From NCBI GenBank assembly GCA_964194555.1, contig CAXMMT010000007.1, positions 1,117 to 65,116 of the forward strand: a DNA stretch of 64,000 nucleotides. The letters run 5' to 3'. The translations under genes were made by a program, and so were the position numbers. Positions 1-64,000 of the stretch are shown here, in pieces; the first letter of the stretch is position 1, and the number at the start of each line of letters is the position of its first letter. Source of the stretch: an uncultured Boseongicola sp. GTDB lineage: Bacteria > Actinomycetota > Acidimicrobiia > Spongiisociales > ZC4RG35. The notes beneath the pieces are model-generated. The model ran no database searches, was not told the origin of the DNA, and saw only the letters and a program-made list of their open reading frames with translations.

Positions 1-656
1 GCTGCTATCACCGTGTCGGTGGCGATGGACGATCCGTTGCTCAGCGCGACACCGACTACGTGCCCTGACTCGACATGAATGTTGGTGACCTCCGCTGAAA
101 TGAGCTCGGCACCCTGGGCCTTTGCCTGATCCACCATCCAGACGCCCAGTTGCTGGGCGCTGAACCATCCGGCCCGGCGTACGTGAACGGCTCCAACGGC
201 CCGTTCGGTGATGTACTGAAAGTGCTCACGCAGCTCGCCGGGCCCGAGGATGTCTACGCCGTCGGGTGCATTCCCATATGGATCAGGGCCGGGATGTTGT
301 CTCACCAGCCCGGCCGAGAACCCGGATGTGATGTGAGCCTGGTCGACCATTGCCCGCAATCGTTCGGGCTCGGACGTGACGAACAAGTAGCCGCGTCTGT
401 TTAGACCGAATATGTCGGATGACTCCTCGGCCATCTTCTCGAGAAGGTCAATCGACCGGTTCATCAGTCCGACCATCGGCTTGTTGGGCCACCAGTTCCG
501 ATAACACTCGGTCGACTTGTCCGACGTGAGAGTCAAGGGCGCTCTCGGATCGACCATCACCACATCGCCCAGACCTTCTCTGACAGAGAGGTGAAACGTC
601 GCCGAGACACCGGCGATGCCGGCACCGATGACCACGGCGCTTGCCCGTCGGCTCAC
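1..656 (-). CDS. FAD-dependent oxidoreductase (DAO / sarcosine-oxidase-like), N-terminal part; the gene runs off the left edge
   Basis: Open minus-strand frame with no in-window stop, so it is absent from the ORF track. My own translation from GTG at 656 gives VSRRASAVVIGAGIAGVSATFHL..., a Rossmann GxGxxG FAD-binding N-terminus. It continues ...TECYRNWWPNKPMVGLMNRSIDLLEKMAEE...RGYLFVTSEPE. The start lies 3 nt downstream of the tkt stop. Confidence 0.75.
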   Translation of the reverse strand, partial: MSRRASAVVIGAGIAGVSATFHLSVREGLGDVVMVDPRAPLTLTSDKSTECYRNWWPNKPMVGLMNRSIDLLEKMAEESSDIFGLNRRGYLFVTSEPERLRAMVDQAHITSGFSAGLVRQHPGPDPYGNAPDGVDILGPGELREHFQYITERAVGAVHVRRAGWFSAQQLGVWMVDQAKAQGAELISAEVTNIHVESGHVVGVALSNGSSIATDTVIA

Positions 657-659
657 CAC

Positions 660-2609
660 TCAGGGCGAGAGGTGGGCCCGGACCCGCGCTGTCACGGATT
701 CGGGAGTGAAGCCGAGGCGGTCGGCAAGTTCGTCAGCAGGAGCCGAGGCACCGAAGCGGTCGATCCCGATGCTCAATCCGTCTGAGCCCACGATCGCACT
801 CCAGCCGAACGTCGATCCGGCCTCTACCGATATTCTCGGAACGGCACCGAGAACCCCGGATCGGTATTCGTCGGATTGTTCGAAGAAGAGCTCCCAGCAG
901 GGCAGGCTCACGACCCGGGCGGTGACACCTTCGCCGGCGAGTAGATCGGCGGCATCGAGTATCAACGGCACCTCTGATCCGGTGCCTATCAGGGTCACGT
1001 CACTGCCCTCTCGCACGACGTATCCGCCCTTGGCAACTCCCCCAGGGTGCGGCTCCAGCGTCGGAAGCCCCTGACGGGTGAGGGCGATAGCCACAGGGCC
1101 ATCCTTGCGATTGAGGGCAATCTCCCACGCCTCGATTGTCTCGTTGGCGTCGGCCGGACGGATCATCCAGAGGTTGGGCATGGCCCGCAGCGAGGCCAGG
1201 TGCTCGATTGGTTGGTGTGTCGGTCCGTCCTCTCCGAGGAATATCGAGTCGTGGGTCCAAACCCAAATCGAGGGGATTTTCATCAGGGCTGAGAGTCGGA
1301 CCGCGGGACGCATGTAGTCGCTGAATACGAAGAAGGTGGCTCCGTAGGGTCTGAGCCCTCCGTGTATGGCCATCCCGTTGACCAGCGCTCCCATGCTGTG
1401 CTCTCGAATTCCGAAAGGGATGTCGCGGGCGGCCGCATCGTCTTTGGCGAAGAGTCGACTCGAGTCGATGACGGTCTTGGTGGACCCGGCCAGGTCGGCT
1501 GAGCCACCTATGAATCCGGGAACCTTCTCTGCGATCTCTGCGAACAACCTTCCCGACGAGGCACGGGACGCCACCTTTTCGCCGACCTTGAAACCGGGTC
1601 CGTCCAGGGTCACCGCTGAGTTCGAGTGGAGGGAATGCCAGAGATCCTTCTGTTCTTGGGTGGCGTCGTCAAACCGGTGGTTCCAGTCGGCGTGCGCGGT
1701 TCGCCCGCGGTTCATGGCGTCGCTGAAGAAGGTGTAGACCGTGTCGTCGACCCAGAAGTCGGGATCGATCGGATAGCCCATCGCCTCTTTGGTCATCTTG
1801 ATCTCGTCGTGACCGAGCGGCTGACCATGGGAGGCCGCGGTGTCCTGAAGGTTGGGGGCGCCGTGGGCGATGTGAGTCCGACAAATGACCAGAGAGGGGC
1901 GGTCCTCTTCGGAAACGGATTCCTCGATGGCCTGGCCGATGGCCGTCCGGTCGTGACCATCGACCCTGAGCGTGTGCCAACCCTGCGCCGAGAACCTCGC
2001 GGCGATGTCCTCGCTGAAGGTCATGTCCGTTGAGCCATCTATTGAGATGCGGTTGTCGTCGTATAGGTAGATCAGCCGGCCCAGGCCGAAGTGACCTGCG
2101 ATCGAGGCGGCCTCCGAGCTGATGCCTTCCATGAGGTCGCCGTCTGAAACGAAGCCGTAGGTCCGATGGTCAACCAGATCTGGTCCAAGGCGACTGCGGA
2201 GATGGGTCTCGGCAACGGCCATTCCGACCCCCGCGGCGAATCCCTGGCCGAGGGGGCCGGTGGTCATCTCGATACCAAGGTCGTGATCGATCTCGGGGTG
2301 GCCGGCGGTGTGACTATCCCACTGCCGGAAGTTGCGGATGTCGTCGAGAGTCAGCCCGAACCCGGAAAGGTGGAGGATGGAGTAGAGGAGCATCGATCCG
2401 TGTCCGTTGGAGAGCACGAACCTGTCCCGGTCGGGCCATTCTGGAGCATCCGGGTCGACGTTGATGAACCTCGACCAGAGCGTGACCGCAATATCGGCCA
2501 TTCCCATCGGCATGCCCGGGTGACCCGAGTTGGCACTCTGGACCGCGTCCATCGCCAGAGCCTTGATCGTGTTGACGGCTAACTGCTCGGCTGATTGCGA
2601 ATTCGACAT
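660..2609 (-). CDS. tkt: Transketolase
   Basis: 649 aa. N-terminus AVNTIKALAMDAVQSANSGHPGMPMGMADIAVTLW, plus GDGDLMEG and the full-length pattern typical of transketolase. Confidence 0.97.
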   Translation of the reverse strand: MSNSQSAEQLAVNTIKALAMDAVQSANSGHPGMPMGMADIAVTLWSRFINVDPDAPEWPDRDRFVLSNGHGSMLLYSILHLSGFGLTLDDIRNFRQWDSHTAGHPEIDHDLGIEMTTGPLGQGFAAGVGMAVAETHLRSRLGPDLVDHRTYGFVSDGDLMEGISSEAASIAGHFGLGRLIYLYDDNRISIDGSTDMTFSEDIAARFSAQGWHTLRVDGHDRTAIGQAIEESVSEEDRPSLVICRTHIAHGAPNLQDTAASHGQPLGHDEIKMTKEAMGYPIDPDFWVDDTVYTFFSDAMNRGRTAHADWNHRFDDATQEQKDLWHSLHSNSAVTLDGPGFKVGEKVASRASSGRLFAEIAEKVPGFIGGSADLAGSTKTVIDSSRLFAKDDAAARDIPFGIREHSMGALVNGMAIHGGLRPYGATFFVFSDYMRPAVRLSALMKIPSIWVWTHDSIFLGEDGPTHQPIEHLASLRAMPNLWMIRPADANETIEAWEIALNRKDGPVAIALTRQGLPTLEPHPGGVAKGGYVVREGSDVTLIGTGSEVPLILDAADLLAGEGVTARVVSLPCWELFFEQSDEYRSGVLGAVPRISVEAGSTFGWSAIVGSDGLSIGIDRFGASAPADELADRLGFTPESVTARVRAHLSP

Positions 2610-2783
2610 CGCCGACGAGATTACATCGACACCACTAGTGGTCTGTCGCCCAAATAGCTATGCGGTCTCACCGGCCCTCGACGCCCCTGGCAGCATCCTC
2701 CGCCTCGACGCAGCTAAGCCTGCGCCTTCGTTGTGCGTCCTTGCCAGATGACGCCGATGACTCGGTGACAACCGCGGTATCAA

Positions 2784-3677
2784 TTGAGCGACAGACCACT
2801 AGCTCTTGTGCCGGGTGATACTCCGAGGGTGGCGCAGCACAACGTCGGACCGTTTCGAGTCGAGGGAACGGCAGAACGAATCCGGACAGCGGTTGGAGCC
2901 GGCGTTCTCATTGTTCTGGGAGAGCCGGTCTTGAGCGGGCTGGCGAGATGGGCCGAACCCGAGGCCCTCCACAGAGCTATCTCGGTCTGGGCCAATATGA
3001 CTGCTCGCTTTCTCCGTATGCAGGTTGATGTAGAGGGCCTTCATCATGTCGATCCTGACCAGACCTATGTGGTCGCCCCGCTGCACGAGGGCTTTGCCGA
3101 CCCTCTGCTGCTGAGTCGTCTTCCGCTCCGTCTCCGCTATCTGGTCAGAGACGAGTTGTTCGACTGGGCTCATCTCGGAAGATTTCTCAGAAAGTCAGGT
3201 CAGATCGAGGTTGTGAGAACTCTGGAAGCTCGCGAGGCGCGGCAACTACTCGGCGACTGCCGTGACGTTCTCGATGGAGGAGAAAGTCTTGTGGTGTTTC
3301 CTCAAGGCTCGATACTGGGTGTGGAGGTTGCTTTCACCCGTGGCGCTTTCGTGCTTGCCGACCGCCTTGACCGCCCCCTTCTGCCGGTGGTCCTGACTGG
3401 AACCCACCGGGTATGGGAGCACCCCTACTCGCCAACACTTCGCTACGGCCAGCCGGTCAGCATGCGAGTTCTCCCACCTGTTTCGGTGGGTGAGGCGCTC
3501 GCCTCGATGGGTGACGTCGAGAACCGGATGAAGACAATTGCCCTTGCAAACACTTTGTCCCATGTTCGTCACTTCGATCCCGAGCGCGACGGCTACTGGG
3601 ACGGGTACAGCTATGAGATCGACGCGCGATTCCCTGACGTTGCAGCACTCGTCGAGTCGCACCGTGCCCCGGATTGA
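2784..3677 (+). CDS. Lysophospholipid (1-acyl-glycerol-3-phosphate) acyltransferase family protein
   Basis: HX4D acyltransferase motif (VAPLHEGFADPLLL) and a second block VVFPQGSI. The exact start is uncertain. Confidence 0.75.
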   Translation: MSDRPLALVPGDTPRVAQHNVGPFRVEGTAERIRTAVGAGVLIVLGEPVLSGLARWAEPEALHRAISVWANMTARFLRMQVDVEGLHHVDPDQTYVVAPLHEGFADPLLLSRLPLRLRYLVRDELFDWAHLGRFLRKSGQIEVVRTLEAREARQLLGDCRDVLDGGESLVVFPQGSILGVEVAFTRGAFVLADRLDRPLLPVVLTGTHRVWEHPYSPTLRYGQPVSMRVLPPVSVGEALASMGDVENRMKTIALANTLSHVRHFDPERDGYWDGYSYEIDARFPDVAALVESHRAPD

Positions 3678-3687
3678 CCCACAACTT

Positions 3688-4584
3688 TCAATCGGCCCAG
3701 GCTTCGACGGCAGCTCTTGCAATCTGCTCACCCCACTCCTGGACGAAGTGACCAGCCTCTTCGACCCGCATCGGCTCCGGGCAGTTGCGAATGATTGAGT
3801 GAATCCGCTCCATGACAGGAGGCCCCAGGACCGGGTCGGTCATGCCGATCGCCATGAAGGAGCGACCGTCGAATTGCTCGGACCACCATTTGATGGCCTC
3901 ACGGGACACCTCGACACCCCCCATCGACGGGTCGGTTGGCACCAGGGCAGGGAATGTCCGAACGCCGGCCTTGTGCTCGGGTGTGGGGAAGGGGGCGTCG
4001 TAGGCCGCGATCTCTTCGGGCCCGAGATGGGGCACGGTTTGGCCCATCAGACGCCCAACTCCGAAGTCGGGTGTCTTGGCCACATAATCTCGCCAGGCAA
4101 TGAACCCGTCGCTCGGGTTGACGCCTTTGGCGAATGCCGTGTTCATGATCAACAGACCTGAGATACGGTCCGGAAATGCGACCGGGAGGGTGAGTCCCAA
4201 TAGCCCACCCCAGTCCTGGACCACGAGGGTGATCTTGGAGAGGTCGAGGTGCTCGACGAATGCGACCAGTGCGTCCCGGTGGAAGCCGAAGGTGTACACG
4301 GCATCTTCAACAGGCTTATCCGACCGTCCGAAACCGAAATAGTCGGGCGCTACCACTCGATAGCCCGCTTCGAGAAAGACAGGGATCATCCGCCGATACA
4401 GGTACGCCCATGTCGGCTCTCCGTGCAGGCACAGCATCACCTCGGCGTCGGGAGGACCCTCGTCGATGTAGTGCAGTCGCAGCCCCTCATAGCCGGGAAG
4501 ATCTTTCACATACTGAGGGGAGTAAGGCCAGTCAGGAAGGTCGTCAAACCGGCGGTCGTCGGTGCGTAGTGCTTCGATACCCAT
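3688..4584 (-). CDS. Haloalkane dehalogenase-like alpha/beta hydrolase
   Basis: 298 aa. LHYIDEGPPDAEVMLCLHGEPTWAYLYRRMIPVF...APDYFGFGRSDKP and nucleophile block VVQDWGG, matching the DhlA/DhmA-type architecture. Confidence 0.8.
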   Translation of the reverse strand: MGIEALRTDDRRFDDLPDWPYSPQYVKDLPGYEGLRLHYIDEGPPDAEVMLCLHGEPTWAYLYRRMIPVFLEAGYRVVAPDYFGFGRSDKPVEDAVYTFGFHRDALVAFVEHLDLSKITLVVQDWGGLLGLTLPVAFPDRISGLLIMNTAFAKGVNPSDGFIAWRDYVAKTPDFGVGRLMGQTVPHLGPEEIAAYDAPFPTPEHKAGVRTFPALVPTDPSMGGVEVSREAIKWWSEQFDGRSFMAIGMTDPVLGPPVMERIHSIIRNCPEPMRVEEAGHFVQEWGEQIARAAVEAWAD

Positions 4585-4709
4585 GATTCTGACCCTACCC
4601 TGGCCACACCACCCTGATCACCAGGAACCGATTTTCATGCTTACCGGTGCGTGCCATCAGACTCAGAGAAGGATCTAGTCTTGCGTTGACTTCGGAACGG
4701 AGAACCGCG

Positions 4710-5039
4710 ATGGACATCAAGACGATCGACCGAGAAGACCTCAAAGCGAAACTCGACCGAGGCGACGAGTTCAAGCTCGTGATGACGCTCCATGATTGGG
4801 CGTTTCGCGCTCAACACATACCCGGATCGATTCACTTCCCCTCCGTTGAAGATGCTCTTGCCGGTCTCGACGTTGACGACGAGATAGTTGTCTATTGCTC
4901 GAATGTGGATTGTGTCGCGAGTCAATTTGCCTATCGGGGTCTTGTCAGCAACGGGTATACCAATGTTCGCCGATATTCGGGTGGGCTCGCCGATTGGGAT
5001 GCGGCCGGGCTTCCCCTGGAAGGCGAAGCCGCAGGCTGA
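4710..5039 (+). CDS. Rhodanese-like domain protein
   Basis: MDIKTIDREDLKAKLDRGDEFKLV...HIPGSIHF...VVYCSNVDCVASQ...YSGGLADW. This is a single rhodanese fold with an active-site loop Cys. ATG at 4710 is chosen inside the longer tracked ORF 4647..5039. Confidence 0.8.
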   Translation: MDIKTIDREDLKAKLDRGDEFKLVMTLHDWAFRAQHIPGSIHFPSVEDALAGLDVDDEIVVYCSNVDCVASQFAYRGLVSNGYTNVRRYSGGLADWDAAGLPLEGEAAG

Positions 5040-5068
5040 GGACCTGCGATTGGGACAGCAGATTCCTG

Positions 5069-5995
5069 TCAGATACCATCCTCGTTCTTCAGCCCGATCA
5101 CCTCATGGGCCACGACCAGCCCGGTCTTTCCTCGAAGGTCGAGATCAAAACTCTGCCCGAAGTCGACGTCCGGACCACAGTTCTTGAACACGATGTCCGT
5201 TACGAGCATGCTGGTCCCGGTTTCCTTGTTGGCCGCTTCGAGACGACTGGCCACGTTGACCGTGTCACCGATCGCCGTCTCGCGAGCCGATGGCTCGACC
5301 CCCATCAGGCCGAACACCACCTTGCCGTAATCGACGCCCACTCGGACTCCGAAACTCATTCCGTACATTCGCTCTACGTAGTGGGAGAGGTCTCTGGCGA
5401 TCTTGAGAACCCCAAGACCAGATCGAATCGCCGATAGGGCAGGCTTTGGCTCTCCGTCGACGCCGAACAACGCAAGGACGGCGTCGCCCATGTAGTTGTC
5501 AACTCGACCTGAGTGCGACACGACTTCCGCGCTGACGTTGTGGAAGAAGCGGTTCAGCAGATGCACAATGTCGTAGGCGGGAAGAGCATCCGCCATGGTG
5601 GTGTATCCGACGACATCGGTGAACAACACCGCAACATCCACCTCTCGACCGACCGGGCCTGTGAACGCGTGTTTCCCGATTTGTGTGGATAGGGCAATGT
5701 CGGTCTTGTCAAGCACGAGCCTGCCCAAGCTCACCGACTCTGAAGCGATGGTCTGACAGGCAAGACGAATCTCATCGGGAAAGTCGAGTCTCTCGGCCAT
5801 CGCCAATTCCTTCTCGGTGCGTTGCGACAGGTCCGACAGCCCTTCGGCGATCTTCACCCTGCAGGTCGAGCAACGGGCCTTGCCGCCACAGAGATGAGTG
5901 ATTGGGATGCCTCCCTCGACAAGGGCTGCAAGAAGGTTGACCTGACCGTCAAAAGGTATCGTCACTTCGTCTGGCCAGGTAGTGATCTCCGGCAT
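5069..5995 (-). CDS. 2Fe-2S ferredoxin domain fused to a class III adenylate/guanylate cyclase
   Basis: The N-terminal ~90 aa carry the plant-type ferredoxin Cys pattern (HLCGGKARCSTCRV...LACQT). The C-terminal part has cyclase blocks VAVLFTDVVGYTTMAD...GRVDNYMGDAVLALFG...GVDYGKVVFG. Confidence 0.85.
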   Translation of the reverse strand: MPEITTWPDEVTIPFDGQVNLLAALVEGGIPITHLCGGKARCSTCRVKIAEGLSDLSQRTEKELAMAERLDFPDEIRLACQTIASESVSLGRLVLDKTDIALSTQIGKHAFTGPVGREVDVAVLFTDVVGYTTMADALPAYDIVHLLNRFFHNVSAEVVSHSGRVDNYMGDAVLALFGVDGEPKPALSAIRSGLGVLKIARDLSHYVERMYGMSFGVRVGVDYGKVVFGLMGVEPSARETAIGDTVNVASRLEAANKETGTSMLVTDIVFKNCGPDVDFGQSFDLDLRGKTGLVVAHEVIGLKNEDGI

Positions 5996-6277
5996 GGAAC
6001 CGAGTCTATTCCCGACGGTAACGTTCTAGTTGCGGAGCGCCCGCCAGACGCCAATCAACCCAAGCAGCAGCGTCACACCGATCTTGGTGAAAGGCTTGAT
6101 GGTTGACGGTAGGTCGCTCCGAGAACGAACCATCGGGTTGATACCAGTAACGCGAGTTCTCTACTGACGAGTTTCACCGAGTGCCCGGCGGATTCGATCG
6201 TGCCTTCCGAAACCTGACTCCGGCGAACGCTGATCATCGTGTCGATCCGACGCGTGCCGGGCGGGATCGTCGCGTTG

Positions 6278-7036
6278 TCAGCAGCATGGCCGGCAGAGCT
6301 CGCATGCTCGAAACCCTGCGCTCTCTGCCTGGTCGAGTGAGCGAAAGTCGACCACGTTCTCTGTCTTGGAACGTCTGATGGCGTGACAAGTCGGGTGGCA
6401 GTAGATCTTCGTTGAAGTGTTTCCCTGAAGACGAACATGCTTTGAGGCGAGGTCTTCCAGCCAATCGGGATGCGCGCCCTCATACTCGAGCAGATCGTGC
6501 TTGTTGTCGGGCCCGCCAAGGGAGTAGTTGCCGATATGCCCATCGGCCCGGACCACTCTGTGGCAGGGAATGATCAGCGGGATCGGGTTCCGGGCGACGG
6601 CTGACCCAGCTGCCCGTATTGCTCCAGGCCGGTTCACTTCATGGGCGAGCCAGGCGTAGGGACGCACTTCGCCTTTCGGAATCGTGGCGGTCCGCGTCAG
6701 AACCTCCGCCTGGAACGACGTGACCGAGCGAAGATCGATGGGCAACCTCCCCGGTGTTCCCGCCTCGATCGCTGCGGGAATGTGCCGGCTCCATGCTGAC
6801 GGGGCCTCGGCGCGGATCAGCCTGCGGCCAAACCTGTCGGCGAACCTGTCTTCAAATGCCTGATCTGCGATGTCGACCGATGAAACACCCCCAGGATTGA
6901 AGGTGACGGCGACATCTCCGATGGCGGACTCGTAAAGGTCATATCCGTCGGCAAGGCCGGTGCCGAGGGCGACCCCTTCGGTCACCCCATCGGGCAGAAT
7001 GCCGACCAGGTTCCCAAGTTGGCTTTCGATGCTCAC
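6278..7036 (-). CDS. Methylated-DNA--protein-cysteine methyltransferase (Ogt/AGT) with a C-terminal Ada-type Zn-binding domain
   Basis: AGT active site IPCHRVVRADGHIGNYSLGG. The C-terminus IYCHPTCHAIRRSKTENVVDFRSLDQAESAGFRACELCRP matches the Ada N-terminal Cys4 Zn module. GTG at 7036 overlaps the sigma-factor TGA as GTGA. The longer tracked ORF (to 7330) would overlap the sigma gene. Confidence 0.85.
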   Translation of the reverse strand: MSIESQLGNLVGILPDGVTEGVALGTGLADGYDLYESAIGDVAVTFNPGGVSSVDIADQAFEDRFADRFGRRLIRAEAPSAWSRHIPAAIEAGTPGRLPIDLRSVTSFQAEVLTRTATIPKGEVRPYAWLAHEVNRPGAIRAAGSAVARNPIPLIIPCHRVVRADGHIGNYSLGGPDNKHDLLEYEGAHPDWLEDLASKHVRLQGNTSTKIYCHPTCHAIRRSKTENVVDFRSLDQAESAGFRACELCRPCC

Positions 7037-7548
7037 TGTTCCTCCTCGATTGTCTGCTTGAGCCGGGCCAGGCCCCGGTGAATATCTGCTTTGACCGTGC
7101 CTTCGGGTCGGCCGGTTGATTCGGAGATGTCGCTGATTCCCATTCCGACGACATGGCGGAGTACGACAGCCGTCTTCTGATGACCGTTGAGATGGCTGAG
7201 CCGGCGCTCCCATGCCTGTCCGTCGGGGAGTTCGGGGTCTGATTGACCTGTCTCGATCATCCCGACATAAGTGGGTCGTCTCGATCTGTCTCTCAGGTGG
7301 TTCCGTCCCAGGTTGAGGGCGATTGTCCACACCCAGGGCTGGAGATTGATCCCCCTGATCCGAGCCGTGTCATAGCCGGAGAGTGCCTGGTAGGCCCTTA
7401 TGAATGTCTCCTGGGTCAAGTCCTCCGCCTCCTGGTGGTTTCCGGAGAGACGGCGAAGACCCCAATAGATCCTCTTTCCCATCTCATCGACCACCCTCGG
7501 GAACGCCCCGTCCAGATCGGTGGCAAGGGCGGGTCCAATCTCGTTCAT
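7033..7548 (-). CDS. ECF-type sigma-70 family RNA polymerase sigma factor
   Basis: 171 aa. Region 2 is EAEDLTQETFIRAYQAL...WVWTIALNLGRNHLR. Region 4 HTH is KTAVVLRHVVGMGISDISESTGRPEGTVKADIHRGLARLK. Confidence 0.9.
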   Translation of the reverse strand: MNEIGPALATDLDGAFPRVVDEMGKRIYWGLRRLSGNHQEAEDLTQETFIRAYQALSGYDTARIRGINLQPWVWTIALNLGRNHLRDRSRRPTYVGMIETGQSDPELPDGQAWERRLSHLNGHQKTAVVLRHVVGMGISDISESTGRPEGTVKADIHRGLARLKQTIEEEQ

Positions 7549-7613
7549 CAGCAGTCAGAACCCCAACGGGGATAATTCGGTTGCACCCTCTTGACGGTAC
7601 CTATCGTGGGGGC

Positions 7614-8294
7614 GTGGAATCTACGAGCATCGAACAGGCTCTTGCAGCTGCCGAGGCGCAGGTCGCGGCCGGGCATGGGCTCGCTGGTACCCGATTCTGG
7701 GCGGCTGTCGCCGAGGTGAAGACGAACGACGGGTTGGTTGAGAGTTACGCCGCCCGGATTGCTTCTATCGACCAGGCAGCTTTTCCCCAATGGGCTCTCC
7801 TCACGATGCCGAAAGGCCTGGGGACAACTCTGGCGTTTCTGGGCACGGCCACCGGGCTGATCCTCGTTGGCGCCAGTTATCCGCTGGATGGGTTGGCGGC
7901 AGTCCTCGTGTTCTACCTCGGTCTTGGGGCTCTGCTCGCCTCAACTCACGCCCTTACCCACCTGATCGTCGGGCAGATCCTGGGTATTCGATTCACCGGC
8001 TGGTTCATTGGCTCGCTGACCCGGCCTCAACCTGGCGTGAAGATCGACTACGAAAGCTATCTGCGCACCCCGGCGATTCGTCGGGCATGGATGCATGCTT
8101 CTGGGGCCATTGTCACCAAGATCATCCCGTTCGTTCTGATAGGCGCAGCCATCGCTGCGGGATTGCCGACATGGGCTGTTCTCGGGCTAGCGGTGATCGG
8201 AATCGTGACGATTGTCACCGACATGCTGTGGTCGACAACCACTTCCGACTGGATGAAGTACCGCAGGGAGATGAAGTTCGCTCAGACGTCCTGA
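7614..8294 (+). CDS. Integral membrane protein, unknown function
   Basis: In-frame GTG at 7614 lies just past the divergent sigma gene. There are several hydrophobic spans (LAFLGTATGLILVGASY..., IIPFVLIGAAIAAGLPTWAVLGLAVIGIV). No family recognised. Confidence 0.55.
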   Translation: MESTSIEQALAAAEAQVAAGHGLAGTRFWAAVAEVKTNDGLVESYAARIASIDQAAFPQWALLTMPKGLGTTLAFLGTATGLILVGASYPLDGLAAVLVFYLGLGALLASTHALTHLIVGQILGIRFTGWFIGSLTRPQPGVKIDYESYLRTPAIRRAWMHASGAIVTKIIPFVLIGAAIAAGLPTWAVLGLAVIGIVTIVTDMLWSTTTSDWMKYRREMKFAQTS

Positions 8295-9934
8295 TCGGGA
8301 ACCGGAATCGACCCGTCTACCTGGTGCAGTTCCTCGTGTGTCGCCACCAGGTCGTCAAAGTCGGGCGGTTGCTCGACGTCGATCGCGATGAGATGACGGG
8401 TCTTCGGACCATCGCCTCGGTCGAAAGAGCGAGCATGCGCGATCAGGGCTGCTGCTGTGTCATCTATCCGGGTGTGCTGTGCCAGATGCTTTTCCCAGCT
8501 CTCCACGGCGAAGAGTTCGGTCAGGCGTGTGGGGTCCGACGTGTTTCGGAACAGACGCCACCGATAAGCCCCAGTGCTCAAGCGCACCAGGCGGATCTCG
8601 TTCATGATGTCGGCAAAGGCAGCAAACTCCGCCTCGTTGATCGTCCATGTGTTGAGGACGATCACCGGTCCTCCTTCGAGTGTGATCTCGGTGTGTGGCT
8701 GAACAACGCGTTCGGGGGTGAACTCCGGCGTTTCGATGTCATCGATTCGGGGTACCCCGAATCGGGGGCTAATCAGACCTATGACCAATGCTCCGGAACT
8801 GAAAACCACCAGCGACCCGCTGGTACCGATCTGGTCGGCGACCATTCCGGAGAGAATCGAGCCCAGGGGGAGGATCCCGGCAAATGCGAGCGTGTAAAGC
8901 GACATCGCCCTACCCCTGATCCACTCCGGCGCCATCAGTTGGGCACTGGCGTTGAGTGTGGAGAGAGTCAGCAGCCAAAAGAATCCGACGAGAATCATCG
9001 CTACGCCTGCGATCACGAGATTGGGCGCGAGACCGAGCATGATTCCCGATGCTCCGAATAGCGTGATCGTGTAGGGGACCAGATTTCCCTCGAGGCGCCT
9101 CAGGATCTTGGGTCGGAGGAAGGCGCCGGCGAGCGCGCCGACTCCCATTGCCCCGAGCAGGATGCCAAACATGGCGGCGCTTCCCCCGAGATAGTCGGTG
9201 TGCACCGGCAGAGTGGCCTGGACCACGGCGGAAGTCAGAGCAAAGAGCGCAACCAGGGCAAGCAGGTTGCGAAAGGCAGGGGTGAAGCGGGCGAAGCGGA
9301 TTCCGAGGGTTATCGCCGACCCCATGGAAGCCGTTTCGCGTTCTCGAACGGCGAGTTGGGGTCCGATTATCAGCAGGACCACGATTACCGCGATGTAGGT
9401 GAGGGAGTTGATCGCGAAACCCGCCTCGGGTCCGAAGGCGACGATGATCACTCCACCCACCGCCGGACCGACTGCGCGAGCAGCGTTGAAGGCAGCCGAC
9501 TGGAGCGCCACCGCTGATGCCACCATCCCGCGTGGAACCAGATCTGGAACAAGGGCCTGCCATGCCGGGATGTTGAGTGCCAGCCCGGCTCCGAGTACAA
9601 GTCCGAGGCCAAGTAGCAGAGGGGGGTTGATCAGGTCCATGTAAGTGAGAACCGCCATGGCCACCGCTGATCCTCCCATGATCCCTTGCGCGATCAGCAT
9701 CAGCTTGGTCCGGTCGAAAATGTCCGCCAGAGCACCTGCAGTGAGAGATAGAAAGAAGAGAGGAAGAAGGGAAGACGCCACCATCCAGCCAACCCACGTG
9801 CTCGATCCGGTCAACTCGAACATCAGCCATGAGGCCGCAACGGCCTGGATGAAGGTGCCCGAGGCCGAGAAGACGGTTGCTCCCCACAACGAGCGGAAGT
9901 GGGGGTACTTGAGGGGCGCAACTGCCGACGTCAT
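8282..9934 (-). CDS. MFS transporter with an extra ~150-aa cytoplasmic C-terminal domain
   Basis: 550 aa. About 12 TM N-terminal body (MFS_3/EntS-like beginning FRSLWGATVFSASGTFIQAVAASWLMF). The soluble tail reads VIVLNTWTINEAEFAAFADIMNEI...ESWEKHLAQH, resembling a dimeric alpha-beta barrel/ABM-like fold. Confidence 0.8.
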   Translation of the reverse strand: MTSAVAPLKYPHFRSLWGATVFSASGTFIQAVAASWLMFELTGSSTWVGWMVASSLLPLFFLSLTAGALADIFDRTKLMLIAQGIMGGSAVAMAVLTYMDLINPPLLLGLGLVLGAGLALNIPAWQALVPDLVPRGMVASAVALQSAAFNAARAVGPAVGGVIIVAFGPEAGFAINSLTYIAVIVVLLIIGPQLAVRERETASMGSAITLGIRFARFTPAFRNLLALVALFALTSAVVQATLPVHTDYLGGSAAMFGILLGAMGVGALAGAFLRPKILRRLEGNLVPYTITLFGASGIMLGLAPNLVIAGVAMILVGFFWLLTLSTLNASAQLMAPEWIRGRAMSLYTLAFAGILPLGSILSGMVADQIGTSGSLVVFSSGALVIGLISPRFGVPRIDDIETPEFTPERVVQPHTEITLEGGPVIVLNTWTINEAEFAAFADIMNEIRLVRLSTGAYRWRLFRNTSDPTRLTELFAVESWEKHLAQHTRIDDTAAALIAHARSFDRGDGPKTRHLIAIDVEQPPDFDDLVATHEELHQVDGSIPVPDQDV

Positions 9935-9968
9935 GCCCGCAGCGTAGATGTCGGTCTAGGTTTGGCCT

Positions 9969-10625
9969 GTGGTCCGCGATCTCGCCTACTTCGTCCAGGA
10001 TGACGCCGGCCCCGGACCGGGGGTGTTGATACTTCATTCCTTTTGGGGGCTGACCTCTTCGGTGAAGAATCTGGCCGATGGTCTCGCCGACAGGGGTTAT
10101 ACGGTTCTGGCCCCGGATATCAACTTCGGTGAGCTGCCCGAGTCGGAGCAAGACGCCCTCAACCACCTCGGGGACGCCAGTCCCGACCGTCTCGCCTCGC
10201 TGGTCATCTCCTCGGCCAGGTTGCTTCATGAGAGATCGACTGAGGGTCAGATCGGAATCGTCGGATTCGGGATGGGCGGGTCGCTCGGTTTGTGGGCTTC
10301 GGTCCGTCTCGCGGATCTTGTCGGCGCCGCAGTTTCGTTCTACGGAACCCAGCAAATTGATTTCGCCGGCTCCAAATCGTCCTATCTCATCCATCTGGCG
10401 GAAGAGGACGAGTTCATCACTCACGACGAAGTCGCCTTCATGGAGGCGACCATGGGTCTCGAGTCATTGCCAGTCGACGTGGTGCGTTACCCGGGAACGA
10501 AGCACGGCTTTTGTGAGCCTGATGGTGACACTTTCCACCCGGACGCCTTCGAGGGCGCTTGGACTACGACACTCGCTTTTTTCGCTGCCCAGCTCTTCCG
10601 GATCGAAATGGGAGACCGGCGATAG
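9969..10625 (+). CDS. Dienelactone hydrolase family protein
   Basis: 218 aa. GVLILHSFWGLTSSVKNLADGLADRGYTVLAPD, nucleophile block VGFGMGG and C-terminal YPGTKHGF. Confidence 0.8.
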   Translation: MVRDLAYFVQDDAGPGPGVLILHSFWGLTSSVKNLADGLADRGYTVLAPDINFGELPESEQDALNHLGDASPDRLASLVISSARLLHERSTEGQIGIVGFGMGGSLGLWASVRLADLVGAAVSFYGTQQIDFAGSKSSYLIHLAEEDEFITHDEVAFMEATMGLESLPVDVVRYPGTKHGFCEPDGDTFHPDAFEGAWTTTLAFFAAQLFRIEMGDRR

Positions 10626-10641
10626 GCTCGCATCAGTGGCC

Positions 10642-11409
10642 GTGTCAAGATTGAGGTATGGGCAACTGCGTGTTGTCTCCGCAGTGGCGGTCATCGGGTT
10701 TCTACTCGCCTCTTGTGGCGGTTCCTCAGATGCTTCGGATGAGATTCGTATTTCGGCGGCATCCTCGTTGAGTCACGCGTTCGCTGCCCTGGAGTCGGCT
10801 TTTGAGGCTTTGAACCCGGGTGTTGACGTGGTTTTGAATCTTGGTGCTAGTTCGCTGCTGCGTGAGCAGATTCTGGAGGGCGCTCCGGTTGATGTGTATG
10901 CATCGGCAAGCGCGGACACGATGGCTCCCATCATCGATGGGGGTTTCTCCGACGGAAGTCCAATCATGTTTGCCCATGGGTCTCTGGCGATTGCCGTCCC
11001 GGCCGGCAATCCGGCTCGCGTGGCCGGACTTGACGACTTCGGCAACGAGGAGCTTCTCATCGGACTGTGCGACGTCGTTGTCCCCTGTGGGGCGTATGCG
11101 CATCAGGTTATGTCAAGGGCCGGGGTGGAACCGGCGATCGACACCAACGAACCCAACGTCCGGTCTCTGCTGACCAAGATCGAGGCAGGTGAGTTGGATG
11201 CGGGGATCGTGTACATGACGGATGTGAGGTCGGCGAGCGGAGGGGTGGAGGGAATCGAAATCCCGGACGCGGTCAATGTGGCGGCTGACTATCCGATTGC
11301 TGTGATAGTGGAGGGGCCCAACACAGTAGGAGGAAGGGCTTTTGTTGACTTTGTCATGTCCGGGGTCGGTCAGGAGATCCTCGCTGGATTCGGGTTCGTG
11401 ACACCGTGA
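10642..11409 (+). CDS. modA: Molybdate ABC transporter substrate-binding lipoprotein
   Basis: GTG at 10642 gives a signal peptide with lipobox (VAVIGFLLASCGG). It continues IRISAASSLSHAFAALESAFEALNPGVDVVLNLGASSLLREQILEGAPVDVYASA, typical of ModA. The longer tracked ORF upstream overlaps the DLH gene. Confidence 0.88.
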   Translation: MSRLRYGQLRVVSAVAVIGFLLASCGGSSDASDEIRISAASSLSHAFAALESAFEALNPGVDVVLNLGASSLLREQILEGAPVDVYASASADTMAPIIDGGFSDGSPIMFAHGSLAIAVPAGNPARVAGLDDFGNEELLIGLCDVVVPCGAYAHQVMSRAGVEPAIDTNEPNVRSLLTKIEAGELDAGIVYMTDVRSASGGVEGIEIPDAVNVAADYPIAVIVEGPNTVGGRAFVDFVMSGVGQEILAGFGFVTP

Positions 11410-12212
11410 GCCGCGAGAAAGCCAGACACGGGCAGTCGAGACCCCCGATCGCTTTCGTGGTGCTCGCCGCCATAGCGGTGGTGTTCTTCTTGCTTCCTCT
11501 GATCGGTCTGCTCGCCCGTACACCGTGGAGTGATCTGGTCAGTCTCCTTGCAAGCGAGGTGGTGGCGGATGCACTCGTGTTGTCGGCTATTGCATCGTTC
11601 GCGGCCGTGACCATATCCACGGTCGTTGGAGTGCCTTTGGCCTGGGTGCTGGCGCGAGTCGACTTCAGAGGACGCGCCCTCGTTCGTGGGTTGGTCTTGT
11701 TTCCCCTGGTGCTGCCACCAGTCGTCGGTGGTGCTGCGCTGTTGTTCGCTCTGGGGAGACGAGGGGTGGTGGGTGAGCCGCTATATGAGGCGACAGGACT
11801 CGTCCTTCCCTTCTCTATTTGGGGTGTGGTGATTGCCGTGACCTTCGTGTCGATGCCCTTTCTCATCTTGACGGTGGAGGGCGCTTTGCGAAATGTGGAT
11901 GTCCGTTTCGAGGGTGCGGCAGCATCTTTGGGAGCCGGAGGTTGGACAGTCTTTCGCCGGGTCACCCTCCCTATGATCGGTCCCTCGCTAGCAGCCGGAA
12001 TGGTCTTGACGTGGGCGCGCGCCATAGGTGAGTTCGGCGCCACGGTGACATTCGCCGGGAACCTGGCTGGAGAGACCCAGACTCTCCCTCTCGCCGTGTT
12101 CGTTGCCCTCGAGACCAACCGGGATACCGCCACCGCCCTGAGTCTGCTGATGGTGGCGATATCGCTCGCGGTTCTCGTGCTCCTCCGTGACAGATGGCTG
12201 AGGCCCCGGTGA
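11406..12212 (+). CDS. modB: Molybdate ABC transporter permease
   Basis: 268 aa, multi-TM. It has a 4-nt overlap with modA and an EAA-like loop (AASLGAGGWTVFRRVTLPM). Confidence 0.88.
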   Translation: MSREKARHGQSRPPIAFVVLAAIAVVFFLLPLIGLLARTPWSDLVSLLASEVVADALVLSAIASFAAVTISTVVGVPLAWVLARVDFRGRALVRGLVLFPLVLPPVVGGAALLFALGRRGVVGEPLYEATGLVLPFSIWGVVIAVTFVSMPFLILTVEGALRNVDVRFEGAAASLGAGGWTVFRRVTLPMIGPSLAAGMVLTWARAIGEFGATVTFAGNLAGETQTLPLAVFVALETNRDTATALSLLMVAISLAVLVLLRDRWLRPR

Positions 12213-13264
12213 CCCTGAACGCCAGAATCATTGTCAAGAGGGGCGACGAGTTCACCCTTGAAATGTCGATTCGTGTCGAGTCCGGGAAGACCGCTGCGCT
12301 GCTCGGTCCTAATGGCGCGGGCAAGTCGACCGCCGTAGCGGCTCTGGCCGGTTTGCTCCCGATCGATCAGGGTCGAATTGTGCTCGGAGACGAGGTTCTC
12401 GATGACCCCGATGCAGGAGTGTTTGTCCCCCCGGATGAGAGGGGGATCGGCGTCGTTTTCCAGGATTATTTGTTGTTCGGGCATTTGACCGTCGCTGAGA
12501 ACGTCGCCTTCGGGCTCAGGAGCAAGAAGAAGGAGCGTGATGCGGTCGAGGCCAAGACGTCAGCCTGGATGGAACGGCTCGGTCTCTCTCAGCTCTCCAA
12601 CAGCAAGGCGAGAGATCTCTCCGGTGGTCAGGCACAGAAGGTGGCGGTCGCCAGGGCATTGATCACCGACCCGGGACTGCTCCTTCTGGACGAGCCCATG
12701 GCCGCCCTCGATGCGACAACGCGGGTCGAGGTCAGACGCGACCTGGCCGATCATCTATCCGAGTTCGCCGGTCCCCGACTCCTGATCACACACGACCCGA
12801 CTGAGGCGTTCCTCCTTGCCGACGAAATCCACGTCATCGAGGACGGACGTATCACCCAGGTGGGAAGCGCCGAGGACGTACGCCTGCGACCTAGGACCCG
12901 TTACGTGGCTGACCTGGCTGGTTCCAACCTGTTGACCGGCACCGCATCGTCCGGCGCTGTCACCGTCGGCACGCACGTCCTTCAGGTGGGGGACACCGCT
13001 ATTGCAGGGTCGGTGCTCGCCACGATTCACCCTCGGGCAATCTCGGTTCATCGCCAACACCCGGAAGGAAGCCCCCGCAACGTCTGGAAGACCACGGTCG
13101 TTCGGATCGAGCACTTTGGTGACAGGGTCCGGCTGCAGACAGGCGACCCTTTGCCGCTGGCTGTCGAAGTTACGCCGGCGGCCGTCGATGCTCTCGGGCT
13201 GAAGGGCGAGAGCGAAATCTGGCTCTCGGTGAAGGCGACGGAGATCGGTGTCGAGCCCGGCTGA
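12194..13264 (+). CDS. modC: Molybdate ABC transporter ATP-binding protein with C-terminal TOBE-like domain
   Basis: Walker A GPNGAGKST, signature LSGGQAQKVAVARAL, Walker B LLLLDEP and a ~120-aa C-terminal extension. Confidence 0.88.
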   Translation: MAEAPVTLNARIIVKRGDEFTLEMSIRVESGKTAALLGPNGAGKSTAVAALAGLLPIDQGRIVLGDEVLDDPDAGVFVPPDERGIGVVFQDYLLFGHLTVAENVAFGLRSKKKERDAVEAKTSAWMERLGLSQLSNSKARDLSGGQAQKVAVARALITDPGLLLLDEPMAALDATTRVEVRRDLADHLSEFAGPRLLITHDPTEAFLLADEIHVIEDGRITQVGSAEDVRLRPRTRYVADLAGSNLLTGTASSGAVTVGTHVLQVGDTAIAGSVLATIHPRAISVHRQHPEGSPRNVWKTTVVRIEHFGDRVRLQTGDPLPLAVEVTPAAVDALGLKGESEIWLSVKATEIGVEPG

Positions 13265-13278
13265 TCCGCGGTGAAGAC

Positions 13279-13328
13279 GAACCTGAGGTAGTTAGGCCCG
13301 GATACGGGGGCCTAACTACCTCAGGTTC
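13279..13328. terminator. Perfect 21-bp stem / 8-nt loop hairpin between convergent modC and the 13342 gene
   Basis: GAACCTGAGGTAGTTAGGCCC (13279-13299), loop GGATACGG, then GGGCCTAACTACCTCAGGTTC (13308-13328). There is no U-tract, which is common in high-GC actinobacterial terminators. Confidence 0.6.
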
Positions 13329-13341
13329 ACAAAGGAGGGCC

Positions 13342-13851
13342 TCAGCCCTCGCTCATCTCGGCGAGGTCGGCTTCGAGCGTCTCCCTCTCTTCGGTGTCTT
13401 CGATTTCTGGGAGAGCGGCCTTTGCCAGATCCAAATGCTCGGTGAAGGTCTCCACATCGTCGACGTCGGCCGCGGCTCGTGCAATCGCCTCATGGGCGAA
13501 ACCGGTCACGAATGGCCCGAGGTCGTGCTCCTTTGCGAGTTCGAGCGATCGGGCGCCAAACCGTCGGGAAAGGTCGGCGTAGCCGAGCACGGCGGCCACC
13601 CTCGACACTTGCCAGTCGGCGACTGCCCAGTTCCTCGGCTCACCGACTTTGTACCAGTGATGACGCTGCGCGAATGTGGACGCAAGCATCTCCTCTTCCT
13701 GCTCGCGGGTCAGCTCGGTCTCGTCGAGCAGGGTCCACGTGTGGTTGAACGCCCTTGGTGCGAATGTGCGATGCCACCGGGCTACCTCTTCGGCGTTCGG
13801 GTTGTCGACGGGATTGGTCACTTGCCTGCCTCCGTTGGTGTCGGAAACCAT
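13342..13851 (-). CDS. Hypothetical protein (acidic, soluble)
   Basis: 169-aa ORF with coding-like composition. An alternative GTG at 13821 would form a GTGA overlap with the upstream aminotransferase stop. No family recognised. Confidence 0.55.
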   Translation of the reverse strand: MVSDTNGGRQVTNPVDNPNAEEVARWHRTFAPRAFNHTWTLLDETELTREQEEEMLASTFAQRHHWYKVGEPRNWAVADWQVSRVAAVLGYADLSRRFGARSLELAKEHDLGPFVTGFAHEAIARAAADVDDVETFTEHLDLAKAALPEIEDTEERETLEADLAEMSEG

Positions 13852-15500
13852 CTGAGATCTTCTGCTTCGGTGGAGAGAGTCTGTTCGATCCCGTCATCGA
13901 GTGGCGCCTCGCTCAGGATCCTCTTTGCTTCTTCGATGTAGTCGTCCAGGGCGTCCAACGACACGGTCTTCGGTGCGGGCTGGGAGCCGGTGAAGTCGGC
14001 GTCCCACAAGCTCGCCGGGGGTTTGGGCAGTCCGTCGCGGTGTCTCCAAACACCCGTTTCCGTTTCGTATGTGTAGAGGGGGAGAAGCCGCCAGCCATCG
14101 GAGGCAATCATGTGGACTGCGTCAACGATGTATTCGAACTCGGCATCCGAGATGAAATAGTTGAAGTTCAGTCGTACCCATCCCGGTTTGAGAACCTCGC
14201 AGCCAGTGGCGATGACATCCTCGAAGCGACTGCTGGTTTCGAGGTCGATCCCGAGGAGACGGTGGCCGTAAGGCCCGGCACATGAGCACCCGCCGCGCGC
14301 CTGGATACCGAAAAGGTCATTGAGCAGGGCGACGACATAGTTGTGATGGAGTACTTTGTCCTCGGTCCTGATCACAAAGCTGACGATGGACAGCCGCTCG
14401 GCTTCGTGGTTGCCCAGAATATCGATACTGGGGTTGGTACCCCACGATCTGATGGCGCGCCGGATGAAGTCGTGTTCGAGCTCGCGGATGCGATCGGGGC
14501 CTACCTCGCTCTTCAGCTTGAAGACGAGTCCGGCTCGGATCGAGCCGATGATCGCAGGAGTGCCGGCCTCCTCCCGATGCTCCTGGTCGGCGATATAGGT
14601 GTGGTGGTCCGGGGACACGTATTGGACGATTCCTCCCCCCGGCACTGCGGGAACCTTGTTGGTGAGCAGGTCGCGGCGAGCAACCAGCAGACCCGGAGAC
14701 CCGGGTCCGCCGATGAGCTTGTGCGGCGAGATGAAGATGGCGTCCTTGTAATCCCCGTCATCCAACTCGGCGGATCCCATGTAGATCCGGACATAGGGTG
14801 CCGAAGCGGCGAAGTCCCAGAAGCTGAGGGCGTCGTGTGCATGAAGAATCCGTGAGATGGCGGCGGTGTCGGAGATGATCCCTGTCACATTGGAAGCGGC
14901 TGAGAACGAGCCGATCTTCAGCGGCCTTTGGGCGTATTCGACAAGACGTTCTTCGAGTTCGCCCAAATCGATCTGACCGTCGGAGTCCTCGTTGATCTCG
15001 ACGACGTCGGCAATCGACTCCCGCCAGGGAAGCTCGTTGGAGTGGTGCTCGTAAGGCCCGACAAACACGACCGGTCGACGGTTGTCGGGGATGGCGTCAC
15101 CAAGGTGGTATTCCTTGTCGAGCGAGTCGGGAATTCGCAGTCCGAGGATCCCAATCAGCCGATCAACGGCCCCGGTGGCTCCGTTCCCGGCAAAGATCAC
15201 GGCATGCTCGTCGTTGTTGGCGCCGATGCACTGTTTGATGATGTCGCGGGCGTCCTCGCGGAACCGTGTGGTTTGGAGCCCGGTCCCAGAAGTTTCGGTG
15301 TGGGTGTTGGCATACATGGGAAGGACCTGATTCCTGATGTAGTCCTCGATGAAGGACAGGGACCGGCCCGACGCCGTGTAGTCGGCATAAGTGACCCGAC
15401 GCAGGCCGAAGGGAGTCTCCACGGCGGTGTCCTTGCCGATTACCGAATCGTGGATTGTCTTGACGAGGTCCACCCTGAGGGGCCGCCTTCCTAAGGTCAC
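13818..15500 (-). CDS. Aminotransferase class V-fold PLP-dependent enzyme (cysteine-desulfurase-like, long form)
   Basis: 560 aa. YADYTASGRSLSFIEDYIRNQVLPMYANTHTETSGTG..., followed by a class V fold-like body. Confidence 0.8.
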   Translation of the reverse strand: MTLGRRPLRVDLVKTIHDSVIGKDTAVETPFGLRRVTYADYTASGRSLSFIEDYIRNQVLPMYANTHTETSGTGLQTTRFREDARDIIKQCIGANNDEHAVIFAGNGATGAVDRLIGILGLRIPDSLDKEYHLGDAIPDNRRPVVFVGPYEHHSNELPWRESIADVVEINEDSDGQIDLGELEERLVEYAQRPLKIGSFSAASNVTGIISDTAAISRILHAHDALSFWDFAASAPYVRIYMGSAELDDGDYKDAIFISPHKLIGGPGSPGLLVARRDLLTNKVPAVPGGGIVQYVSPDHHTYIADQEHREEAGTPAIIGSIRAGLVFKLKSEVGPDRIRELEHDFIRRAIRSWGTNPSIDILGNHEAERLSIVSFVIRTEDKVLHHNYVVALLNDLFGIQARGGCSCAGPYGHRLLGIDLETSSRFEDVIATGCEVLKPGWVRLNFNYFISDAEFEYIVDAVHMIASDGWRLLPLYTYETETGVWRHRDGLPKPPASLWDADFTGSQPAPKTVSLDALDDYIEEAKRILSEAPLDDGIEQTLSTEAEDLRWFPTPTEAGK

Positions 15501-15534
15501 ATGCCGTACATGTACAGCACAACCTTAGGTTCGC

Positions 15535-16536
15535 ATGGCTGATCACACCACCGTGATCCTCGATGGCGAGGAGGTGCGCATCAGCAGTCCGGGGAGGGTT
15601 GTGTTCCCCGTGCAGGGTTGGACGAAGCTCGATGTGGTCGAGCACTTCGTTCGTGTAGCCGGGGGTGCCGTTCGTGGGATCAAAGGTCGGCCGACGATGC
15701 TCAAGCGGTATATGGAGGACGTGACGGTCGATCCGATCTATCACAAGCGTGCGTCGAAGAACACCCCCTTCGAGACTGTCGATATCAGGTTTCCCTCACA
15801 GCGACCCGGGCGGATGAACGTTCCCCGCACCGGGGCCGACGTGGTTCGACTGGCCCAACTCGGCTGTCTCGATTTTCACCCATGGCCTGTCAGAGCCGAG
15901 GATATCGACCATCCCGACGAACTCCGACTCGACTTTGATCCCACGCCGGGGATCACCTTCACCCAGGTCAAGCAGGCTGCCGCCGGAGCAAACGAGCTTC
16001 TTGGCGAGGTCGGATTGGTCGGCTGGCCGAAGACATCGGGGAGTCGTGGGATGCACGTGTACATGCGTATCGAGCCCATCTGGGATTTCTTCCAAACACG
16101 GAGAGCGGTGCTTGCTTTTGCCCGCGAGTTGGAGCGGCGGATGGAGGGCCTGGTCACCACCAAGTGGTGGAAAGAGGAGCGAGAGGGTGTGTTCGTGGAC
16201 TACAACCAGAACGCCCGCGACAAGACGATGTCCTCGGCGTATGGGGTGCGGCCCACCGGCTTTGTGTCGACTCCGATCACCTGGGATGAGTTGGACGATG
16301 TCGCAATCGAGGACTTCCCGCTCGGTGGTTTTGTCGATCGCTGGGATTCGGTCGGTGACCTCACCGCCGGCATTGACGATTCACATGGACAGATAGGCAC
16401 CCTGATGGAGTGGGTGATTCGTGATGAGGAGAACGGCATCGGTGACGCCCCCTGGCCTCCCCACTACCCCAAGATGCCAGGCGAGCCACCTCGGGTCCAG
16501 CCTTCGAAGCAACGACGACCAGACGACGAGTACTAG
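15535..16536 (+). CDS. AEP primase-polymerase (LigD polymerase-domain / Prim-Pol type)
   Basis: 333 aa. ...RISSPGRVVFPVQGWTKLDVVEHFVRVAGGAVRGIKGRPTMLKRY..., LDFHPW, DELRLDFDP and KTSGSRGMHVY are the catalytic blocks of LigD PolDom. Confidence 0.85.
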   Translation: MADHTTVILDGEEVRISSPGRVVFPVQGWTKLDVVEHFVRVAGGAVRGIKGRPTMLKRYMEDVTVDPIYHKRASKNTPFETVDIRFPSQRPGRMNVPRTGADVVRLAQLGCLDFHPWPVRAEDIDHPDELRLDFDPTPGITFTQVKQAAAGANELLGEVGLVGWPKTSGSRGMHVYMRIEPIWDFFQTRRAVLAFARELERRMEGLVTTKWWKEEREGVFVDYNQNARDKTMSSAYGVRPTGFVSTPITWDELDDVAIEDFPLGGFVDRWDSVGDLTAGIDDSHGQIGTLMEWVIRDEENGIGDAPWPPHYPKMPGEPPRVQPSKQRRPDDEY

Positions 16537-16557
16537 TGCTACACCTATGGAGACGAG

Positions 16558-17109
16558 TCAGACCCTCGAAGGCGACTCCGTCCGATTCGTTGTGATCCCA
16601 CTCGACTCGAGGCTGGCGCCGACACTCATGGCTGCGGCCAGCAACACGAGGTTCTTGAGTATGAACTCCCCTTCCACGGTCAAGTTGAAGGGGTTTCCGC
16701 TGTAGAAAGCAACGTCGGGCAGGATCACAAACACCAAGAAAGTTCCGATCATCTGAAAGACAAGGACCAGAAGCACCAGCCGAAGTGCTCGCCCTAGTGC
16801 CAGGCCAACGCCGACCAGAACCTCGATCACACCGAGAGCGGGAACAAACCAGTCCGAGTCGACCCAGTAGACGGTGGAGGCGACCAGTTCGACCACCGGC
16901 GAGGAACCCACGATCTTGAGTGCTCCGAACCAAATGAACACGACCGCGAGTGACACCCGCAACGCCGGTGTCGACCAGCGTCGAAGGAAGGGGAGGAGAA
17001 CCTTGTCGATCCGGGCGATGAGCGCTCTCACACTCTGATCTTGCTTGAGTTTAGGGAGCAACCAGAAGTCGACTCGAAGCACGACGTGGTCTCCGTAGGC
17101 TGAGCGCAT
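16558..17109 (-). CDS. Small integral membrane protein, DUF417/YkgB(RclC)-like
   Basis: LRVSLAVVFIWFGALKIVG..., four hydrophobic spans. The start is uncertain: ATG at 17109 and GTG at 17031 are both possible. The tracked start at 17148 overlaps the divergent gene. Confidence 0.5.
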   Translation of the reverse strand: MRSAYGDHVVLRVDFWLLPKLKQDQSVRALIARIDKVLLPFLRRWSTPALRVSLAVVFIWFGALKIVGSSPVVELVASTVYWVDSDWFVPALGVIEVLVGVGLALGRALRLVLLVLVFQMIGTFLVFVILPDVAFYSGNPFNLTVEGEFILKNLVLLAAAMSVGASLESSGITTNRTESPSRV

Positions 17110-17989
17110 GGACCTCGATCGCACGACTCTGCAGAAGAACATCAACAAGCTCTATCGGCGCGAGCACGATGATCTCGGCAACTCAGAGACCTATCGGATG
17201 CTCGATGAAGCTCGTCGTTGGGACTTGAGTGCAACCTTGGCCAGCGGGGGTGTCGTTGGCTTCGCTCACGTGAATGTCGCCGACTGTGGAGTCCATGTAG
17301 CGGCGGCCGTCAACGCATGCCTCGACACCGATGCCGATACGGTGCTCGCCATCAGTGTGCTGCATGCCTTCACCGAAGAAATGGAGTTCGCACGCAGGGA
17401 CGTCGCCGAAGGAGGCTCCTCGTCGGAGCATGCCACATGGGGTATCCAGGGACCGGGTCTCGACTTCCGCGACCAGTGGCGAGGGGACCACGCCATGCGC
17501 AGTCTGCGTCACTTCTGGGCCGCTGAGACCAAGCGTCGTGGCATCACCGACCGCAGAGTCGTCGAGCGCTATCCCTACCTTGCCGGCGGTAAGCCAGGTG
17601 ACCTTCCCAACGTAGACGAGGTGGTTCGGATCGCTGAGAACGCGGTAATCGTGACCACCGGGGATCAGTTTCACCACGGCATCGGGTACGGCACACCGCG
17701 AGCTAGCGCCCTCGAGGTTGAGCCGGATGGTTTGCTTGCCGCTCGCAGCAGCATGGAAGCGGGGATGAGGCTGATCGAAGTTGGTGACTATTGGGGATAC
17801 AACCAACACTGCGTTTCCGCGAAGAGCGATGATCGCGACGTCGCTCAACTGTTTCGCTATCTGAGAGGGCCGTTGCGTGGGACGCTGCTCGATATCGGTC
17901 TGTCGGACTCGACCGAGCTTTACGACACCCCGTCCCCAACCTGGGCCGCCGGCGGCTTCATGAAGTTCGAGAAGGTTGCCCGAACGTGA
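17108..17989 (+). CDS. Hypothetical protein
   Basis: 293-aa ORF with good coding character. A weak resemblance to the Memo/LigB-type fold (GVVGFAHVNVADCG...TVLAISVLHAF...GDQFHHGIGYG) is a guess only. Confidence 0.55.
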   Translation: MDLDRTTLQKNINKLYRREHDDLGNSETYRMLDEARRWDLSATLASGGVVGFAHVNVADCGVHVAAAVNACLDTDADTVLAISVLHAFTEEMEFARRDVAEGGSSSEHATWGIQGPGLDFRDQWRGDHAMRSLRHFWAAETKRRGITDRRVVERYPYLAGGKPGDLPNVDEVVRIAENAVIVTTGDQFHHGIGYGTPRASALEVEPDGLLAARSSMEAGMRLIEVGDYWGYNQHCVSAKSDDRDVAQLFRYLRGPLRGTLLDIGLSDSTELYDTPSPTWAAGGFMKFEKVART

Positions 17990-17999
17990 TCTAGTGATG

Positions 18000-18397
18000 T
18001 CAGCCGGTGATGTTGTCGCGCCCTACGAGCTCGCCGTCGACTCCGTTGCGGGCACCGAACTCCTCGGCTCTGTCCTCACCCATGTAGAGGCCGCCTGAGC
18101 GTGGCGATCCGGCGCACCTCCTCGAGGTCATCAGATATTTCGACCGTTCCCTCGACAAGGACATACCCATAAGGAGGTTCTTCATAGTCGACCACCAGAG
18201 CTGCTCTCGAGTCGGCGGCAAGATTGCGCGCCTTCAGGCTGCTGTACCAGGCGTTGAAGACAAGATCCTCTCCTTCGACTATGAAACACACAGTAACGAC
18301 ATGAGGCCGTCCATCAGGCCTCAAAGTGGCCAGCTTGCTGGTGTGAGTGCGTCCGGAAAGAAAAGGCCAGGCCCTCTGATCTACTCATCTGTCGCAT
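18000..18397 (-). pseudogene. Pyridoxamine 5'-phosphate oxidase (PPOX / F420-dependent family) gene disrupted by two frameshifts
   Basis: Three frames together spell one PPOX-like protein. They are MRQMSRSEGLAF / (F)LSGRTHTSKLATLRPDGRPHVVTVCF...EEVRRIATL / GGLYMGEDRAEEFGARNGVDGELVGR. The shifts lie near 18355-18365 and 18085-18100. Confidence 0.6.
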
Positions 18398-18398
18398 C

Positions 18399-19127
18399 TC
18401 AGAGGGCGTCGCGTTTGCGTAGTGCCCAGGTGAGTACCACAAGACCGACCAACACCGTACCCGCGATCTTGGCAACACCTCCGCCGACGCCGGCAACGAC
18501 CGGGCCGAGAGCCTCTGAGGCTTCATCGCCGAACACAGAAGCCATATCTGCGTAGATCGACAGGGCAATTCTCCAGATCGAGAACTGGGCAATTCCCGGC
18601 ACGGCGGAGGCGAGGATTGTCTCCACGACGATTATGTAGCCGAGGCCGACGAGGAGGGACCTGGGCACCAGATACCCAAGAGGCACGAACACAGCCGCGT
18701 AGCCGATTCCGGCGGCTACGAAGAGTGCAAGTCCGGGCAATGCGATCGAGATGTCAGCTCCTAATGCGACGGTGGCCAGGGCGGTCGTCAGCCAACCGCC
18801 AAGAGCAACAGTCAGGACGGCGGCGATCGCAGCCAGCATCGAGGAGATGGCCAGGGACAAGCGAGACATCGGCCTCATGTAGATGTAGGGGAGGGTCCCG
18901 GCATCCCTCTCCTCGCGCAAGGTAGCCACAGTGAGTATCAGGGCCGCAATGGCGAATGAGTAGCCCGCGATCGCGATGATGTCGGAGTAGAGACCGGCCA
19001 GTTCGTCTGGGTCGGCATCGAAAGCGGCAAGCCAGTACACGAAGCCCGGAACCGAGGCGAGAGCCACGAGGCCGATGACTCTCCACTTCCGCATTAACCG
19101 GCGATACAGGTGACGCGCCAGAACCAT
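18399..19127 (-). CDS. ABC-2-type transporter permease-like membrane protein
   Basis: 242 aa, ~6 TM. Its start overlaps the stop of the upstream ATPase by 1 nt. Confidence 0.65.
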   Translation of the reverse strand: MVLARHLYRRLMRKWRVIGLVALASVPGFVYWLAAFDADPDELAGLYSDIIAIAGYSFAIAALILTVATLREERDAGTLPYIYMRPMSRLSLAISSMLAAIAAVLTVALGGWLTTALATVALGADISIALPGLALFVAAGIGYAAVFVPLGYLVPRSLLVGLGYIIVVETILASAVPGIAQFSIWRIALSIYADMASVFGDEASEALGPVVAGVGGGVAKIAGTVLVGLVVLTWALRKRDAL

Positions 19128-20044
19128 CAGCTTCCTTCGACCAGGTATCGAAAGACCGACTCCAACGACTCGTCTAGAGGCTCAACATTTGTGATGCTGA
19201 TAGCCGAGTCCAGAGCGACCTGGGGCAACAAACGAGCCAAACCTCCCGCATCGGAAGCTTCGATCCGAAGCTGGCCATCTTCGACATGGACACCCACGAC
19301 GCCATCGGAACCGATCAGCTCCGCCGCCAATTTTCTTGGCTCGGAGCACTCAACGAACACCTGAAGGGGTCTGTCGGTCATGGCGGCCCGAATCGTCGGA
19401 ACGCTTCCAACGGCAGCCAACCGGCCATCCACCATCGCCACGACACGATCCGCCATCCGCTCCACCTCCACAAGCACATGCGAGGAGACGATGACGGTTC
19501 GTCCGGCCGCTCCGAGGTCCTTGAAGAGTTCGATGAGCTGCGCCCTTTGCACCGGATCGGCGCCATTGAGAGGCTCGTCGAGTAGCAAGACGTCCGGGTC
19601 GGTCACCAGGGCAGCGGCAACTTTGGCGCGCTGACGCATTCCCTTGGAGAACCCACCAAGCTTGCGATGAGCGCTGTCGAGAAGCTCGACAGTTCCCAGC
19701 ACAGTCTCGGCACGACCTTTGGAGTCATCGACGCGGGCTAGACGAGCCGCCAGCTCGACAAATTGGCGCCCGGTCAGACGCTCATAAATGGCTTCGTCCT
19801 CGGGGACGAGCGACATTCTCTGGTAGATGGCCGAGTCGGCTCTCGGATTCACGCCGAGAACTGTCACCTCGCCCTGTGACGGGCGTTGCAACCCGGCTAT
19901 CACCCTCAGCAGAGTCGTCTTACCTGCACCGTTGGGCCCGAGAAGTCCCGTGACACCAGGCCCGAATCCAATGGAAACCTCGCTGACCGCAACCTTGGGC
20001 CCAAACCACTTGGAAAGCTCGGTGACGACGACGGTATCGGTCAT
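19127..20044 (-). CDS. ABC transporter ATP-binding protein
   Basis: Walker A GPNGAGKTT, signature FSKGMRQRAKVAAAL and Walker B LLLLDEP. Confidence 0.9.
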   Translation of the reverse strand: MTDTVVVTELSKWFGPKVAVSEVSIGFGPGVTGLLGPNGAGKTTLLRVIAGLQRPSQGEVTVLGVNPRADSAIYQRMSLVPEDEAIYERLTGRQFVELAARLARVDDSKGRAETVLGTVELLDSAHRKLGGFSKGMRQRAKVAAALVTDPDVLLLDEPLNGADPVQRAQLIELFKDLGAAGRTVIVSSHVLVEVERMADRVVAMVDGRLAAVGSVPTIRAAMTDRPLQVFVECSEPRKLAAELIGSDGVVGVHVEDGQLRIEASDAGGLARLLPQVALDSAISITNVEPLDESLESVFRYLVEGS

Positions 20045-20922
20045 GCCAGTTTCCGATATCGCCGGCGAACAATGACGACCGCTGCCACTACGACCACCAC
20101 GACCACAGCAACGGACGTCCAGACTCCGAAACCTGCAATCTCGGCGGGATATTCGACAGTGTCCTCGAACAGGGCATCGCGGATGATTCGAGGGTGTTGG
20201 TCAAAAGCCAGCAAGGATGCCCAGCGTGCTCCAGGGAAAGATGCCTCGGCCACTCTGGCGGCGATGCCTCCGCCGGCTGTCAGCAGCCCGAAGAAGGCGG
20301 CGGCGGCGATTCCGGTTCTGTCTATCAGAGCCGAAAGAACGAAGACAATGGCGCCGTTGAGTGCAATGAATGCAAGAGTCGTCACCGGAACCTTCCACAA
20401 GACGTCCAGTGTTTCCCCCATGTACGGAAGAAACCCGTCGCTGGCGATGAGTCCGAGACCGAGGTGCAAGACAATCTGGGGGACCATGTAGATCGCCGCG
20501 ACCACCGTCACAAAGGCACCCACCTTCGAGACGAGATATCCGTCCACTGTCAGTGGCCGGGAGAAATAGACCGAGAGAACGCCCCTACTGCGGTCCGGTA
20601 TGAGCAGAAGTGGTCCCGCCAGAGTCATGAACAGCAGGGAAATGGCCGAGTAGAAATCGAATAGGCCGCCGTAGGTCGGAACACCCTCACGGAGACTCTC
20701 CTCGATGTTTCCTATGGCCCAGTGAATACCAATGAAGACTGCGGCCGCGATGAGGCCGACCGAAAGCAGTCCCCACGGGATGATCTTGAGCATTGCCTTG
20801 CGGCGTAGACCTAGTACCCGTCGAATTCCGTCCTTGTAGACGGCCGATCTTGCTCCCGATGGTCCAGTGCGAGGCCCGTCGTAGGTGCGGTATCCGCGGT
20901 CGTAGATGATCTGGTCTGTCAC
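20041..20922 (-). CDS. ABC-2-type transporter permease-like membrane protein
   Basis: 293 aa, multi-TM, with 4-nt overlaps on both sides. Confidence 0.65.
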   Translation of the reverse strand: MTDQIIYDRGYRTYDGPRTGPSGARSAVYKDGIRRVLGLRRKAMLKIIPWGLLSVGLIAAAVFIGIHWAIGNIEESLREGVPTYGGLFDFYSAISLLFMTLAGPLLLIPDRSRGVLSVYFSRPLTVDGYLVSKVGAFVTVVAAIYMVPQIVLHLGLGLIASDGFLPYMGETLDVLWKVPVTTLAFIALNGAIVFVLSALIDRTGIAAAAFFGLLTAGGGIAARVAEASFPGARWASLLAFDQHPRIIRDALFEDTVEYPAEIAGFGVWTSVAVVVVVVVAAVVIVRRRYRKLA

Positions 20923-21830
20923 GCGTCTTCTCCTTGGCGAAGAAAGAGGTCCTCGAGCGAAGCTGAACCTCTGACCATGCGAACCAGGCCGGAGCCGACG
21001 CCCGCCGCCTCTTCGACGATGGCCTGCTCGAGGGTCTCATCGCCAGGTCCGACAACGAACCGATGCCCTTCAACGGTGGTGTCAAAACCTCTCGCTCGGA
21101 GTCTGGTGGCCACCATCTCAGCATCATCGAGCACCTCGACCAGCACAGTTCCCAGCCTCTCGAAACCCTCCAAGGGACCCGAACGAAGAAGACTTCCTCC
21201 GTCGAGCATCACTACCCAGTTGCAGGTGTCCTCGATGTCGGTCAGTACATGTGAGCTGATGATGACGTTGATATCGAACTCGCCCAGCCTTCTGATCAGT
21301 CGGAGCATCTGCACCCGTCCCTCAGGGTCTAGACCGGAAGCCGGTTCGTCCAGCAGAAGAAGATCCGGATCGTGAACGATCGCCTGGGCGAGTTTGACTC
21401 GCTGCTGCATTCCCGTGGAGAAGTCGCCAAGGAAACGGAATCTCTCTTCCTCCAGGCCGACCAGGAAGAGGGTCTCTGATGATCTTCGCTTCGCCTCTCG
21501 GGAGGGGATGCCGGCGAGCTGGGCTGCATAGGAGACAAAGTCGGCTGCTGTTTGATCCTTGGGGAGGCATTCGACTTCGGGCATGTACCCGATACGTGCG
21601 CGCACGGCGAGGGGTTCGGTCTGTGGATCGTGACCGAGGACACTCATCCTCCCGGAAGTGGGATGAAGGAGTCCCAGCATCAAGCGGAGCATCGTTGTCT
21701 TGCCCGCTCCGTTGGCGCCAACCAGACCGGTGATTCCCGGAGGCACCTGAAGGGAAAGATCTTGGAGGGCAACCACGTCGCCGTAATCGTGGGTCAGGTC
21801 GGAGACCTCGAGGATGCTGCTCAGACCCAT
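20919..21830 (-). CDS. ABC transporter ATP-binding protein
   Basis: Start at ATG 21830 (MGLSSILEVSDLTHDYG). Walker A GANGAGKTT, signature FSTGMQQRVKLAQAI and Walker B LLLLDEP. The tracked N-terminal extension to 22007 is rejected because it overlaps the ligase 3' end. Confidence 0.88.
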   Translation of the reverse strand: MGLSSILEVSDLTHDYGDVVALQDLSLQVPPGITGLVGANGAGKTTMLRLMLGLLHPTSGRMSVLGHDPQTEPLAVRARIGYMPEVECLPKDQTAADFVSYAAQLAGIPSREAKRRSSETLFLVGLEEERFRFLGDFSTGMQQRVKLAQAIVHDPDLLLLDEPASGLDPEGRVQMLRLIRRLGEFDINVIISSHVLTDIEDTCNWVVMLDGGSLLRSGPLEGFERLGTVLVEVLDDAEMVATRLRARGFDTTVEGHRFVVGPGDETLEQAIVEEAAGVGSGLVRMVRGSASLEDLFLRQGEDA

Positions 21831-21870
21831 TGCCGCGAAGTGTGGCAGCTTCTCGCCGCCACCATGGCGG

Positions 21871-22890
21871 TCAGACCACGACGTCGCGGAAGCCTGGCCC
21901 TTCAGGACGTTCCAACTGGTCCATTGTGCACTCCGTGGCGTCCTTGTCGGGACGCCAGCGGTGAAAGCGGGTGGCGTGACGGAAGCGGTCTCCTTCGAGC
22001 TGGTCATAGCTCACCTCAACCACCACGCCGGGTTTCACCGGTGTCCACCGGTTGTCTTTGCCTGCCGACCAGCGGCTGGGGCCGCCCGGAGCGCGGGCAG
22101 CCTCGTCGAAGCTCTCATCGGACCGCAACTCCATGAAGCGGTCGTAGATCTCCACTCGGTCAGCATTGGGGAATCCGGAACAGTGTCCGATGAAGTGAAA
22201 ATCGCTGTTGTCGTTGTACAGCCCGAGGAGCAGCGATCCGATCTTCCCGCCATCCTTATGCTCACGAAAACCGCCGACCACGACGTCGATCGTGCGACGG
22301 TGCTTGATCTTGATCATCGCCCTTTTGCCATGCTGATAGGCCAGGTCAGCTCGTTTGGCAATGATCCCGTCACATCCGGCCGGTTCGTATTCGTCGAACC
22401 ACACTTTGGCGACATCTTCGCTCGTTGTCTGCGGGGTGAGATGCCAAGGATGGGTGAGCTCTTCGACGAGAGCCACTAGATGTTGGCGTCGTTCGGAGAA
22501 AGGTTCCTCCTTCAGGCTCTCGCCCCGATAGGCAAGGATGTCGAAGGCGACCAATTCGGCCGGTGTTGCCTCCGAGAGCAGGTTCACCCTCGACTCGGCG
22601 GGATGGATGCGCTGTTGCAGCGAGTCGAAATCTGTGACCCCGTCGACTACAACCACGATTTCTCCATCGACCACGGTGCCGGGTGGTAGTTGTTGCAGCG
22701 CCGCTACCAGCTCCGGAAAGTAGCGCAACAGGGGTCGTTGGTTGCGTGAGTCCAGTCTCAGATCTGGTGCCGACCAGGAGAGGGACCGGAAGCCGTCCCA
22801 CTTGGGCTCGTAGACGAAGTCCCCTTTCGGCCAGCGCTCCGACACCTTTGCCTCCATGGTCTTCAACGGTGCAGGAAAGGGATGGCTCAT
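21871..22890 (-). CDS. ATP-dependent DNA ligase (stand-alone LigC/LigD ligase-domain type)
   Basis: Adenylation motif I YEPKWDGFR, then OB-fold-like C-terminus (...RFHRWRPDKD). ATG at 22890 (MSHPFPAPLKTMEAKV) avoids overlap with the divergent yihY-like gene. Confidence 0.88.
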   Translation of the reverse strand: MSHPFPAPLKTMEAKVSERWPKGDFVYEPKWDGFRSLSWSAPDLRLDSRNQRPLLRYFPELVAALQQLPPGTVVDGEIVVVVDGVTDFDSLQQRIHPAESRVNLLSEATPAELVAFDILAYRGESLKEEPFSERRQHLVALVEELTHPWHLTPQTTSEDVAKVWFDEYEPAGCDGIIAKRADLAYQHGKRAMIKIKHRRTIDVVVGGFREHKDGGKIGSLLLGLYNDNSDFHFIGHCSGFPNADRVEIYDRFMELRSDESFDEAARAPGGPSRWSAGKDNRWTPVKPGVVVEVSYDQLEGDRFRHATRFHRWRPDKDATECTMDQLERPEGPGFRDVVV

Positions 22891-22926
22891 TGGAAGTGAT
22901 TGTATTCCCGATAGCCTGAGCGACCG

Positions 22927-23928
22927 ATGGTGGCCAAGATCAGATCCGGAGCGCATTTTGCCTTTGACATTCTTCTCGCTGCGGCTCATGAATACGGAGT
23001 CGATCGTGTCAGCCGGATGTCTGCAGCCGTTGCCTACCGAGGCATGTTCGCAATCGCGCCGATGTTGATTATTGCGGTTGGTGTTCTAGGCGCCGTCGTC
23101 GGTGGTTCGGAGGAGGCTCAGCAGGAAATCTTCGAGTCAATCGAACGCTTCGCGGGAGCGGAAGTAGCCGACGCGTTGACGACTTTCGTGTCGTCGGCGG
23201 TGACCGTGGGCAACACCGCGGCGATTGTCGGGATCATCCTGCTTCTGTGGACGTCTTCGAGTCTTTTCTATGAGATCCAGAACGATCTGAACGACATCTT
23301 CCACGTCCCTTACGAGTACACCTCCGGCATCATGGGGTTCGTCAAGAAGCGCGGCGTTGGGTTCCTGTGGGCTGTAGGACTCGGCATAACCCTGATCGCT
23401 GTTTGGTTTCTGAATCTGCTGTGGCGATTCTTCGGAGGTGTCTTTCCCGACGATCTCTCATGGGTTCACCGTCTCATCGCCCTTCTCACGCCGCTGGTCT
23501 CCGTCATCGTTCTGCCGGTCCTGTTTGCTCTCATATTCCAGTCGATGACGGCGATCAAGGTCCGATGGCGGGCGGTGTGGCTCGGAGCGATCTTCACCGC
23601 TGTCGTTTTCCTGACGGCTGCCTACGGAACCGGTCTCTACTTCGCTTGGGATGACGGTGCTTCCGCTCTATCCCTTGCCGGTGCGTTCTTCGTCCTCCTC
23701 CTGCTTGCCTACGTCCTGGCCAGTGTGTTTCTCTTTGGAGCGGTGGTCACCAAGGTCTACGACGACTTTCTCGATGCGGGCGACATCAAGTCACCAAGCC
23801 TCCGCGACAAGGAGACCGGCCCCACCCCGAACGTGCTGATCGCAGAGCCTCCCGAGCCAGTGCCGGTGGCCACGGTTTTAGCCTTTCTCGGTGGTTTGTT
23901 CGTCGGCTGGCGGCGCAACCGTCGTTAG
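22927..23928 (+). CDS. YihY/BrkB (virulence factor BrkB / RNase BN-like) family membrane protein
   Basis: HEYGVDRVSRMSAAVAYRGMFAIAPMLIIAVG... plus ~6 TM. Confidence 0.8.
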   Translation: MVAKIRSGAHFAFDILLAAAHEYGVDRVSRMSAAVAYRGMFAIAPMLIIAVGVLGAVVGGSEEAQQEIFESIERFAGAEVADALTTFVSSAVTVGNTAAIVGIILLLWTSSSLFYEIQNDLNDIFHVPYEYTSGIMGFVKKRGVGFLWAVGLGITLIAVWFLNLLWRFFGGVFPDDLSWVHRLIALLTPLVSVIVLPVLFALIFQSMTAIKVRWRAVWLGAIFTAVVFLTAAYGTGLYFAWDDGASALSLAGAFFVLLLLAYVLASVFLFGAVVTKVYDDFLDAGDIKSPSLRDKETGPTPNVLIAEPPEPVPVATVLAFLGGLFVGWRRNRR

Positions 23929-23981
23929 TGCCCTGTTACTAGTTCCCCACAAAGCTCTCTTCTCGAATAACCTCACATGCA

Positions 23982-24551
23982 ATGAACGTTGACATCGCCG
24001 GCTTCGTCACTGATCTGAAAGAGCATGCCACCGAGCATGGGTTTCACGTACATGACGAGCGCCACTTCGTCGAGACCTATTCATTGAGACAGTCCTGGGA
24101 GGTCGATGTCCACCCGGAAGCCGGGTGCGGAGGTCCTATCGATCTGCACCTTGCGCTCGACGTCGACCCCAAAGTGGTTCTGTCGCTACGCGATCGGCTC
24201 GATGAGATGGACGCCGAGTTCGAGGAACCGGAGAACGACTACCACCTCGACCTCTATTTCAACTGGGCCGTGCCGCCACTGCTCAATCCTCCCGATCTAC
24301 TGATTCTGGCAACCGATCTGGCAGGAATCGGGGGGACAACGTTGTCGACCGAAGTGTCTGCAATCGACTCTTATGCCGCGGTAACGGACGCTCCTGAGCG
24401 CAGGCTGATGCTCCAGGGGAAGTCCTCGGTCAGCCTGGTCGACATCCTCATGGGCCGTGAGCAGCTATGCGAGGTTCTCGACCAGTCGCACGAGACCTCG
24501 GAGTATCTGCTCGACCGTGTCGAGGGATGGATGGAACTGCCCGCCCAGTGA
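23982..24551 (+). CDS. Hypothetical acidic protein
   Basis: 189-aa ORF with clean coding character. No motif recognised. Confidence 0.5.
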   Translation: MNVDIAGFVTDLKEHATEHGFHVHDERHFVETYSLRQSWEVDVHPEAGCGGPIDLHLALDVDPKVVLSLRDRLDEMDAEFEEPENDYHLDLYFNWAVPPLLNPPDLLILATDLAGIGGTTLSTEVSAIDSYAAVTDAPERRLMLQGKSSVSLVDILMGREQLCEVLDQSHETSEYLLDRVEGWMELPAQ

Positions 24552-24558
24552 CGCACCA

Positions 24559-24996
24559 CTAGCCTGCGAGCAAGCTCATTACAGCCCACAATCCGAGGGA
24601 TGCAGTGACACCGGCCAGAGCGTAAAAGGCGACACGGGTCGCCGGCTTCGGCGGCGGCGCTTCGTCAGGATTCTCCTGTGGAGCAGACTCCTCCACCTTT
24701 TCGGGCCCGACGTTTTCTGTCTCATGTTGCTCGGTCACACGCTCCGGGATTGGAGTCACCTCTCCGTTCAGCCTCGCCGCAAAGAGACCCGGGTTGTTGG
24801 GGATGAACTCGAGGGCCTCGCCCTCCGCCGTGATCGTGTAGACGCCTTCGCCGTCATGGTCGAGCGAGTACTCGCCCTCGGCCCATTTGCCGATCTCTGC
24901 CCCACCAGAAGACATTCGGAGTGCGGCATCCTCGAATGAAATGATGACCGAAATCCGGTTGTTGTCGAGGTTGATCACACCTTCATAGATCGTCAT
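24559..24996 (-). CDS. Hypothetical protein with C-terminal membrane anchor
   Basis: MTIYEGVINLDNNRISVI... with C-terminal TM RVAFYALAGVTASLGLWAVMSLLAG. ATG at 24996 is preferred over the tracked 25029. Confidence 0.45.
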   Translation of the reverse strand: MTIYEGVINLDNNRISVIISFEDAALRMSSGGAEIGKWAEGEYSLDHDGEGVYTITAEGEALEFIPNNPGLFAARLNGEVTPIPERVTEQHETENVGPEKVEESAPQENPDEAPPPKPATRVAFYALAGVTASLGLWAVMSLLAG

Positions 24997-25059
24997 CGGC
25001 CGTTCCCCGTGGCTGTTGCACGAGCACAAACTAGGCGATTGTGCATCCGGTTTGTTGGT

Positions 25060-25755
25060 CTAGAACGGGATCTCGACTGCGTCGCAGAGAAAGCGGGCGA
25101 ATGCCGAGCCTTTGGTGTACATGGATGCGAGCTCGGCGTCGAACCCGGCGGAGGTCACCTGAGCCTGACTCAACCGTCCTCCGGCGATGAAGCTCCTCAT
25201 CCGTAAGTCGTCGGGGTAGGGATGTCCATCGTCCAGTTCTTTGGGGACTCTCTTGAGCATGTCGTTCTCGTCGGGTGCAATCGACCATGTGTTTGAGAAG
25301 GCCTTTCCCTTCGAGGCTTGGCTCCATCCGGTCGGGTCGTCGTGAATCGCCTGACGTATAGCTCGCGCCACCGGAGCTTCCGGCCGCCAGAGTCCGACGC
25401 CGGCGAAACACGCTCTCGGCTCTATGTGGAGGTAGAAGCCTGGTGCGTGGATGTCCTTGCCCTGTTCGTGTCGGAATTGAATGCCCACGTTGGTCTTGTA
25501 TAGCGTTTTGTCTTTGGAGAAGCGGACGTCCCGATACGGTCTCATCAGGGATCCTCCGACGGTGCGTGAGTGTGCGACGAAGTGTGGTGAGATCTTCTTC
25601 AACCTGACCTCGAAGTCGTTGATGAACTCGAGAGCCGGCTCGCGGATCACATGGGTGTAGCGATCTTTGTTGTCCTCCCACCAGGCTTTCTCGTTGTTCG
25701 ACTCCAACTCGTTGAGGAAGTCAAAAACACCCCTGGTGAAATATCTCTTGGCCAT
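25060..25755 (-). CDS. DUF2461 (TIGR02453) family protein
   Basis: FTRGVFDFLNELESNNEKAWWEDNKDRYTHVIREPALEF... is the characteristic N-terminus. Confidence 0.8.
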   Translation of the reverse strand: MAKRYFTRGVFDFLNELESNNEKAWWEDNKDRYTHVIREPALEFINDFEVRLKKISPHFVAHSRTVGGSLMRPYRDVRFSKDKTLYKTNVGIQFRHEQGKDIHAPGFYLHIEPRACFAGVGLWRPEAPVARAIRQAIHDDPTGWSQASKGKAFSNTWSIAPDENDMLKRVPKELDDGHPYPDDLRMRSFIAGGRLSQAQVTSAGFDAELASMYTKGSAFARFLCDAVEIPF

Positions 25756-25907
25756 TGCTGTCCCTTTCGGTTTGCACTCACCAACCTAAGCGAGGCAGGG
25801 GACAGTTTGGAAGAGGGTTGTGAGGGTACGCGGACGGTGCCCACCCATTTTAGCTGGAACGATGAGGTCTGAAGTCGTCGTTTGGGGGCCCGGCATAGGA
25901 GAGTTGA

Positions 25908-27092
25908 TCAGCCCAGGACCCGTCGGCAGCTCCACGCACGCCAGAAGTATTGGCCGAGTTCCTCGTATCGGTTGCCAAGCCAGGCGGCGGAGGCGACATT
26001 GGCCTCCGACTCGAACGCGCTGTGCCCGCCGTATCCGGCCTTGGGGGCCGTTGATGCCCATGTGCTCGGAATGAACTGGAACAGACCCGAGGCACCGGAG
26101 TAGGGGTTGTAAGCGCCAGGGTCGCCGTTGCTCTCGCAGTCGATGATTCGGAGTGCTTCTTCTACCCGGTTCGATGGGAAGAACTGCTGGACAAGGGGGC
26201 GCCATCGCTCAACCGCCGGGGGATGATTCCACGAGGCTCCACCATCACTGGTGGCGGTTGTGGTGTTGGAAAGTGTTGTGGTGGTCGACGAAGTGGACGG
26301 TGGTGATGCGGGTGGTGTGGTTTCCGGTGGGCTCGTTGTACTCGGTGAGGTCGTTGTCGTGGTCGTAGCCCTGTCCTCCTGTCGGCTGCGCTCCTCCTCC
26401 CGGGCGCGAGCGAGGTCGACTGCACTCAGGGCCTCTCGGTATTCGGCGTCAGCTCGCTGAGCTTCACGAACGGCGGAGGCAACAGCGCTGCCGGCCTTGT
26501 CGTAAAGCTCGGCGAGATGCTCAACTTCAGCGTCGACTTCCTCCTGGAGGACGCGGTATTCCTCCTGCTCTGCGAGGTATGTCAGTTGGAGTTGCTCGAG
26601 GCTCCGCCGCTTGATGACCAGCTCGTCGACGTTTGCTCGACCGCTGGCTACCACATCCTCGACGACCGATGATGCCACCAATGCCTTCTCGACAGATTCG
26701 GAGTTGACCAGCGAAACGGTTGGCGACGACAACACCGTCATGTACGCGTCGACGGCTTGAACCTCGATCTGAGCCCGGATTCCAGCAAGCTCCACATCTG
26801 CAAAGCCGAGCTGCTCCGCGGTTCGGTCCAGACCCGTTCCGACAATGGACAACTGGGCTGAAAGCTCGTTGACCCTGGCGATGGAGTCGGCTAGCTCATT
26901 CTCGATCTGCTCTCGTTCGGCGACTGCGCTGTCGACCAGACCGGTGGCGGCATCAGTTTTGTCCTTGGCGTCGTCGGCGTCCTCTTCGGCGTCATCGACA
27001 CTTTGGGCGTAGGCGAGGGGTCCGTCTACCGAGGCGACAGACAGAAACAGCGAGAACGCGATGACAGCCGGGAGGAAGCGAAAGAGCCGCAT
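25908..27092 (-). CDS. Secreted cell-wall lytic transglycosylase (signal peptide, coiled coil, Thr/Pro/Ser linker, SLT-like domain)
   Basis: ATG at 27092 gives MRLFRFLPAVIAFSLFLSVASVDGPLAYA. A long heptad-rich region follows, then TTTTTSPSTTSPPETTPPASPPSTSSTTTT. The catalytic block is IIDCESNGDPGAYNPYSGASGLFQFIPSTW. The tracked extension to 27557 is rejected. Confidence 0.8.
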   Translation of the reverse strand: MRLFRFLPAVIAFSLFLSVASVDGPLAYAQSVDDAEEDADDAKDKTDAATGLVDSAVAEREQIENELADSIARVNELSAQLSIVGTGLDRTAEQLGFADVELAGIRAQIEVQAVDAYMTVLSSPTVSLVNSESVEKALVASSVVEDVVASGRANVDELVIKRRSLEQLQLTYLAEQEEYRVLQEEVDAEVEHLAELYDKAGSAVASAVREAQRADAEYREALSAVDLARAREEERSRQEDRATTTTTTSPSTTSPPETTPPASPPSTSSTTTTLSNTTTATSDGGASWNHPPAVERWRPLVQQFFPSNRVEEALRIIDCESNGDPGAYNPYSGASGLFQFIPSTWASTAPKAGYGGHSAFESEANVASAAWLGNRYEELGQYFWRAWSCRRVLG

Positions 27093-27135
27093 GGGGATGG
27101 GAAAAGCGTAACCAACCGACGCCACTGCGAGAAGT

Positions 27136-27156
27136 GGAGACTCGCGATCAGTCTCC
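27136..27156 (-). other. 7-bp hairpin in the transglycosylase 5' leader
   Basis: GGAGACT-cgcgatc-AGTCTCC, 44-64 nt upstream of the ATG at 27092. Confidence 0.3.
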
Positions 27157-27168
27157 GACCAGGGACAA

Positions 27169-27266
27169 TGCGTGTGCTTGACATCGGGCCCACGCCCCCA
27201 ATCTGTGCACACGGATGACGGTTGCGTGTGCATGACGTCGGCCCCACGCTCCCAACCTGTGCACAC
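27169..27266. repeat. Two tandem 44-nt units (period 54 nt), each ending in the palindrome TGTGCACA
   Basis: 27169-27212 is TGCGTGTGCTTGACATCGGGCCCACGCCCCCAATCTGTGCACAC. 27223-27266 is TGCGTGTGCATGACGTCGGCCCCACGCTCCCAACCTGTGCACAC. They match at 39 of 44 positions by my count. Each unit is bounded by inverted GTGTGC...GCACAC. Confidence 0.75.
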
Positions 27267-27284
27267 CCTTCTACCCTTGTGGGG

Positions 27285-27668
27285 ATGACACGGCAGACCA
27301 TCTCCTCTGGATCTCCTTTCGAGACCGAGTTCGGATTCAGCCGGGCGGTTCGTGTCGACGACCGGGTGGTGGTAGCGGGTACGGCTCCTATCTGGCCCGA
27401 TGACTTCGTCGACCCCGATCCCAAGGTGCAGACAAAACGTTGTCTGGAGATCATGCTGGCCGCCCTCGCTGAAGCCGGCGGCTCTCCCCAGGATGTGGTC
27501 CGGACCCGGATGTTCATCACCGACGCTTCCCACGCCGGTGCGGTTGGAGAGGCCCATGGCGAGGTCTTCTTGGACATCCGACCGGCAGCCACAATGGTTG
27601 TCGTCGGCGGTCTGCTCGACGAGCGTTGGAAAGTCGAAATGGAACTTGAGGCTGTCTTAACCGGTTGA
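27285..27668 (+). CDS. RidA/YjgF/L-PSP family protein
   Basis: MTRQTISSGSPFETEFGFSRAVRVDDRVVVAGTAP...DVVRTRMFITD...PAATMVVVGGLLDERWKVEMELEAV. Confidence 0.82.
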   Translation: MTRQTISSGSPFETEFGFSRAVRVDDRVVVAGTAPIWPDDFVDPDPKVQTKRCLEIMLAALAEAGGSPQDVVRTRMFITDASHAGAVGEAHGEVFLDIRPAATMVVVGGLLDERWKVEMELEAVLTG

Positions 27669-27697
27669 CTGCTGTGATGGCGCCCAGGAGGTAACGA

Positions 27698-28348
27698 ATG
27701 TTTGGAAACAATAAGACAGAGATGGCCACTCCCGAAGATGCGCTGCCCGGTCGGAGCGAGGTCGTCACGGTGCCACCCGCGCACTTCGTCAATGACAACC
27801 CCCTAACCGACCCCTTCCCCGAAGGAACCGAGACGATCGTGTTTGGGATGGGTTGCTTCTGGGGAGCGGAGCGACGTTTCTGGCAGATGCCCGGTGTGTT
27901 CACCACATCAGCCGGCTACGCCGGTGGCGTTACACCTAACCCTTCCTACGAGGAGGTTTGCAGTGGCCGCACCGGTCACACCGAAGTCGTGATGGTCGTC
28001 TACCGCCCTGACGAGGTCTCTTTCGACGATCTGCTCCGGGTGTTCTGGGAGACCCATGACCCCACCCAGGGTTACCGGCAAGGCAACGACGTGGGGACCC
28101 AATACCGGTCGGCGATCTACACCACGACGGATGGTCAACTCGACGAGGCGAAGCGATCCCAGGACACCTATCAGGCGGAACTTACCCCGCTGGGGTTTGG
28201 TGAGATCACCACCGAGATCGGGGAGCTCGCCGAGTACTACTACGCCGAGGACTATCACCAGCAGTACCTGGCAAAGAACCCACACGGCTACGACTGTCAT
28301 GCCAACACGGGAATCGCATATCCCGGGCTGGACTCGGTAGCGCGCTAG
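27698..28348 (+). CDS. msrA: Peptide-methionine (S)-S-oxide reductase
   Basis: [18 protein letters not shown]...GYAGG...[17 protein letters not shown]...DYHQQYL. Confidence 0.95.
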
Positions 28349-28357
28349 CCGCGGTCC

Positions 28358-30010
28358 TCAGCCGCGGAGGTCTCTCGTCTGGAACAGCGGGATGGACAGC
28401 GCTACCAGAGCGATGAAGATCCCGGCGAGTACGGCAGCGTCTCCCCATGCCATTCCGTTCACCAAGGGGTTGGAGGTCTGGTAGTAGTAGAAGGGCGAGA
28501 GCTTGGCCCAGCCAGCGTAATTCTCGCTGAGTGGCATGAACGAGTTGAGGAAGTAGGCGAAGAGGGTCACGCCGGCGGCGGCGTAGGCGGACAACCGCAC
28601 TCGCCCGGTGGCCGAACCGACCAGAAGGGCGACTCCTCCAATCACAAGCCCAAGCAACGTCAGCAGCAGCGACGTGGCTGCGATGTTCCCCACCGGGATG
28701 TCGAGCCCGCCGAGCAGCACCGATCCCCATGTTCCGAGGAATGTGACGACTCCGAGTACAAAGGAGTATCCGACCATCGCCAGAGTCTTCTCGGAGACGA
28801 TTCTCGAGCGGGTCACCGGGCTCGCCAGAAGCAAGCCCATCGTCTTTTTCTGCTCCTCGCCGGCAATCGCCCGCGAGCCGATCAGGACGGTGAGAACTGC
28901 AAACGTTGCCGGAGCGGTTATCGCGAAGATCTCCGCCGTCAGGTATCCCTCAGGCGTGGACATGTCGACGCCCCCGATCATGGCCAGCAAAGCATCGGGT
29001 AACTGTGTGGCCAGGCTGAGGATCGCTTCATCCATGACGCTGTAGATGGGACCCATCATCAGCGCCAAGAGGAAGATGGTGATCGAGCAGATCACCAGCA
29101 CGCCCTGATGCTCCGAGACGGTGTTTGTGGCGATGCGCGACACACGCGCCGAACCTGCAATCCGCTCGGCGAACCTCTTGGTCAGCGGCTGCTCACGCAT
29201 CCGGTCAAAAAGCGTTCTGCTGGTGGCGCGGTTCCTGAGATCACGGCGGTTGACTCCAACCACGGCCGCGACGAGGAGGAAAGCCGAGAGGCCACCGAGG
29301 ACGGCCATATCCCCCCAGTCGATCCCGTTTGCTATCGGGCTGCTGCTGCTGAAGTAGTTCCAGGGGGAGAGCTTGGCGAGATTGTCGGCTCCCTCGATCA
29401 GCGGCAGTATGCCCGTGGCCAGATACGAGATGATCATCACCCCTATCGCTGTGCCCGATGCGGCCTTGGTGGCGCCGGTCCATGCGCCGACTGCCATGGC
29501 GAGCAGGCCGTAGAAAACGGCGTTCACCGAAATGTGGAAGACCAGGGCACCGACGTGGAAACCGGTCATGTCCACACCAAGCAGGTCCGGAATGACATAT
29601 CCCGCACCCCACAGAATCAGGCCACCGACGACGACCACGACGAGCATCGACAGAGTCTTTGAGAGGAGAACCAAGGTTCGGCTCTTGGGGTTGCCCAGCA
29701 GCAGACCCATCGTGCCGTTCAATTCCTCTCCGGCAATGGAGGCTGTTCCCATGGAGATGGCGAGCCCGGCGATAGTCAAGGCTCCCATGAAGCTGTACAT
29801 GGCTCCGAAAGCAAGTCCGGCCGCGTCACCTGCTTCCGGGATGCCCATCAGCTCGAGAAATCCCGGCGGCATCGACTCGAAGTAGAGGGTGAGGTCGACG
29901 TCTTTGTACACCGCCATTCCCATCCAGAGCATCAGTGCAATCGCGGCGGCGCCGATGACCATGCCCATGAGGCGGTCGCGTGAGGTCTTGGTGAAGACGT
30001 TGGCGAGCAT
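28358..30010 (-). CDS. ABC transporter permease (duplicated ABC-2-type, ~12 TM)
   Basis: 550 aa, two homologous 6-TM halves. It has a 1-nt overlap with the upstream ATPase. Confidence 0.75.
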   Translation of the reverse strand: MLANVFTKTSRDRLMGMVIGAAAIALMLWMGMAVYKDVDLTLYFESMPPGFLELMGIPEAGDAAGLAFGAMYSFMGALTIAGLAISMGTASIAGEELNGTMGLLLGNPKSRTLVLLSKTLSMLVVVVVGGLILWGAGYVIPDLLGVDMTGFHVGALVFHISVNAVFYGLLAMAVGAWTGATKAASGTAIGVMIISYLATGILPLIEGADNLAKLSPWNYFSSSSPIANGIDWGDMAVLGGLSAFLLVAAVVGVNRRDLRNRATSRTLFDRMREQPLTKRFAERIAGSARVSRIATNTVSEHQGVLVICSITIFLLALMMGPIYSVMDEAILSLATQLPDALLAMIGGVDMSTPEGYLTAEIFAITAPATFAVLTVLIGSRAIAGEEQKKTMGLLLASPVTRSRIVSEKTLAMVGYSFVLGVVTFLGTWGSVLLGGLDIPVGNIAATSLLLTLLGLVIGGVALLVGSATGRVRLSAYAAAGVTLFAYFLNSFMPLSENYAGWAKLSPFYYYQTSNPLVNGMAWGDAAVLAGIFIALVALSIPLFQTRDLRG

Positions 30011-30912
30011 CAGGTGGGCGGTTCCTCGTCTTCGTAATATGTGAGGAAGATCTCTTCGAGATCGGCCTCCTGGCTATTGATGTCGACGAGGTGGTAGCGG
30101 CTGGTTGCGACCTTCAGGAGTTGGTCCATGTGCCCGTCGAATGACAGCACGATGCTTTGCTGGTTCTGTCTCGCCTCCCGAACCCCCGGGACCGCCTCGA
30201 AGATCGAGCCGTCAATATCCGAGTCGAAGAACAGCTCCACGCGGCGGATCGCCTTGGAGCGCAACCCGTCGACCGACTCGACGGCCACCAGCCTTCCGTG
30301 ACGGATGATCCCGACGCGATCCGCTACACGCTGGACCTCGGAGAGCGTGTGACTGGACAGGAAGACGCAATGTCCTTCAGAGGCCACCTCCCTCACCAGC
30401 TTCTGGAACTCACGCTGGACCAGAGGATCGAGGCCCGTGCTCGGTTCGTCCATGATCAGAACCTCCGGGCGGTTCATGAAAGCCTGGATGACCCCGACCT
30501 TTTGGCGGTTGCCGGAGCTGTAGTCCGAGACTTTGACCCCCAGGTCGCTGTTGAACCGCTCGGCAAGTTCGTCCACGTAGGACCAGTCCACGCCACCCCT
30601 CAGATTGGCAAAGTAGGTGAGGGTGTCTCGCCCTGTCAGATTTGGGTACATTGCGAGGTCACCGGGGACGTATCCGACGTGATTGCGGAGCTCCACTGAT
30701 TTCTTGTGGGTGTCCATCCCCATTATCTCGGCACGACCTGTCGTTGGTCGGATCAGATCGAGGATGGTGCGGATCATGGTCGTTTTTCCAGATCCGTTTG
30801 GTCCGAGAAAGCCGAAGACCTCTCCCATTCTGACTTCCATATCCAGGTCGATCAGTGCCTTCACCTGTCCGTAGTGCTTTGTCAGGCCCTCGGTTCGGAT
30901 TGCCGGTGTCAT
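30010..30912 (-). CDS. ABC transporter ATP-binding protein
   Basis: Walker A GPNGSGKTT, signature YSSGNRQKVGVIQAF and Walker B VLIMDEP. Confidence 0.9.
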   Translation of the reverse strand: MTPAIRTEGLTKHYGQVKALIDLDMEVRMGEVFGFLGPNGSGKTTMIRTILDLIRPTTGRAEIMGMDTHKKSVELRNHVGYVPGDLAMYPNLTGRDTLTYFANLRGGVDWSYVDELAERFNSDLGVKVSDYSSGNRQKVGVIQAFMNRPEVLIMDEPSTGLDPLVQREFQKLVREVASEGHCVFLSSHTLSEVQRVADRVGIIRHGRLVAVESVDGLRSKAIRRVELFFDSDIDGSIFEAVPGVREARQNQQSIVLSFDGHMDQLLKVATSRYHLVDINSQEADLEEIFLTYYEDEEPPT

Positions 30913-31574
30913 TTTGTTGCTCTCTGTTTGGCGTCAGGAGCCGGTTGTAGCTGTTCGATCGTCTGCTTCGTTTGTGCCATGACTTCTCTGTTGAAAAGCT
31001 CTCCGGAGAAGATCTGGAGCGTATACGGCGCCGAAGCCATCAATCCCTCCGCGGTAAGCATGTCCACCCCCAGAGCCCGGGTGAGTTGGTCGTGGAGCAT
31101 CAGGCCACCGAGTTGCATTGCAACCAATACCGCCGCCTGCTTTTGCGGGTCGCCGTGATACTCATTGATCAGGCCCTGCTCCTTGCCTTGGACAAGCTGA
31201 ACTGTCACTTCGCCAACGAATTCAGCGAAGATCCTGGCGGCGGTTTCGCTCCCGGTTCCTAGGGTCCAAGCCAGGTAGCGGAGGGTTGGTTCGGCGAGTT
31301 GGTACGTGGCTGCGATCGCGCCGGGCTCGCGATAGGCTCCAGTCTCGATCGCCTCCCGCTTCATCTCCATCGTCATGTGAACCACGTACTCATCACAGGC
31401 GCGATGCAAGCCCTCCTTCGATCCGAAGTGGTGGAGAACCAGGGCCGGCGACACCCCGGCGTTCTTGGCGATGGCGCGGACTGTGGTCCCGGCGAAACCG
31501 TCCTTGGGGAACCGCTCTATCGCCACATCGCGGATGCGGGCCCGGGTGGTCAGGTCCTCAACAACTGAACGCAT
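30909..31574 (-). CDS. TetR/AcrR family transcriptional regulator
   Basis: HTH RARIRDVAIERFPKDGFAGTTVRAIAKNAGVSPALVLHHFGSKEGL. It overlaps the ATPase start by 4 nt. The start is either ATG 31574 or TTG 31592. Confidence 0.85.
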   Translation of the reverse strand: MRSVVEDLTTRARIRDVAIERFPKDGFAGTTVRAIAKNAGVSPALVLHHFGSKEGLHRACDEYVVHMTMEMKREAIETGAYREPGAIAATYQLAEPTLRYLAWTLGTGSETAARIFAEFVGEVTVQLVQGKEQGLINEYHGDPQKQAAVLVAMQLGGLMLHDQLTRALGVDMLTAEGLMASAPYTLQIFSGELFNREVMAQTKQTIEQLQPAPDAKQRATK

Positions 31575-31602
31575 GTTCAGAATACTAAACAAACGTTCAG
31601 TT
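31563..31602. promoter_or_regulatory. Candidate TetR operator (nested inverted repeats with CTGAAC half-sites)
   Basis: CTGAAC-gcat-GTTCAG lies at 31565-31580. The outer inverted pair is AACTGAACG (31563-31571) and CGTTCAGTT (31594-31602), overlapping the tetR start region. Confidence 0.35.
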
Positions 31603-31630
31603 GGTTGGCAAACCTATGGCCGTCGTCGTG

Positions 31631-33022
31631 TCAGCTTGCAGCCACGACGGTCTCGACCAGGGCTCGCGCCTCGATCGACGGATCGAACATGATCTCGATA
31701 TCGGGGGTGACGCCGACGCCACCGAAATCATGACCGCCAGGTGTGAGCCATCTGGCGATAGTCAGCTTCAGGGCTCCTCCATTGGAAAGGTTGAACCGTT
31801 GCTGAACGGTGTTCTTCCCGAACGTGTTCTCACCCACCACAGTGGCCAGGCCACGCTCCTGGAGCACAGCCGACACCACTTCCGACGCGGAGGCACTGCC
31901 TTTGTTGACCACGAAGGTGACCTTCATGCCCGCCGGCACTATCGCCGCCCCGGTGACGGCATACGGTCTTGACTCGTCCGGGCCCTGAGTCACCACAACG
32001 TCGCCGTCCGGAAGGAAGATCGAGGTGATTTCGATGGCGGTGTCGAGGAGACCCCCAGGGTTGTTTCTGAGATCGACGACCAGCTCGTCGATGCCTTCGG
32101 CCAGGAGGTCGATCACCGCTTGTTCGAACTGCTCATCGGCGTTGGCGGAGAAGATCCGGAGTTGGATGTAACCGATGCTGCCAAAGCTCTCCGAGTTGAT
32201 CACGGGGATGATCACCGCAGCGCGTGTAATCGCAATCTCGAATGTCTCACCATCCCGATCGATGGTCAGCACTACGTCGGTGCCGGCGGGGCCCCGTACC
32301 TGTGAGGTGACCTCGTCGATGGTCCAGCCCTCTACCGAAGTGCCGTCGACACCGATGATGGCGTCGTCGCGCTGAAGCCCGGCCGCCTCGGCCGGTGCGC
32401 CCTCGATGGTTGACACGATCAGTATGCGACAGGTCTCCGAAACTATCGAGCACTGTTTGTTGTCGCCTTCGATGGTCTGGTCCTCGGGGGAGACCAGGGC
32501 CCCGATTCCCTCGATTTGGCCTTCCTGCTCCTCTTCGAGTAGTTCCAGGGCCTCCTGGTCGAAGTAGGTGGAGTTGGGGTCGAGGGCATGGGTTGCCAGG
32601 CCGATGACGATGGCTTCGGCAGCCTGCTCGCTATCGTCGGCTGTTGACGATGCCACCTCACAGGATGCCTTGAACTCGTCGGCAGGAAGCGCGCAGGTGA
32701 GCACGTCAGAGGACGATGTTCCGTCCAACGCCTCCAACCCCTGGACGGCGGCGGAAGCCAGGGTGGCGTCGTCGACACTGTCGACATAGTGAATTTGGAT
32801 TAGCTCATACGCCTCACAGACGATGACGACCTGCTCCGGCGCCGAGTCACAGTCCACCTCCTCGATCTGTCGGGAACTGGTGGTCGTGTTGGTTGTCCCG
32901 GTGGAGGATGGCGAGGTGACCGCTTGGCTGGTCGGTGTCGTGGCGTCAAACCCACCCGACGAACAGGCGGTCGCGATGCCTGCGAGGGTGACGATGAGAA
33001 GGGTGAGACGGTTCTTGATCAT
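31631..33022 (-). CDS. S41 family C-terminal processing peptidase, lipoprotein, with PDZ domain
   Basis: Lipobox LAGIATACSS. PDZ-like GIGALVSPED...GAPAEAAGLQRDDAIIGVDG. S41 blocks LVVDLRNNPGGLL and GSASASEVVSAVLQ. Confidence 0.88.
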   Translation of the reverse strand: MIKNRLTLLIVTLAGIATACSSGGFDATTPTSQAVTSPSSTGTTNTTTSSRQIEEVDCDSAPEQVVIVCEAYELIQIHYVDSVDDATLASAAVQGLEALDGTSSSDVLTCALPADEFKASCEVASSTADDSEQAAEAIVIGLATHALDPNSTYFDQEALELLEEEQEGQIEGIGALVSPEDQTIEGDNKQCSIVSETCRILIVSTIEGAPAEAAGLQRDDAIIGVDGTSVEGWTIDEVTSQVRGPAGTDVVLTIDRDGETFEIAITRAAVIIPVINSESFGSIGYIQLRIFSANADEQFEQAVIDLLAEGIDELVVDLRNNPGGLLDTAIEITSIFLPDGDVVVTQGPDESRPYAVTGAAIVPAGMKVTFVVNKGSASASEVVSAVLQERGLATVVGENTFGKNTVQQRFNLSNGGALKLTIARWLTPGGHDFGGVGVTPDIEIMFDPSIEARALVETVVAAS

Positions 33023-34413
33023 GACGCAGCGTCGAGGGCGGCCTGCACGACTTCTTCAATGGACATATCAGTCGTCAGCTCGAGCTCACGGTCTGGTGTG
33101 AGACCGCCGTTTCCGGCTGTAAGACCGCTGGGGGTTGCCCACCGGGCCACCGCGACGTAGAGCTCTCCGCCATTACGCAGATCAAAGGGTATCTGGACCG
33201 CGTCTTTACCGAAGGTGTTCGTGCCGACCATCACCGCGCCACGGCGATCTCTCAAGGCGCCTGCGACGATCTCCGCAGCGGACGCCGTGCCCTGGTTCAC
33301 CAGGACGATCAAACGCTCTTCAGTGGCCAGCCCTCCTTCGGTCGCCGCGTACTCGAGGTGCTCGTCGGGGGCGAACGACTCGAGGACCAGCCCTCCGCTG
33401 ATGAATTCTGAGGCCACGTCGACCGAGGCATCGACAAGGCCACCGGGGTTGTCGCGAAGGTCGATGACGATGGTGCGCGGCCTGAATTCTGAGAGAGATA
33501 TCAATGCTTCCTCCACAAGTCCGGGGATGTCGTCCTCGAAGTCGGGTATTCGCAGATATCCGACGCCGGGCAGGGAAATCTCGACACTCACCGTCGGGAC
33601 AGTGAGCTCGGACCGCTCGATGGTGAAGGTCAGGCTTTCTCCTCCTCCACGTTCCACCACCATGTCGAATGATCCGGTTTCGTCCCCGGCCATGGCGGCC
33701 GCCGTTGAGACGAAACCCTGGCCGTCGACCTGCATGCCATCAATCTCGACCACGATATCTCCGGCTTGCAACCCGGCGTCCGCTCCGGGGTTGTCTTCCA
33801 GCACGAAGACGATTCGGAGAGGGCAAGTCGTAGTGATCTTGGCGCATTTCGAACCCACCGCATCGGTGGCATCGAGGAGAAGACCGACCCCTCCGACGAT
33901 TCCGTTGGGCCGGAAGGACCCCACCTGGTCGGGCGGCACGTAATAGGAGAAGGGGTCGAGTCCGACGTCTGTCATCGCGGTGACCGCGGCATCCACCGCC
34001 GGACCGACTGCGATCCCCGACTCGTGAACCATCTGTGCGAGTTGATCGCAGAAATCGGTGAAGTCTCCGTGTGGCACCGCGCAAACAAGAGTGCGAGGCC
34101 GTGCCTCGGTCTCGGTGCTCGTGAATTCCCGGAGACTTCTCAGCGCAACGCCGGCCAGATCCGAGCTGGACCACGGTCTGTCTACATGCCATTTCTGTAC
34201 GAGCTCGTACACCTCGCATAGCGCCGAGAATGTCACAGGCGGGGCGACGCAGTTCTGCACCTGGTATGGCTGGCCGCCGACGGTGCTGCTCGGCACGTTG
34301 GACACCGCTGTTGTGGGCGGAGCCTCGAGGGTGGTCAGCGCAGACTCTGACGCCGACCCACAGGCAACTGCAGAAACCAGCAAGAGAACGAGGGCCGTGC
34401 GCATTGCCGCCAT
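33019..34413 (-). CDS. S41 family C-terminal processing peptidase, lipoprotein, with PDZ domain (paralogue)
   Basis: ATG at 34413 gives MAAMRTALVLLLVSAVACGS. S41 blocks IVIDLRDNPGGLV and GTASAAEIVAGALRD. It overlaps the downstream paralogue by 4 nt. The tracked extension to 34761 is rejected. Confidence 0.88.
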   Translation of the reverse strand: MAAMRTALVLLLVSAVACGSASESALTTLEAPPTTAVSNVPSSTVGGQPYQVQNCVAPPVTFSALCEVYELVQKWHVDRPWSSSDLAGVALRSLREFTSTETEARPRTLVCAVPHGDFTDFCDQLAQMVHESGIAVGPAVDAAVTAMTDVGLDPFSYYVPPDQVGSFRPNGIVGGVGLLLDATDAVGSKCAKITTTCPLRIVFVLEDNPGADAGLQAGDIVVEIDGMQVDGQGFVSTAAAMAGDETGSFDMVVERGGGESLTFTIERSELTVPTVSVEISLPGVGYLRIPDFEDDIPGLVEEALISLSEFRPRTIVIDLRDNPGGLVDASVDVASEFISGGLVLESFAPDEHLEYAATEGGLATEERLIVLVNQGTASAAEIVAGALRDRRGAVMVGTNTFGKDAVQIPFDLRNGGELYVAVARWATPSGLTAGNGGLTPDRELELTTDMSIEEVVQAALDAAS

Positions 34414-34608
34414 TATGTGGACTGGTGCTCCGACCACAAGCGTTTGCCGCGTTGAAGTCGGCCAGTGACGTCCCTGGCTGCGTCCTCGTCCTCGACGAAC
34501 GGGCCAGTGGCCAACGTCGCTGCCTCCTTGCCAGAGACCCCCCTGGCTCGCCCTCAACATCGCCAACGTTCGTGGCCAGAGCACTAATCGGCAGTTACCG
34601 TCAGCTTC

Positions 34609-35688
34609 ATGAGTACACGAGTCATTCTCCGCTCCCCATTCGGAGAAACTGTCACACGGGACATCGCCGACGGCCACTGGGCGGATCCGGTCGGCGATGC
34701 CGATTCGACGTTGGGTGAGGGCTACTGGGCGGTGCCCGGTCTGGTGGATGCCCACTCCCATCTCGCCACCACAGACCTGCCCGCGTCGAATGGGGGTTAT
34801 CAGCCAGGTGTTCTCGATGATGCCGTCACACGAGCCAGAGAAGCTCTCGCCGCCGGGATCACCCTTCTCCTCGACAAGGGCTGGTGCGACACCACCACGA
34901 TCGACCTGATGGCCGCTGTGCCCGAATCGGAGCGCCCGGAGATCGAAGCAGCCGCACAGATGATCGCCGTCAACGAGGGCTACTACCCCAACTTCGCGAT
35001 CGAGATCGATGACTCTGAAATCGACTCAGCGGTAGCCAAACAGGCGGGCATGGGAGCGGGTTGGGTGAAGCTCATCGGCGACTGGCCCCGACGGGGACGA
35101 GGCCCGGTGGCCAACTTCACCGAAGATCAATTACGCCGGGCCGTTGAGATCGCCGGCGAGTCTGGAGCCCGGGTCGCAATCCATACGCAGGCGCGGGAGG
35201 TGCCATCGATGGCAGTGGCCGCGGGAGTCCACTCCATTGAGCACGGTCTCTTTCTCACCGACTCTGACGTGGCGGCCCTTGCCGAACGTGGAGGGATGTG
35301 GGTGCCGACGGTTCTTCGGATCGAGGAGACGATCACCCAACTCGGCGCTGAGTCGGGTGGTGGGCGGCTTCTCATCGAAGGCCTCGACAACACGCGTCGT
35401 CTTCTTCCTGCTGCTTTCGAGGCGGGGGTGCGTGTGCTGGCCGGTACCGATCTCGTCGGCACTCCGGCGAACGTGGCCAGCGAGGCGATCAAACTGGGGG
35501 AATACGGACTCTCCAACCTACAGGTCGTTGAGGCGGTTACAACCGCGGGATTCAGGGCCACCGATCGCAGTTCCGACTTCGCCATCGGCGCTCCCGCGGA
35601 CGCCGTGCTCTTTCCTGACGATCCAATATCCGACCTGGAGGTTCTCAGGCACCCGACCGTTGTGATTCGGAAGGGGACCGTGGCATGA
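34609..35688 (+). CDS. Amidohydrolase family metal-dependent hydrolase
   Basis: VPGLVDAHSHLA metal-binding motif, plus later HTQA... and SIEHG... blocks. Confidence 0.78.
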   Translation: MSTRVILRSPFGETVTRDIADGHWADPVGDADSTLGEGYWAVPGLVDAHSHLATTDLPASNGGYQPGVLDDAVTRAREALAAGITLLLDKGWCDTTTIDLMAAVPESERPEIEAAAQMIAVNEGYYPNFAIEIDDSEIDSAVAKQAGMGAGWVKLIGDWPRRGRGPVANFTEDQLRRAVEIAGESGARVAIHTQAREVPSMAVAAGVHSIEHGLFLTDSDVAALAERGGMWVPTVLRIEETITQLGAESGGGRLLIEGLDNTRRLLPAAFEAGVRVLAGTDLVGTPANVASEAIKLGEYGLSNLQVVEAVTTAGFRATDRSSDFAIGAPADAVLFPDDPISDLEVLRHPTVVIRKGTVA

Positions 35689-36278
35689 GACTGGTTCTAG
35701 CCTCGGGGTCGCCCCGTCGCCGCCAGCAACTGGAGACGCTGGGCCTCGATTTTGATGTCGAACCCTCAGATATCGATGAGTCACGTCGTCCGGACGAGCC
35801 CCCAGGAGTCTATGTTGAGAGGATGGCCACGGAGAAGGCGCGAGCGGTGGCAGCCGCCGATCGTGTCGTGCTTGCGGCCGACACCGTGGTGGTGCACGAG
35901 GGGAGGATCTTGGGGAAACCCGGCCACCCTGAGGAGGCGCGCTCAATGCTGCGACGACTTCAAGGCGATCGTCATGAGGTGTTCACTGGTGTCGCAGTTG
36001 TCTCGTGGGACGATGGTCCAGTGGTTCACCCAGCCGTGGATGTGACCGAAGTGGCTTTTCTCCCCATGACCGATGATGAGATCGCTGACTACGTATCAAC
36101 CGGAGAGCCTATGGACAAGGCGGGTGCCTACGCCCTTCAGGGCGCAGGTGGGCGGTTCGTCGAGTCGGTGAAGGGCAGCCCATTCACGGTGATCGGCTTG
36201 CCGATCCATCTGCTCTCGCGTCTGATCTCGCACGCCGGACTCGATATCAGAGTATTTCAATTCGAACTGCCTGGCTGA
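35685..36278 (+). CDS. maf: Maf-like nucleoside triphosphate pyrophosphatase
   Basis: MRLVLASGSPRRRQQLETLGLDFDVEPSDIDE...KAGAYALQG. Confidence 0.9.
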   Translation: MRLVLASGSPRRRQQLETLGLDFDVEPSDIDESRRPDEPPGVYVERMATEKARAVAAADRVVLAADTVVVHEGRILGKPGHPEEARSMLRRLQGDRHEVFTGVAVVSWDDGPVVHPAVDVTEVAFLPMTDDEIADYVSTGEPMDKAGAYALQGAGGRFVESVKGSPFTVIGLPIHLLSRLISHAGLDIRVFQFELPG

Positions 36279-36296
36279 GCGGGTAGTTTTCTCGAG

Positions 36297-37253
36297 ATGC
36301 GGCCAACACTTCTCGCAATCGTTCTGGTGCTCGCCGCTTGTAGCCCGGTCTCGGAGATAGCTGATCCGACAAGCACCCTCGACGTCACCACCACGGCAAG
36401 AATCGTTACGACCACCGCGACTGTCGAGACCACCTCGACCACCGAAGACCCCACTACAACTTCCACGACGACAACCCTGGAGGCGACCACCACAACGTCT
36501 GACATTCTCGACGGAAACTGGGCCGACCAGCCGTTGATAGTGACCGGATTCGGCGCTCTTGGATGGTGGGACGGCACCGACTGGATACGTGCCGAGACCG
36601 AAGGCGCCCTCCCTGTTGTGGGTGGTGAGGACTATCAGATTGCAGTAATCGGCCTCGAGGCGACTACCACCGGCGGCCCGCAGGACCTGGTCTGTGAACC
36701 GGTGTTCAACCTCGGTGTCGTGTTGGAAGACGACCATCTGCTCGGTGGATGGCCGGGACCGTATGGGGTGGCGATATCCGCGCCGTGGGATCTCCAGCCG
36801 AATCTGTTCGAGCCCTTTGCAGACGATGGCACGTTTGCCGCTATCGCTTCGGGCCTGCTGGCCGAGCGGGGCCTGGTTGGGGCCGACCCGGTTGTCAAAC
36901 AACTCTTCCGCACCGATCTCGAAGGCGACGGGATCAACGAGATCCTTGTCGTTGCGGAGGACATCAGCGGTGGTTTCCTTCCAAAGGCGGGGGACTATTC
37001 GATCATCTTCATGCAGAAGGTGATCGAGGGCGATGTGCAAACGGTGGTCCTTGGTGATTCGGTCATAACAGACCCCGAGGGGTCGTTTGTGGTGGGCTTC
37101 TCGGTTGGAGCGGTCGCCGATCTCAGCGGCGATGGCCAGATGGAAATCGTCGTCGACTCCGCCTTCTTCGAGGGCCTTGGAGTAGACGTCTGGGAATACG
37201 TCGATGACGACATCGGTCTGTTCCCCTACCTACAGACTGGATGTGGCAGCTAG
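36297..37253 (+). CDS. Hypothetical secreted lipoprotein with Thr-rich linker and FG-GAP/VCBS-like DxDGDG repeats
   Basis: Lipobox LVLAACSP, a TTTARIVTTTATVETTSTTEDPTTTSTTTT linker, and DLEGDGINEILV and DLSGDGQMEIVV repeats. Confidence 0.6.
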   Translation: MRPTLLAIVLVLAACSPVSEIADPTSTLDVTTTARIVTTTATVETTSTTEDPTTTSTTTTLEATTTTSDILDGNWADQPLIVTGFGALGWWDGTDWIRAETEGALPVVGGEDYQIAVIGLEATTTGGPQDLVCEPVFNLGVVLEDDHLLGGWPGPYGVAISAPWDLQPNLFEPFADDGTFAAIASGLLAERGLVGADPVVKQLFRTDLEGDGINEILVVAEDISGGFLPKAGDYSIIFMQKVIEGDVQTVVLGDSVITDPEGSFVVGFSVGAVADLSGDGQMEIVVDSAFFEGLGVDVWEYVDDDIGLFPYLQTGCGS

Positions 37254-37660
37254 TGAAGAACCCTTTCGAGGACCGTCCCACCTATGTCGGTCTCAGTGGC
37301 ATCGAACTGACCGAGACCTCATCAGAGTTCGCCGCTGGCCGTATTGAGATTACCGAGCACCACATGCAGCCCTACGGAGTGGTGCATGGAGGTGTCTATT
37401 GCACATTTGCGGAGACACTGGCTTCGACCGGTGCCGCAATGTGGGCCGTGGAGCAGGGATTGGAAGGGGCAGTGGGGGTCAGCAACAAGACGGACTTCCT
37501 CCGGCCCACCACCGGTGGGGTTCTGATTGGAGAGGCGACGCCGATTCATCGCGGTCGTACCCAACAACTCTGGCAGGTGAACATCATTAGGGAAGACAAC
37601 GGCAAACTCGTTGCCCAGAGTCAGGTCCGTCTTCAGAACGTGAACAGCACCGAGTTCTGA
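37241..37660 (+). CDS. PaaI-family hotdog thioesterase
   Basis: ...HHMQPYGVVHGGVYCTFAETLASTGA...PIHRGRTQQLWQVNI. Confidence 0.82.
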   Translation: MWQLVKNPFEDRPTYVGLSGIELTETSSEFAAGRIEITEHHMQPYGVVHGGVYCTFAETLASTGAAMWAVEQGLEGAVGVSNKTDFLRPTTGGVLIGEATPIHRGRTQQLWQVNIIREDNGKLVAQSQVRLQNVNSTEF

Positions 37661-37661
37661 T

Positions 37662-38198
37662 TCAGGGCGTGGACAGCCAGCGAGTCAAATCGATGACGAC
37701 CTCTTGAAAATCTTGTCCGTGTCCGGAGGACACGGCGTGAGCCACCTCATGTAGGACTATCCAGGCCTGGGCCGGCCGTTCGACGAGGATCGTCCTTGTC
37801 GTCGGGTCGTAGCTTCCCTTGATTCGGCCTTCGAGACGGTCGATCACCACCAATTCCACCGTGCTCACGCCCAGATGGTCAGCCAGTGAGTCGGCGAGTT
37901 GGCTTGCCTCTTCATCGGTGAGATAGGTGTTGGCGAGCCGGATCATGACCTGGTCCAGACCGGCCAACCTCACGCCCTCTTGAACGGTGCAGTAGTCGAA
38001 TCCGCATATCTCGAGTCCGTTGTCGGCGAAGGGCGGATCCCGGTCGATCAAGTTGTATAGGGGAACCATGGCCATAGCGAAGACCGTCACAGTTGCGACA
38101 GCGATTAACACCAGCCGGCGCCATGGCGAACGTTCCAGCGGTTCGAAGGAATCCTCCTCGACATCCCAGTCTTCGAAGACTGGTTCGTCCTGGATCAC
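37662..38198 (-). CDS. Membrane-anchored hypothetical protein with HExxH motif
   Basis: GTG at 38198. One TM (RRLVLIAVATVTVFAMAMVPLY) and C-terminal WIVLHEVAHAVSSGHG. The tracked extension to 38414 overlaps the CoA-transferase stub. Confidence 0.5.
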   Translation of the reverse strand: MIQDEPVFEDWDVEEDSFEPLERSPWRRLVLIAVATVTVFAMAMVPLYNLIDRDPPFADNGLEICGFDYCTVQEGVRLAGLDQVMIRLANTYLTDEEASQLADSLADHLGVSTVELVVIDRLEGRIKGSYDPTTRTILVERPAQAWIVLHEVAHAVSSGHGQDFQEVVIDLTRWLSTP

Positions 38199-38349
38199 TA
38201 CTTGAGAGCCTCTTTGATCACATGCGAATGGTAAGGCAGGCCACGAGCAACGGCTTTCGAGACCAAATGGCGTCCTTGGCTTATCGGGGGCATCCTGGCG
38301 CCCTCGCCGCATGACAGGTCGCAGATGAGCGTTGCCAGGCTGGCCCGGT

Positions 38350-38661
38350 CTAGGCCTCAACTTCCTCGTCGACAGCCAGGGCAACGATCTTCGGCACCGG
38401 GCCGCAGTGCCCACCGATGATTCGTTTCAGCAGGCCGGGGTAGCCGAGATGATTGAGACCCCTGTTCTCGGAGTCACCTTGTCCACCGGCCCATACGAGG
38501 GCCAGGTCTCGAGGTTTGGCATCCTCTATGTATTGCTGTTCGAGCGCAGCAAGTATTTCCTCGGCGACTCCGTGACCCTCATAGCCCGAACTCACGATTA
38601 CGTCTCGATCGTGTATCACCGAGACGGCCTCGCGTGCACCAACAACTTTGTTGATAGTCAT
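38350..38661 (-). pseudogene. N-terminal stub (~103 aa) of an acyl-CoA:acetate / propionate CoA-transferase
   Basis: MTINKVVGAREAVSVIHDRDVIVSSGYEG...RDLALVWAGGQGDSENRGLNHLGYPGLLKRIIGGHCGPVPKIVALAVDEEVEA* matches the first ~100 residues of ~500-aa family I CoA-transferases. It then stops, and the remaining ~400 aa are absent. Confidence 0.5.
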
Positions 38662-38763
38662 GATCGACTCCCGGTCCGAACCTACATCTTGATAACACGG
38701 CTGGCGATGATTCGTGGCCCGAGTGAATCCTTATTGGGCCCTTCTCCAATATCCTTGTAGCCA

Positions 38764-39879
38764 ATGTCGTTCCAGATCGGCCCACTTGTCGTTGACCCCC
38801 CGGTGGTCCTTGCCCCGATGGCAGGCGTGACCAATGCTCCGTTTCGCCGTCTGTGCCGCGAGTTCGGGGCGGGTCTCTACGTCTCGGAGATGATCGGCGC
38901 CAGGAGTCTTGTGGAGAAGAGCGAGAAGACGATGGCTCTGGCCCGTTTCGACGACGATGAGAGCCCCAGATCGATTCAGCTTTACGGCACCGACCCGGGA
39001 GCTCTTGGTGAGGCGGTTGCCTTTCTTGTCGAAGATCACGGGGTTGACCACATCGACATGAACTTCGGATGCCCGATGGGCAAAGTGACGAAACACGGAG
39101 GAGGGGCCGCCCTCCCCTGGAAGACCAGCCTGTTTCGTTCTGTAGTTCGCGCCGCGGTCATGAACGCCGGCGATGTCCCGGTGACGGTGAAGTTCCGGCT
39201 GGGCATCGACGAGGAACACCTGACATTCATCGACACCGGCCTGATCGCCGAAGAGGAAGGAGTTGCCGCGGTCGCACTCCACGCCCGCACCGCCCGCCAG
39301 TTGTACTCAGGCAAGGCCAGGTGGTCGGCGATCCGTGAGTTGAAGGAGGCGGTGACCACCGTGCCTGTGGTTGGTAACGGTGACATCTGGACGGCGGACG
39401 ACGCTCTCGAGATGATGCGTTCAACCGGTTGTGATGGAGTCGTGGTTGGCCGCGGGTGTCTCGGGCGCCCCTGGTTGTTCCGGGACCTGGCCGACGTGTT
39501 CGCGGGACGCCAGGCCCAGGTTCCGCCAAATCTTGGCGAGATTGGTCGGATCATGCTCCGCCATGCCCAACTGCTGGTTGACCACTTCGGAGAGAAGGTC
39601 GGTCTCAACCTCTTCCGCAAGCATCCCTCGTGGTATCTGAAGGGCTTCCCTGTTGGACCGGTTCTTCGTGATGGCTTCGCCAGGGTGGCCTCGATCGAGG
39701 AGTTGACGTATCTGGTCGGGAGGCTCGATCCGGATGTCCCGTTTCCTGAAGAGGCCAATCGCATGGTTCGTGGGCATAGTCACGGGCCACGTCCGGTGCG
39801 TCTACCCCACGGATTTCTCGACGATCGGGAAGCCGAGCGGGTAGCCGACGAGGCCGAGCAGGTGGTCAGCGGCGGCTAG
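38764..39879 (+). CDS. dus: tRNA-dihydrouridine synthase
   Basis: VVLAPMAGVTNAPFRRLCREFGAGLYVSEMI...IDMNFGCP...VTVKFRLG. Confidence 0.9.
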   Translation: MSFQIGPLVVDPPVVLAPMAGVTNAPFRRLCREFGAGLYVSEMIGARSLVEKSEKTMALARFDDDESPRSIQLYGTDPGALGEAVAFLVEDHGVDHIDMNFGCPMGKVTKHGGGAALPWKTSLFRSVVRAAVMNAGDVPVTVKFRLGIDEEHLTFIDTGLIAEEEGVAAVALHARTARQLYSGKARWSAIRELKEAVTTVPVVGNGDIWTADDALEMMRSTGCDGVVVGRGCLGRPWLFRDLADVFAGRQAQVPPNLGEIGRIMLRHAQLLVDHFGEKVGLNLFRKHPSWYLKGFPVGPVLRDGFARVASIEELTYLVGRLDPDVPFPEEANRMVRGHSHGPRPVRLPHGFLDDREAERVADEAEQVVSGG

Positions 39880-40504
39880 AGGACTCACTAGGGCTCCTTT
39901 TGAGCTGCGTCGCCACCTCGACCTCGCTGCGGGTCGAGTGGTATCGGGTCAGCATCAGTATCGAACCGACCAGACCGACCACCGAGAATGTGAGAATCCC
40001 GACGTCGGCCCAGAACCATCCGTAGTACCCCCAGAGGAAGGCCTCTGCAATCCCGATCCACCACGTCCCCGGTGAGATGCCGGAAGGGTCGGCGGTGCGA
40101 TACGCGGTCCAGACCGAGGGGGTGAGCATCACTCCGTAGGACAATCCGAGAATCACTCCGAGTGCTGTCCATCCTGCGACAAGTGCTGTTGTGGCGAGCA
40201 GGACACCCCAGACTGCTCCCAACAGACAACTCTGCCGAGGATCGCGCCCGGTCCGAACCAGCGCCCACATGGTCAACGCATACGCAACGACGGTGAACAC
40301 GGGAGCGAGGATCGCGATCCAGAATCCTTGACTGACCAAATAGGCGGCCCACCCGACATTGGTGACCAACCCCAGGGATGCCCAGGTGGTCGAGACGCCG
40401 GATGAGTCACCGGTTCGGATCAGCTTGGAGATCTGTGGAACCAGAAAGGCAATCGTGCCAATGGTGGCGGCCACAACGGCAATGTTGGCCAGTGTCTCGT
40501 TCAT
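39866..40504 (-). CDS. PQ-loop / SemiSWEET-like repeat membrane protein
   Basis: 212 aa, ~7 TM. FLVPQISKLIRTGDSSGVS is a PQ-loop-type motif. Its 3' end overlaps the dus 3' end by 14 nt (convergent). Confidence 0.55.
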   Translation of the reverse strand: MNETLANIAVVAATIGTIAFLVPQISKLIRTGDSSGVSTTWASLGLVTNVGWAAYLVSQGFWIAILAPVFTVVAYALTMWALVRTGRDPRQSCLLGAVWGVLLATTALVAGWTALGVILGLSYGVMLTPSVWTAYRTADPSGISPGTWWIGIAEAFLWGYYGWFWADVGILTFSVVGLVGSILMLTRYHSTRSEVEVATQLKRSPSESSSRR

Positions 40505-40541
40505 CGGTAGTTAGAACACCATTCCGGGTCGTCTGGTTGCA

Positions 40542-41435
40542 TCAACGTTGGCTGTAACCGGCGACGGCGGACAGAAAAACATGGGCCATGGAGTCGAGTG
40601 TCAACCCATTGACATCCGCCTCGGCGTCAACCTCAACAAAGTCCATCGCTCGCACCTTGGGGTGACGGGCACACCGGCGAACGCCCTCGGCGAGTTGGCG
40701 GATGGTCAAGCCACCGGGACTGGCCCCCGGACATGCGGGGGCGAAGATCCGATCGAGCACGTCGAGGTCAACGTCGACATATATCGATTCACATCGTTCA
40801 CCCAAACTGGAAAGGACACCCTCGACGACGCTGCGAATACCGTCCCGCTCCACCTGTTCTACGGTGACCACACTGATGCCTGCTTCGTCGCAGTAGGCCC
40901 GATACTCCGCAGAGTTGGCAAAGGAGTGGATTCCGATCTGGGCCACGTTGGCTCCGGGAAGCCCGTGCTCTTCGATCAGGCCGCGTATCGGGGTCCCGTT
41001 GGTGGGTCCGTTGGTGAGGGAGCGCACGTCGTGGTGGGCGTCAAAGGTGATGACGCCGACCTGTGATAAGTCTTTGGCCATACCGGCGACCAGAGGACGG
41101 GTGATGGCGTTGTCACCGCCGATGTAGAGGGTCAGAGAAGCTTCGGGGAGCTCGGTCGCCAACTCGGTCACAGCCCCGGGCATTGTTTGCATGTCCAGTT
41201 CTGAGATCGGCCAGTTGCCGACGTCCCGGACGGTCACATCGGCGAGGTTCGCCCCCCACTCGCTATGGAAGGTGGAGAACCGGGTCAGGTGGTCACGGAG
41301 GGCAAATGGCGTCAGGTCGGCTCGCGACGGGGTGAGAGATGCCTTGGATGAGGGCACCCCGACAACCAGGAGGTCCGGATCAGGGTGATCCTGTGCCAGC
41401 CAGACGTCGGCGCGAGGCCAACCCGGATCAAGCAT
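40542..41435 (-). CDS. hutG: Arginase-family hydrolase, probably formimidoylglutamase
   Basis: Mn-binding blocks [14 protein letters not shown] and DVDLDVLD. It overlaps hutU by 8 nt in the same operon. Confidence 0.72.
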
Positions 41436-43095
41436 TCGTGTCGAGCATCGGGATGTCGACTCCGCGATCTCGGGCGACTTGTTTGGCCTTTTCGTAGCCT
41501 GCGTCTGCGTGTCGCATCACGCCGGTTCCCGGGTCGTTGGTGAGGACGCGTTCGACCCGAAACGCCCCCTGCTTTGTGCCGTCGGCCACTACCTGGGCTC
41601 CGGAATGGATCGAGTTCCCGATTCCGACTCCACCGCCATGGTGAACGGCAACCCAGGCTGCACCCGAGGAGACGTTGAGCATGGCATTGAGGATGGGCCA
41701 GTCGGCGATCGCGTCTGACCCGTCGGCCATCGCCTCGGTTTCCCGGTACGGGGATGCGACCGAGCCCGAGTCGAGATGGTCGCGGCCGATGACAATGGGC
41801 GCCGAGACCTCGCCGGAGGCGACGAGTTCATTGAAACGGAGGCCGGCGAGGTGGCGCTCGCCGTAGGAAAGCCAGCAGATGCGGGCAGGAAGCCCCTGGT
41901 AGTGGATCTTCTGCTGAGCCAGTCGGATCCAGCGTGCCAGGGCATCATTCTCGGGGAACAGGTCGAGCAGGGCATGATCGGTAACGGCGATATCGGCCGG
42001 GTCACCGCTCAATGCCACCCACCGGAACGGCCCAGAACCCTCACAGAAGAGATCGCGGACGTAGGCGGGCACGAAACCCGGATACGAGAAGGCGTCTTGA
42101 TACCCGGCTGTCTGCGCTTCCCCGCGCAGGTTGTTTCCGTAATCAAATACCTCGACTCCCTCACTCTGAAAGCCCACCATTGCCTCACAATGAGCGGCCA
42201 TCGACTCCCGGGCAGATTTGATATAGGTGTCAGGGTCGTCGTCTCTCAACCGGGCAGCTTCGTCGACGCTGTAGCCGGACGGGATGTAGCCGTAGAGCGG
42301 ATCGTGAGCCGAGGTCTGATCGGTCACGATGTCGACATCCAGACCCATTCTCAGCAACTCGGGGTACAGGTCGGCGGCGTTTCCAAGAAGGCCGATCGAT
42401 AGCGCCTTGCGGTCTCGCTTCGCAGCCAGGGCAAGGTCGACTGCGTCCTCGATCGAGTCTGCCCGCACGTCGAGATACCCGGTCTCGATACGACGCTGGA
42501 TCCGATATGGATCCACTTCGATGCATAGAGCGACACCGCCGTTCATGGTTATTGCCAGAGGCTGAGCGCCACCCATGCCGCCGAGGCCACCTGTCAATGT
42601 GAGCGTGCCGGCAAGGCTTCCACCGAACCTCTTCTCGGCGATAGCTACAAACGTTTGATAGGTGCCCTGGAGAATTCCCTGAGTTCCGATGTAGATCCAG
42701 GAGCCTGCCGTCATCTGCCCGTACATGATCAAACCTTCGGCTTCGAGCTTCCAGAAGTGCTCGAGGGTGGCCCATTTGGGAACGAGGAGACTGTTGGCAA
42801 TGAGAACGCGAGGCGCCATGTCGTGAGTCCGAAACACACCGACCGGTTTGCCTGATTGGACCAGAAGCGTCTCGTCGTTCTTCAGCCTTTGCAGGGTTGC
42901 CACGATCGCATGGAGAGATTCGAGGTTGCGCGCTGCCTTGCCCCGTCCGCCATAGACGATCAGATTCTCGGGGTCTTCGGCAACTTCGGGATCGAGGTTG
43001 TTGAGGAGACAGCGAAGGACGGCTTCCTGGAGCCAACCATTGGTGTTCAGGTCGGTCCCATGCGGGGCTTGGAGCGGAAAGGTCAGATCGAGCAT
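41428..43095 (-). CDS. hutU: Urocanate hydratase
   Basis: 555 aa. [38 protein letters not shown]...[10 protein letters not shown]... is canonical HutU. Confidence 0.97.
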
Positions 43096-43159
43096 GCGCG
43101 AGACGGAGCCTAACGACGCGTGTTCGGCTGCATTCCTTGTATGTTCGCCGCGAACAACT

Positions 43160-43501
43160 ATGAACGAAGCGAATGCACCCGAAGTAGCCGTCCGCGACGA
43201 TGGCGAGCACGATCGTTATGTGGTTGAGGTCGATGGCGTGGCTGCTGGGTTCACCGTGTATCACATGCGTGGCGGGCGACACTTCTTCGTTCATACCGAG
43301 GTTGATGCCAAGTTCACAGGTCAGGGTGTCGGCTCGGCTCTCGCCCGTTATGCGCTTGACGACGTCAAGGCAAAAGGCGGGAGGATCGTCCCTATCTGCC
43401 CGTTCATCAGGGCCTTTGTCGATGAGAACCCCGAATATGAGGCATTGATCGACCACGAGTTGTGGGACCGGATCGATGCGCGGCTGCGACCCGACGGATG
43501 A
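43160..43501 (+). CDS. GNAT-like N-acetyltransferase (YjdJ / Acetyltransf_CG type)
   Basis: ATG at 43160. ...[65 protein letters not shown]. Confidence 0.72.
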
Positions 43502-43649
43502 TCACCTATTGGTGTGTGGTGAAAGTGGCACTAACGGCGTGAAGCCGATGACTCCATCGCGCGAGTAGATGCGGCCTTGACTGCTATGACGATCAGTGTG
43601 GGTTTGTTCATGGGGAATCGTCGCCTTCTCAGCGCTCGGCGCATTCCGC

Positions 43650-44357
43650 TCAGGTTGGACCTGGCGGGTTCACACTCGGTGCCTCCCGATGTCGACGGAG
43701 GAAGTCGTCCACAGTGCGCTGTGCCTCCGTCTTGATCTCCCGATACCAGAACCCTTCATCCCATGGGTCATCTATGGACGCGTCGAAGAGGTCGTCTTCG
43801 TAACTGGTGTGCCGGTGTCGGATCACCGCCCGCGCCGCCAGCGACGCTCGTTCGTCCAAAGAGAGCATCCGGGTGCGTCCAACCCGTCCACTCCCCACCT
43901 CCGCAGCCCGTGTCGCTGCCTCCCGGGCAATCTCGTCAGCGAGGTCGACGTGTTCCGGAGCGAAAGCGAGGAACCAGCGGATAGCGTCTTCGAGCTCGTC
44001 GCGGTATGCGTCCTCCTGCTTCATTCGACTCCGGGCGCTGTGTTCCCTGTGCTTCGAGCGCTGGGTCTCGGTGGCGGCTGCCTCGGCCTCGGCAGCCTCA
44101 ATCGCCTCTTTGGGTGCCCACAATCCGAGCCGGCGACGATGCGCCCGGTTCCGGCCCCGTGGACGCCACGCCACCCAAAACCTCCCCGCCGCTTTCACTC
44201 GCCGCGTCACAAACGCATCACCCGACGGCAGAAAGTCCCAGTCGTCGGGGATCTCGATCTCGCCATGATCCGGGTTCCACGGGCCTTTGCGCGTCACGTA
44301 CACGTCGAACTGCAGATTGGTCAGATCGGTCTCTTCCATGCCCCAACTCTCGCTCAT
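43650..44357 (-). CDS. DUF2293-like protein
   Basis: C-terminal block RTRMLSLDERASLAARAVIRHRHTSYEDDL...YREIKTEAQRTVDDFL. The start is uncertain: ATG 44357 or GTG 44402. Confidence 0.55.
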   Translation of the reverse strand: MSESWGMEETDLTNLQFDVYVTRKGPWNPDHGEIEIPDDWDFLPSGDAFVTRRVKAAGRFWVAWRPRGRNRAHRRRLGLWAPKEAIEAAEAEAAATETQRSKHREHSARSRMKQEDAYRDELEDAIRWFLAFAPEHVDLADEIAREAATRAAEVGSGRVGRTRMLSLDERASLAARAVIRHRHTSYEDDLFDASIDDPWDEGFWYREIKTEAQRTVDDFLRRHREAPSVNPPGPT

Positions 44358-44401
44358 AATGACGTGCCGCGTGGGTCCCCCGCTACGGGTACGAACAGTC
44401 A

Positions 44402-44414
44402 CGCATAATGCCGG
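44402..44414. repeat. Island repeat core, copy a (CGCATAATGCCGG on + strand)
   Basis: It lies in the gap between the DUF2293 and SnoaL-like genes. The flank CTAGATGTGCGGCC resembles the flanks of copies c/d read on the other strand. Confidence 0.6.
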
Positions 44415-44427
44415 CTAGATGTGCGGC

Positions 44428-44817
44428 CTAGTTGAAGTTCCAGATGTAGCGGGCGATCTTCCATGAGCTGTCGGCCTGTCGCTGCAGAATCCACAGGCCC
44501 TGTAGGACCGACTCGGTGGATTCTCCAGAATCAGTTGACTTTTCCGCCGTGGTGAGCGTGAAACGGTCAAACGCCAATGCTCCGTTGACCACGACTTCCT
44601 CGGACGTGGTGAAGTGGATGGGCCGGTTCGCCTCTGCGAAAACCTTCCCCCACTCTCGGAACGCATCTTTGCCGACTACCGCCGGTTCATCTTCCGGCAT
44701 CCAGACAGCGTCGTCGGTGAAGTAGTTCAGGAAGCCTTCAAAGTCGCCATTCTTGAATGCCTCCGTCGCTTCAACTCGGATCGCGTGGATCGCTTCTACG
44801 TCAGACTCCGCTATCAG
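44428..44817 (-). CDS. SnoaL-like / DUF4440 (NTF2 fold) protein, probable non-ATG (CTG) start
   Basis: The tracked ORF (90 aa from ATG 44700) lacks the conserved N-terminal half. The same frame upstream reads IAESDVEAIHAIRVEATEAFKNGDFEGFLNYFTDDAVW with no ATG/GTG/TTG back to a TGA. CTG at 44817 sits 7 nt after GGAGGAGGA. Confidence 0.65.
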   Translation of the reverse strand: MIAESDVEAIHAIRVEATEAFKNGDFEGFLNYFTDDAVWMPEDEPAVVGKDAFREWGKVFAEANRPIHFTTSEEVVVNGALAFDRFTLTTAEKSTDSGESTESVLQGLWILQRQADSSWKIARYIWNFN

Positions 44818-45045
44818 GATTCCTCCTCCATGAAGACCGACTCACCTCTTCGCATTCAACCCACGTGGAGCCGCACGGTTGTTAGCGGTTCCGGTCAACC
44901 TAACCGAACGATACTCAACGCACCGCTAGCAACATGCGAACCAAGGAACAACCGCAACGCCTTCGATCCCAGACGCATACATAAGTGCCTGATTGATGAT
45001 GGGGGTGTTCAAGACTTCACAGATGTGTGACTGGTCAGTTCAGAG

Positions 45046-45360
45046 CTATCTGAGGCACTCGCTGTCGCTGCGCTGTCCCCAGTCGATGAGAGTGATCTTG
45101 CCGTTCTCAACGGTTGCTTCGTGGCCCACGCCTCCTGAGCACCCAGCCCCACGGGCTGCGGCGATCCCGTCCGCGCCGTAGAAGAACTTGGTATTGAACG
45201 TGGCTGTGCTGCCCGACACCACCATGTCGAGGTATTCGATCCCATCACCTGACCCTTGGATGGCGGGAATCTGCTTTTCTAGGGCTCGAATCTCGTCGAC
45301 TCCGGTAGCAACGCCGACTACTACCGTCAAAACGTCCCCACCGAACCGGTGAAGACTCAA
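45046..45360 (-). CDS. Hypothetical ORF, in frame with the truncated sigma fragment upstream; possibly a decayed SnoaL-like C-terminal extension
   Basis: It is separated from ORF 45373..45684 only by an in-frame TAG plus 4 codons. The tail ...GHEATVENGKITLIDW resembles the last strands of an NTF2/SnoaL fold. Confidence 0.3.
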   Translation of the reverse strand: MSLHRFGGDVLTVVVGVATGVDEIRALEKQIPAIQGSGDGIEYLDMVVSGSTATFNTKFFYGADGIAAARGAGCSGGVGHEATVENGKITLIDWGQRSDSECLR

Positions 45361-45372
45361 ACCCCCGAGTCT

Positions 45373-45684
45373 CTATGAAACCCGGGGCGCTTCAAAACCT
45401 TCCAAGGCCGGCACCAAACCAGGCTCCACCCAAATCTCACCAGACGAGCCAGGCACAAGGTCAGGCCTCACTGGTGACTGTTTCATACGACGAGCCCGAT
45501 CCCGCCCAACCCGATACAAATACCCAGCCGGATTGTCCATATCCCCCACCCGGTCCCAATGCTCCCACCCATAGGCAAACGCCTCAGCCGCCGCCTCACG
45601 GCCCACCTCGTCACCAAACCCTGCAGTCAACGCACGACGCAAACGAGGCTCCACATCAACAACAAACGCCTCGAAAGAGACCAC
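45373..45684 (-). pseudogene. Truncated ECF sigma factor (region 2 only)
   Basis: FEAFVVDVEPRLRRALTAGFGD...AAAEAFAYGWEHWDRVGDMDNPAGYLYRVGRDRARR...WVEPGLVPALEG, then TAG. No region 4 HTH follows in any frame I read. Confidence 0.5.
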
Positions 45685-45761
45685 AGCCGTCGTATCCCTA
45701 ATCAGCAGAACTCCTCAACACCATCAACCTATAAGAGCAACCAACCCCCAAGTCGTACGGC

Positions 45762-45791
45762 ACCCGCAAATCGCAGGCATTATGTGCGGGT
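45762..45791. repeat. Island repeat core, copy b
   Basis: ACCCGCA-aatcgcaGGCATTATG-TGCGGGT. The core is embedded in a 7-bp inverted repeat, about 80 nt upstream of the sigma fragment. Confidence 0.55.
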
Positions 45792-45828
45792 AGTCCCAGC
45801 GAAGATGCTGGTAAAATGTGGCGAGGGG

Positions 45829-46035
45829 TTAGCCGAGGTCTTCGATGGCGACGATGTCTCTGGCTCTGACTGCGTGGACCTTTTCGCCGCCTGCTTGTGT
45901 GCCGTCGCGTCTGGCGGACATCATCATGTACTTGTTGTCATCTTCCGTAGGTCCTGATTGTTCGACGAGCCATTCGTAGTCTCGGTCGGATGTGACAAGG
46001 ACGTGGCCTCCTGTGAGCATGACTCTGCATGCCAT
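45829..46035 (-). CDS. Small hypothetical protein (68 aa)
   Basis: ATG at 46035 is preceded by GAGAGGAA 6 nt upstream. The sequence begins MACRVMLTGGHVLVTSDRDYEWLVEQSG. No family recognised. Confidence 0.45.
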   Translation of the reverse strand: MACRVMLTGGHVLVTSDRDYEWLVEQSGPTEDDNKYMMMSARRDGTQAGGEKVHAVRARDIVAIEDLG

Positions 46036-46170
46036 TGATGTTCCTCTCGTTGGGTGTAGAGAGGCTACGCGCAGCCCCATAAATGATGCTTGGTAACTCC
46101 GTTTAGTGGCCGAACACCACATCAGGACCGAAGAGAGCGATCCGCAGAGCCATGACTTGCCAATTTAACT

Positions 46171-46235
46171 CCCGACCCGCCCATAGCAACCGGCATTATG
46201 AATCGATCCGTGATCACGCATAAGTGCTGCCGTTA
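46171..46235. repeat. Island repeat, copy c (extended ~60-nt form)
   Basis: CCCGACCCGCCCATAGCAACCGGCATTATGAATCGATCCGTGATCACGCATAAGTGCTGC aligns along its length with copy d. Confidence 0.65.
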
Positions 46236-46355
46236 TATGCGGCTTCGATGGACTCGCGTCCATCGTTCACGAGGCCAGCGTCGCGTAGTTGCCCCAGGGC
46301 CTATTGGTGCTCGGCTCTCGTTGGGTCGCCCGGACTGCCCGTCACGGTGCGATGT

Positions 46356-46619
46356 TCAGTCGGGTTCGATTCCGAGTTCGGCAAGGATTCGAGACCGCTC
46401 GCGGGTGTAGCGGTCTTCGCTTATCGCACCGGCCTCGCGTTCGGCGTTGAGCCGGGCGAACTCCTCGAAAAGGGCAGTCTCGTTGGTAGCCGATAGGCGG
46501 GCGGTGTCGTCTGTTCGGGCTTCCCGTTTGGTCTGTTTGGCCTGTTTCTTTACTGCACGAGCTTGTTCCCTCGCTCGCTTCGCGACCGCTTCGCCTCGGC
46601 TTTTAGCCATGCCGGCCAA
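46356..46619 (-). CDS. Small basic/acidic hypothetical protein (87 aa), SHOCT-like C-terminus
   Basis: Lys/Arg-rich N-terminus, then FEEFARLNAEREAGAISEDRYTRERSRILAELG. Confidence 0.45.
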   Translation of the reverse strand: MAGMAKSRGEAVAKRAREQARAVKKQAKQTKREARTDDTARLSATNETALFEEFARLNAEREAGAISEDRYTRERSRILAELGIEPD

Positions 46620-46706
46620 TAGAGTGGACGCTTGGGAACGCCAAGATCGGAGAAGACAGCATCATCTCTGGCCTAGCGGCCGGCTAGCGCGGTGTAGTCG
46701 AATGGG

Positions 46707-46958
46707 TCAGGAACGCTCTTTGGCGATGTTGACATTGAGGCTGCGGCCTTCAAAGTCAGATCCGTTGAGCGCACTGATCGCATTCTGGGCGCTGTCGGCC
46801 GATCCCATTTCGACGAAACCGAAACCGCGGGAGCGGCCGGTGTCGCGATCGGAAATCACCTGAGCTTTGGTGACGGGACCGTGCTCGGCGAACAAGCGCT
46901 CAAGATCGGACGAATCGGTAGAAAACGCGAGATTCCCCACGTAGATATTTGTGGACAT
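46707..46958 (-). CDS. RRM (RNP-1/RNP-2) RNA-binding protein
   Basis: MSTNIYVGNLAFSTDSSDLERLFAEHGPVTKAQVISDRDTGRSRGFGFVEMGS.... RNP-2 is IYVGNL and RNP-1 is RGFGFVEM. ATG at 46958 has an AAAGGAG RBS. The tracked extension to 47225 is rejected. Confidence 0.9.
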   Translation of the reverse strand: MSTNIYVGNLAFSTDSSDLERLFAEHGPVTKAQVISDRDTGRSRGFGFVEMGSADSAQNAISALNGSDFEGRSLNVNIAKERS

Positions 46959-47245
46959 TGCATGCTCCTTTGAGCTGAACCGTCTACTTGTTGGCACCTG
47001 ACAGGCCGAGCAACTCAGATCCCGGTCAGATCGACCGAGAAACGGGAGCACCCTGCTGCGACACCGACGGAACGACAGAAGCAGAGAAAGGCGAAGCACG
47101 TGAACCGTGCAATAAGCACACCCTAACCAATCACCCCCACTAACCACGCCAGCTCGCTGTGGAACAACGATCCACCTTCGAACCACGAGGCGAAGGGGTC
47201 CTTCAAAGGATTCGACCAGCCGCACAAAGTGTAGAAAGTCCTACA

Positions 47246-47302
47246 GGCCCCGCCTATAGCCGGCAATATGTATCCCTCGGTGGACACGCATAAGTGCGGC
47301 GG
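47246..47302. repeat. Island repeat, copy d (extended ~60-nt form)
   Basis: GGCCCCGCCTATAGCCGGCAATATGTATCCCTCGGTGGACACGCATAAGTGCGGCGG, about 290 nt upstream of the RRM gene. Confidence 0.65.
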
Positions 47303-47523
47303 TTTCAAGGGGTCATTGCAACGCTTTCGCATTTGTCACGTTTGGCAACGCCGAAGCCTCCTTGTCTGCTCCTACCTCCATCGGAGAGTCAGAGGGTCTA
47401 AGAGTGTTCCTTGATGCTCCGGGACAGTGGGGACTCGTCTGCTTCGACCTTTCGGGAGGTGAGCACGACGGAGCCGGACTCGACTACGTGACAATGTTCA
47501 CCGTCAACGAATAGCCAATAGGT

Positions 47524-47660
47524 AGCGCATAACCGGCATTATGCGTTCCTCGTAGTGCCTGGTCACGGGCTGCTTCTCACTCGGCTGACAGGGTATCTGA
47601 CACTGAAATGAGAGGGTACGAAAAGTAAAAGGTGGCCCTGACGACGTGATCCCGATCACA
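47524..47660. repeat. Island repeat copy e (core, in the palindrome CGCATAA-ccggca-TTATGCG) plus ~100-nt element R1
   Basis: The core lies at 47532-47542. R1 (47557-47660) reads CCTGGTCACGGGCTGCTTCTCACTCGGCTGACAGGGTATCTGACACTGAAATGAGAGGGTACGAAAAGTAAAAGGTGGCCCTGACGACGTGATCCCGATCAC. Confidence 0.7.
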
Positions 47661-47824
47661 GCGGTGTCGATCTCCGGAGCCGGTCGCGTGGCGCCTGGTC
47701 TAGCGCATGTTTCTTTCGTTGGTTGATCTTGAAGCCTTGCCGGGCTTCTGGGAGGAATACGCTGTGGTTGTGGATGCTGGGTGGATGACCACGATGGCAT
47801 CGTGCGCTCGCCCGGTCGACGAGG

Positions 47825-49237
47825 ATGGAGCTTGTGATGGTTGGCCGTCGGATTGTTATGACGTTGGCGTTTTATCCACGAGGTGGATCGGCGCAGGTGG
47901 TGCGCTATTTGGGCGGAACGCTTGAGAAGTTGGGGCACGCGGTGACGGTGTGTTGTGGGTCGCTGGGGCCGTCGGGATCTTCCTCTCATGCGGCGACGTT
48001 CTTCGCGGGCCTTGACGTGCAGGCGCTTGACTTCTCCGAAGCAGCGACATGGTTCGAACAGGGACAGGATCCGATGGCTGCGCCGGTGCCCTTCCCCCCG
48101 TCGTTTGAGGATCGACCCGACGTGCCCGACCGGGTGTTCGTCTCGTTGGACGACGACGCTTACCACCGTCAGGTAGCAATGTGGCAGTCGCTGCTCGAAC
48201 GGGTCGGGCTACCGGATCTGTATCACATACACCATCTGACCCAGGTCAACGATGCGGTGGCGGCTGTCGGGGATCGACCCACTGTTGTTCACCTGCATGG
48301 CACCGAGCTGAAAATGCTGGCCAAGATTCATCTCGGCGGTGGGGAGCCATGGAAGCATGCGACCGAGTGGGTTCAGCGTCTGGTGAGGGTTGGCCGTCGG
48401 GCCGATCGTCTCGTGGTCATTTCACCAACAGATCGTCAGCTGGCAATCGACCTGTTGGGAGTGGCCCCTTCGCTCATCGAAGTCGTACCGAACGGGGTTG
48501 ACCTCACCAGGTTCGCACCCCTCCGCTTGCCAGGGAGTGAACGGTTGGTCCGCTGGCGTCAGTGGCTGGTGGACAAGCCACAAGGCTGGGATGAGAGCGG
48601 CCAGCCGGGAACGATCCGCTACTCGGACAACGACATCGACCGTTTCTTTTTGGACCCGGCGTCAGGAGAGCTGCTCCCAGTGCTGCTGTTCGTCGGCCGC
48701 TTCTTGGACTTCAAACGGGTCCCGCTTCTCGTCCGTGCCTACGCCGCGGCCCGTGAGGCGCTGGGACAGTTCGCACCGCCGTTGGTGATCTGGGGTGGTT
48801 ATCCCGGCGAGTGGGAAGGCGAACATCCCCACACGGTGGCGACCACGTTGGGGGGCGACGGGGTCTTCTTCGTCGGCTGGCGGGGCCATGAGGATCTCAC
48901 CGCGGGGTTGAACTGTGCTGACGTGTTCGTGGCACCCTCGGTCGATGAGCCCTTCGGCCAGGTCTATCTGGAGGCCATGGCCTGCGGCCTCCCAGTAATC
49001 GCCACCGATTCGGGCGGTCCCCAATCGTTCGTCAACACCGATCAGGCTCGGCCCAACGGCTGGCGGGTCACACCCGACAACGAGACAGAACTCACAGACG
49101 CCATAATCGAGGCGACCTCCGACAAGGCCACCCGACGTCAACGAGGGCGCAACGCCCGACGGCTGATCGAACGCCAATACGACTGGCGTCGCATCGCCGA
49201 GCACATCGACCGAATCTACAACGATCTACTCGCCTAG
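47825..49237 (+). CDS. GT4-family (GT-B fold) glycosyltransferase
   Basis: 470 aa. N-terminus IVMTLAFYPRGGSAQVVRYLGGTLEKLGHAVTV. The EX7E block is EPFGQVYLEAMACGLPVIATDSGG. The exact start is uncertain between 47825 and 47861. Confidence 0.85.
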   Translation: MELVMVGRRIVMTLAFYPRGGSAQVVRYLGGTLEKLGHAVTVCCGSLGPSGSSSHAATFFAGLDVQALDFSEAATWFEQGQDPMAAPVPFPPSFEDRPDVPDRVFVSLDDDAYHRQVAMWQSLLERVGLPDLYHIHHLTQVNDAVAAVGDRPTVVHLHGTELKMLAKIHLGGGEPWKHATEWVQRLVRVGRRADRLVVISPTDRQLAIDLLGVAPSLIEVVPNGVDLTRFAPLRLPGSERLVRWRQWLVDKPQGWDESGQPGTIRYSDNDIDRFFLDPASGELLPVLLFVGRFLDFKRVPLLVRAYAAAREALGQFAPPLVIWGGYPGEWEGEHPHTVATTLGGDGVFFVGWRGHEDLTAGLNCADVFVAPSVDEPFGQVYLEAMACGLPVIATDSGGPQSFVNTDQARPNGWRVTPDNETELTDAIIEATSDKATRRQRGRNARRLIERQYDWRRIAEHIDRIYNDLLA

Positions 49238-49263
49238 CGAGCAAAGGTCCCCGTCGCTGTTTA

Positions 49264-49297
49264 TTCCGGTTCTAGAACGCCGGTTCTAGAACCGGAA
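49264..49297. terminator. 15-bp perfect hairpin after the glycosyltransferase gene
   Basis: TTCCGGTTCTAGAAC-gccg-GTTCTAGAACCGGAA, starting 27 nt after the stop. It contains two GGTTCTAGAACC palindromes, so an operator role cannot be excluded. Confidence 0.55.
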
Positions 49298-49317
49298 CAC
49301 GCTCGCTTGAAGAGGCT

Positions 49318-49404
49318 ACTGACACTCGGCTGACAGGGTGGTTGACATCGGAGTTGAAGGGTCGGAAAGTGATGGCTCGCTCTGACGACGTGGGCTCCGA
49401 TCAG
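49318..49404. repeat. ~100-nt island element, copy R2
   Basis: ...CTCGGCTGACAGGGTGGTTGACATCGGAGTTGAAGGGTCGGAAAGTGATGGCTCGCTCTGACGACGTGGGCTCCGATCAG. It contains the complementary pair ATCGGAG / CTCCGAT. Confidence 0.7.
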
Positions 49405-49424
49405 TCGATCGCGCGTCCATCACA

Positions 49425-49526
49425 CCTGGTTACGTGCTGCTTGTCATCCGGTGACAGGGTGGTTGACACTGAGATCGGAGGGATGCGAAAAGTGACGAGC
49501 GGCACTAGCGACGGGAACCCGATCAC
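49425..49526. repeat. ~100-nt island element, copy R3
   Basis: CCTGGTTACGTGCTGCTTGTCATCCGGTGACAGGGTGGTTGACACTGAGATCGGAGGGATGCGAAAAGTGACGAGCGGCACTAGCGACGGGAACCCGATCAC. Confidence 0.7.
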
Positions 49527-49598
49527 GGGCGCCGGTTTCGTGAGCCGTGGGGTCACGTCCATGGACGCTATGTGTTGCAATAACCACCTGACCTCGCA

Positions 49599-49609
49599 GG
49601 CATTATGCG
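49599..49609. repeat. Island repeat core, copy f (GGCATTATGCG)
   Basis: The context TCGCAGGCATTATGCGTGG is nearly identical to copy b (TCGCAGGCATTATGTGCGG). Confidence 0.55.
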
Positions 49610-49956
49610 TGGTTTGTGGCTCTTCCTTCCCGGGTTGTCGCCGAGATCAAACTCGGATCAAACGCGACCCCATGGAGCGTATAGAGCCTTTCGAGTCTGA
49701 AACGGATATCGGGCCGGCTTGGTAAATCCTGGGAAGTGTCGAGATCCCCGACGTGCTTTGTGGAGATACGATAATGAAATCGAAACCCCACCGAATAAAC
49801 GTTGGGCAGTCCATGTGAGACTGGCATGCGGGAGACATCGAAGCGTGGCCCCGAACCGGTGTGATTTCGGGGAAACGGTTGCGACACTTTCGACGAGGAT
49901 TGTCGTCTCGTTATCGAGGTGCCATGTGGAACGGTTTCGCTAAGTCGAGCGAGATC

Positions 49957-50760
49957 CTATTTGCGCAGCATCGCGTCGAGTCGGCGGTTGGCGATGGCTG
50001 CTCCGACCAAACCCATCACAGCCAGGTAGGCGGCATGACCAATCATGGTCCAGTCGACGAGGCCAAGTGTGAACCCACGAAGTAGTTCGGTGCCGTGATA
50101 GAGCGGTGAGATCTTGGCGACGTTCTGGATCAGCGGTGGGTAGACGTCGAGAGGATAGAAAGTACCGGAGAACAGGAAGAGGGGCATCGTCACCAGGGTC
50201 ACGAGATCGAAGTCCTGCCAGGAGCGCATGAAGGTGGTGGCCGCCATACCGACTGCGCCGAAGGCGAATCCGACCAGTGTTGCGGCCGGGATGGCCAGCA
50301 GCGCCGTCCAGGACTCGGTCAATCCCATGGCGAACATGACCACGACAAACGCTGTGGAGTAGAGGACGCCACGCAGCAGGGCCCAACCGATCTCGCCGAT
50401 GGCGATGTCGGAGGGCTGCATTGGCGTCGTGAGAACACCTTCGTACACCTTCTGGAACTTGAGCTTGAAGAAGATGTTGAACGTGGTCTCGATGACTGCT
50501 CCGTTCATAGCCGATGCGGCCATCATCGCCGGAGCGACGAAGGAGGCATATGGGATCTGTGTGCCGTTTGGCAGTGTCACATCGCCCACCAGCGCACCGA
50601 CCCCGATTCCAACTGCGAAAAGGTAGAAGACAGGCTCGAAAAACCCGCTGAAAATGATCTTCCACAAACGGCGATAAGCGATGTAATTCTTCTCCCAGAT
50701 CCGCTGGGCCCGGAATGGAGTCACCTTCGGAGTGAGCCTGGCAGGAGCCGAGAGACTCAT
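49957..50760 (-). CDS. ABC-2 type exporter permease (DrrB/NodJ-like)
   Basis: ATG at 50760 (MSLSAPARLTPKV...) forms an ATGA overlap with the upstream permease stop. It has ~6 TM. The tracked extension to 51279 is rejected. Confidence 0.82.
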   Translation of the reverse strand: MSLSAPARLTPKVTPFRAQRIWEKNYIAYRRLWKIIFSGFFEPVFYLFAVGIGVGALVGDVTLPNGTQIPYASFVAPAMMAASAMNGAVIETTFNIFFKLKFQKVYEGVLTTPMQPSDIAIGEIGWALLRGVLYSTAFVVVMFAMGLTESWTALLAIPAATLVGFAFGAVGMAATTFMRSWQDFDLVTLVTMPLFLFSGTFYPLDVYPPLIQNVAKISPLYHGTELLRGFTLGLVDWTMIGHAAYLAVMGLVGAAIANRRLDAMLRK

Positions 50761-51545
50761 GGCCGGAGCTTCCGGTCGAGAAGGCGCACAGAGAGGTAGA
50801 TACCGATCGCTGTCATCACGATTAGGTAGAGAAGCGAGGCCCAGATCGGCAAGCCAGTCACGATCGATGCGTTGGCACCTGGAAGGGCGATCTTCCGAAC
50901 CAGTTCGACCCCATGAAACAGAGGAGTGATGTACGCCACGGGTTGGAGGAAATCGGGGAGTTGGCTTATCGGAAAGAAGGTCCCCGAGAACAGGAACAGA
51001 GGCACGATGGCAAAACGAAACAGAGTGGAGAGGCTTGTCCCATCCTTCTGAGTAAGGGTCCATGCGGTGATGACGGTGGTAAATGCGATACCCGTCAGCA
51101 CAGCGGGCGGAATCGCCAAGAGGGCCGGTCCAAGTTCCATGGCCCCGAACAAGACAGCGATGACCGCGAACACGCAAAGCACGAAGACGAGACGCGCCAC
51201 ACCCCAGATCAACCTGCCCAAGATGATGTCTGCCGGGCCCAGGGGTGTCGTAATGGTCCCATGAAAGTTCTTGCGCCATATGACCCCGGCCATCACCGGA
51301 AACGATCCGTCCCCGGCACCGTTCTGCATCGCTGTGGCAGCCATCAACCCGGATGCCACAAAAACGAGATAGGGGATGCCCAGGTTGCCGCCGCCGGCAT
51401 CGACGAGTGAGCCGAGCCCGGCGCCCATGGCTGCAAGAAAAAGCACCGGGTTGACGAAGGAGGTAATGACTGTGCCCCGCCAGGTCCGGCGGTAGGCGAT
51501 GACCTCCGATTCGGCGAATCGGAGTGAGCGGGAGACGGTTGTCAT
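50757..51545 (-). CDS. ABC-2 type exporter permease (DrrB/NodJ-like)
   Basis: 262 aa, ~6 TM, paralogous to the downstream permease. It overlaps the ATPase stop by 1 nt. Confidence 0.82.
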   Translation of the reverse strand: MTTVSRSLRFAESEVIAYRRTWRGTVITSFVNPVLFLAAMGAGLGSLVDAGGGNLGIPYLVFVASGLMAATAMQNGAGDGSFPVMAGVIWRKNFHGTITTPLGPADIILGRLIWGVARLVFVLCVFAVIAVLFGAMELGPALLAIPPAVLTGIAFTTVITAWTLTQKDGTSLSTLFRFAIVPLFLFSGTFFPISQLPDFLQPVAYITPLFHGVELVRKIALPGANASIVTGLPIWASLLYLIVMTAIGIYLSVRLLDRKLRP

Positions 51546-52471
51546 CAGTCGATCAGTCTCCGGCCGGTGAGACGGAGGAAGACATCTTCGAGCGTCGACC
51601 TCCGGACCAGCACCTGCTCGGGGTGGATCCCACGCTCGTGAAGTGCGCGCTGGGTGTCGTCGGCGTCATCGGTGTAGAGAAGAACTCGATCTGCCAAAAC
51701 CTCAGACCGTGGCGCAACGCCGTCCATCTTGATGACTGCGTCGTCGTTGTGCTCGTCATCGAATCTGAGTTCGAGGACTTCCCGCGGCGCATACTGCTCG
51801 ATGAGCTCGCGGGGTGATCCTTCGGCGACGATCTTGCCCTGGTCCATCACCACGAGCCGGTCGCAGAGTTGCTCGGCCTCGTCCATGTAGTGAGTTGTGA
51901 TTATGAGCGTGGCACCATCACGCTTGAGCCGATAGAGCCGATCCCAGAGGAGGTGGCGGGCCTGGGGATCCAGCCCGGTGGTCGGCTCGTCGAGGATGAT
52001 CAGGTCAGGGTCGTTGATCAGGGCACGTGCGATGGTGAGACGCCGCTTCATCCCCCCGGAAAGAGGTTCGACTTCGGAGTCCTTGCGCTCGGTGAGTTGC
52101 GCAAAATCGAGGAGCTCCTCGATTCGCGGCATTATGTCGGCCTTCTTCATGTCGTGATAGCGGCCGTAGATATAGAGGTTCTCTGCGACGGTCAGTTCGA
52201 GATCGAGGTTGTCCTCCTGGGGGACCACGCCGATGCGTTGACGGATTGATCGACCTTGCGTGGTCGGGTCGAGGCCGAACACGGTCATCTTGCCCTCGGT
52301 AATGGGACTGACGGTTGTGATCATCTTCATCGTCGAGGTCTTTCCGGCGCCGTTCGGGCCGAGGAAGCCGAAAGCCTCGCCCTTGCGGATGTCGAAGTCG
52401 ATGGCGTCGACAGCGGTGAAGTCGTCGAATCTCTTGGTGAGGCCGCGCGCCTCCACGAGGATTTCAGTCAT
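51545..52471 (-). CDS. ABC transporter ATP-binding protein (DrrA/NodI-like)
   Basis: Walker A GPNGAGKTS, signature LSGGMKRRLTIARAL and Walker B LIILDEPTTGLDP. Confidence 0.92.
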   Translation of the reverse strand: MTEILVEARGLTKRFDDFTAVDAIDFDIRKGEAFGFLGPNGAGKTSTMKMITTVSPITEGKMTVFGLDPTTQGRSIRQRIGVVPQEDNLDLELTVAENLYIYGRYHDMKKADIMPRIEELLDFAQLTERKDSEVEPLSGGMKRRLTIARALINDPDLIILDEPTTGLDPQARHLLWDRLYRLKRDGATLIITTHYMDEAEQLCDRLVVMDQGKIVAEGSPRELIEQYAPREVLELRFDDEHNDDAVIKMDGVAPRSEVLADRVLLYTDDADDTQRALHERGIHPEQVLVRRSTLEDVFLRLTGRRLID

Positions 52472-52507
52472 GAATCAATTGACGGTAGTTGGGGCTCGTT
52501 CCGCCTA

Positions 52508-53002
52508 CTAATACCGGTCGAACCTGATTATTGACCTGGTTGATTTCCGGCCACCCATCTTGGCTGGTTTGGCGTCGGCCGTCGGATACCCGAGGGCAAC
52601 CGCGTATCTGACGACGGTGCCGCTCGGTGCGCCCATGTACTCACGGGCGTTGATGTCGCGGTGAAGAGTGATTGGACACGATGCGACGCCGATCGCCTTG
52701 GAGGCGAGCATCATGTTCTGGGCGGCCCTACCGATATCGAACATGTTTCCGCCCTCTTCCTGGACGAGAACCACCGTCGCCGCCGAGTCTCGGACCGGTT
52801 GGGTGAAGTCCCCGTGTTCGGCAAGACCCTGAAGAAGGTTGGGATCGGTGACAGCGATGAAGGACCAGTCCTGTCGGTTCTTGGAGCTGCCGGTCATTCG
52901 GCCGGCTTGGAGAATCGCCTCGAGATCCTCAGTCGCGAGTGGATCGGTCTTGTAGTCGCGAATGGCTCGCAGGTTGAGAATGAAGTCGTAAGTATCGGAC
53001 AT
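52508..53002 (-). CDS. Nitroreductase family protein
   Basis: 164 aa. ...RAIRDYKTDPLATEDLEAILQAGRMTGSSKNRQDWSFIAV... Confidence 0.8.
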   Translation of the reverse strand: MSDTYDFILNLRAIRDYKTDPLATEDLEAILQAGRMTGSSKNRQDWSFIAVTDPNLLQGLAEHGDFTQPVRDSAATVVLVQEEGGNMFDIGRAAQNMMLASKAIGVASCPITLHRDINAREYMGAPSGTVVRYAVALGYPTADAKPAKMGGRKSTRSIIRFDRY

Positions 53003-53082
53003 GGTTCGAGCTTAGAGCTCACGGTTCACCCGGATGATCGGATAGGTTGTGGCCGACCGAGAATCCGAGGAGCTAATCCGTC

Positions 53083-53802
53083 ATGCCCACCCCACACATC
53101 TCTGCCGAGAAAGGTGATTTCGCACCCTCGATTCTGCTACCCGGTGACCCGCTCCGTGCCCAGCACATCGCAGAGAACTTCCTCGAGGACGTCGAGCAGG
53201 TAAACGCGGTCCGCAACATGTTGGGCTACACGGGGACCTACTCGGGCATCCCGATTTCGGTGATGGGCACCGGCATGGGCATCCCCTCGGCGTCGATATA
53301 TACAACCGAGCTCATTGCTGAGTACGCCGTGGAGCGATTGATCAGGGTCGGGTCCTGTGGCGGAATATTGCCTTCTGTGAAGATCCGCGACGTGGTTCTC
53401 GCGATTGGAGCGTGCACCGACTCCGGGGTCAACCGGGTTCGCTACGGCGGCGATGACTTCGCTGCGACAGCAGACTTCTGGCTGCTTCAGGCTGCGGTTA
53501 CCGCGGCGGCGGCCAAGGGAGTCGAGGTGAAGGTTGGAAACGTCCACTCGGTGGACCTCTTCTACAACCCCGACGGTGAGGCTTTCGATCGCATGGAGGC
53601 GATGGGTGTCCTGGCTGTGGAAATGGAGGCAGCGGGTCTCTATGGCGTTGCTGCCGAGAAGGGTGGTCGGGCGTTGACGATTGCGACGGTCTCCGATCAT
53701 GTCAGGACCGGCGAAGCCACCAGCGCCGAAGAGCGGCAACAGACCTTTGACGAAATGGTCGAGATTGCTCTGGAAACCGTCAAGATCGACGTCGAGCGAT
53801 AA
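53083..53802 (+). CDS. deoD: Purine nucleoside phosphorylase, DeoD type
   Basis: [53 protein letters not shown]...GMGIPS...VEMEAAGLY. Confidence 0.93.
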
Positions 53803-53813
53803 CTCGCAACACG

Positions 53814-54494
53814 ATGTCGCTGGATCGCTCCATCATCAAACAAGGCATTGCCGACGCCTTGCCGCTCTTTGTGCCGGCAATCCCCTTTGCGTTCGTCATT
53901 GGCGTGGTGATCGTCGAGTCGGGAATCAACCCCGTCGTCGGCTGGTCAAGCTCCTGGCTCATCTTCGGTGGCGCAGCCCAGCTGACACTCATCTCGCTGC
54001 TCGGCTCGGGCGCGGCCGTGGCGGCAGCGATCAGCGCCGGTCTCGTGGTCAACGTCAGGCATCTGATGTACTCGGCCGCGATGGCCCCGGTGTTCCAACA
54101 CCAGCCTCGCTGGATGAGATGGATCGGTTCTTATCTCCTCATCGACCAGCAGTTCGCCCTGGCGATGCTTCGCGCCGACGACGATCCGAGGACGTTTCGG
54201 ACCTACTACCTGGCTTCCGGTCTTGTCTTCTGGACCCTGTGGCAGATCATCACGGCGGTGGGCATCGTCCTCGGGCCCATCGTGCAGCAGTCCTGGAGCA
54301 TCGAGTTCGCCATCTCGATTCTGTTCGTTGGCTTGATCGTCATGGGCATCGACAAATACCCCAAGCTGGTTGCCGCACTCGTGGGAGCCGGGGTTACCTA
54401 CCTGTCAGCAGGTTTGCCCAATCGTGCCGGTCTTCTGGTCGGGGCCTTTGCGGGGATCTTGGTCGGCACCATTGCTGAAAGGCTCCGAGGGTGA
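53814..54494 (+). CDS. azlC: AzlC family branched-chain amino acid exporter subunit
   Basis: 226 aa, multi-TM. GIADALPLFVPAIPFAFVIGV...AAQLTLISLL.... It is followed by an overlapping azlD-like gene. Confidence 0.82.
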   Translation: MSLDRSIIKQGIADALPLFVPAIPFAFVIGVVIVESGINPVVGWSSSWLIFGGAAQLTLISLLGSGAAVAAAISAGLVVNVRHLMYSAAMAPVFQHQPRWMRWIGSYLLIDQQFALAMLRADDDPRTFRTYYLASGLVFWTLWQIITAVGIVLGPIVQQSWSIEFAISILFVGLIVMGIDKYPKLVAALVGAGVTYLSAGLPNRAGLLVGAFAGILVGTIAERLRG

Positions 54495-54799
54495 CTGACC
54501 TCCTCGCCATCCTCGCGGTCGGCACCGGAACCTATCTGAGCCGGGGGGTATTCATCCTTGCCCTTGCCAACAAGAAGATTCCCGACTCTGTGCTGGTTGC
54601 GCTTCAGTTCGTGGCGCCGGCGGTGCTGAGTGCGTTGATAGTGGCGCTCCTGATCGACAATGACGGGAACATCGCCATCGGAGTTGCCGAGGTATCAGCT
54701 TTTGTCGTAGGGGGCGCCGTGGCATACAAGACCCGCAACCACATCTTCACTCTGATCGCAGGTATGGGTGTGTTCTGGCTGATTCGGGCCCTGATATGA
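54491..54799 (+). CDS. azlD: AzlD family protein
   Basis: 102 aa, 3-4 TM, with a 4-nt overlap with azlC. Confidence 0.78.
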   Translation: MTDLLAILAVGTGTYLSRGVFILALANKKIPDSVLVALQFVAPAVLSALIVALLIDNDGNIAIGVAEVSAFVVGGAVAYKTRNHIFTLIAGMGVFWLIRALI

Positions 54800-54846
54800 G
54801 AGAAGGGGCTCGAAGGCCCCTTCTCTACTCTGTCGGCTCTTGGATC

Positions 54847-56244
54847 TCAGCCGAATAGGTCTGCGATGAATCCGGTCTGGTTGGCGATGATCAACACCGT
54901 GAGAATCCACATCATGATGTGGATCTCCTTGAACTTTCCGCTTATCGCGTAGAGGAATGTGTGGGCAACAATCGCCAGACTGATGCCAAACGTGATCGAG
55001 AAGGTGAAGGGCATTCCAACAATCGCCAAGAATGCAGGTATCGATTTTCGATAATCTGTCCAGTCGACCTTGGTGGCACCGGTCATCATCATTGCTCCGA
55101 TGATGATCAGCGCACCTGAGGTCGCGATAGACGGTATGGCCTGCGCCAGCGGTGATAGGAACATCGCCGCAAAGAACAGGAGAGCAACGGTGAGAGCGGT
55201 GAGCCCGGTCTTTCCGCCCTCCTCGACCCCTGCCGCTGATTCGATGTAGGTGGTGGTGCTCGACGTTCCGAGCGCCGCACCTATCGAAGTGGCCGTTCCG
55301 TCGGCTGCGAACGCCGCACGGGGTGCCTGGATGTGTCCTTCGTCATCCAGCATCCCTGCTTTCTCGGTGAGCCCGATGAGGGTTCCCGCTGTGTCGAAGA
55401 AGTCGACAAAAAGGAAGGTGAACACAACGCTCACCACTCCGAGGGCAAAGGCCGCACCTAGATCCATGGCCAGGAACAGGTCGGTAGGCGCCGTGAACCC
55501 GACAATCGAGCCCCCAAAACCGCTGAAGGCCTCCAAACCCTCACCGCCATAGTTGTAGGCGTTGAGGTCGAAGATGATCACAACGGCGGTCACCATCACG
55601 ATCCCGATCATGATGGCGCCTTTGATCTTGTTCGCCAGAAGTGCGCCTGTAATCACAATGCCACCCAATGCCACCCAGGGAAGCCAGGTGCTGAAGTCAC
55701 CGACTTGGACGAAGGTGGCCCCCGAATCCTGAATGAAGCCCGCTCCGATGAAGCCAATGATCGCCAGGAACGCCCCGATGCCGGCCGTGATGGCGTGCTT
55801 CAGATGCAACGGAATGGCATTCAAGATCCACTCGCGCATGCCGGTGAGGGCAATGACCACGAAGAGGATTCCTGAGATGAAGACCGCGCCAAGCGCCGTC
55901 TGCCAGGGAATACCCAGGGTGAGAACGACCGTGAACGTGAAATACGCGTTCAGACCCATTCCCGGGGCCATGGCGAAGGGGAGCCTGGCCCATAGGGCCA
56001 TTATCAGTGTCCCGATGCCGGCCGCGAGCGCCGTGACGGTCAGGAGTTGGGGAAACGCTCCCTCGAAGTCGATAGCGTTGGAGAGAATCGCCGGATTCAC
56101 AAAGATGATGTAGGCCATCGCCAGGAATGTGGTGATGCCCGCCCTCACCTCCTGTGAAGTAGACGAGCCCCTCTCGCTTATCTGGAAATAGCGATCGAGC
56201 CCGCTGGTGTCGCCTGTTTCCGGCGGCGTTTCCGTTATCGCCAT
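54847..56244 (-). CDS. NCS2-family purine (adenine/guanine/hypoxanthine) permease
   Basis: ATG at 56244 (MAITETPPE...) has a GGGAGGAG RBS. ...LDRYFQISERGSSTSQEVRAGITTFLAMAYIIFVNPAIL... is typical of AzgA/PbuG-type permeases. Confidence 0.88.
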   Translation of the reverse strand: MAITETPPETGDTSGLDRYFQISERGSSTSQEVRAGITTFLAMAYIIFVNPAILSNAIDFEGAFPQLLTVTALAAGIGTLIMALWARLPFAMAPGMGLNAYFTFTVVLTLGIPWQTALGAVFISGILFVVIALTGMREWILNAIPLHLKHAITAGIGAFLAIIGFIGAGFIQDSGATFVQVGDFSTWLPWVALGGIVITGALLANKIKGAIMIGIVMVTAVVIIFDLNAYNYGGEGLEAFSGFGGSIVGFTAPTDLFLAMDLGAAFALGVVSVVFTFLFVDFFDTAGTLIGLTEKAGMLDDEGHIQAPRAAFAADGTATSIGAALGTSSTTTYIESAAGVEEGGKTGLTALTVALLFFAAMFLSPLAQAIPSIATSGALIIIGAMMMTGATKVDWTDYRKSIPAFLAIVGMPFTFSITFGISLAIVAHTFLYAISGKFKEIHIMMWILTVLIIANQTGFIADLFG

Positions 56245-56364
56245 TCGAGGTCTCCTCCCTGTGGATGGCGACACAAAGGTACCGATCGGAACATGGTCGA
56301 TGTCGTCTGGAGTTTCAGATGGTTTTCGCGAACTGCCGCAGTCTCCCCTGTTGAGCCTGAAGCC

Positions 56365-56727
56365 CTATGCGCCGGCGAGTGTTGTCGCCTGGACGAATCT
56401 CAGTTTCCAGGAGTCGTCAGTGTTGACCCATATCGATGACCGCCGCGCCCGCTGAGGCGAGCCGTTGTTGATGACGGTGTTCTCGTATGTCACGAGAGCC
56501 ACGGTCGGAGCGAGAAGCTCGACGTCGAAGTTGTTGAACGGAAACTCCACTTTGAGGTCGCTCGCCTCTGACTCGATGAGATCGTCGCGGTCGTAAACGT
56601 GGCCGAACCGGCAGAAGTCGGTGAAATCCTGAGCGAGGATCCCATCGAGGAATCCACTGTCCGATCGGGTCTCCTGGCGCCAGAGACCCTCCTCGAGGGC
56701 CCTGAAGAACTCAACATCGGTAGTCAT
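56365..56727 (-). CDS. DUF4440 / SnoaL-like (NTF2 fold) protein
   Basis: 120 aa. ...FFRALEEGLWRQETRSDSGFLDGILAQDF..., C-terminal RRSSIWVNTDDSWKLRFVQAT. Confidence 0.72.
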   Translation of the reverse strand: MTTDVEFFRALEEGLWRQETRSDSGFLDGILAQDFTDFCRFGHVYDRDDLIESEASDLKVEFPFNNFDVELLAPTVALVTYENTVINNGSPQRARRSSIWVNTDDSWKLRFVQATTLAGA

Positions 56728-57056
56728 GGGACTGAGTATCCCACGGCCTCGATCACAGCATCGAGGGGAAGAGGGCCATAGATATGTGGGAACAGCTCGT
56801 TCGGCTCATACAGATCCTCGTACACGAGCCTCGATCCCACCTTCACTGCGGCGATGGAAAGCAGGGTCAAGTCGTCCCGTCCTGCGTAGAGGCTGCTGGC
56901 GACACGGTCGAGTTGGGCCGCTGTAGAGCAGTGGATGAAACCCTCTTCTTCGAAGCCGGCGGGGGTGTAGGAGTCCGACCGGGATGCCCAGGCTTCGGTT
57001 TCCGCAATGTGGAAGACGTGGGCCGGTCGCTGAACTGCACCGACCCCGTAGAACAT
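56724..57056 (-). CDS. DUF952 family protein
   Basis: VFHIAETEAW...EEEGFIHCSTAAQLDRVASSLYAGRDDLTLLSI...FPHIYGPLPLDAV. ATG at 57056. It overlaps the downstream gene by 4 nt. Confidence 0.75.
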   Translation of the reverse strand: MFYGVGAVQRPAHVFHIAETEAWASRSDSYTPAGFEEEGFIHCSTAAQLDRVASSLYAGRDDLTLLSIAAVKVGSRLVYEDLYEPNELFPHIYGPLPLDAVIEAVGYSVP

Positions 57057-57067
57057 TGCCCCCGACG

Positions 57068-57403
57068 CTAGAGCGCCCTCATTCGGTTGCCGCGTGCGTT
57101 GTGCTCGACCTCGGCAAGGCCCATCGCCTCGAGAACAGGAGATACGTAGTTGCCAACTCTTCCCCGGAGACCCTTCTTCAGGCCGTACCAACCGCCGATC
57201 GGGTTGTCGTCCGAACGTGCCCAAGCTTCGACCGATCCCTCCTTCGCAGACTTCTGCTCGTCGGCGTTGCCGAGTTCCATCCAATCACCGTGCTCGACCA
57301 GCATCGTGTGCATGTCGTCAACGATGCGAAGGTCGTAGTGGAGGACGGTCTTGCCGACTGTGCACACCAGGATCGGTGGGTCGTGCTCCTCGTCACGATG
57401 CAT
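57068..57403 (-). CDS. Hypothetical protein
   Basis: 111-aa ORF with coding-like composition. No motif recognised with confidence. Confidence 0.45.
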   Translation of the reverse strand: MHRDEEHDPPILVCTVGKTVLHYDLRIVDDMHTMLVEHGDWMELGNADEQKSAKEGSVEAWARSDDNPIGGWYGLKKGLRGRVGNYVSPVLEAMGLAEVEHNARGNRMRAL

Positions 57404-57478
57404 CTGGAATTGTGATCGCAGACTTGGTGTCGACGCCAGTCCCGGTGAATTCAGCTGGACTCATGGTTCACCTCATTG

Positions 57479-57880
57479 TTAGACGCCGTGGGCCACCTGG
57501 CGCTCGTACTCGTCGGCGTCAAAGGTGCCAATCGACTCCTGGACGAGCCTATCGGCATTGAACGTCCACGCTTCCCATCCGCTGAATCGAACGGCGTTGC
57601 CGGTTCCCCCCGGCGCGGTGTTGGTCCCTTCGTAGGTCCACGAGTAGATCGCCCTGCGACCGGCTCCTCGAATCTGATCCATGATCACCACGGTGTCGGG
57701 GAAGGCGTCGAAAAAGCCCTGGAAGACCTCGGCAAGGGCAACCCGCCCGACAGCCCGATCACCATCGTTGACCGTGATCGAGCCATCCTCCGCGAAGAAG
57801 GAGGCGACCGCCTCGGCGTCGTGTGAGCACCAGGCCGCCGTGTAGCGAGTGGCGAATTCTTCAAGCTCTTTGGGACCCAT
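57479..57880 (-). CDS. SnoaL-like / ester-cyclase (NTF2 fold) protein
   Basis: 133 aa. ...FATRYTAAWCSHDAEAVASFFAEDGSITVNDG... Confidence 0.75.
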   Translation of the reverse strand: MGPKELEEFATRYTAAWCSHDAEAVASFFAEDGSITVNDGDRAVGRVALAEVFQGFFDAFPDTVVIMDQIRGAGRRAIYSWTYEGTNTAPGGTGNAVRFSGWEAWTFNADRLVQESIGTFDADEYERQVAHGV

Positions 57881-57898
57881 TCTGTCAAGGTTACGCGT

Positions 57899-60800
57899 TC
57901 AGCTGCAGCCGGTGGTGTCCCCACATGTGAGGCAGACGTAGCAACTCCCGTTGCGGATGGTCATATGACCACAGTTGGAGCACACCGGGGAATCACCCAT
58001 GTTTCCCGAGAGCACCATGTCGGATGTGGCCGCGTTGTCGCCGGCGGCCATCGCGGCAGCTACTGCGGTGACAACCTTCTCCACCATCGGCTCCGGCACG
58101 GTTCCGTTGGGTGAGTCGACAAACTCGGCCGCCCGTCGCAGCACTTCGACATCACCTTCGGTCACAGCGTCGCTCAGATCGAGCTGCAGTCCCGCTTCGA
58201 CCGCCAGGCCCTTCGGCGGTGCGGCGAGGCCACCCTCGCGATCCGGTGGAACCTGGGCGAGTTCATCCCGTTCCAGGTATTCGACGCCAAGCGCCCGGAA
58301 CACATAGTCGATGATCGAGTTGGCCATCTTGATGTTCTCATGACCCTCGACCATTCCTCGGGGCTCGAATGTCTGGAACGTGAACGAGTCTACGAACTCC
58401 TCCAACGGCACTCCGTACTGGAGACCCTTGGACACGGCAATGGCAAAACAACTGAGGATGCCTTTGAGAGTCGCCCCTTCCTTGGCCAGGTCGATGAAGA
58501 TCTCACCCAAGGTTCCGTCTTCGTACTCACCGGTGCGCAGATAGACCTTGTGGCCACCAACGCGGGCCTCCTGGAGATACCCGGCACGTCGGGCGGGAAG
58601 CAGAAACCGGGGTGGCTGCATTCCCTGGGCGTATGCCTGGCTTGGCGAGGTTCCCGCCGGGAGGTTGCCCCAGTGGATCGCCTTCTCCTGCTCGACAGCA
58701 GCGGTGATTTCGGCGGCTTCCTCCTCGCTCTCCTCGCCTTCGTCGGCCGTGGAGTTGAGGGGTTGTACTGCCTTCGACCCATCCCGGTAGAGAGCCATGG
58801 CCTTGAGACCCCACTCCCACGAGAGGTGGTATGCCTCCTCGATGGTCTCGGTGTCTACCTCATTGGGCATATTAATGGTCTTCGAGATTGCTCCCGAAAT
58901 GAAAGGCTGAGCTGCCGCCATCATCTTGATATGGCCGTTGTGGTGAATGAACCGCCTGCCGTATTTCCCGTTCTTGTTGGCAGTGTCGAAGACACTGAGG
59001 TGTTCGTCTTTGATATGAGGTGCGTTTTCTATGGTCTGTCGACCGCAGATGTGGTCGTTGGCCTCTGTGATCTGCCCTTTGCTGAACCCGAGTGCCTTGA
59101 GCAGATCGAAGTTCCACGAGGTGTACTCGTCCACTCCGAAGCCGAGTCGCTGCAATGTTGCCTCGCCAAATGTGAAGACGTTGAACGCGTGCTTCAGGTC
59201 GAAAACCCCGGGGAGCATTGCCTCGAGCTTTGCCAGGTCGTTGCTGTCGAAGCCCTTCTCGGCCAAAGCCAGATCGTTGATGTGTGGAGCGCCCTCGATC
59301 GAACTGGTCCCGACGATGTACTGCACTACGTCATTGATCTCATTGAGGCTGTAGCCGAGGCTGGTCAGGGCCGGTGCTACCGACTGGTTGACGATCTTGA
59401 AGTAACCCCCGCCGGCGAGCTTCTTGAACTTGACGAGGGCAAAGTCAGGCTCGACACCCGTAGTATCACAATCCATTAGAAGCCCGATTGTGTTGTGGGA
59501 GACAAAACCATTGGCGACATAGGTCACGTTGTTCGGGACCGACAAGTCATAGGTCAGCTGCTCCTCACCTAACTCGGCCGATGCGACACGGTCATAGAAG
59601 AAGCCGAGGAGGTGACCCAGCTCGGGGTCACCGGTCCGCTCATAGAGCTTCTGTGCCGAGCGTCGTGATACGAGACCGTTCCGACTGAGGGCCAACAGCA
59701 ATGTCTTGCGCAGGCTGTCGTTATCGGGCGCAAGCCGATCGATCATGTCCCTACTCACAGGGATGTGATCGCAGCGAGCGGCTTGTTGGACATCGATTTC
59801 TCGAACTGCTGACTGCTTTCGATCACTCATGAACCCGATCTGGGCTCCCCAAAGCTCGCCGTAGGAGAGGTTGAGTACACGAAGAACAGCCAATGGCGAG
59901 TTCCCCCAACCGGTTGTGTCGTACTTTCTTGTGGTGGGGATACCCAGGGCAAGCATCAGCGATTGCACGTCGTGCGAGAAGTCGATGCTGGTTGTCGACC
60001 ATGACTGGTAGCCAGCAGGATGGACCGTTCCATCTGCCTCGAATAGCCCTCTCAAAAAAGGCGAATAGACCGCCGGGCTGTTCGTGTGCAGGATTGTGTC
60101 AGGGATGTGTGGATGCCAGCCTTTCCCGGTGTGGCCTTCCACGGGAGCATGTTTGGCGAGTCCTGCTGCTTGCCACCACAGAGCGAGCGCCACCGAGTGG
60201 AAGGCAACTTCGTGGTAGCCGGTTTTCTTCGTCACGTGAGCTTCGAGGCTGAATAACTCCTTTCCGAGCGTGGAGAGCCTCTCCACGACATCGAAGTCTC
60301 CGGCAGTCACAGCGAGACGGATTCCCTTCGCGTGCAATGAGCCGTCACCCATGAAATAGCCGACGAACTCAGCTAACTCAGGCGTGACCGTCTCCGGCAC
60401 CCTCGTCGTGAAGTCACCGGTCCAATGCATCTCGCCAAGCAGGGGGAGCCTTACCTCCTGTGGCTCCCCGACGAGTTGGTCAAACTGAAGAGGGACGAGG
60501 TCCTCAGCTTTGATCTCGCTGAATCGTTTCCAAACCCATTCGCCATCCTCTTTGGCGACCTTGATCCGGTGGGTCGGCGTTCCCTGGATGCGAAAGCCGC
60601 GGTGCGTGCCCACTGTGACCACGGGTTCCACCCCGTTGACATAGAATTGCTCAGCTCTTCTCGGGCCCTCGTCGGTCGAGACCCGAACTCCGAGATCCTG
60701 CCATTGTGCACCATTCGGGTCGCCAAGCGACTTGAGACGCACCAGTCCTCTCTCGGTCGGAATAAGTGATCCCCCGACCAGACACCCGGTTGGCGCCAAA

Positions 60801-62572
60801 ACACTTGACTGTGCGTTGCGATAGCCGGTTTTCTCGCCACGTTCGAGAGCGAGATCCCATGATTCGCGAGCCGCGGTAAGTAGATCGTCGGGACAGACGT
60901 CTGGATCGATACCCATCACCTTGGTGGTGATGGCGTCGAAGTCGTCGCCGTCATAAGCAGCCACCCGATGGTTGCGGATCACCCGGAGCATTGAGTCCCG
61001 GTTCTCCTCGAACTTGGGGAACGGCCCGACCACTCCTGCAATCTCGGCAGAGGTGGCGTAGGAGAACCCGGTGAGGATGGAGGTCATCGCCCCGGCGATG
61101 GCACGACCCTCATCGGAGTCGTATGCGATGCCCTGACGCATCAGCAATGATCCGAGGTTGGCGTAGCCAAGGCCGAGCGTTCGATAGTCGTATGAGCCCT
61201 GGGCGATCTCCTCCGAGGGGAAGTGGGCCATTGCCACCGAGATCTCCAGCACGATGGTCCAGATCCGGATGGCGTGCTTGTAGGAGTCGATGTCGAAGAT
61301 ACCGGTCTCGTCGTCATAGAACCTGACCAGATTGACCGACGCCAGGTTGCAAGCGGTGTCGTCCAGAAAAAGATATTCCGAGCAGGGATTACTTGCCCGA
61401 ATGCGACCGCCGGCCGGACTGGTGTGCCACTCGTTGATCGTGGTGTCGAACTGGAGACCGGGGTCGGCGCATGCCCACGCAGCCTCGGCGATCCGTGACC
61501 ACAAGTCGCGCGCTTTGATCGTCTTGCGGACTGACCCGTCGGTGCGGTTGATCAGATCCCAGTCATTGTCACGCTCGACTGCTCTGACGAAGTCGTTGGT
61601 GATGCGGACAGAGTTGTTTGAGTTCTGACCGGAGACGGTGGCATATGCCTCTCCGTTGAAGTCTGCCGGGAAGCCACCATGGTTGATGAGGAGCTTGGCC
61701 TTCTCTTCCTCGACTTTCTTCCAGTCGACGAAGGTCTCGATGTCGGGATGGTCGCCATCGAGGATGACCATTTTGGCGGCGCGACGGGTTGTTCCCCCCG
61801 ACTTTATCGCGCCTGCCGCCCGATCTCCGATCTTGAGGAAAGACATGACGCCCGAGCTTTTGCCTCCACCGGAGAGCTGCTCGTTCTCCCCGCGGATCGA
61901 GGAGAAGTTGGAACCAGCACCTGACCCGAACTTGAAGATACGAGCCTCACGAACCCACAAATCCATGATCCCACCCGGGTTCACCAGGTCGTCGCTGACC
62001 GACAAGATGTAGCAGGCGTGAGGTGTTGGTCTGCTGTACGAGTCAGGGGAGGAAACGAGTTCCTCAGTCTCTCCATCGACGTACCAGAGTCCTTGGGGTG
62101 GTCCAGTCAGCCCGTAGGCCTGATGGAGACCGGTGTTGAACCATTGTGGCGAATTGGGCGCGGCCATCTGGGTGGCGAGCATGTAGCGAAGCTCGTCCTC
62201 GAAGGCCTCGGCGTCATCGGTCGACGCGAAGTAGCCCTCCTTCTCACCCCAGTGCTTCCAGGTGCCTGCCAGCCGATCGAAGACTTGCTTGGCGGAACGC
62301 TCGGGACCAGTGACGGGATTGCCGTTGTCATCGACAAGGGCCGTGCCTTCATCGTCGTACTGGGGGACCCCGGCCTTGCGGAAGTACTTGGACACCATGA
62401 TGTCAGAGGCGACCTGGCTCCATTGGGCGGGGATCTCGGCGTCGGTCATCTCAAAGACGACTGAACCGTCGGGATTGGCGATTCTGGAGTCACGAGTCGA
62501 CCACTCCAGTTGGTCGTATGGGTCGTTACCAGCCTCGGTGAAGCGACGGGTTATCCGTAGGCCTTCGCTCAT
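57899..62572 (-). CDS. nrdJ: Class II (adenosylcobalamin-dependent) ribonucleotide reductase, intein-containing precursor
   Basis: ATG at 62572 with a GGAGGAGG RBS. N-terminus MSEGLRITRRFTEAGNDPYDQLEWSTRDSRI.... Active-site region SNPCSEYLFLDDTACNLASVNL. C-terminal Zn-ribbon CSNCGHMTIRNGSCYVCLTCG. The tracked extension to 62833 is rejected. Confidence 0.95.
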   Translation of the reverse strand: MSEGLRITRRFTEAGNDPYDQLEWSTRDSRIANPDGSVVFEMTDAEIPAQWSQVASDIMVSKYFRKAGVPQYDDEGTALVDDNGNPVTGPERSAKQVFDRLAGTWKHWGEKEGYFASTDDAEAFEDELRYMLATQMAAPNSPQWFNTGLHQAYGLTGPPQGLWYVDGETEELVSSPDSYSRPTPHACYILSVSDDLVNPGGIMDLWVREARIFKFGSGAGSNFSSIRGENEQLSGGGKSSGVMSFLKIGDRAAGAIKSGGTTRRAAKMVILDGDHPDIETFVDWKKVEEEKAKLLINHGGFPADFNGEAYATVSGQNSNNSVRITNDFVRAVERDNDWDLINRTDGSVRKTIKARDLWSRIAEAAWACADPGLQFDTTINEWHTSPAGGRIRASNPCSEYLFLDDTACNLASVNLVRFYDDETGIFDIDSYKHAIRIWTIVLEISVAMAHFPSEEIAQGSYDYRTLGLGYANLGSLLMRQGIAYDSDEGRAIAGAMTSILTGFSYATSAEIAGVVGPFPKFEENRDSMLRVIRNHRVAAYDGDDFDAITTKVMGIDPDVCPDDLLTAARESWDLALERGEKTGYRNAQSSVLAPTGCLVGGSLIPTERGLVRLKSLGDPNGAQWQDLGVRVSTDEGPRRAEQFYVNGVEPVVTVGTHRGFRIQGTPTHRIKVAKEDGEWVWKRFSEIKAEDLVPLQFDQLVGEPQEVRLPLLGEMHWTGDFTTRVPETVTPELAEFVGYFMGDGSLHAKGIRLAVTAGDFDVVERLSTLGKELFSLEAHVTKKTGYHEVAFHSVALALWWQAAGLAKHAPVEGHTGKGWHPHIPDTILHTNSPAVYSPFLRGLFEADGTVHPAGYQSWSTTSIDFSHDVQSLMLALGIPTTRKYDTTGWGNSPLAVLRVLNLSYGELWGAQIGFMSDRKQSAVREIDVQQAARCDHIPVSRDMIDRLAPDNDSLRKTLLLALSRNGLVSRRSAQKLYERTGDPELGHLLGFFYDRVASAELGEEQLTYDLSVPNNVTYVANGFVSHNTIGLLMDCDTTGVEPDFALVKFKKLAGGGYFKIVNQSVAPALTSLGYSLNEINDVVQYIVGTSSIEGAPHINDLALAEKGFDSNDLAKLEAMLPGVFDLKHAFNVFTFGEATLQRLGFGVDEYTSWNFDLLKALGFSKGQITEANDHICGRQTIENAPHIKDEHLSVFDTANKNGKYGRRFIHHNGHIKMMAAAQPFISGAISKTINMPNEVDTETIEEAYHLSWEWGLKAMALYRDGSKAVQPLNSTADEGEESEEEAAEITAAVEQEKAIHWGNLPAGTSPSQAYAQGMQPPRFLLPARRAGYLQEARVGGHKVYLRTGEYEDGTLGEIFIDLAKEGATLKGILSCFAIAVSKGLQYGVPLEEFVDSFTFQTFEPRGMVEGHENIKMANSIIDYVFRALGVEYLERDELAQVPPDREGGLAAPPKGLAVEAGLQLDLSDAVTEGDVEVLRRAAEFVDSPNGTVPEPMVEKVVTAVAAAMAAGDNAATSDMVLSGNMGDSPVCSNCGHMTIRNGSCYVCLTCGDTTGCS
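59492..60784 (-). mobile_element. Intein (431 aa) with LAGLIDADG homing-endonuclease domain inside nrdJ
   Basis: The N-extein ends ...SSVLAPTG and the intein starts CLVGGSLIPT. LAGLIDADG blocks are FVGYFMGDGS and FLRGLFEADGT. The intein ends ...NGFVSHN and the C-extein resumes TIGLLMDCDTTGVEPDF. Codon positions were counted from the tracked translation and checked on the sequence. Confidence 0.9.
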
Positions 62573-62642
62573 TGATTGTGCCTCCTCCGCACTTCTCTCG
62601 TTCCGGCCGCAGGACCGAAAACATGTCCATTCATAGCTCCCA

Positions 62643-62689
62643 CCACTAGATGCTGTGGTGTGCGGGGAAGTGTCCACTACACCTGGTAT
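62643..62689. promoter_or_regulatory. Possible tandem NrdR boxes upstream of nrdJ
   Basis: CCACTAGATGCTGTGG (62643-62658) and CCACTACACCTGGTAT (62674-62689) lie 31 bp apart centre to centre, 70-120 nt upstream of the nrdJ ATG. The first resembles the acaCwAtATaTwGtgt consensus. The second is weaker. Confidence 0.35.
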
Positions 62690-62921
62690 GGACTCCAACA
62701 CTGTAATTACACGCGTGCAACTCGTCAAGAACCAAGTTATCCACAGCTCGCGCAGCGTGCTCGGAGGACCAAAACGGCCATCCGGGCGGGGAAGTGAACG
62801 CCAAAACGGACGCTCAGGGGAAGTGACCGGCACCCTATATGGGTGTCGCCGGCTCAGCTAGTCCTATGTCTGATCAGTTTTCGCGGTCGGTGGTTTTAGC
62901 GTGTACACACGCTTCCGACGA

Positions 62922-63572
62922 TCAGCGCACCGGGTGATCCCAGGAGTCCTCGGGGCGACCGGTGTCGATCGTCCAGCGGGGCAGAAAGATCTGGACGAGT
63001 GGCCCCATCAAGAGCGCGTAGAGAACGGTGCCGATCCCGAAGGTACCTCCCAACAGCACCCCGACGACGAGAACCGTCACCTCCATGATCACTCTGGTCA
63101 GACGGATGGACGGTCCTCGGCGAACGATTGCGGTCATCAGTCCGTCACGAGGGCCCGGCCCGAGGTTGGCGCCGATGTACATCCCTGAGGTCACGGCAAC
63201 GAGGAGGATTCCGACGATCATCATCCCCGCGGCCCACCAGGTGTTCGGTGCCTCCGGGACCACGGCGGCCGTCACGTCGATCATCACGCCAATGACGATT
63301 GCATTGAGAAGCGTGCCGATCCCATAACGCTCACGAAGGGGGATCCAGAAGGCCAGGACGACAAAGGACACGAGGATCGACCAAATACCCACGGTTAGTC
63401 CCATCTGAACCGCCAGACCCTGGTGAAGGACATCCCATGGGGGAAGCCCCAACCCCGACCGAAGCATCAATCCGATCCCGATTCCGAAGAAGGTCAAGCC
63501 GATGACCAGCTGGACGAGACGTCTTCCCAAGCGAAGTCCGGTGACCGGGATGAACCAACGGGAGGTGTTCAA
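62922..63572 (-). CDS. YczE/YitT-like integral membrane protein
   Basis: 216 aa. ...LVQLVIGLTFFGIGIGLMLRSGLGLPPWDVLHQGL...GIGTLLNAIVIG.... Confidence 0.65.
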   Translation of the reverse strand: MNTSRWFIPVTGLRLGRRLVQLVIGLTFFGIGIGLMLRSGLGLPPWDVLHQGLAVQMGLTVGIWSILVSFVVLAFWIPLRERYGIGTLLNAIVIGVMIDVTAAVVPEAPNTWWAAGMMIVGILLVAVTSGMYIGANLGPGPRDGLMTAIVRRGPSIRLTRVIMEVTVLVVGVLLGGTFGIGTVLYALLMGPLVQIFLPRWTIDTGRPEDSWDHPVR

Positions 63573-63722
63573 GGTCGCTCGTCAACTTGGGTTTTGACAC
63601 TCTCCTCGCTGGTCACCATGTGCGAAGCGGGAGTTCGATCATCACGATCCTTGGGCAATGGGAATGAACATGGGCTCGAGCACGCTAACAATGGGGACCT
63701 GTACCCGAGAAAGGAAGCAAAG

Positions 63723-64000
63723 TTGGCCATCGACTTCACAGTTCGCACTGCCACCGGTAGTCCATGGACGCTGTCCGATCATCTCGACGCGGCGGCCGTG
63801 ATCACATTCCACCGGGGTGACTTCTGAACTTACTGCCACGGCCAGTTGGCCGTGATGGCTCAGCGACAGGGTGAATTCCTGGAGCGGGGTGCCAGGGTGT
63901 TCGGGCTCAGTGCCGATTCTCCCGCTCAGAACTCTGCCGTGATGGAAAAGCTTGCTCTTCCGTTCCCGATCCTCTCCGACGGCGAAAGAGATCAGGCGGT
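63723..64000 (+). CDS. Redoxin / peroxiredoxin-like (AhpC-TSA fold) protein with in-frame TGA at the catalytic position (candidate selenoprotein); the 3' end is beyond the window
   Basis: TTG at 63723 lies 5 nt after AAAGGAAG. The frame reads MAIDFTVRTATGSPWTLSDHLDAAAVITFHRGDF-TGA(63825-63827)-TYCHGQLAVMAQRQGEFLERGARVFGLSADSPAQNSAVMEKLALPFPILSDGERDQA. Homology-type sequence continues across the stop. Confidence 0.55.
63837..63854 (+). other. Hairpin 9 nt downstream of the in-frame TGA (candidate bacterial SECIS)
   Basis: CACGGCC-AGTT-GGCCGTG is a perfect 7-bp stem with a G/U-containing tetraloop about 19 nt from the UGA. Confidence 0.4.

Follow-up and report, generated by a model that had tools for sequence, protein, structure and literature searches.

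An ECF sigma factor gene coupled to an Ada-type alkyltransferase gene: a candidate alkylation-response module in Actinomycetota

To our knowledge, the Ada paradigm is the only explanation on offer for the induction of alkylation repair in bacteria. An estimate in a 2023 review (PMC7617703) puts the share of sequenced genomes in which Ada of the E. coli type is conserved at only about 17%. A literature search on anti-sigma factors in combination with alkyltransferase, methylated DNA or Ogt retrieved no experimental study of a module in which such an enzyme is linked to a sigma factor, and a 2023 review of the O6-alkylguanine-DNA alkyltransferases (AGT) does not mention sigma factors.

The earlier note on this DNA knew of no described ECF group with such a pairing, but two of them, ECF122 and ECF203, are already included in the 2021 ECF classification. 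ECF122 is actinobacterial, has an MGMT gene at position +1 and no anti-sigma factor, and is characterised by a shorter linker, by a Cys within region 2 of the sigma factor and by the promoter CTCAC-Xn-CGTCTAC (Casas-Pastor et al. 2021, Nucleic Acids Res 49:986); its mechanism was given as unknown in a 2022 review (de Dios et al. 2022, PMC8999054). ECF203 also has an MGMT gene at +1, with 1.22 Ada_Zn_binding domains per ECF in the gene context (Casas-Pastor et al. 2021; bioRxiv 10.1101/2019.12.11.873521). This group is found in Actinobacteria only, often with an MFS transporter gene nearby, and has neither a recognised anti-sigma factor nor a characterised member; control by a neighbouring TetR gene was proposed and no conserved promoter was described (bioRxiv 10.1101/2019.12.11.873521), for which reason ECF203 is probably not autoregulated. 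The sigma-AGT gene pair has thus been catalogued, and what we propose here is that the repair protein may serve as the anti-sigma factor.

The gene pair and its repair protein

The window, by which we mean the whole stretch of 64,000 nucleotides that was analysed, contains a gene for an ECF sigma factor, P0002, followed by a gene for a partner protein, P0001 (Table 1). P0002 matched Sigma70_r2 (E 2.4e-14) and Sigma70_r4_2 (E 2.4e-11) in Pfam as well as the NCBIfam model sigma70-ECF, and its sequence is devoid of Cys. Positions 7033-7036 read TCAC on the plus strand, and hence GTGA on the minus strand, so that the GTG start codon of the partner gene overlaps the TGA stop codon of the sigma gene, just as the earlier note had read it. 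A strong Shine-Dalgarno sequence, GAGGAGG, is located within the end of the sigma gene, 5 nt upstream of this GTG. An MFS_3 gene is located nearby, at 8282-9934.

Table 1. Location of the genes, protein domains and promoter motifs in the window.
Feature	Coordinates	Strand	Remarks
ECF sigma gene (P0002)	7548..7033	minus	171 aa
Partner gene (P0001, AGT + Ada-Zn)	7036..6278	minus	252 aa, GTG start
N-terminal extension of P0001, residues 1-28	6953..7036	minus	helices at 3-11 and 20-26
Two-domain O6-alkylguanine-DNA alkyltransferase (N-domain + DNA_binding_1 C-domain)	6476..6952	minus	Pfam, PDB, Foldseek
Ada-type Cys4 zinc methyl-acceptor domain (P0001 residues 205-250)	6287..6424	minus	PF02805
Predicted sigma-dependent autoregulatory promoter	7557..7585	minus	TGCAACC-N17-GTTCT, conserved in most related loci
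Second motif copy TGCAACC-N17-GTTCT	40513..40541	minus	genome scan
Candidate regulon member, 212-aa membrane protein	39866..40504	minus	weak PQ-loop match + promoter motif

By motif and fold, P0001 is a complete two-domain AGT, for which alkyl transfer is predicted. Residues 107-187 matched PF01035 DNA_binding_1 (E 1e-26, 93 bits against a cut-off of 27) and include the active site IPCHRVV with Cys158 (codon 6563-6565), the PCHR of which is invariant in more than 40 relatives. The AGT part matched PDB 1sfe by sequence (E 2e-18), and an AlphaFold2 model of the protein (pLDDT 90.3, pTM 0.85) was aligned by Foldseek to this two-domain C-Ada structure with a TM score of 0.81 over 164/165 residues. 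Pfam Methyltransf_1N gave no match in P0001, and it is the fold comparison that bears out the AGT N-domain reported from the sequence; the PCHRV active site reported with it is present as well. P0001 is the main alkyltransferase of the genome: no other AGT with an active-site Cys was found in the assembly, which is 84% complete, and the other MGMT-family ORF reads PWWRV at the motif and so is without this Cys.

The C-terminal part matched PF02805 Ada_Zn_binding with 52.7 bits (E 4.3e-14; cut-off 23), though the match is confined to profile positions 20-64 of 65, which indicates that the N-terminal helix of this domain is absent. An alignment of residues 208-250 with residues 33-74 of N-Ada places the predicted zinc ligands C213, C217, C245 and C248 at C38, C42, C69 and C72 of E. 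coli Ada, with C213 as the equivalent of Ada Cys38; none of the relatives with the domain has any of the four Cys replaced. The model also matched N-Ada 1u8b in Foldseek (probability 1.00 over 64 columns). The Cys4 site that the earlier note had likened to that of Ada is borne out by this alignment, although 27 residues and not 26 separate the Cys pairs. The note was also right about what is missing from the product of the gene that follows the sigma gene: an AraC-type HTH (HTH_AraC, HTH_18) was not found in P0001 with Pfam or NCBIfam, nor was an anti-sigma domain, including zf-HC2, with Pfam.

Conservation of the pairing and of the promoter

To examine the conservation of the pair, we surveyed the neighbourhoods of 44 related loci in which both genes were present. 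The sigma gene is located directly upstream of the partner gene at all 44, which come from Acidimicrobiia and from three further families of Actinomycetota, at least four in all, so that the co-occurrence that the earlier note had suggested looking for is conserved. Identities ranged from 32 to 100% for the sigma factor and from 40 to 100% for the partner, and the stop and start codons overlap at nearly all loci (by -4 at 33, with values between -17 and +4 at the remainder). Chance does not account for the adjacency. An absence of any functional link would be very hard to reconcile with a sigma gene next to the partner gene at 44/44 loci and with an overlap that is conserved in different families and phyla amid varying neighbours.

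The Ada-Zn domain is a less constant part of the arrangement. A relative from the same family (L028) lacks the Ada-Zn domain yet has retained the sigma gene, the AGT and the promoter, and 14 of 20 AGT-only genes from other Actinomycetota are coupled to a sigma gene as well. Since the pairing is kept in these cases, the domain is unlikely to be the essential switch that it had been suggested to be from the sequence of the window.

Region 2 of P0002 contains an insertion, AL..Y(D/P)..R(I/C)..L.L.PW, which was present in 45 of the 47 sigma factors linked to AGT-AdaZn partners, when those of the ZAS-type modules described below were included. It was present neither in five ECF paralogs from the same genome nor in the sigma factors with AGT-only partners. 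In the sigma tree, the MGMT-linked sigma factors did not come out as one clade but shared a polytomy with the paralogs from the same genome, and one family (f24) was placed outside. We consequently abandoned the monophyly of all MGMT-linked sigma factors and used the shared insertion instead.

Two other candidates were examined and rejected. A query in which the sigma factor and the partner were concatenated yielded only partners of 250 aa, with no natural fusion among the top matches; long open frames of ~474 aa run from stop to stop out of frame and are artefacts of the high GC content. The divergent membrane gene at 7614-8294, considered as the true anti-sigma gene, is conserved in the family only and contains no Pfam domain.

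The predicted promoter of the pair consists of a -35 element TGCAACC (7585-7579), a 17-nt spacer and a -10 element GTTCT (7561-7557). Between its end and the ATG of the sigma gene lie 8 nt without a Shine-Dalgarno sequence, so the transcript is probably leaderless. In every clade, most loci have an ECF-type promoter at a distance of 8-10 nt from the start codon of the sigma gene, in the form TGCAACC-N17-GTTCT within the same taxonomic order and as TGAAAC-N16/17-GTGTT in two other families (f19 and f24). Positive autoregulation normally requires a co-expressed inhibitor, and we therefore count the conserved promoter at the sigma start in favour of an inhibitory partner.

The strict motif occurs only three times in the 2.1-Mb genome, and 0-2 additional matches were obtained in the genomes of relatives. 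The second copy is followed after 8 nt by the ATG of a gene whose product is a PQ-loop-like membrane protein; its match to PF04193 (E 7.6e-4, 19.6 bits) falls short of the cut-off of 22. This copy is conserved, with variable spacers, upstream of the ortholog in five other genomes of the same genus (six with the genome studied here) and in genome G017. In a search for a wider regulon, neither AlkB nor AlkA_N was found and the Mpg gene had no copy of the motif. The 23 matches in another genome (G160) represent an unrelated repeat with a 16-nt spacer and were not taken as a wider regulon.

Homologs with an anti-sigma domain and the N-terminal extension

Homologs of P0001 in Gemmatimonadota and Acidobacteriota consist of an N-terminal zf-HC2 zinc anti-sigma domain followed by AGT and Ada-Zn domains. 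P0124 and the best 120 of >2,000 matches are 244-316 aa in length, nearly all of them 289-306 aa, and about half of those best 120 have precomputed zf-HC2, DNA_binding_1 and Ada_Zn_binding domains. In four of five proteins tested, zf-HC2 scored 24.6-26.5 bits against a cut-off of 22.2 (P0124, P0184, P0226 and P0229 were positive among the homologs). Residues C3, H29, C33 and C36 are invariant in these ZAS-type proteins, and the ZAS-type model has four helices ahead of the AGT domain. By fold, this N-terminus resembles the anti-sigma factor RslA (3hug; probability 0.99, TM 0.65), and all four of its sequence matches in the PDB were anti-sigma factors, each of them weak (E 0.09-1.4). In the four contexts examined, an ECF sigma gene is located upstream with an 11-nt overlap, and there are no other neighbours in common. 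Of the idea that the chemical switch of Ada is wired here to a sigma factor through an anti-sigma-like partner, it is the role of the partner that gains support from these homologs, while L028 and the 14 of 20 AGT-only genes speak against Ada-Zn as the indispensable part.

The partner might instead be an Ada-like co-activator, which upon methylation gains affinity for DNA through an electrostatic switch and recruits or stabilises the sigma-RNA polymerase at the promoter. All four Cys of the Ada-Zn site are in place, methylated Ada of E. coli contacts region 4 of sigma70, and in close relatives a GTAC-centred block is conserved just upstream of the -35 element, as might be expected under such a model. 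However, this block is kept within the family only and may serve the divergent gene as its promoter, the partner has no sequence-specific AraC-type HTH, and Ada-Zn is dispensable for the pairing. With homologs that carry an inhibitory anti-sigma domain rather than an activator domain, we consider a co-activator improbable.

A profile alignment of residues 4-251 of P0001 with ZAS-type columns 48-295 (E 1e-83, 39% identity) shows what the actinobacterial protein has retained. Its N-terminal extension aligns to columns 48-70, where helix 3 of the class I anti-sigma domain runs out and helix 4 follows. The domain's helices 1-3 and its zinc ligands (HxxxCxxC) are all missing from P0001, which may for this reason have lost the inhibitory function. 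Residues 1-11 were modelled with pLDDT < 50 although they are conserved. The sigma-linked AGT-only proteins also have an N-terminal extension, of 30-45 aa, while one unlinked AGT (L097) has none. We regard residues 1-28 as a candidate sigma-binding segment.

The loss of helices 1-3 could also be taken to mean that the truncated partner no longer binds the sigma factor. The sigma factor would then be a dedicated activator, which drives the repair gene as a one-operon regulon while its own activity is set elsewhere, by transcription, proteolysis or another regulator. The classification of ECF122 and ECF203 as groups without an anti-sigma factor, the TetR control suggested for ECF203 and the tiny regulon predicted from the motif matches are all compatible with this. 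On the other hand, a positively autoregulated promoter without an inhibitor would lock itself on, and no TetR gene was observed among the ORFs scanned between 3.7 and 10.6 kb (3688-10625). Moreover, the stop/start overlap has been kept across ~60% sequence divergence, and the extension that aligns to helix 4 is under purifying selection, with L7, L10 and V22 invariant and P15 nearly so. Taken together, we find a dedicated activator unlikely, though less so than the co-activator.

A proposed module and its relation to known systems

We propose that the pair is a self-contained, autoregulated alkylation-response module, in which the partner holds the sigma factor inactive until it is consumed by repair, and we estimate the probability of this at roughly 0.55. 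Counted in its favour were the conserved adjacency, the overlap, the promoter, the zf-HC2 homologs, the shared insertion and an extension that tracks the linkage to a sigma gene; counted against it were the lack of zf-HC2 in P0001, the lack of a fusion among close relatives and the sigma tree without a single MGMT-linked clade.

According to the proposed module, the sigma factor would transcribe its own leaderless operon from the conserved motif TGCAACC-N17-GTTCT, and translational coupling through the overlap and the internal Shine-Dalgarno sequence would ensure that it is made together with the AGT/Ada-Zn protein. The unmethylated partner would inhibit the sigma factor through its N-terminal helices, which by homology appear to be what is left of a zinc anti-sigma domain of class I. 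Repair of O6-methylguanine or O4-methylthymine is expected, from homology and intact motifs, to methylate Cys158 irreversibly, and where the zinc domain is present methylphosphotriesters should by homology also methylate Cys213. The spent partner may free the sigma factor by conformational change, sequestration on DNA or degradation. The free sigma factor would produce more of itself and fresh repair protein, until surplus unmethylated partner sequesters it again. At least one further gene, for the PQ-loop-like membrane protein, may be a target since it has the same promoter.

More tentatively, with somewhat less than even confidence, we suggest that the partner is a "consumption-sensing" anti-sigma factor that frees the sigma factor by irreversible self-alkylation at Cys158 and/or Cys213. 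The cell would gauge alkylation damage by the speed at which the suicide enzyme is consumed. In the actinobacterial form, a minimal two-helix remnant would be the contact, perhaps aided by the insertion in region 2 that is specific to these sigma factors.

If true, irreversible DNA-repair chemistry would have a second, simple way to act on transcription, and the two-helix remnant would be a new minimal class of anti-sigma contact. The module ranges over several families of Actinomycetota, and Gemmatimonadota and Acidobacteriota have a form of it that is fused to a ZAS domain. ECF122 and ECF203, which are "orphan" groups, would gain a concrete, testable candidate regulator, and a sigma factor and suicide enzyme with a compact promoter could become an orthogonal alkylation biosensor.

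ECF122, which is reportedly also attributed to Huang et al. 2015, resembles the pair in the window in being actinobacterial, with MGMT at +1 and no recognisable anti-sigma factor. Unlike ECF122, P0002 has no Cys, an extra insertion in region 2 and the promoter TGCAACC-N17-GTTCT, and its partner has an Ada_Zn domain, which is not reported for the partners of ECF122. The AGT-only modules sampled from other Actinomycetota are closer to that group, with DDCFQE present and CTCAC in several loci. ECF203 shares with the pair its occurrence in Actinobacteria, MGMT at +1, the presence of Ada_Zn_binding (in the gene context of ECF203, in the +1 protein itself here), an MFS gene nearby and the lack of a recognised anti-sigma factor, but differs in that the locus studied here has a conserved promoter at the sigma start and no TetR gene among the scanned ORFs. 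Judged by the published group descriptions, ECF203 or an unclassified group fits P0002 better than ECF122, because three published traits of ECF122 are missing.

The ZAS anti-sigma factors RsrA, RslA and ChrR are similar to P0001 in that they are soluble, are encoded by genes that are co-transcribed and overlap with that of an ECF sigma factor, and have a thiolate-zinc chemistry as a possible sensor; the zf-HC2 ligands C...H-x3-C-x2-C are also present in the full-length homologs of P0001, whereas P0001 itself retains only the segment aligning to helix 4. Their signal is a reversible thiol oxidation, in contrast to the irreversible alkyl transfer from DNA proposed for P0001. E. coli Ada (PDB 1adn, 1u8b, 1zgw, 1sfe) combines, like P0001, a Cys4 zinc acceptor with a PCHR acceptor for O6-alkylguanine, and is positively autoregulated, as predicted for the operon in the window. 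Compared with Ada, P0001 has the reverse order of domains, no AraC-type HTH and an Ada_Zn domain in which the initial ~19 profile positions are lacking, and where the output of Ada is direct binding to promoters, that of P0001 is predicted to pass through a dedicated ECF sigma factor.

The sigma gene and its partner

The ECF sigma gene is followed by the gene for P0001, an O6-alkylguanine-DNA alkyltransferase (AGT) with an Ada-Zn domain. The GTG start of the partner shares nucleotides with the TGA stop of the sigma gene in a GTGA overlap (TCAC on the plus strand, 7033-7036), and a GAGGAGG Shine-Dalgarno sequence for the partner sits within the 3' end of the sigma gene. A longer partner ORF from 7330 was rejected because it is Arg/Pro-rich and overlaps the sigma gene out of frame, which leaves the GTG at 7036 as the real start. 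Pfam placed DNA_binding_1 at residues 107-187 of P0001 (E = 1e-26) and Ada_Zn_binding at residues 205-250 (E = 4.3e-14, 52.7 bits versus a cut-off of 23). The AlphaFold2 model (pLDDT 90.3, pTM 0.85) matched the C-terminal half of E. coli Ada across both of its domains (1sfe; TM 0.81, 164 columns), while its last ~60 residues superposed on methylated N-Ada (1u8b) with a probability of 1.00. In the sequence alignment with N-Ada, the zinc ligands C213, C217, C245 and C248 correspond to Ada C38, C42, C69 and C72. Sequence, Pfam and structure matches thus bear out the arrangement described in the earlier note, an ECF sigma gene overlapping as GTGA with an alkyltransferase that carries a C-terminal Ada-Zn domain; its other statements on the sequence also stood, except that the spacer between the Cys pairs is 27 residues and not 26.

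Features of the sigma module and occurrences of its predicted promoter motif
Feature	Position	Strand	Description
ECF sigma gene	7548..7033	-	171 aa; domains Sigma70_r2 + Sigma70_r4_2
Partner gene (P0001)	7036..6278	-	252 aa; DNA_binding_1 + Ada_Zn_binding
Predicted sigma promoter, TGCAACC-N17-GTTCT	7585..7557	-	8 nt before sigma ATG
Second strict-motif copy	40513-40541	-	8 nt before ATG of PQ-loop-like membrane protein gene
Third strict-motif copy	own-genome contig C32:39349-39376	+	outside the window; 16-nt spacer, ATG 29 nt downstream

Downstream of the partner, the gene at 5069-5995 (minus strand) codes for a class III nucleotide cyclase with a fused 2Fe-2S ferredoxin domain (Fer2 and Guanylate_cyc in Pfam), as already pointed out in the earlier note; no link to the sigma module was seen.

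A scan of species genomes returned 22 loci, 16 of which held both genes, and at all 16 the sigma homologue ends at the start of the partner. Full-length AGT + Ada-Zn matches were present in ~33 of 401 Actinomycetota genomes sampled, which represent the order of this genome and a further three families (f19, f23 and f24), and a sigma gene of 32-62% identity was located directly upstream on the same strand at each of the 28 loci with upstream DNA in this phylum sample. The stop and start codons overlap by 4 nt in 33 of 44 pairs, with values from -17 to +4 in the remaining pairs. The co-occurrence proposed as a check is hence found at all of these loci, and the pairing is more than chance. Fusions of sigma and partner were not found among close relatives. 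The two-gene module is ancient and conserved, and appears to be self-regulated.

Anti-sigma domains in homologous partners

One locus of the first scan, L019 from Longimicrobiales, seemingly lacked a sigma gene, but reading revealed a diverged ECF sigma gene whose end overlaps the partner gene by 11 nt. The partner, P0124 (297 aa), has MRC...H-x3-C-x2-C at its N-terminus, as is characteristic of the class I anti-sigma domains that bind zinc. Searching a database with P0124 gave >2,000 matches; the best 120 of these were 244-316 aa in size (nearly all 289-306), about half of them had precomputed zf-HC2, DNA_binding_1 and Ada_Zn_binding domains, and the named organisms among them were Gemmatimonadota and Acidobacteriota. 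In such zinc anti-sigma (ZAS)-type proteins C3, H29, C33 and C36 are invariant, and zf-HC2 scored above the Pfam cut-off in 4 of 5 tested. An AlphaFold2 model placed four helices ahead of the AGT domain, and the N-terminus matched the fold of the anti-sigma factor RslA (3hug; probability 0.99, TM 0.65). By sequence, it yielded four matches, including RslA, ChrR and DdvA, each weak and all anti-sigma factors. Three further independent contigs contained an ECF sigma gene with the 11-nt overlap, their other neighbours being unrelated.

A profile alignment of the P0001 family to the ZAS-type proteins covered P0001 residues 4-251 (E = 1e-83, 39% identity), with the first 28 residues of P0001 aligned after the CxxC, that is, to the end of helix 3 and to helix 4. 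Within this segment L7, L10 and V22 are invariant and P15 nearly so. AlphaFold2 predicted residues 1-11 with low confidence in isolation, as would be expected if these conserved residues form a partner-binding element. The actinobacterial module is a homologue of the ZAS-type modules, whose version of the same repair protein has a bona fide anti-sigma domain fused to it. We infer that the shortened actinobacterial partner would still bind its sigma, and that self-methylation of the partner would free it. Judged from sequence, the module is probably of the ECF sigma/anti-sigma type, with an unprecedented proposed sensor.

The ZAS-fused homologues strengthen the anti-sigma-like role suggested in the earlier note, whereas its emphasis on the Ada-Zn domain is probably overstated, so that its interpretation is supported in part. 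At L028, a locus of the same family, no trace of the domain is left, but sigma, promoter and N-terminal extension are all kept, and modules with an alkyltransferase that lacks the domain (AGT-only) in other Actinomycetota have an identical operon layout. For these reasons, the Ada-Zn domain is probably an accessory input and not the core switch. Should a simple experiment confirm it, bacteria would have a second way of mounting an adaptive response to alkylation.

Promoter, neighbours and candidate regulon

ECF promoters typically have a -35 GnAAC and a -10 GTT pattern. The predicted promoter is kept at equal distance from the sigma start in close relatives, TGAAAC-N16/17-GTGTT is found at the equivalent position in f19 and f24, and no motif match was obtained at a few loci among the most distant ones (e.g. 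L032-L034). The conservation of an ECF-type motif this close to the ATG, with no ribosome-binding site in between, indicates that the sigma-partner transcript would be leaderless and positively autoregulated.

The strict motif occurred only three times in the whole genome. In the second copy, the -35 and -10 elements are kept and the spacer is variable in 5 other same-genus genomes and one other genus, making the downstream gene a candidate second regulon member. This gene, for a 212-aa protein, occupies 39866-40541 (minus strand) together with its motif, directly after the hut genes. The relative genome G160 (L057-L084) contained 22 copies of TGCAACCC..CAACGA(C/T)CGGTTCT with a 16-nt spacer. 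These belong to a dispersed repeat family with no relation to the sigma, whose sequence mimics the promoter pattern, and were rejected as sigma promoters.

Divergent from the sigma gene is a gene at 7614-8294 (plus strand), whose product is a multi-pass membrane protein of 226 aa without a Pfam match. The two start codons are 65 nt apart, and the arrangement is kept at 14 loci, none of them outside the family. The start of this gene and the sigma -35 flank a conserved GTAC-centred block (TAGGTACCGT / TAAGTACGGT), which may serve as an operator or as the promoter of the membrane protein gene. An MFS_3 transporter gene (8282-9934, minus strand; E = 2e-129) is located two genes away from the sigma.

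In the genome of the window, which is 84% complete, no alkyltransferase with the active-site Cys was found other than P0001. A second, short MGMT-family ORF outside the window (contig C94, L024 ~1522-1767, plus strand) has PWWRV where PCHRV is expected; it therefore lacks the active-site Cys, like alkyltransferase-like (ATL) proteins, which makes P0001 the only catalytic AGT found. The search for other repair genes found no AlkB or AlkA_N, and the Mpg gene has no promoter motif.

Comparison with published ECF groups

The pairing was not, as the first reading had it, undescribed as an ECF group: it is already described at the catalogue level, with ECF122 and ECF203 listed by Casas-Pastor et al. 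(2021). Both groups are actinobacterial according to their supplementary text. For ECF122 it describes a 6-O-methylguanine DNA methyltransferase at +1, CTCAC-Xn-CGTCTAC as the promoter, a region-2 Cys in the sigma and no anti-sigma factor; for ECF203 it describes MGMT at +1, Ada_Zn_binding at a frequency of 1.22 per ECF, neighbouring TetR and MFS genes and the lack of a conserved promoter. A 2022 review (PMC8999054) gives ECF122 as 'unknown mechanism' and ECF203 as under presumed transcriptional control. Sigma factors are not mentioned in a 2023 alkyltransferase review, and our literature search found no experimental study of the sigma/alkyltransferase pairing.

An overlapping ECF sigma gene was present at 14 of 20 AGT-only genes sampled from other Actinomycetota. 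These sigmas contain DDCFQE, with a Cys in region 2, and several have a CTCAC -35, both of which are published ECF122 traits. The window's sigma, in contrast, has no Cys at all, another promoter and a region-2 insertion of 4-5 residues (AL..Y(D/P)..R(I/C)..L.L.PW), and since these three tested traits differ it is not ECF122. Of 47 sigmas with an AGT + Ada-Zn partner, 45 have the insertion; neither the sigmas paired with AGT-only proteins nor five ECF paralogues from the window's genome have it. In the sigma tree, the MGMT-linked sigmas did not come out as a single clade. The MFS neighbour reported for ECF203 has a counterpart in the MFS_3 gene, whereas no TetR gene was seen among the neighbouring ORFs scanned at 3688-10625. 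Judged by the published group descriptions, ECF203 or an unclassified group is a better fit for this sigma than ECF122.

Follow-up and report, generated by a model that had tools for sequence, protein, structure and literature searches.

Between the hut operon and the genes of a DrrAB-like exporter in an Acidimicrobiia genome, a run of small and partly damaged genes is separated by gaps in which the same repeats recur. How such a block came to stand at this site and what the repeats represent was considered by examining the surrounding 64,000 nucleotides (referred to here as the window) and by comparison with related loci.

An insert at the drrB2-hutU junction

In about 30 related Acidimicrobiia genomes, drrA-drrB1-drrB2 continues straight into hutU, with drrB2 and hutU lying mostly 22-90 nt, and in a few cases 150-630 nt, apart. 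When the site was searched by tblastn in these loci, none of the genes found between drrB2 and hutU in the window was detected. The intervening 6.9 kb (Table 1) are hence an insertion relative to these genomes, confirming an earlier note on this DNA that had described an accessory island. That note had, however, placed the left border at 43502, whereas synteny sets it at 43096, such that the GNAT gene, absent from the drrB2-hutU site in relatives, falls inside the block. The hutU-proximal 'ttaggctc' motif is still present at this left edge. In three other relatives (L003, L022 and L036), the same junction holds unrelated inserts, indicating that it is a hot spot.

The block comprises a series of modules, namely, DUF2293; SnoaL; orf104 with the truncated sigma gene; orf68; RRM and orf87 with a cyclase stump; and GT4. 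As the earlier note had stated, the genes are small, their median length being 104 aa against 266 aa in the remainder of the window (Mann-Whitney p = 0.003), and, apart from the GT4 and GNAT genes, all lie on the minus strand. The gaps described as unusually long (64, 148, 25, 231, 12, 144, 320, 87, 878, and 719 nt) do have a higher median than those outside (146 vs. 35 nt; p = 0.008), with coding fractions of 0.60 and 0.90, respectively, but 16 of the 54 gaps in the rest of the window likewise measure 140-660 nt. The suspected lower GC content was not substantiated, the island value of 0.593 (0.6035 outside) not being significant given the spread of equal-sized windows (sd 0.0067, minimum 0.589). 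The slight dip arises because 40% of the island is non-coding DNA (GC 0.566), with coding GC being 0.611. Codon usage, profiled in parallel, is native as well, with GC3 and CAI values departing from this only in the truncated sigma gene (0.57 and 0.54, respectively), where composition is pseudogene-like. As no compositional deviation was seen, nothing points to a recent foreign origin.

That at least two genes are damaged was also upheld. The truncated sigma factor aligns, at 43% identity, with the N-terminal half of a full-length homologue of 220 aa in L043. In the SnoaL gene, the in-frame stop at 44844 is followed by no ATG, GTG or TTG ahead of the SnoaL_2/DUF4440 domain, which begins at about residue 5 of a translation starting at 44814; only CTG, ATC and ATA come after a GGAGGAGGA. 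The cyclase stump is an additional case, showing 76% identity to L094 and L095 (blastn) and matching, by tblastn, the last ~31 residues of a 478-aa L094 protein recognized as a lipase/adenylate cyclase by NCBIfam.

Table 1. Features of the block, numbered from the first nucleotide of the window.
Feature	Position	Strand	Remarks
Accessory block	43096..49956	.	Inserted between hutU (41428-43095, -) and drrB2 (49957-50730, -)
GNAT acetyltransferase gene (Acetyltransf_CG)	43160..43501	+	Pfam PF14542, E 2e-23; part of insert
Family-2 remnant (~30 nt of ~120 nt)	43524..43552	+	3' of DUF2293 module; 79% identical to 49498-49526
DUF2293 module	43567..44414	-	Gene 43650-44357, or to 44402 if GTG used; Pfam PF10056
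P_a, CACGCATAA-TGCCGG-CTAGATGTGCGG	44400..44426	-	2 nt past SnoaL stop; overlaps DUF2293 5' end
SnoaL-like gene, no canonical start	44428..44819	-	SnoaL_2/DUF4440 domain
Half P (44973-44988), then left-end IS/MITE inverted repeat (44989-45025)	44973..45025	+	Manual alignment
orf104	45046..45360	-	No family match (Pfam/NCBIfam); GC3 0.70, CAI 0.65
Truncated ECF-type sigma factor, region 2 only	45373..45684	-	TIGR02983 partial match
Right-end inverted-repeat-like stretch (45736-45775) and half P GGCATTATGTGCGG (45776-45789)	45736..45791	+	PWM 18.7 bits
orf68, conserved small ORF	45829..46035	-	89% nt identical to L168/L169
P doublet e	46178..46242	.	Decayed P 46178-46205 (+); P 46215-46242 (-, 9-nt spacer)
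RRM-orf87 module	46219..47223	-	orf87 46356-46619; RRM protein 46707-46958; RRM_1, NF058537
Decayed 3' stump of LipJ-like lipase/adenylate-cyclase gene	47147..47240	+	Frameshift and stop
P doublet f	47251..47297	.	Decayed P 47251-47275 (+); half P CACGCATAAGTGC 47285-47297; PWM 14.3 bits
Left terminal inverted repeat, IS30 family	47298..47328	+	HMM E 1e-11; E 3e-10 in 1.9 Mb
P_c, GCGCATAA-CCGGCA-TTATGCG	47525..47545	+	Only intact palindrome in window; PWM 19.9 bits
Family-2 copy A	47546..47673	+	Directly abuts P_c; nhmmer E 1e-31
GT4 glycosyltransferase gene	47837..49237	+	Pfam; conserved ~170-nt leader 47663-47836
Perfect 15-bp hairpin	49264..49297	+	27 nt past GT4 stop; -25.9 kcal/mol, z -6.7
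Family-2 copies B (49298-49410) and C (49416-49539), tandem	49298..49539	+	nhmmer E 6e-23, 3e-29
Right terminal inverted repeat, IS30 family (49570-49598), and half P GGCATTATGCGTG (49599-49611)	49570..49611	-	HMM E 1e-6
Third IS30-type end, weak and tentative	49848..49897	+	HMM E 0.1; 60 nt from drrB2 stop

A palindrome and the IS30-family ends that enter it

The short repeat, designated P, is a 24-28-nt imperfect palindrome, CGCmCATAA-N6-TTATGkGCG, with a consensus spacer of CGGCAC and spacers of 6-9 nt. The consensus is predicted to form a 9-bp stem with a 6-nt loop (-10.3 kcal/mol, z -4). A PWM and consensus built from 41 P sites, all from outside the window, returned three window matches above 8 bits, against 0.27 expected, while GGCATTATGCG with at most one mismatch occurs four times (0.54 expected) and the 7-mer CGCATAA seven times; all of the PWM and 7-mer matches lie in the island. 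The remaining 57 kb of the window contained no P. Copies occupy six of nine gaps, and every copy is intergenic, usually just 3' of a stop codon and occurring either singly or in inverted doublets. Such (+,-) doublets, 10-21 nt apart, are seen in the window (e and f, 80% identical) and in L087, L108, L168, L175, and L176, with L175 presenting an intact doublet at the position matching f. Most window copies are degenerate; the hairpin of P_c is predicted at -12.1 kcal/mol (z -2.9). The description of a private repeat family holds within the window but not beyond it, given that further contigs from Acidimicrobiia carry dense arrays beside the same modules (L108, 12 sites in 9.5 kb; L168, six in 6 kb; L087, five in 2.5 kb). 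In 1.2 Mb of hutU-centered loci, only three matches of the weakest (4-mismatch) class were found, close to the ~1 per 64 kb expected by chance.

The longer repeats proved to be inverted-repeat ends of an IS30-family element, with the short repeat corresponding to its palindromic target site. In a relative, L081 carries ~1.25-kb elements with ~26-nt terminal inverted repeats that encode an IS30-family transposase (NF033563, 285.7 bits). In both copies, the flanking half P sites rejoin to GCGCATrAGT-GC-CGATATGyGC, with GC being cleanly duplicated. The intact element thus inserts at the exact center of P with a 2-bp duplication, and P is its specific insertion hot spot. MITE-sized derivatives of ~200 nt are present in L089.

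An HMM of such ends, assembled from L081, L084, L089, L092, and L094 with no window sequence, matched the window at 47287-47328 and 49570-49609 (E-values in Table 1). The half P sites flanking these two ends rejoin to one P site, and 47285-47322 forms with the second end a 38-nt pair that is 74% complementary. Between them lies a 2.3-kb segment containing GT4 and repeats but no transposase; indeed, tblastn with the L081 transposase gave no match in the window better than E 0.46. As the ends enclose GT4 and repeats, they are taken to be non-autonomous remnants. The earlier observation that the island lacks a transposase therefore stands, yet its repeats need no longer be considered unexplained. 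Additional putative ends were aligned manually: the stretch at 44973 shares GTGCCTGATTGATG and a TTCA..TCA..GCA core with a MITE end in L089 (6045-6093), although more weakly than does the 47298 copy, and AAATCGCAG-GCATTATGTGCGG at 45736-45791 corresponds to the right end of the IS in L081. The latter stretch could alternatively represent a single P site whose left arm has been scrambled.

Homology breaks and the recurrence of modules

The DUF2293, RRM-orf87 and GT4 modules recur elsewhere with 85-95% nucleotide identity in different neighborhoods. For the first two, homology breaks at or next to P. The DUF2293 module (87-88% identical in L178, L179, and L180, with different neighbors there) loses homology at 43567 and within P_a, and in four of four contexts CCGGCA-TTATGCGTG and the gene are shared, while the sequences diverge beyond the spacer. 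Full family-2 copies stand in these three contigs where the window holds only a remnant. The RRM-orf87 module, ~95% identical in L170-L177, is flanked there by P sites, with the outer DNA differing between at least four contexts; in eight contigs, homology to the window ends at 46177-46231.

The position of GT4, homologues of which (80-90% aa identity) occur in many contigs, is variable. Its flanks are shared in seven of 153 and three of 66 locus pairs, as compared to 304 of 406 and 496 of 496 for hutU, i.e., in ~5% vs. 75-100% of pairs at similar divergence. Downstream, homology to other contigs stops from a few to ~20 nt past the GT4 stop codon, with P there lying 35-70 nt downstream; upstream, homology stops ~50 nt short of P. 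Breakpoints away from P were also noted at 47142-47147 and, as above, 43567, such that illegitimate recombination also contributed.

Origin of the block

The block is best explained as a lineage-specific mosaic of small self-contained modules, rather than an island of the integrase/tRNA type. More specifically, it is considered somewhat probable that this is a REP/BIME-like mosaic shuffled at P, with a contribution from IS30-type transposition; as the island holds no transposase or recombinase, the agent moving the modules is one that we infer. Support comes from synteny, the identity of the IS, the distribution of P, breakpoints at P, the GT4 flanks and native composition. Modules would be joined at copies of P, often accompanied by the ~120-nt family-2 element. 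IS or MITE copies may have repeatedly inserted into P, giving rise to IS30-type rearrangements, i.e., adjacent deletions, inversions, and insertion beside existing ends. Such events, together with recombination between P copies, most likely moved the modules into the drrB2-hutU junction, and may have left the gene stumps behind. The array would then have decayed, with most copies degenerating and the transposase being lost.

Indeed, P behaves like a REP/BIME-type extragenic palindrome, being short and imperfect, often found at gene 3' ends, arranged in inverted doublets and forming mosaics with another short motif, as where family 2 abuts P. As with the REP-targeting elements IS1397, ISKpn1, ISPpu9/10, and IS621, an IS enters specifically into the palindrome (PMC1525189, PMC2817692, PMC3333891). 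While REPs are known IS targets (PMC1525189), the element seen here belongs to the IS30 family, outside the five REP-targeting families considered in that study. REPs are, moreover, normally dispersed, at >100 copies per genome (PMC2817692), whereas P clusters around particular modules, with all window copies lying in 6.9 of 64 kb. The P consensus also lacks the 5' GTAG motif, no RAYT (Y1 transposase) was found among the called genes of the fetched loci, and the host belongs to the Acidimicrobiia. IS30 prefers nearly palindromic hot spots, generates 2-bp duplications and gives rise to deletions and inversions; the NF033563 transposase, the 2-bp duplication, the palindromic hot spot and the clustering beside other ends all agree with that family (PMC9333248). 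By contrast, the window holds ends only, and the one pair enclosing the GT4 segment shows no clean duplication. Weighing against the P-based mosaic are the clustering of P, the missing GTAG motif and RAYT, inverted repeats around GT4 that are only 74% alike and flanked by GC and GG, and GT4 homology that stops short of P. To these are added the reliance of the 44989/45736 pair of ends on manual alignment and the nature of most comparison contigs, which are short, come from metagenomes and stand in no known relation to one another.

A rather doubtful alternative is that a dedicated site-specific recombination system, relying on an Xer-like or other tyrosine recombinase, uses P as its core site, with the block being an exchangeable cassette array and the IS30-family element merely a 'site hunter' on the same sites. 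If so, Acidimicrobiia would possess a chromosomal system for exchanging gene cassettes that has not been described before, with P as its recombination site and with integron cassettes and Acinetobacter dif modules as its functional counterparts. A recombinase encoded elsewhere would excise small accessory modules (RRM-orf87, GT4, DUF2293, SnoaL-like, and others) and insert them at the 24-nt palindromes, and the IS30-family element would be a specialized hunter of P. Runs of short genes that mostly share one orientation and each have an imperfect palindromic site behind them do recall integrons and CALINs, as does a content of GNAT, SnoaL-like, cupin and small unknown ORFs, typical of cassette arrays, and P doublets resemble the two simple sites of attC. 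An attC site spans 57-141 nt with R'' (RYYYAAC) and R' (GTTRRRY) cores. Direct reading of doublets e and f revealed no such cores, single P sites of 24-28 nt are far shorter, and there is no IntI. The dif and pdif sites are 28 bp long and consist of an 11-bp XerC arm, a 6-bp center and a conserved 11-bp XerD arm (TTATGTyAAnT). P, with its inverted 9-nt arms, shares the inner ATAA/TTATGT and the 6-nt center, and the DUF2293 breakpoints fall exactly in the P spacer. Still, when dif of E. coli (GGTGCGCATAATGTATATTATGTTAAAT; PMC2731167) and of Frankia (CACGCCGATAATGCACATTATGTCAAGT; PMC3025954) are considered, P matches the actinobacterial (Frankia) site at only 13 of 28 positions, is shorter (24 nt), lacks the conserved outer XerD arm, and has nearly symmetric arms and variable spacers. 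The pdif arrays of Acinetobacter plasmids likewise comprise small modules, delimited by short palindromes that have a center of 6 nt (PMC6449649, PMC13141974), place the same module in many contexts and are targeted by an IS family, the IS1202-family 'dif hunters' (PMC10132070). Those elements, however, insert 5 bp beside the site rather than in its center, and P arrays are chromosomal, in Actinomycetota, with no evidence for Xer involvement. The alternating orientation of P in L168 and its inversion around GT4 in L087 could speak for recombination sites, but the inverse orientation that bounds pdif modules is not consistently kept, RRM-orf87 being flanked by directly oriented P in L170-L177. 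A recombinase gene was found in none of the arrays examined, and the drrB2-hutU gap of relatives is without P.

Less likely again is that P serves mainly as a functional RNA or DNA hairpin (a terminator, an mRNA 3'-end stabilizer or possibly a protein-binding site) belonging to each transcription unit and marking module ends only through its position at gene ends, with modules being moved by unrelated processes. P does lie 2-116 nt past the stop codon in four of five minus-strand window units and 7-70 nt past it in L108, L087, and L088, its orientation relative to the upstream gene is the same in ~10 of 13 cases by hand tally, and the consensus folds. On the other hand, most window copies no longer fold, there is no U-tract, and doublets, copies upstream of genes, IS ends and breakpoints in the loop are left unaccounted for. 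Such a role is, in any case, not exclusive of the favored mosaic. That the repeats act as shared promoters or operators within one regulon (e.g., that of the ECF sigma factor), or encode short leaderless or cysteine-rich peptides, is already disfavored and carries very little probability. CATTAT/CATAAT hexamers and an ATG do occur within the motif, and short reading frames begin in some of the copies (MRDCSYP*, MCG*, and, at 49495-49725, a Cys-rich ORF of 77 aa), yet orientation relative to genes is inconsistent, any -35-like hexamer is spaced by 20 nt, these short frames are not conserved (L084 shows stop codons at the corresponding position), and the motif is accounted for by homology with IS ends and P sites from other genomes. 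Finally, a classical horizontally acquired island (prophage, ICE or otherwise integrase-mediated) that has since lost its integrase seems highly improbable. Although the block is an insert with decayed genes inside, the island contains no tRNA, Rfam family, transposase or recombinase gene or att-like direct repeats, as the earlier note had largely anticipated; repeats flanking the block amount to nothing beyond a weak 29-mer, GC3 and CAI are native, no viral contig or defense family was matched by the island, and the component genes are common and conserved in the same clade.

As for the small genes themselves, the 87/88-aa partner of the RRM gene is conserved, and orf68, as compared to L168 and L169, retains an intact frame without gaps, with 10 synonymous and 11 non-synonymous codon changes.

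The insert between drrB2 and hutU

In about 30 related loci, drrA-drrB1-drrB2 was found to be followed by hutU on the same strand, mostly across a gap of 22-90 nt and, in a few loci, of 150-630 nt. When nine island genes were sought at this junction in the same loci, none was found there. As such, the inserted block spans 43096-49956 and includes the GNAT gene; of the earlier limits (43502-49956), the right edge stood and the left edge had to be moved outward. The source lineage belongs to the Acidimicrobiia, many MAGs of this class encoding proteins with 82-88% identity to HutU, and the 'taggctc' motif 5' of hutU is kept in the window. Three relatives carry other, unrelated inserts at this junction, identified by eye as a LuxR-type ATPase (L003, 6606-9194), GNAT, nitroreductase and PhzF-like genes (L022, 7994-9962) and a sigma/anti-sigma-like fusion (L036, 5017-6663), which marks the junction as a recurrent hot spot for insertion. 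The idea of a chromosomal dif site here was rejected, relatives having none.

As the earlier note had described, the island differs from the rest of the window in its short genes, with a median of 104 aa against 266 aa (p=0.003), and its long intergenic gaps, with medians of 146 nt and 35 nt (p=0.008). Coding density is 0.60 in the island and 0.90 in the rest. The lower GC did not hold up, as GC is 0.593 in the island vs 0.6035 outside (sd 0.0067 for equal-sized windows), the dip being due to the non-coding fraction, and GC3 and CAI are native in all but the sigma fragment. Where at least two damaged or start-less genes had been claimed, three irregular ones were found, namely a sigma gene reduced to region 2 (a full-length homologue in L043 has 220 aa), a SnoaL gene whose domain begins 5' of the first ATG, with an in-frame stop at 44844 and no ATG, GTG or TTG after it, and the stump of a cyclase gene. 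The frames of orf87 and orf68, small ORFs named by length in aa, are intact in relatives. A tRNA/tmRNA search found none, and no transposase remnant is left in the window; inspection had seen neither in the island. Rfam returned no RNA family at gathering threshold over the window, island miRNA matches being at chance level only, and no island protein matched the PADLOC defence models. Pfam PF20706, 'GT4 in conflict systems', is a further match of the GT4 glycosyltransferase (E 1e-14).

Features of the island, in window coordinates
Feature	Coordinates	Strand	Remarks
GNAT gene		plus	
Family-2 remnant	43524-43552		~30 nt
DUF2293 module	43567-44414		87-88% nt identity in L178, L179, L180; neighbours differ
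DUF2293 gene		minus	
SnoaL-like gene		minus	
Weaker IS30-type end pair	44989-45025 / 45736-45775		encloses orf104 and sigma fragment
orf104		minus	
Sigma-factor fragment		minus	
orf68		minus	
RRM-orf87 module	46219-47223		~95% nt identity in L170-L177
orf87		minus	
RRM protein gene		minus	83 aa
Cyclase stump	47147-47240		last ~31 codons of LipJ-like gene; frameshift and stop inside
Strong IS30-type end	47285-47322		HMM E 1e-11
P_c	47525-47545		sole intact window copy of P
GT4 leader	47663-47836		~170 nt
GT4 gene	47837-49234	plus	
15-bp inverted repeat	49264-49297		27 nt past GT4 stop; -25.9 kcal/mol, z -6.7
Strong IS30-type end	49574-49611		HMM E 1e-6
Weak third IS30-type end	49848-49897		same HMM

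The palindrome P and the elements inserted in it

The family-1 core (GGCATTATGCG / CGCATAA) occurs four times in the window at <=1 mismatch, vs 0.54 expected, and all seven window copies of the CGCATAA 7-mer lie inside the island. The earlier description of a private repeat family holds within the window, where family 1 is confined to the island, and fails beyond it, the palindrome P forming dense arrays elsewhere: the related contigs L108, L168 and L087 have 12 sites (in 9.5 kb), six and five. In L170-L177, P is intact, a 24-nt imperfect palindrome (CGCACATAA-CGGCAC-TTATGyGCG) found at both ends of the RRM-orf87 module without an IS. It occurs singly or as (+,-) doublets 10-21 nt apart, window repeats 'e' and 'f' being such doublets, and its consensus forms a 9-bp hairpin (-10.3 kcal/mol, z -4). 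With a weight matrix from 41 non-window P sites, three window places scored above 8 bits, all in the island, where 0.27 would be expected by chance. A P scan of the window's other 57 kb gave zero sites, and 80 hutU-centred loci (1.2 Mb) gave three matches only, all of the weakest, 4-mismatch class and about what chance would give (~1 per 64 kb). Most window copies are decayed.

For the longer family-1 copies, listed in the table as strong ends, matches in other contigs lie beside GT4 and beside a cyclase gene. L081 has two ~1.25-kb elements coding for an IS30-family transposase, and both ends of these elements match the longer copies too; ~200-nt MITEs in L089 have the same ends. The HMM that recovered the window ends was built from non-window ends only. 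In L081, the half sites flanking the two IS copies rejoin to GCGCATrAGT-GC-CGATATGyGC, with GC duplicated, and the IS therefore lies in the exact centre of the P spacer, with a 2-bp duplication. In the L089 MITEs, sequence beyond the conserved inverted repeat varies, as target DNA would. The two strong window ends enclose GT4, P_c and three copies of the ~120-nt repeat termed family 2; their outer half sites rejoin to P, the ends being only 74% alike and the flanks GC and GG. Known traits of IS30 are a preference for nearly palindromic hot spots, 2-bp duplications, insertion beside existing ends, and the deletions and inversions that it causes (PMC9333248). An alternative, with the short repeat forming the tip of the IS inverted repeat and the genes carried as cargo in IS-bounded units, was rejected, given intact P without IS, the variable L089 'tips', and half P with a 2-bp duplication around the IS. 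The longer repeats as hairpin or RNA structure were likewise rejected (z-scores near 0).

Directly 3' of the drrB2 stop in L012 (6114-6140), TCAGGGGGTCAATGACATC resembles the IS30-type inverted repeat core TTCAGGGGGTCATTGCAAC; sub-threshold for the HMM, this stretch hints at most that an IS30-type element struck the same junction in another lineage. In L172 (1468-1890), a ~400-nt element lies inside a P site; its inverted ends span 24 nt (CGCTCTyCTGCTGTACCyGTGGGT), the duplication is 8 bp (ACATAACG), and the element is absent from the empty counterpart in L174 (1837-1860). It is a second MITE family using P, unrelated to the IS30-type one.

Family 2 (~105-125 nt), of which the three window copies lie around GT4, often adjoins P and is also found 3' of DUF2293 in L178-L180 and in three copies in L084. 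Its reading as structured RNA (consensus -3 kcal/mol, no covariation in 6 copies) or as coding sequence (several copies stop at the same positions) was rejected.

Module borders and the origin of the island

Each island unit examined was found elsewhere as a discrete piece, and breakpoints of the DUF2293 and RRM-orf87 modules lie at or beside P. The four contexts of DUF2293 (L178, L179, L180 and the window) have CCGGCA-TTATGCGTG and the gene in common and diverge beyond the spacer, to a full P in L178, an IS30-type end in L180, other DNA in L179 and the SnoaL stop with a decayed arm in the window. For RRM-orf87, homology of eight contigs ends at 46177-46231, within or beside the window copy P_e2; on the other side come P sites, then at least four different sequences. 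Some joints lie away from P, at 47142-47147, where the RRM region meets the cyclase stump, and at 43567, and look illegitimate. The closest homologues of RRM (P0122-P0135) and DUF2293 (P0241-P0254) are almost all on contigs <3 kb, very short metagenome pieces as would be expected if assemblies break at the flanking repeats. In L165 (8001-8252) and L166, an RRM gene (92% aa) without orf87 partner or flanking P sits amid housekeeping-type genes in a 579-kb contig, with homology to the window at 46685-47142 only; this may be the ancestral locus.

GT4 has 80-90% aa homologues in many contigs, and its position varies, in that flank homology was seen in 7/153 pairs upstream and 3/66 downstream, all from five contig groups having most or all of the compared 3-kb flank in common (L083/085/086, L092/093, L094/095, L098/099 and L103/104). 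For hutU at similar divergence, flank homology was seen in 304/406 and 496/496 pairs. In L087, L088, L106, L108 and L147, P lies 35-70 nt 3' of the GT4 stop and 130-180 nt 5' of its start, and homology to the window stops short of these sites, at most ~20 nt past the stop and ~50 nt before P upstream.

The best-supported account is one in which P would be a REP/BIME-like extragenic palindrome that an IS30-family element uses as a hot spot for insertion. P-bounded modules would be shuffled, with stumps left behind, by such insertions, by IS30-type rearrangement and by P-P recombination, and the island would be an old, decayed product in a variable junction. The comparisons establish the insertion relative to related loci, repeat identity, the IS at the centre of P, the breakpoints of the DUF2293 and RRM-orf87 modules at or beside P, and the positional variability of GT4; the enzyme moving the modules we infer. 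Its main rival, a dedicated recombinase acting on P as core site, and hence a true cassette-exchange system, appears unlikely. Such a reading would fit the dif-like geometry of P, breakpoints in the spacer, alternating P orientation in L168 and L087 and the cassette-like gene content, yet only 13/28 positions match actinobacterial dif, P lacks a conserved XerD arm, its spacer is variable, RRM-orf87 is flanked by sites in direct orientation, and a recombinase gene is absent from every array examined. A role of P as terminator or stabiliser, in keeping with its location just 3' of stop codons, is compatible with the other models and precludes none of them.

Promoter, peptide, phage and classical-island readings are disfavoured. 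As a promoter, GGCATTATGCG is inconsistently oriented and 20 nt from TTGCAA; the small-peptide candidates (ALCV / AGIM motifs, a Cys-rich 77-aa ORF, an MTP* mini-ORF) lose their frames in L084 and contain stops in copies; viral contigs hold neither a GT4 relative nor the P pattern.

Acidimicrobiia are abundant, mostly uncultured Actinomycetota of soil and sea, and to our knowledge almost nothing is known of their mobile DNA. In the literature searched, such elements were not described from Acidimicrobiia. Insertion sequences that target REPs have been recorded for the IS3, IS110, IS4, IS256 and IS5 families (PMC1525189); IS30 is not one of the five listed there. From Acinetobacter, dif modules and IS that hunt dif sites have been described (PMC10132070, PMC6449649). 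Here, a clustered REP-like palindrome system goes together with an associated 120-nt element, a specialised IS30-family element and modular accessory genes. Conserved clade genes (an RNA-binding protein operon, a glycosyltransferase and a DUF2293 protein) would travel as discrete modules bordered by a short palindrome on which an IS30-family element is specialised. The P weight matrix, family-2 HMM and inverted-repeat HMM form a searchable signature, with which a REP-like selfish repeat system could be told from a true cassette-exchange system outside Proteobacteria.

Near GT4, the stretch before the gene shares conserved nucleotide sequence with L084 (9841-10000) and, in part, with L087, L088, L094/95 and L147, its only long ORF being broken by an indel; judged from the sequence, it looks like a conserved non-coding leader. 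The perfect inverted repeat past the stop, TTCCGGTTCTAGAAC gccg GTTCTAGAACCGGAA, has no T-run and is missing at this place in L084. L108, a marine GT4 contig, holds (614-9557, with its 12 P) a beta-lactamase-fold gene, a cupin, two SnoaL-like genes, a truncated cyclase fragment and DUF6544, the same kinds of genes, cyclase stump included, as the window island.

Follow-up and report, generated by a model that had tools for sequence, protein, structure and literature searches.

A 64-kb stretch of DNA from an uncultured member of the Acidimicrobiia (hereafter the window) carries a 6.46-kb island that we interpret, with a probability of roughly 0.6, as an eroded array of attC-like gene cassettes. 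This reading is favoured by the enrichment of a short motif, the absence of the island from close relatives, the hairpin fold and co-oriented arrays of the elements to which the motif belongs, homology breakpoints at these elements, their one-sided exchange, the recurrence of whole cassettes, the lack of mobility of the element by itself, homologs of the window cassettes in array contigs and targeting of the elements by insertion sequences (IS). The island (43495-49955, unstranded), which was overlooked by the initial annotation, is flanked by the stop codons of an acetyltransferase gene and an ABC-2 permease gene and holds all six motif copies. It is present in one strain and absent from three close relatives (L081, L084 and L085), whose sequences align up to 43494/43511 and resume at 49956/49957 with about 20 nt between; L081 shares 91% nucleotide identity with the window. 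No dif-like site was found at the empty junction of the relatives and no GC skew flip in the 64-kb window; the island is not located at a recognisable chromosomal dif.

A scan of the window for the repeated motif (GGCATTATG, searched as GGCAWTATG) returned seven matches against 0.27 expected, a roughly 26-fold enrichment reached by none of 100 shuffles. All six copies first pointed out (a to f) were found at their places; the positions given for a, b, c, d and f stand, and the 11-mer of e lies at 47533-47543, 1 base rightward. These six cluster inside 5.2 kb. The seventh match, at 52128, falls within a gene for an ABC ATPase; it reaches only 4.7 bits against the element profile described below and is probably due to chance. 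Beyond the copies already noted, the motif precedes none of the remaining genes of the window.

The 9-mer is only a part of an element of about 60 nt. A strict scan of metagenomes with the pattern of copies c and d matched at least 120 contigs, and the architecture is common to all metagenome copies listed, from which a profile (nhmmer) was built and run against the window copies. The element is an imperfect palindrome with GGCAWTATG as its core, spanning 51-76 nt depending on the length of a variable loop. Its consensus on the minus strand of the window is CCGCACATAAC-G-GCAC-TTATGCGTG-[variable loop]-CATAATGCC-G-GTTATGGGCGG, which in integron terms reads R''-spacer-L''-variable terminal structure-L'-spacer-R', with R' as GTTATGG or GTTATGT. 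The consensus folds into one hairpin (z = -4.15 for the top strand and -3.33 for the bottom strand), and 88% of cells are paired versus 28-47% when the partner is slid. Covariation is seen at the loop base (UA 20, CG 17, UG 15); both the R and the L stem hardly vary, so that it is informative nowhere else. That this loop covaries, and that the inverted partner arm and the bulges are conserved, argues for selection on the hairpin itself.

Within the island, copy c (46175-46244, minus strand; 45 bits, E=2.5e-12, model positions 5-68) is a near-full R''-L''-loop-L'-R' element downstream of the RRM-o87 cassette, with small insertions and a weakened hairpin (z = -0.87). Copy d (47248-47297, minus strand; 48 bits, E=2.7e-13, model positions 19-68) retains L''-loop-L'-R' without R''; its L'' side adjoins an IS481-like terminal repeat remnant (GGCGGTTTCAAGGGGTCATTGCAAC, 47298-47325, plus strand) whose end is also found in other loci, and its fold is lost (z = 0.07). 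The kinship claimed for c and d was confirmed, with 45 nt in common at 80% and similarity upstream. Copy e (47522-47553, minus strand; 21.7 bits, E=4.7e-5) is a simple L'-R' site that reads GCGCATAA-CCGGCA-TTATGCG on the plus strand, and the palindrome CGCATAA-N6-TTATGCG reported there is indeed perfect. It is joined to a conserved block (copy 1); arrays in L173, L181, L192 and L210 begin, at their upstream end, with a like junction of block and site, and copy e is thus a site of the array-start type. Copy a (44397-44428, plus strand; 11.8 bits, E=0.06, model positions 39-68), inverted relative to b-f, is a lone half-site made of L', spacer and a degenerate R' (CACGCATAA-TGCCGG-CTAGATGTGCGG) in the gap that separates the SnoaL stop from the DUF2293 start, and L100 has a homologous junction. 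A further degenerate L''-type half-site (GGCACTTATG-TAT-GCGT; 44973-44989, minus strand), missed by the initial annotation, was read from the sequence and scores at noise level (5.1 bits); 30 nt beside it (44980-45009) recur unchanged in L204, directly after a full element.

The two remaining copies adjoin ends of IS481-like elements. Copy b (45776-45790, minus strand) is an element arm, CCCGCACATAATGCC, with a profile score at noise level; its R' side is replaced by a remnant, TGCGATTTGCGGG..., at about 45740-45775, and the same arm type abuts TGTGATTTCAGGGGGTCGTTGCA in L127, L102, L109 and L168, with which it was compared. Copy f (49599-49612, minus strand) is an arm, CCACGCATAATGCC, whose remainder is missing, recognised by reading the sequence and by comparing its repeat with b and its flank with IS481-like ends; it is joined to the remnant TGCGAGGTCAGGTGGTTATTGCAAC (49571-49598, minus strand; repeat I1, arm comparison). 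Copies b and f do share 24 nt at 83% identity, and this extended homology stems from an IS481-like end next to the element arm rather than from a longer form of the motif. Together with 47285-47322 the remnant beside f forms a 38-nt inverted repeat (74% complementary) around a glycosyltransferase module. Another IS481-like end remnant, TGTGATTTCGGGG..., marks the right edge of the island (49860-49936, plus strand) with 78% identity to L109 and L127, in both of which a TGTGATTTCGGGG-type end abuts an element. At no fewer than 15 loci the end TGCCGGCTCAAGGGGTCATTGCAAC is joined to an element spacer; in L139 it precedes an IS481-family transposase gene.

The genes between these sites form small modules, many of them with counterparts in other arrays. 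The island opens on the left with a DUF2293 protein gene (43650-44402, minus strand; Pfam DUF2293 4.2e-12), likely starting at the ATG at 44358 and 82% identical to L100 in its N-terminal part, followed by a SnoaL-like protein gene (44428-44817, minus strand; Pfam SnoaL_2 1.3e-11). The next module (45046-45684, minus strand), with a homolog in L154, combines a 104-aa ORF (45046-45360) with a truncated SigE/ECF-type sigma fragment (45373-45684) that covers only positions 7-75 of the 162 of the NCBIfam SigE-family profile and scores 24.7 bits, below cutoff. A 68-aa protein (o68; 45829-46035, minus strand) matches no protein-family profile and is 66% identical in amino acids to an ORF of L150. 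The RRM-o87 module (46356-46958, minus strand) encodes an RRM RNA-binding protein (46707-46958; Pfam RRM_1 6.9e-23) and an 87-aa protein (46356-46619), and shows 90% nucleotide identity to array contig L144. Between d and e, a truncated ORF of 50 aa (47362-47514, plus strand) is 82% identical in nucleotides to L150, where its counterpart is a 73-aa ORF inside an array. Array contigs thus hold homologs of RRM-o87, o68, the DUF2293 N-terminus and the 50-aa ORF. A GT4 glycosyltransferase gene (47825-49237, plus strand; Pfam Glycos_transf_1 1.6e-28) is flanked by conserved blocks and IS481-like end remnants; its orthologs, with nucleotide identity up to 87%, occur in non-syntenic contexts, and that in L023 has the blocks too. 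Three copies of this block of about 130 nt lie on the plus strand, the first adjoining e (47553-47690; repeat and locus comparisons) and the others at 49323-49405 and 49444-49530 (repeat comparison); the block had no match in Rfam and no convincing consensus fold.

Examination of the array contigs, whose named protein homologs are from Acidimicrobiia or Actinomycetota, revealed 259 profile matches among those listed in 400 kb, whereas 1.39 Mb of related loci contained none; in the window, a single noise-level match, within a gene, lay beyond the island. Among the matches listed, which comprise 150 full elements and about 60 half-elements, neighbours have the same orientation in 128 cases and the opposite one in 11, they are spaced by a median of 945 nt, and the majority of intervals contain a single gene. 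Genes between the listed elements are co-oriented with them in 55 cases and anti-oriented in 43, many have long upstream regions, and elements are often found directly at the stop codon of the gene before them. In the array contigs listed, which as short-read metagenome assemblies may include some chimeric joins at repeats, 48% of homology breakpoints lie no more than 15 nt from an element (random expectation 6.7%). Whole element-bounded cassettes recur in differing contexts and as a tandem duplicate, and no case of a 60-nt element inserted or missing by itself was found in the contigs listed. In pairs sharing the left flank alone the loop is kept (3/3) and identity reaches GGTTATG, while in those sharing the right flank alone the loops differ (7/7); the exchange thus maps to one end in 10 of 11 cases, a one-sidedness that rests on 10 pairs, and L090/L160 is the lone left-arm exchange.

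These observations suggest a mechanism in which a single strand of the element would fold, presumably also in vivo, into one long hairpin with single-base bulges, presenting two inverted binding arms, CRCATAA and TTATGYG, around a spacer of 5-6 nt. Tyrosine-recombinase core sites classically have this layout. Strands would be exchanged at the R' end, CATAATGCC-G|GTTATG, and each array site would therefore be chimeric, its body derived from the upstream cassette and its distal R' from the downstream one; cassettes could be excised, duplicated and reinserted via such sites by an IntI-like or Xer-like recombinase acting in trans. Of the interpretations offered by the initial annotation, a recombination site was accordingly the right direction, the motif being the core of a hairpin-type site where cassettes exchange. 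In the window, e with its block would represent the array start, d and c near-full sites that fold poorly, a a half-site, and b and f arms cut by IS481-family insertions so that their ends alone are left; this copy of the array is probably inactive.

The elements resemble attC sites in being imperfect palindromes of about 60 nt whose outer boxes conserve AAC...GTT and whose arms are each built as box, spacer and box (7-5-7). Further shared features are a central structure that varies, bulges of one base, putatively chimeric sites that exchange at R', and targeting by IS110/IS1111-family elements. As in integrons and CALINs, the latter being clusters of attC sites without an integron integrase (IntegronFinder, PMC4889954, PMC9024848), arrays lie on the same strand with sites less than 4 kb apart and about one gene per unit. 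The putative eroded array of the window is CALIN-like in this sense. Complete integrons are reported to be lacking in the phylum of this host (PMC9024848). Unlike in integrons, neither IntI nor attI nor a Pc module was detected here, and the R and L boxes, instead of RYYYAAC / GTTRRRY, are dif-like (CATAA / TTATG) and conserved to an unusual degree. Integron cassettes are promoterless, whereas the genes here face both ways, many of them with long upstream regions. Against the cassette-array reading also stand the frequent half-sites, not predicted for a purely hairpin-dependent site, the left-arm exchange, and R''/R' complementarity inside one cassette that is no better than random. Neither an integron integrase nor an intact tyrosine recombinase was detected in the window, in the 400 kb of array contigs or beside five array starts, the sole match being a 115-aa fragment in L089.

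A rival reading takes the elements for selfish or structural extragenic palindromes of the REP/REPIN kind, inverted doublets of a palindrome of about 25 nt spread by a RAYT-type or other transposase. They would serve as mRNA-end hairpins or nucleoid-protein sites, and their rearrangement would be plain homologous recombination among the copies. REP/REPIN systems, with their RAYT transposases, consist of extragenic palindromic doublets with decayed singlets and are hot spots for IS insertion and rearrangement. In favour of this reading are the full and half-elements, their position often just past stop codons, their use by IS110, IS481 and IS30 elements, the mixed gene orientation and the missing integrase. 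We nevertheless regard this reading as unlikely: the elements are not dispersed, with none in 57 kb of core sequence of the window or the 1.39 Mb of related loci, and instead occur at about one per kb in arrays that end abruptly; exchange is one-sided (10 vs 1) despite conserved arms of similar length; gene and element travel as a unit; and, as a weaker point, no Y1/RAYT transposase is among the most-matched families in a scan of ORFs of at least 230 aa. Quite unlikely, too, is a variant of the cassette array differing in its enzyme, in which host XerC/XerD would move modules at dif-like sites with no dedicated integrase, as with Acinetobacter pdif modules or IMEX. Every arm has the ATAA-N6-TTAT dif core, e is a clean 7-6-7 duplex site, single half-sites, each a complete duplex site, are frequent, genes face both ways as they do in pdif modules, and no linked recombinase was found at the five array starts. 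Two inverted dif-like sites form the hairpin of the CTX-phage attP, and the elements could fold likewise. The arms CGCCCATAA or CGCACATAA also resemble the XerC arm CGCCGATAA of predicted actinobacterial dif, that of Frankia alni being CACGCCGATAATGCACATTATGTCAAGT (PMC3025954). Unlike Xer-dependent elements, however, these sites lack a XerD-type arm (TTATGTCAAGT), are co-oriented rather than alternating, have no dif-like counterpart at the empty junction nor a skew flip in the window, and conserve partner arm, bulges and covarying loop as a unit. One apparent XerD-type arm was rejected as the end of an IS110-family element.

The idea that led the initial annotation, a shared promoter or operator of a stress or cold regulon, appears very improbable. 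CATAAT has the form of a -10 hexamer, copies are found upstream of minus-strand genes, the GTGACC-N17-CATAAT that block copy 1 carries at e (minus strand) is conserved in five loci, and some sources call the RRM family 'cold-inducible RNA-binding protein'. Yet this sigma-70-like match occurs at e alone and is not significant by itself, because one was found in the promoter scan versus 1.5 expected; in L210 the first cassettes past the array start are antisense to it. Element orientation is uncoupled from that of the genes, copy a being inverted relative to its downstream gene, elements often directly follow a preceding stop codon, the many other genes of the window have no further copy, and orthologous RRM-o87 loci (L219-L226) are element-free with 80% identical upstream DNA.

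Both attC and REP sites are known IS targets, and IS110-, IS481- and IS30-family elements were found within or beside the ~60-nt elements. The IS1111-attC group and REP-targeting IS110-family elements offer a comparison: as with them, an IS110-family element with an RNA-guided transposase uses the site here, as a target, which leaves the site itself unexplained. In several loci this insertion lies exactly at GGC^ATTATG, so that the alternative of a conserved end of a small mobile element also pointed in the right direction, the motif being the exact insertion point.

A segment of 6,461 bp (43495-49955) separates the acetyltransferase gene beside hutU from the last ABC-2 permease gene in the window, and the same two genes end about 20 nt apart in three close relatives (L081, with 91% nucleotide identity, L084 and L085). 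All six copies (a to f) of the GGCAWTATG core reported in the initial annotation are located inside this strain-specific island. Its genes code for a DUF2293 protein, a SnoaL-like protein, an RRM protein with an 87-aa partner (RRM-o87) and a GT4 glycosyltransferase, and its further ORFs comprise a truncated SigE/ECF-type sigma fragment with a 104-aa ORF, a 68-aa ORF (o68) and a truncated 50-aa ORF (ORF50). No tRNA, Rfam family or integrase was found near the island in a search of the window, and exact look-ups of the window's own proteins returned no match. A phage or plasmid origin was rejected, with no match among viral contigs or plasmids. The window belongs to an Acidimicrobiia genome: homologs of its urocanase reach 97% identity, and those carrying a name come from Acidimicrobiia or Actinomycetota MAGs. 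Two relatives' contigs (L082 and L083) break off at the island's left border, at 43218 and 43465 of the window, which suggests that other strains too carry repeat-rich or variable DNA there. The island is best explained as horizontally acquired DNA bearing an eroded attC-like cassette array, comparable to a CALIN, a cluster of attC sites without integrase.

The motif finding is real: GGCAWTATG occurs seven times in 64 kb against 0.27 expected, a number reached in none of 100 shuffles, and at orthologous glycosyltransferase loci the motif is essentially absent (one match in 1.3 Mb from 80 genomes or loci). The seventh copy, revealed by the window scan at 52128 within an ABC ATPase gene, is probably due to chance. 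Copies a (44402-44414), b (45776-45784), c (46190-46200), d (47260-47270) and f (49599-49609) lie where the initial annotation had placed them, and e had to be shifted one base to the right, to 47533-47543. The kinships it had described between copies were also recovered, with 83% identity over 24 nt between b and f, 80% identity across 45 nt between c and d, and a perfect palindrome, CGCATAA-N6-TTATGCG, at e.

A strict pattern derived from c and d, GGCAWTATG-N10-18-CACGCATAAGTGC, matched at least 120 metagenome contigs. Many of these matches are at contig ends; therefore the repeats probably break short-read assemblies, which would leave such islands under-represented in metagenome-assembled genomes. 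On the window minus strand the common architecture reads CCGCACATAAC-G-GCAC-TTATGCGTG-(variable loop)-CATAATGCC-G-GTTATGGGCGG, that is, an imperfect palindrome of the form R''-spacer-L''-loop-L'-spacer-R', in which the initially described 9-mer is the complement of CATAATGCC and the partner arm is a related GCAC-TTATGCG. The consensus is predicted to form one long hairpin (z=-4.15 for the top strand and -3.33 for the bottom strand) with a 7-5-7 layout, one bulged C in the 5' arm and one bulged G in the 3' arm, both conserved. Among 75 distinct copies, 88% of cells are paired, versus 28-47% with a slid partner; there is hardly any variation in the outer and inner boxes, and the R box is paired in 70-74 of the 75 sequences. 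The central part alone sets the length, from 51 to 76 nt, and it is also variable in sequence, the loop base covarying (UA 20, CG 17, UG 15). In the alignment (A2), A10 and C12 are invariant, and A11 as well as the GTT of columns 65-67 are at least 90% conserved; the boxes (ACATAAC; GTTATGG or GTTATGT) depart from the full RYYYAAC/GTTRRRY consensus at one or two positions. A known RNA family was dismissed, with no Rfam match at the gathering threshold or at E<=1 and no tRNA, and additional complementarity between R' and R'' within one cassette was no better than random.

The window copies preserve this element to different degrees. Copy c is a near-full element with small insertions (46175-46244, minus strand) and d an element lacking R'' (47248-47297, minus strand), both now folding poorly. 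Copy e retains only L'-R' (47522-47553, minus strand), fused to a conserved block of about 130 nt through a junction also found elsewhere, and a is a lone, inverted half-site. Copies b and f consist of arms of the element (CCGCACATAATGCC and CCACGCATAATGCC) that directly adjoin IS481-family end remnants, which is why they share extra bases (TGCGA...). The minus strand carries b, c, d and e inside a stretch of 1.8 kb, and a further degenerate half-site, beyond the six copies listed, is present at 44973-44989. Since the window copies are degraded and insertion sequences use the site as a target, we infer that this array is heavily eroded and probably inactive.

Arrays of the element are found in the metagenome contigs. 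The profile detected 259 element copies in 400 kb of matched contigs, no copy in 1.39 Mb of related loci from Acidimicrobiia and Thermoleophilia, and in the window outside the island a single noise-level match, inside the ABC ATPase gene. Neighbouring elements are co-oriented in 128 cases versus 11 in opposite orientation, with a median spacing of 945 nt, and most of the intervals between them contain one gene (58 intervals with one gene). Dense arrays end abruptly in longer contigs, as in L210, where at least nine elements span 14 kb. According to a simple GC3-based gene caller, 55 cassette genes follow the direction of the array and 43 oppose it, the first cassettes of L210 being among the latter.

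These units are exchanged at the elements. Between contigs, 48% of the homology breakpoints fall within 15 nt of an element, versus 6.7% at random. Pairs having only the left flank in common carry the same loop (3/3), with identity running to GGTTATG, and pairs having only the right flank in common carry different loops (7/7); the body of the site therefore follows the upstream unit, and the distal R' the downstream unit. Exchange at the R' end fits 10 of the 11 one-flank pairs, a small sample drawn from metagenome assemblies, the one exception being a left-arm exchange. The breakpoints given by BLAST hit ends had seemed to tie the loop to the right flank, a reading discarded after a direct pairwise test, the commonest loop variant being shared by chance. 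Whole element-bounded units recur in other contexts (in L089, L133 and L167, and in L137 and L189), and one is duplicated in tandem in L098; among the contigs compared, no locus was found that differed solely by having or lacking the 60-nt element. Several cassettes of the window have homologs in such arrays: RRM-o87 (90% nucleotide identity to L144), o68 with ORF50 (L150), the N-terminus of the DUF2293 protein (L100) and the sigma fragment (L154). Outside the arrays, long contigs encode homologs of the RRM protein (L206-L208 and L219-L226) and of an array-encoded cyclase (L215 and L216), whose named homologs come from Acidimicrobiia or Actinomycetota MAGs. In these other genomes the RRM module is without any hairpin element, and it is therefore known in two states, as an ordinary locus of the chromosome and in cassette form. 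The module (46349-47130 in the window) consists of the RRM gene and the gene for its partner of 84-87 aa; both genes are conserved, as are about 170 nt upstream of them.

The initial annotation had considered a shared promoter or operator of a co-regulated regulon, the core resembling a -10 hexamer on the minus strand upstream of minus-strand genes. This reading is not supported: the orientations of elements and genes are uncoupled in the arrays, a sigma-70-like match is found only at e (one versus 1.5 expected), and the RRM-o87 module of other genomes keeps its upstream region in the absence of the element. REP/REPIN sequences share the doublet and singlet anatomy. The present elements differ in being confined to arrays, in their one-sided exchange and in moving together with genes; REP-like genome-wide dispersal was not seen in 1.39 Mb of related loci and the window, the array strains themselves being known from metagenome contigs. 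With Xer/dif sites the elements share an ATAA-N6-TTAT core and arms like the XerC arm of predicted actinobacterial dif (PMC3025954). However, in dif the 6-bp spacer is flanked by a XerC arm and a XerD arm of about 11 bp each (the latter TTATGTCAAGT in Actinobacteria), and no XerD-type arm occurs here. The only apparent one, TTATGTCAAG, seen in seven loci (L089, L129, L130, L168, L171, L177 and L188), turned out to be terminal sequence of an IS110-family element; this end, GAATCTCTTATGTCAAGG..., abuts CATAAT and resembles the XerD arm by chance. A complete copy of this RNA-guided transposase element in L210 (12865-14229, transposase at 13008-14039) is inserted exactly at GGC^ATTATG. A chromosomal dif or replication terminus, suggested by the resemblance of e to the XerC arm of E. 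coli dif, and insertion into a pre-existing dif were likewise abandoned, as the window shows no GC-skew switch and nothing like dif is present where the junction is empty in L081, L084 and L085.

The closest likeness is with integron attC sites and CALINs (PMC4889954, PMC9024848), which share the boxes with AAC...GTT, a terminal structure of variable sequence and length, clustering of sites on one strand at distances under 4 kb with intervening cassettes, and R'-end exchange with chimeric sites. The 7-5-7 layout is in keeping with attC as well, and the bulged C and G may correspond to its extrahelical bases. The way of working also appears the same, with a folded site, co-oriented arrays, one-sided exchange and chimeric products. 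In contrast to complete integrons, neither the window nor the 400 kb of arrays revealed an adjacent IntI/attI/Pc module, and the same holds for five array starts (the window, L173, L181, L192 and L210), where the genes alongside are unrelated; nor are the cassettes mostly co-oriented and promoterless. As the integrase and cassette-orientation features are lacking, these arrays are outside the integron family as defined.

A six-frame scan of the window and 120 array contigs for the tyrosine recombinase motif yielded only a 115-aa C-terminal fragment (HDLRHTWA ... GHSTISVTLDLYSH) in L089 (2938-3285, minus strand), located between two half-elements within the array and under every NCBIfam cutoff. 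The array contigs are mostly short, so that a distant integrase is possible; the long contigs with homologs of cassette proteins contained no recombinase in the same search. A Pfam census of 98 large ORFs (at least 230 aa) of the arrays showed neither a tyrosine recombinase nor a Y1/RAYT transposase among its 25 commonest families, RAYTs being smaller than 230 aa.

The element has the anatomy of a tyrosine-recombinase site in the form of a folded strand. Inverted arms, CRCATAA and TTATGYG, flank a spacer of 5-6 nt, and with the arm pair duplicated in inverted order one strand is predicted to fold, probably also in vivo, as box-spacer-box, with bulges and a variable tip. We propose, with a probability of roughly 0.2, that the arrays may be an Actinomycetota cassette platform without an integrase of its own, in which a host recombinase, Xer-type or other, would act in trans on folded hairpin sites built of boxes like the XerC arm, the cassettes having their own promoters in either orientation and a leader marking the insertion end. 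If true, this would be a third gene-cassette system beside integrons and pdif modules. With its dif-like boxes and no integrase linked to it, the site family is a candidate bridge from Xer recombination to integron recombination, and it might supply a new tool for site-specific recombination. The family is abundant and apparently undescribed, on metagenome contigs carrying Acidimicrobiia-like genes; a full-text literature search on attC, integrons and Acidimicrobiia found no paper. Abundant co-oriented attC-like arrays with such genes would change the existing picture and would indicate a major route of gene exchange in little-studied bacteria. For the window itself the meaning is more modest, the motif marking a decayed, horizontally acquired island and not a regulon.

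The putative leader combines an e-type simple site with the conserved block of about 130 nt, which is present three times around the glycosyltransferase gene (47553-47690, 49323-49405 and 49444-49530, plus strand). The block also occurs in L023 (11437-11526 and 12521-12611), L129, L173, L181, L192 and L210 (18587-18722). Together with the simple site it constitutes the upstream array end in L173, L181, L192 and L210, where the adjoining genes are unrelated in every case. It contains a conserved GTGACC-N17-CATAAT directed into the array, matches no Rfam family, gives no convincing consensus fold, and may represent an array leader or an attI-like region. An IS110 end or guide RNA was ruled out for it, the block being absent from the complete IS110 copy in L210.

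Other insertion sequences have left their marks on the sites. Terminal-repeat remnants of the IS481 family (comparison locus L139, 2353-3633) abut element arms at 47298-47325 (plus), 49571-49598 (minus), 49860-49936 (plus) and about 45740-45775 (minus). Because such ends adjoin d and f, a 38-nt inverted repeat formed by two of the remnants brackets the glycosyltransferase module, a 2.3-kb segment containing this gene and no transposase. In L023 the same IS481 end lies beside that contig's own glycosyltransferase gene and block. IS30-family elements are also found within arrays.

A few minor features of the window deserve mention. The SnoaL-like gene (44428-44817, minus strand) has no ATG, GTG or TTG start where the domain match predicts one, and its frame, preceded by a GGAGGAGGA ribosome-binding site, opens with ATC CTG ATA. 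At 49264-49297, 27 nt past the glycosyltransferase stop codon, lies TTCCGGTTCTAGAAC-N4-GTTCTAGAACCGGAA, a perfect inverted repeat of 15 nt that might act as the stem of a terminator or bind a protein. Finally, the class II ribonucleotide reductase is 1122-1126 aa long in L081 and L084, and the window's gene (57899-62833, minus strand; 1644 aa) carries an additional insert of about 1.3 kb (approximately 59492-60785), an intein with a LAGLIDADG domain.
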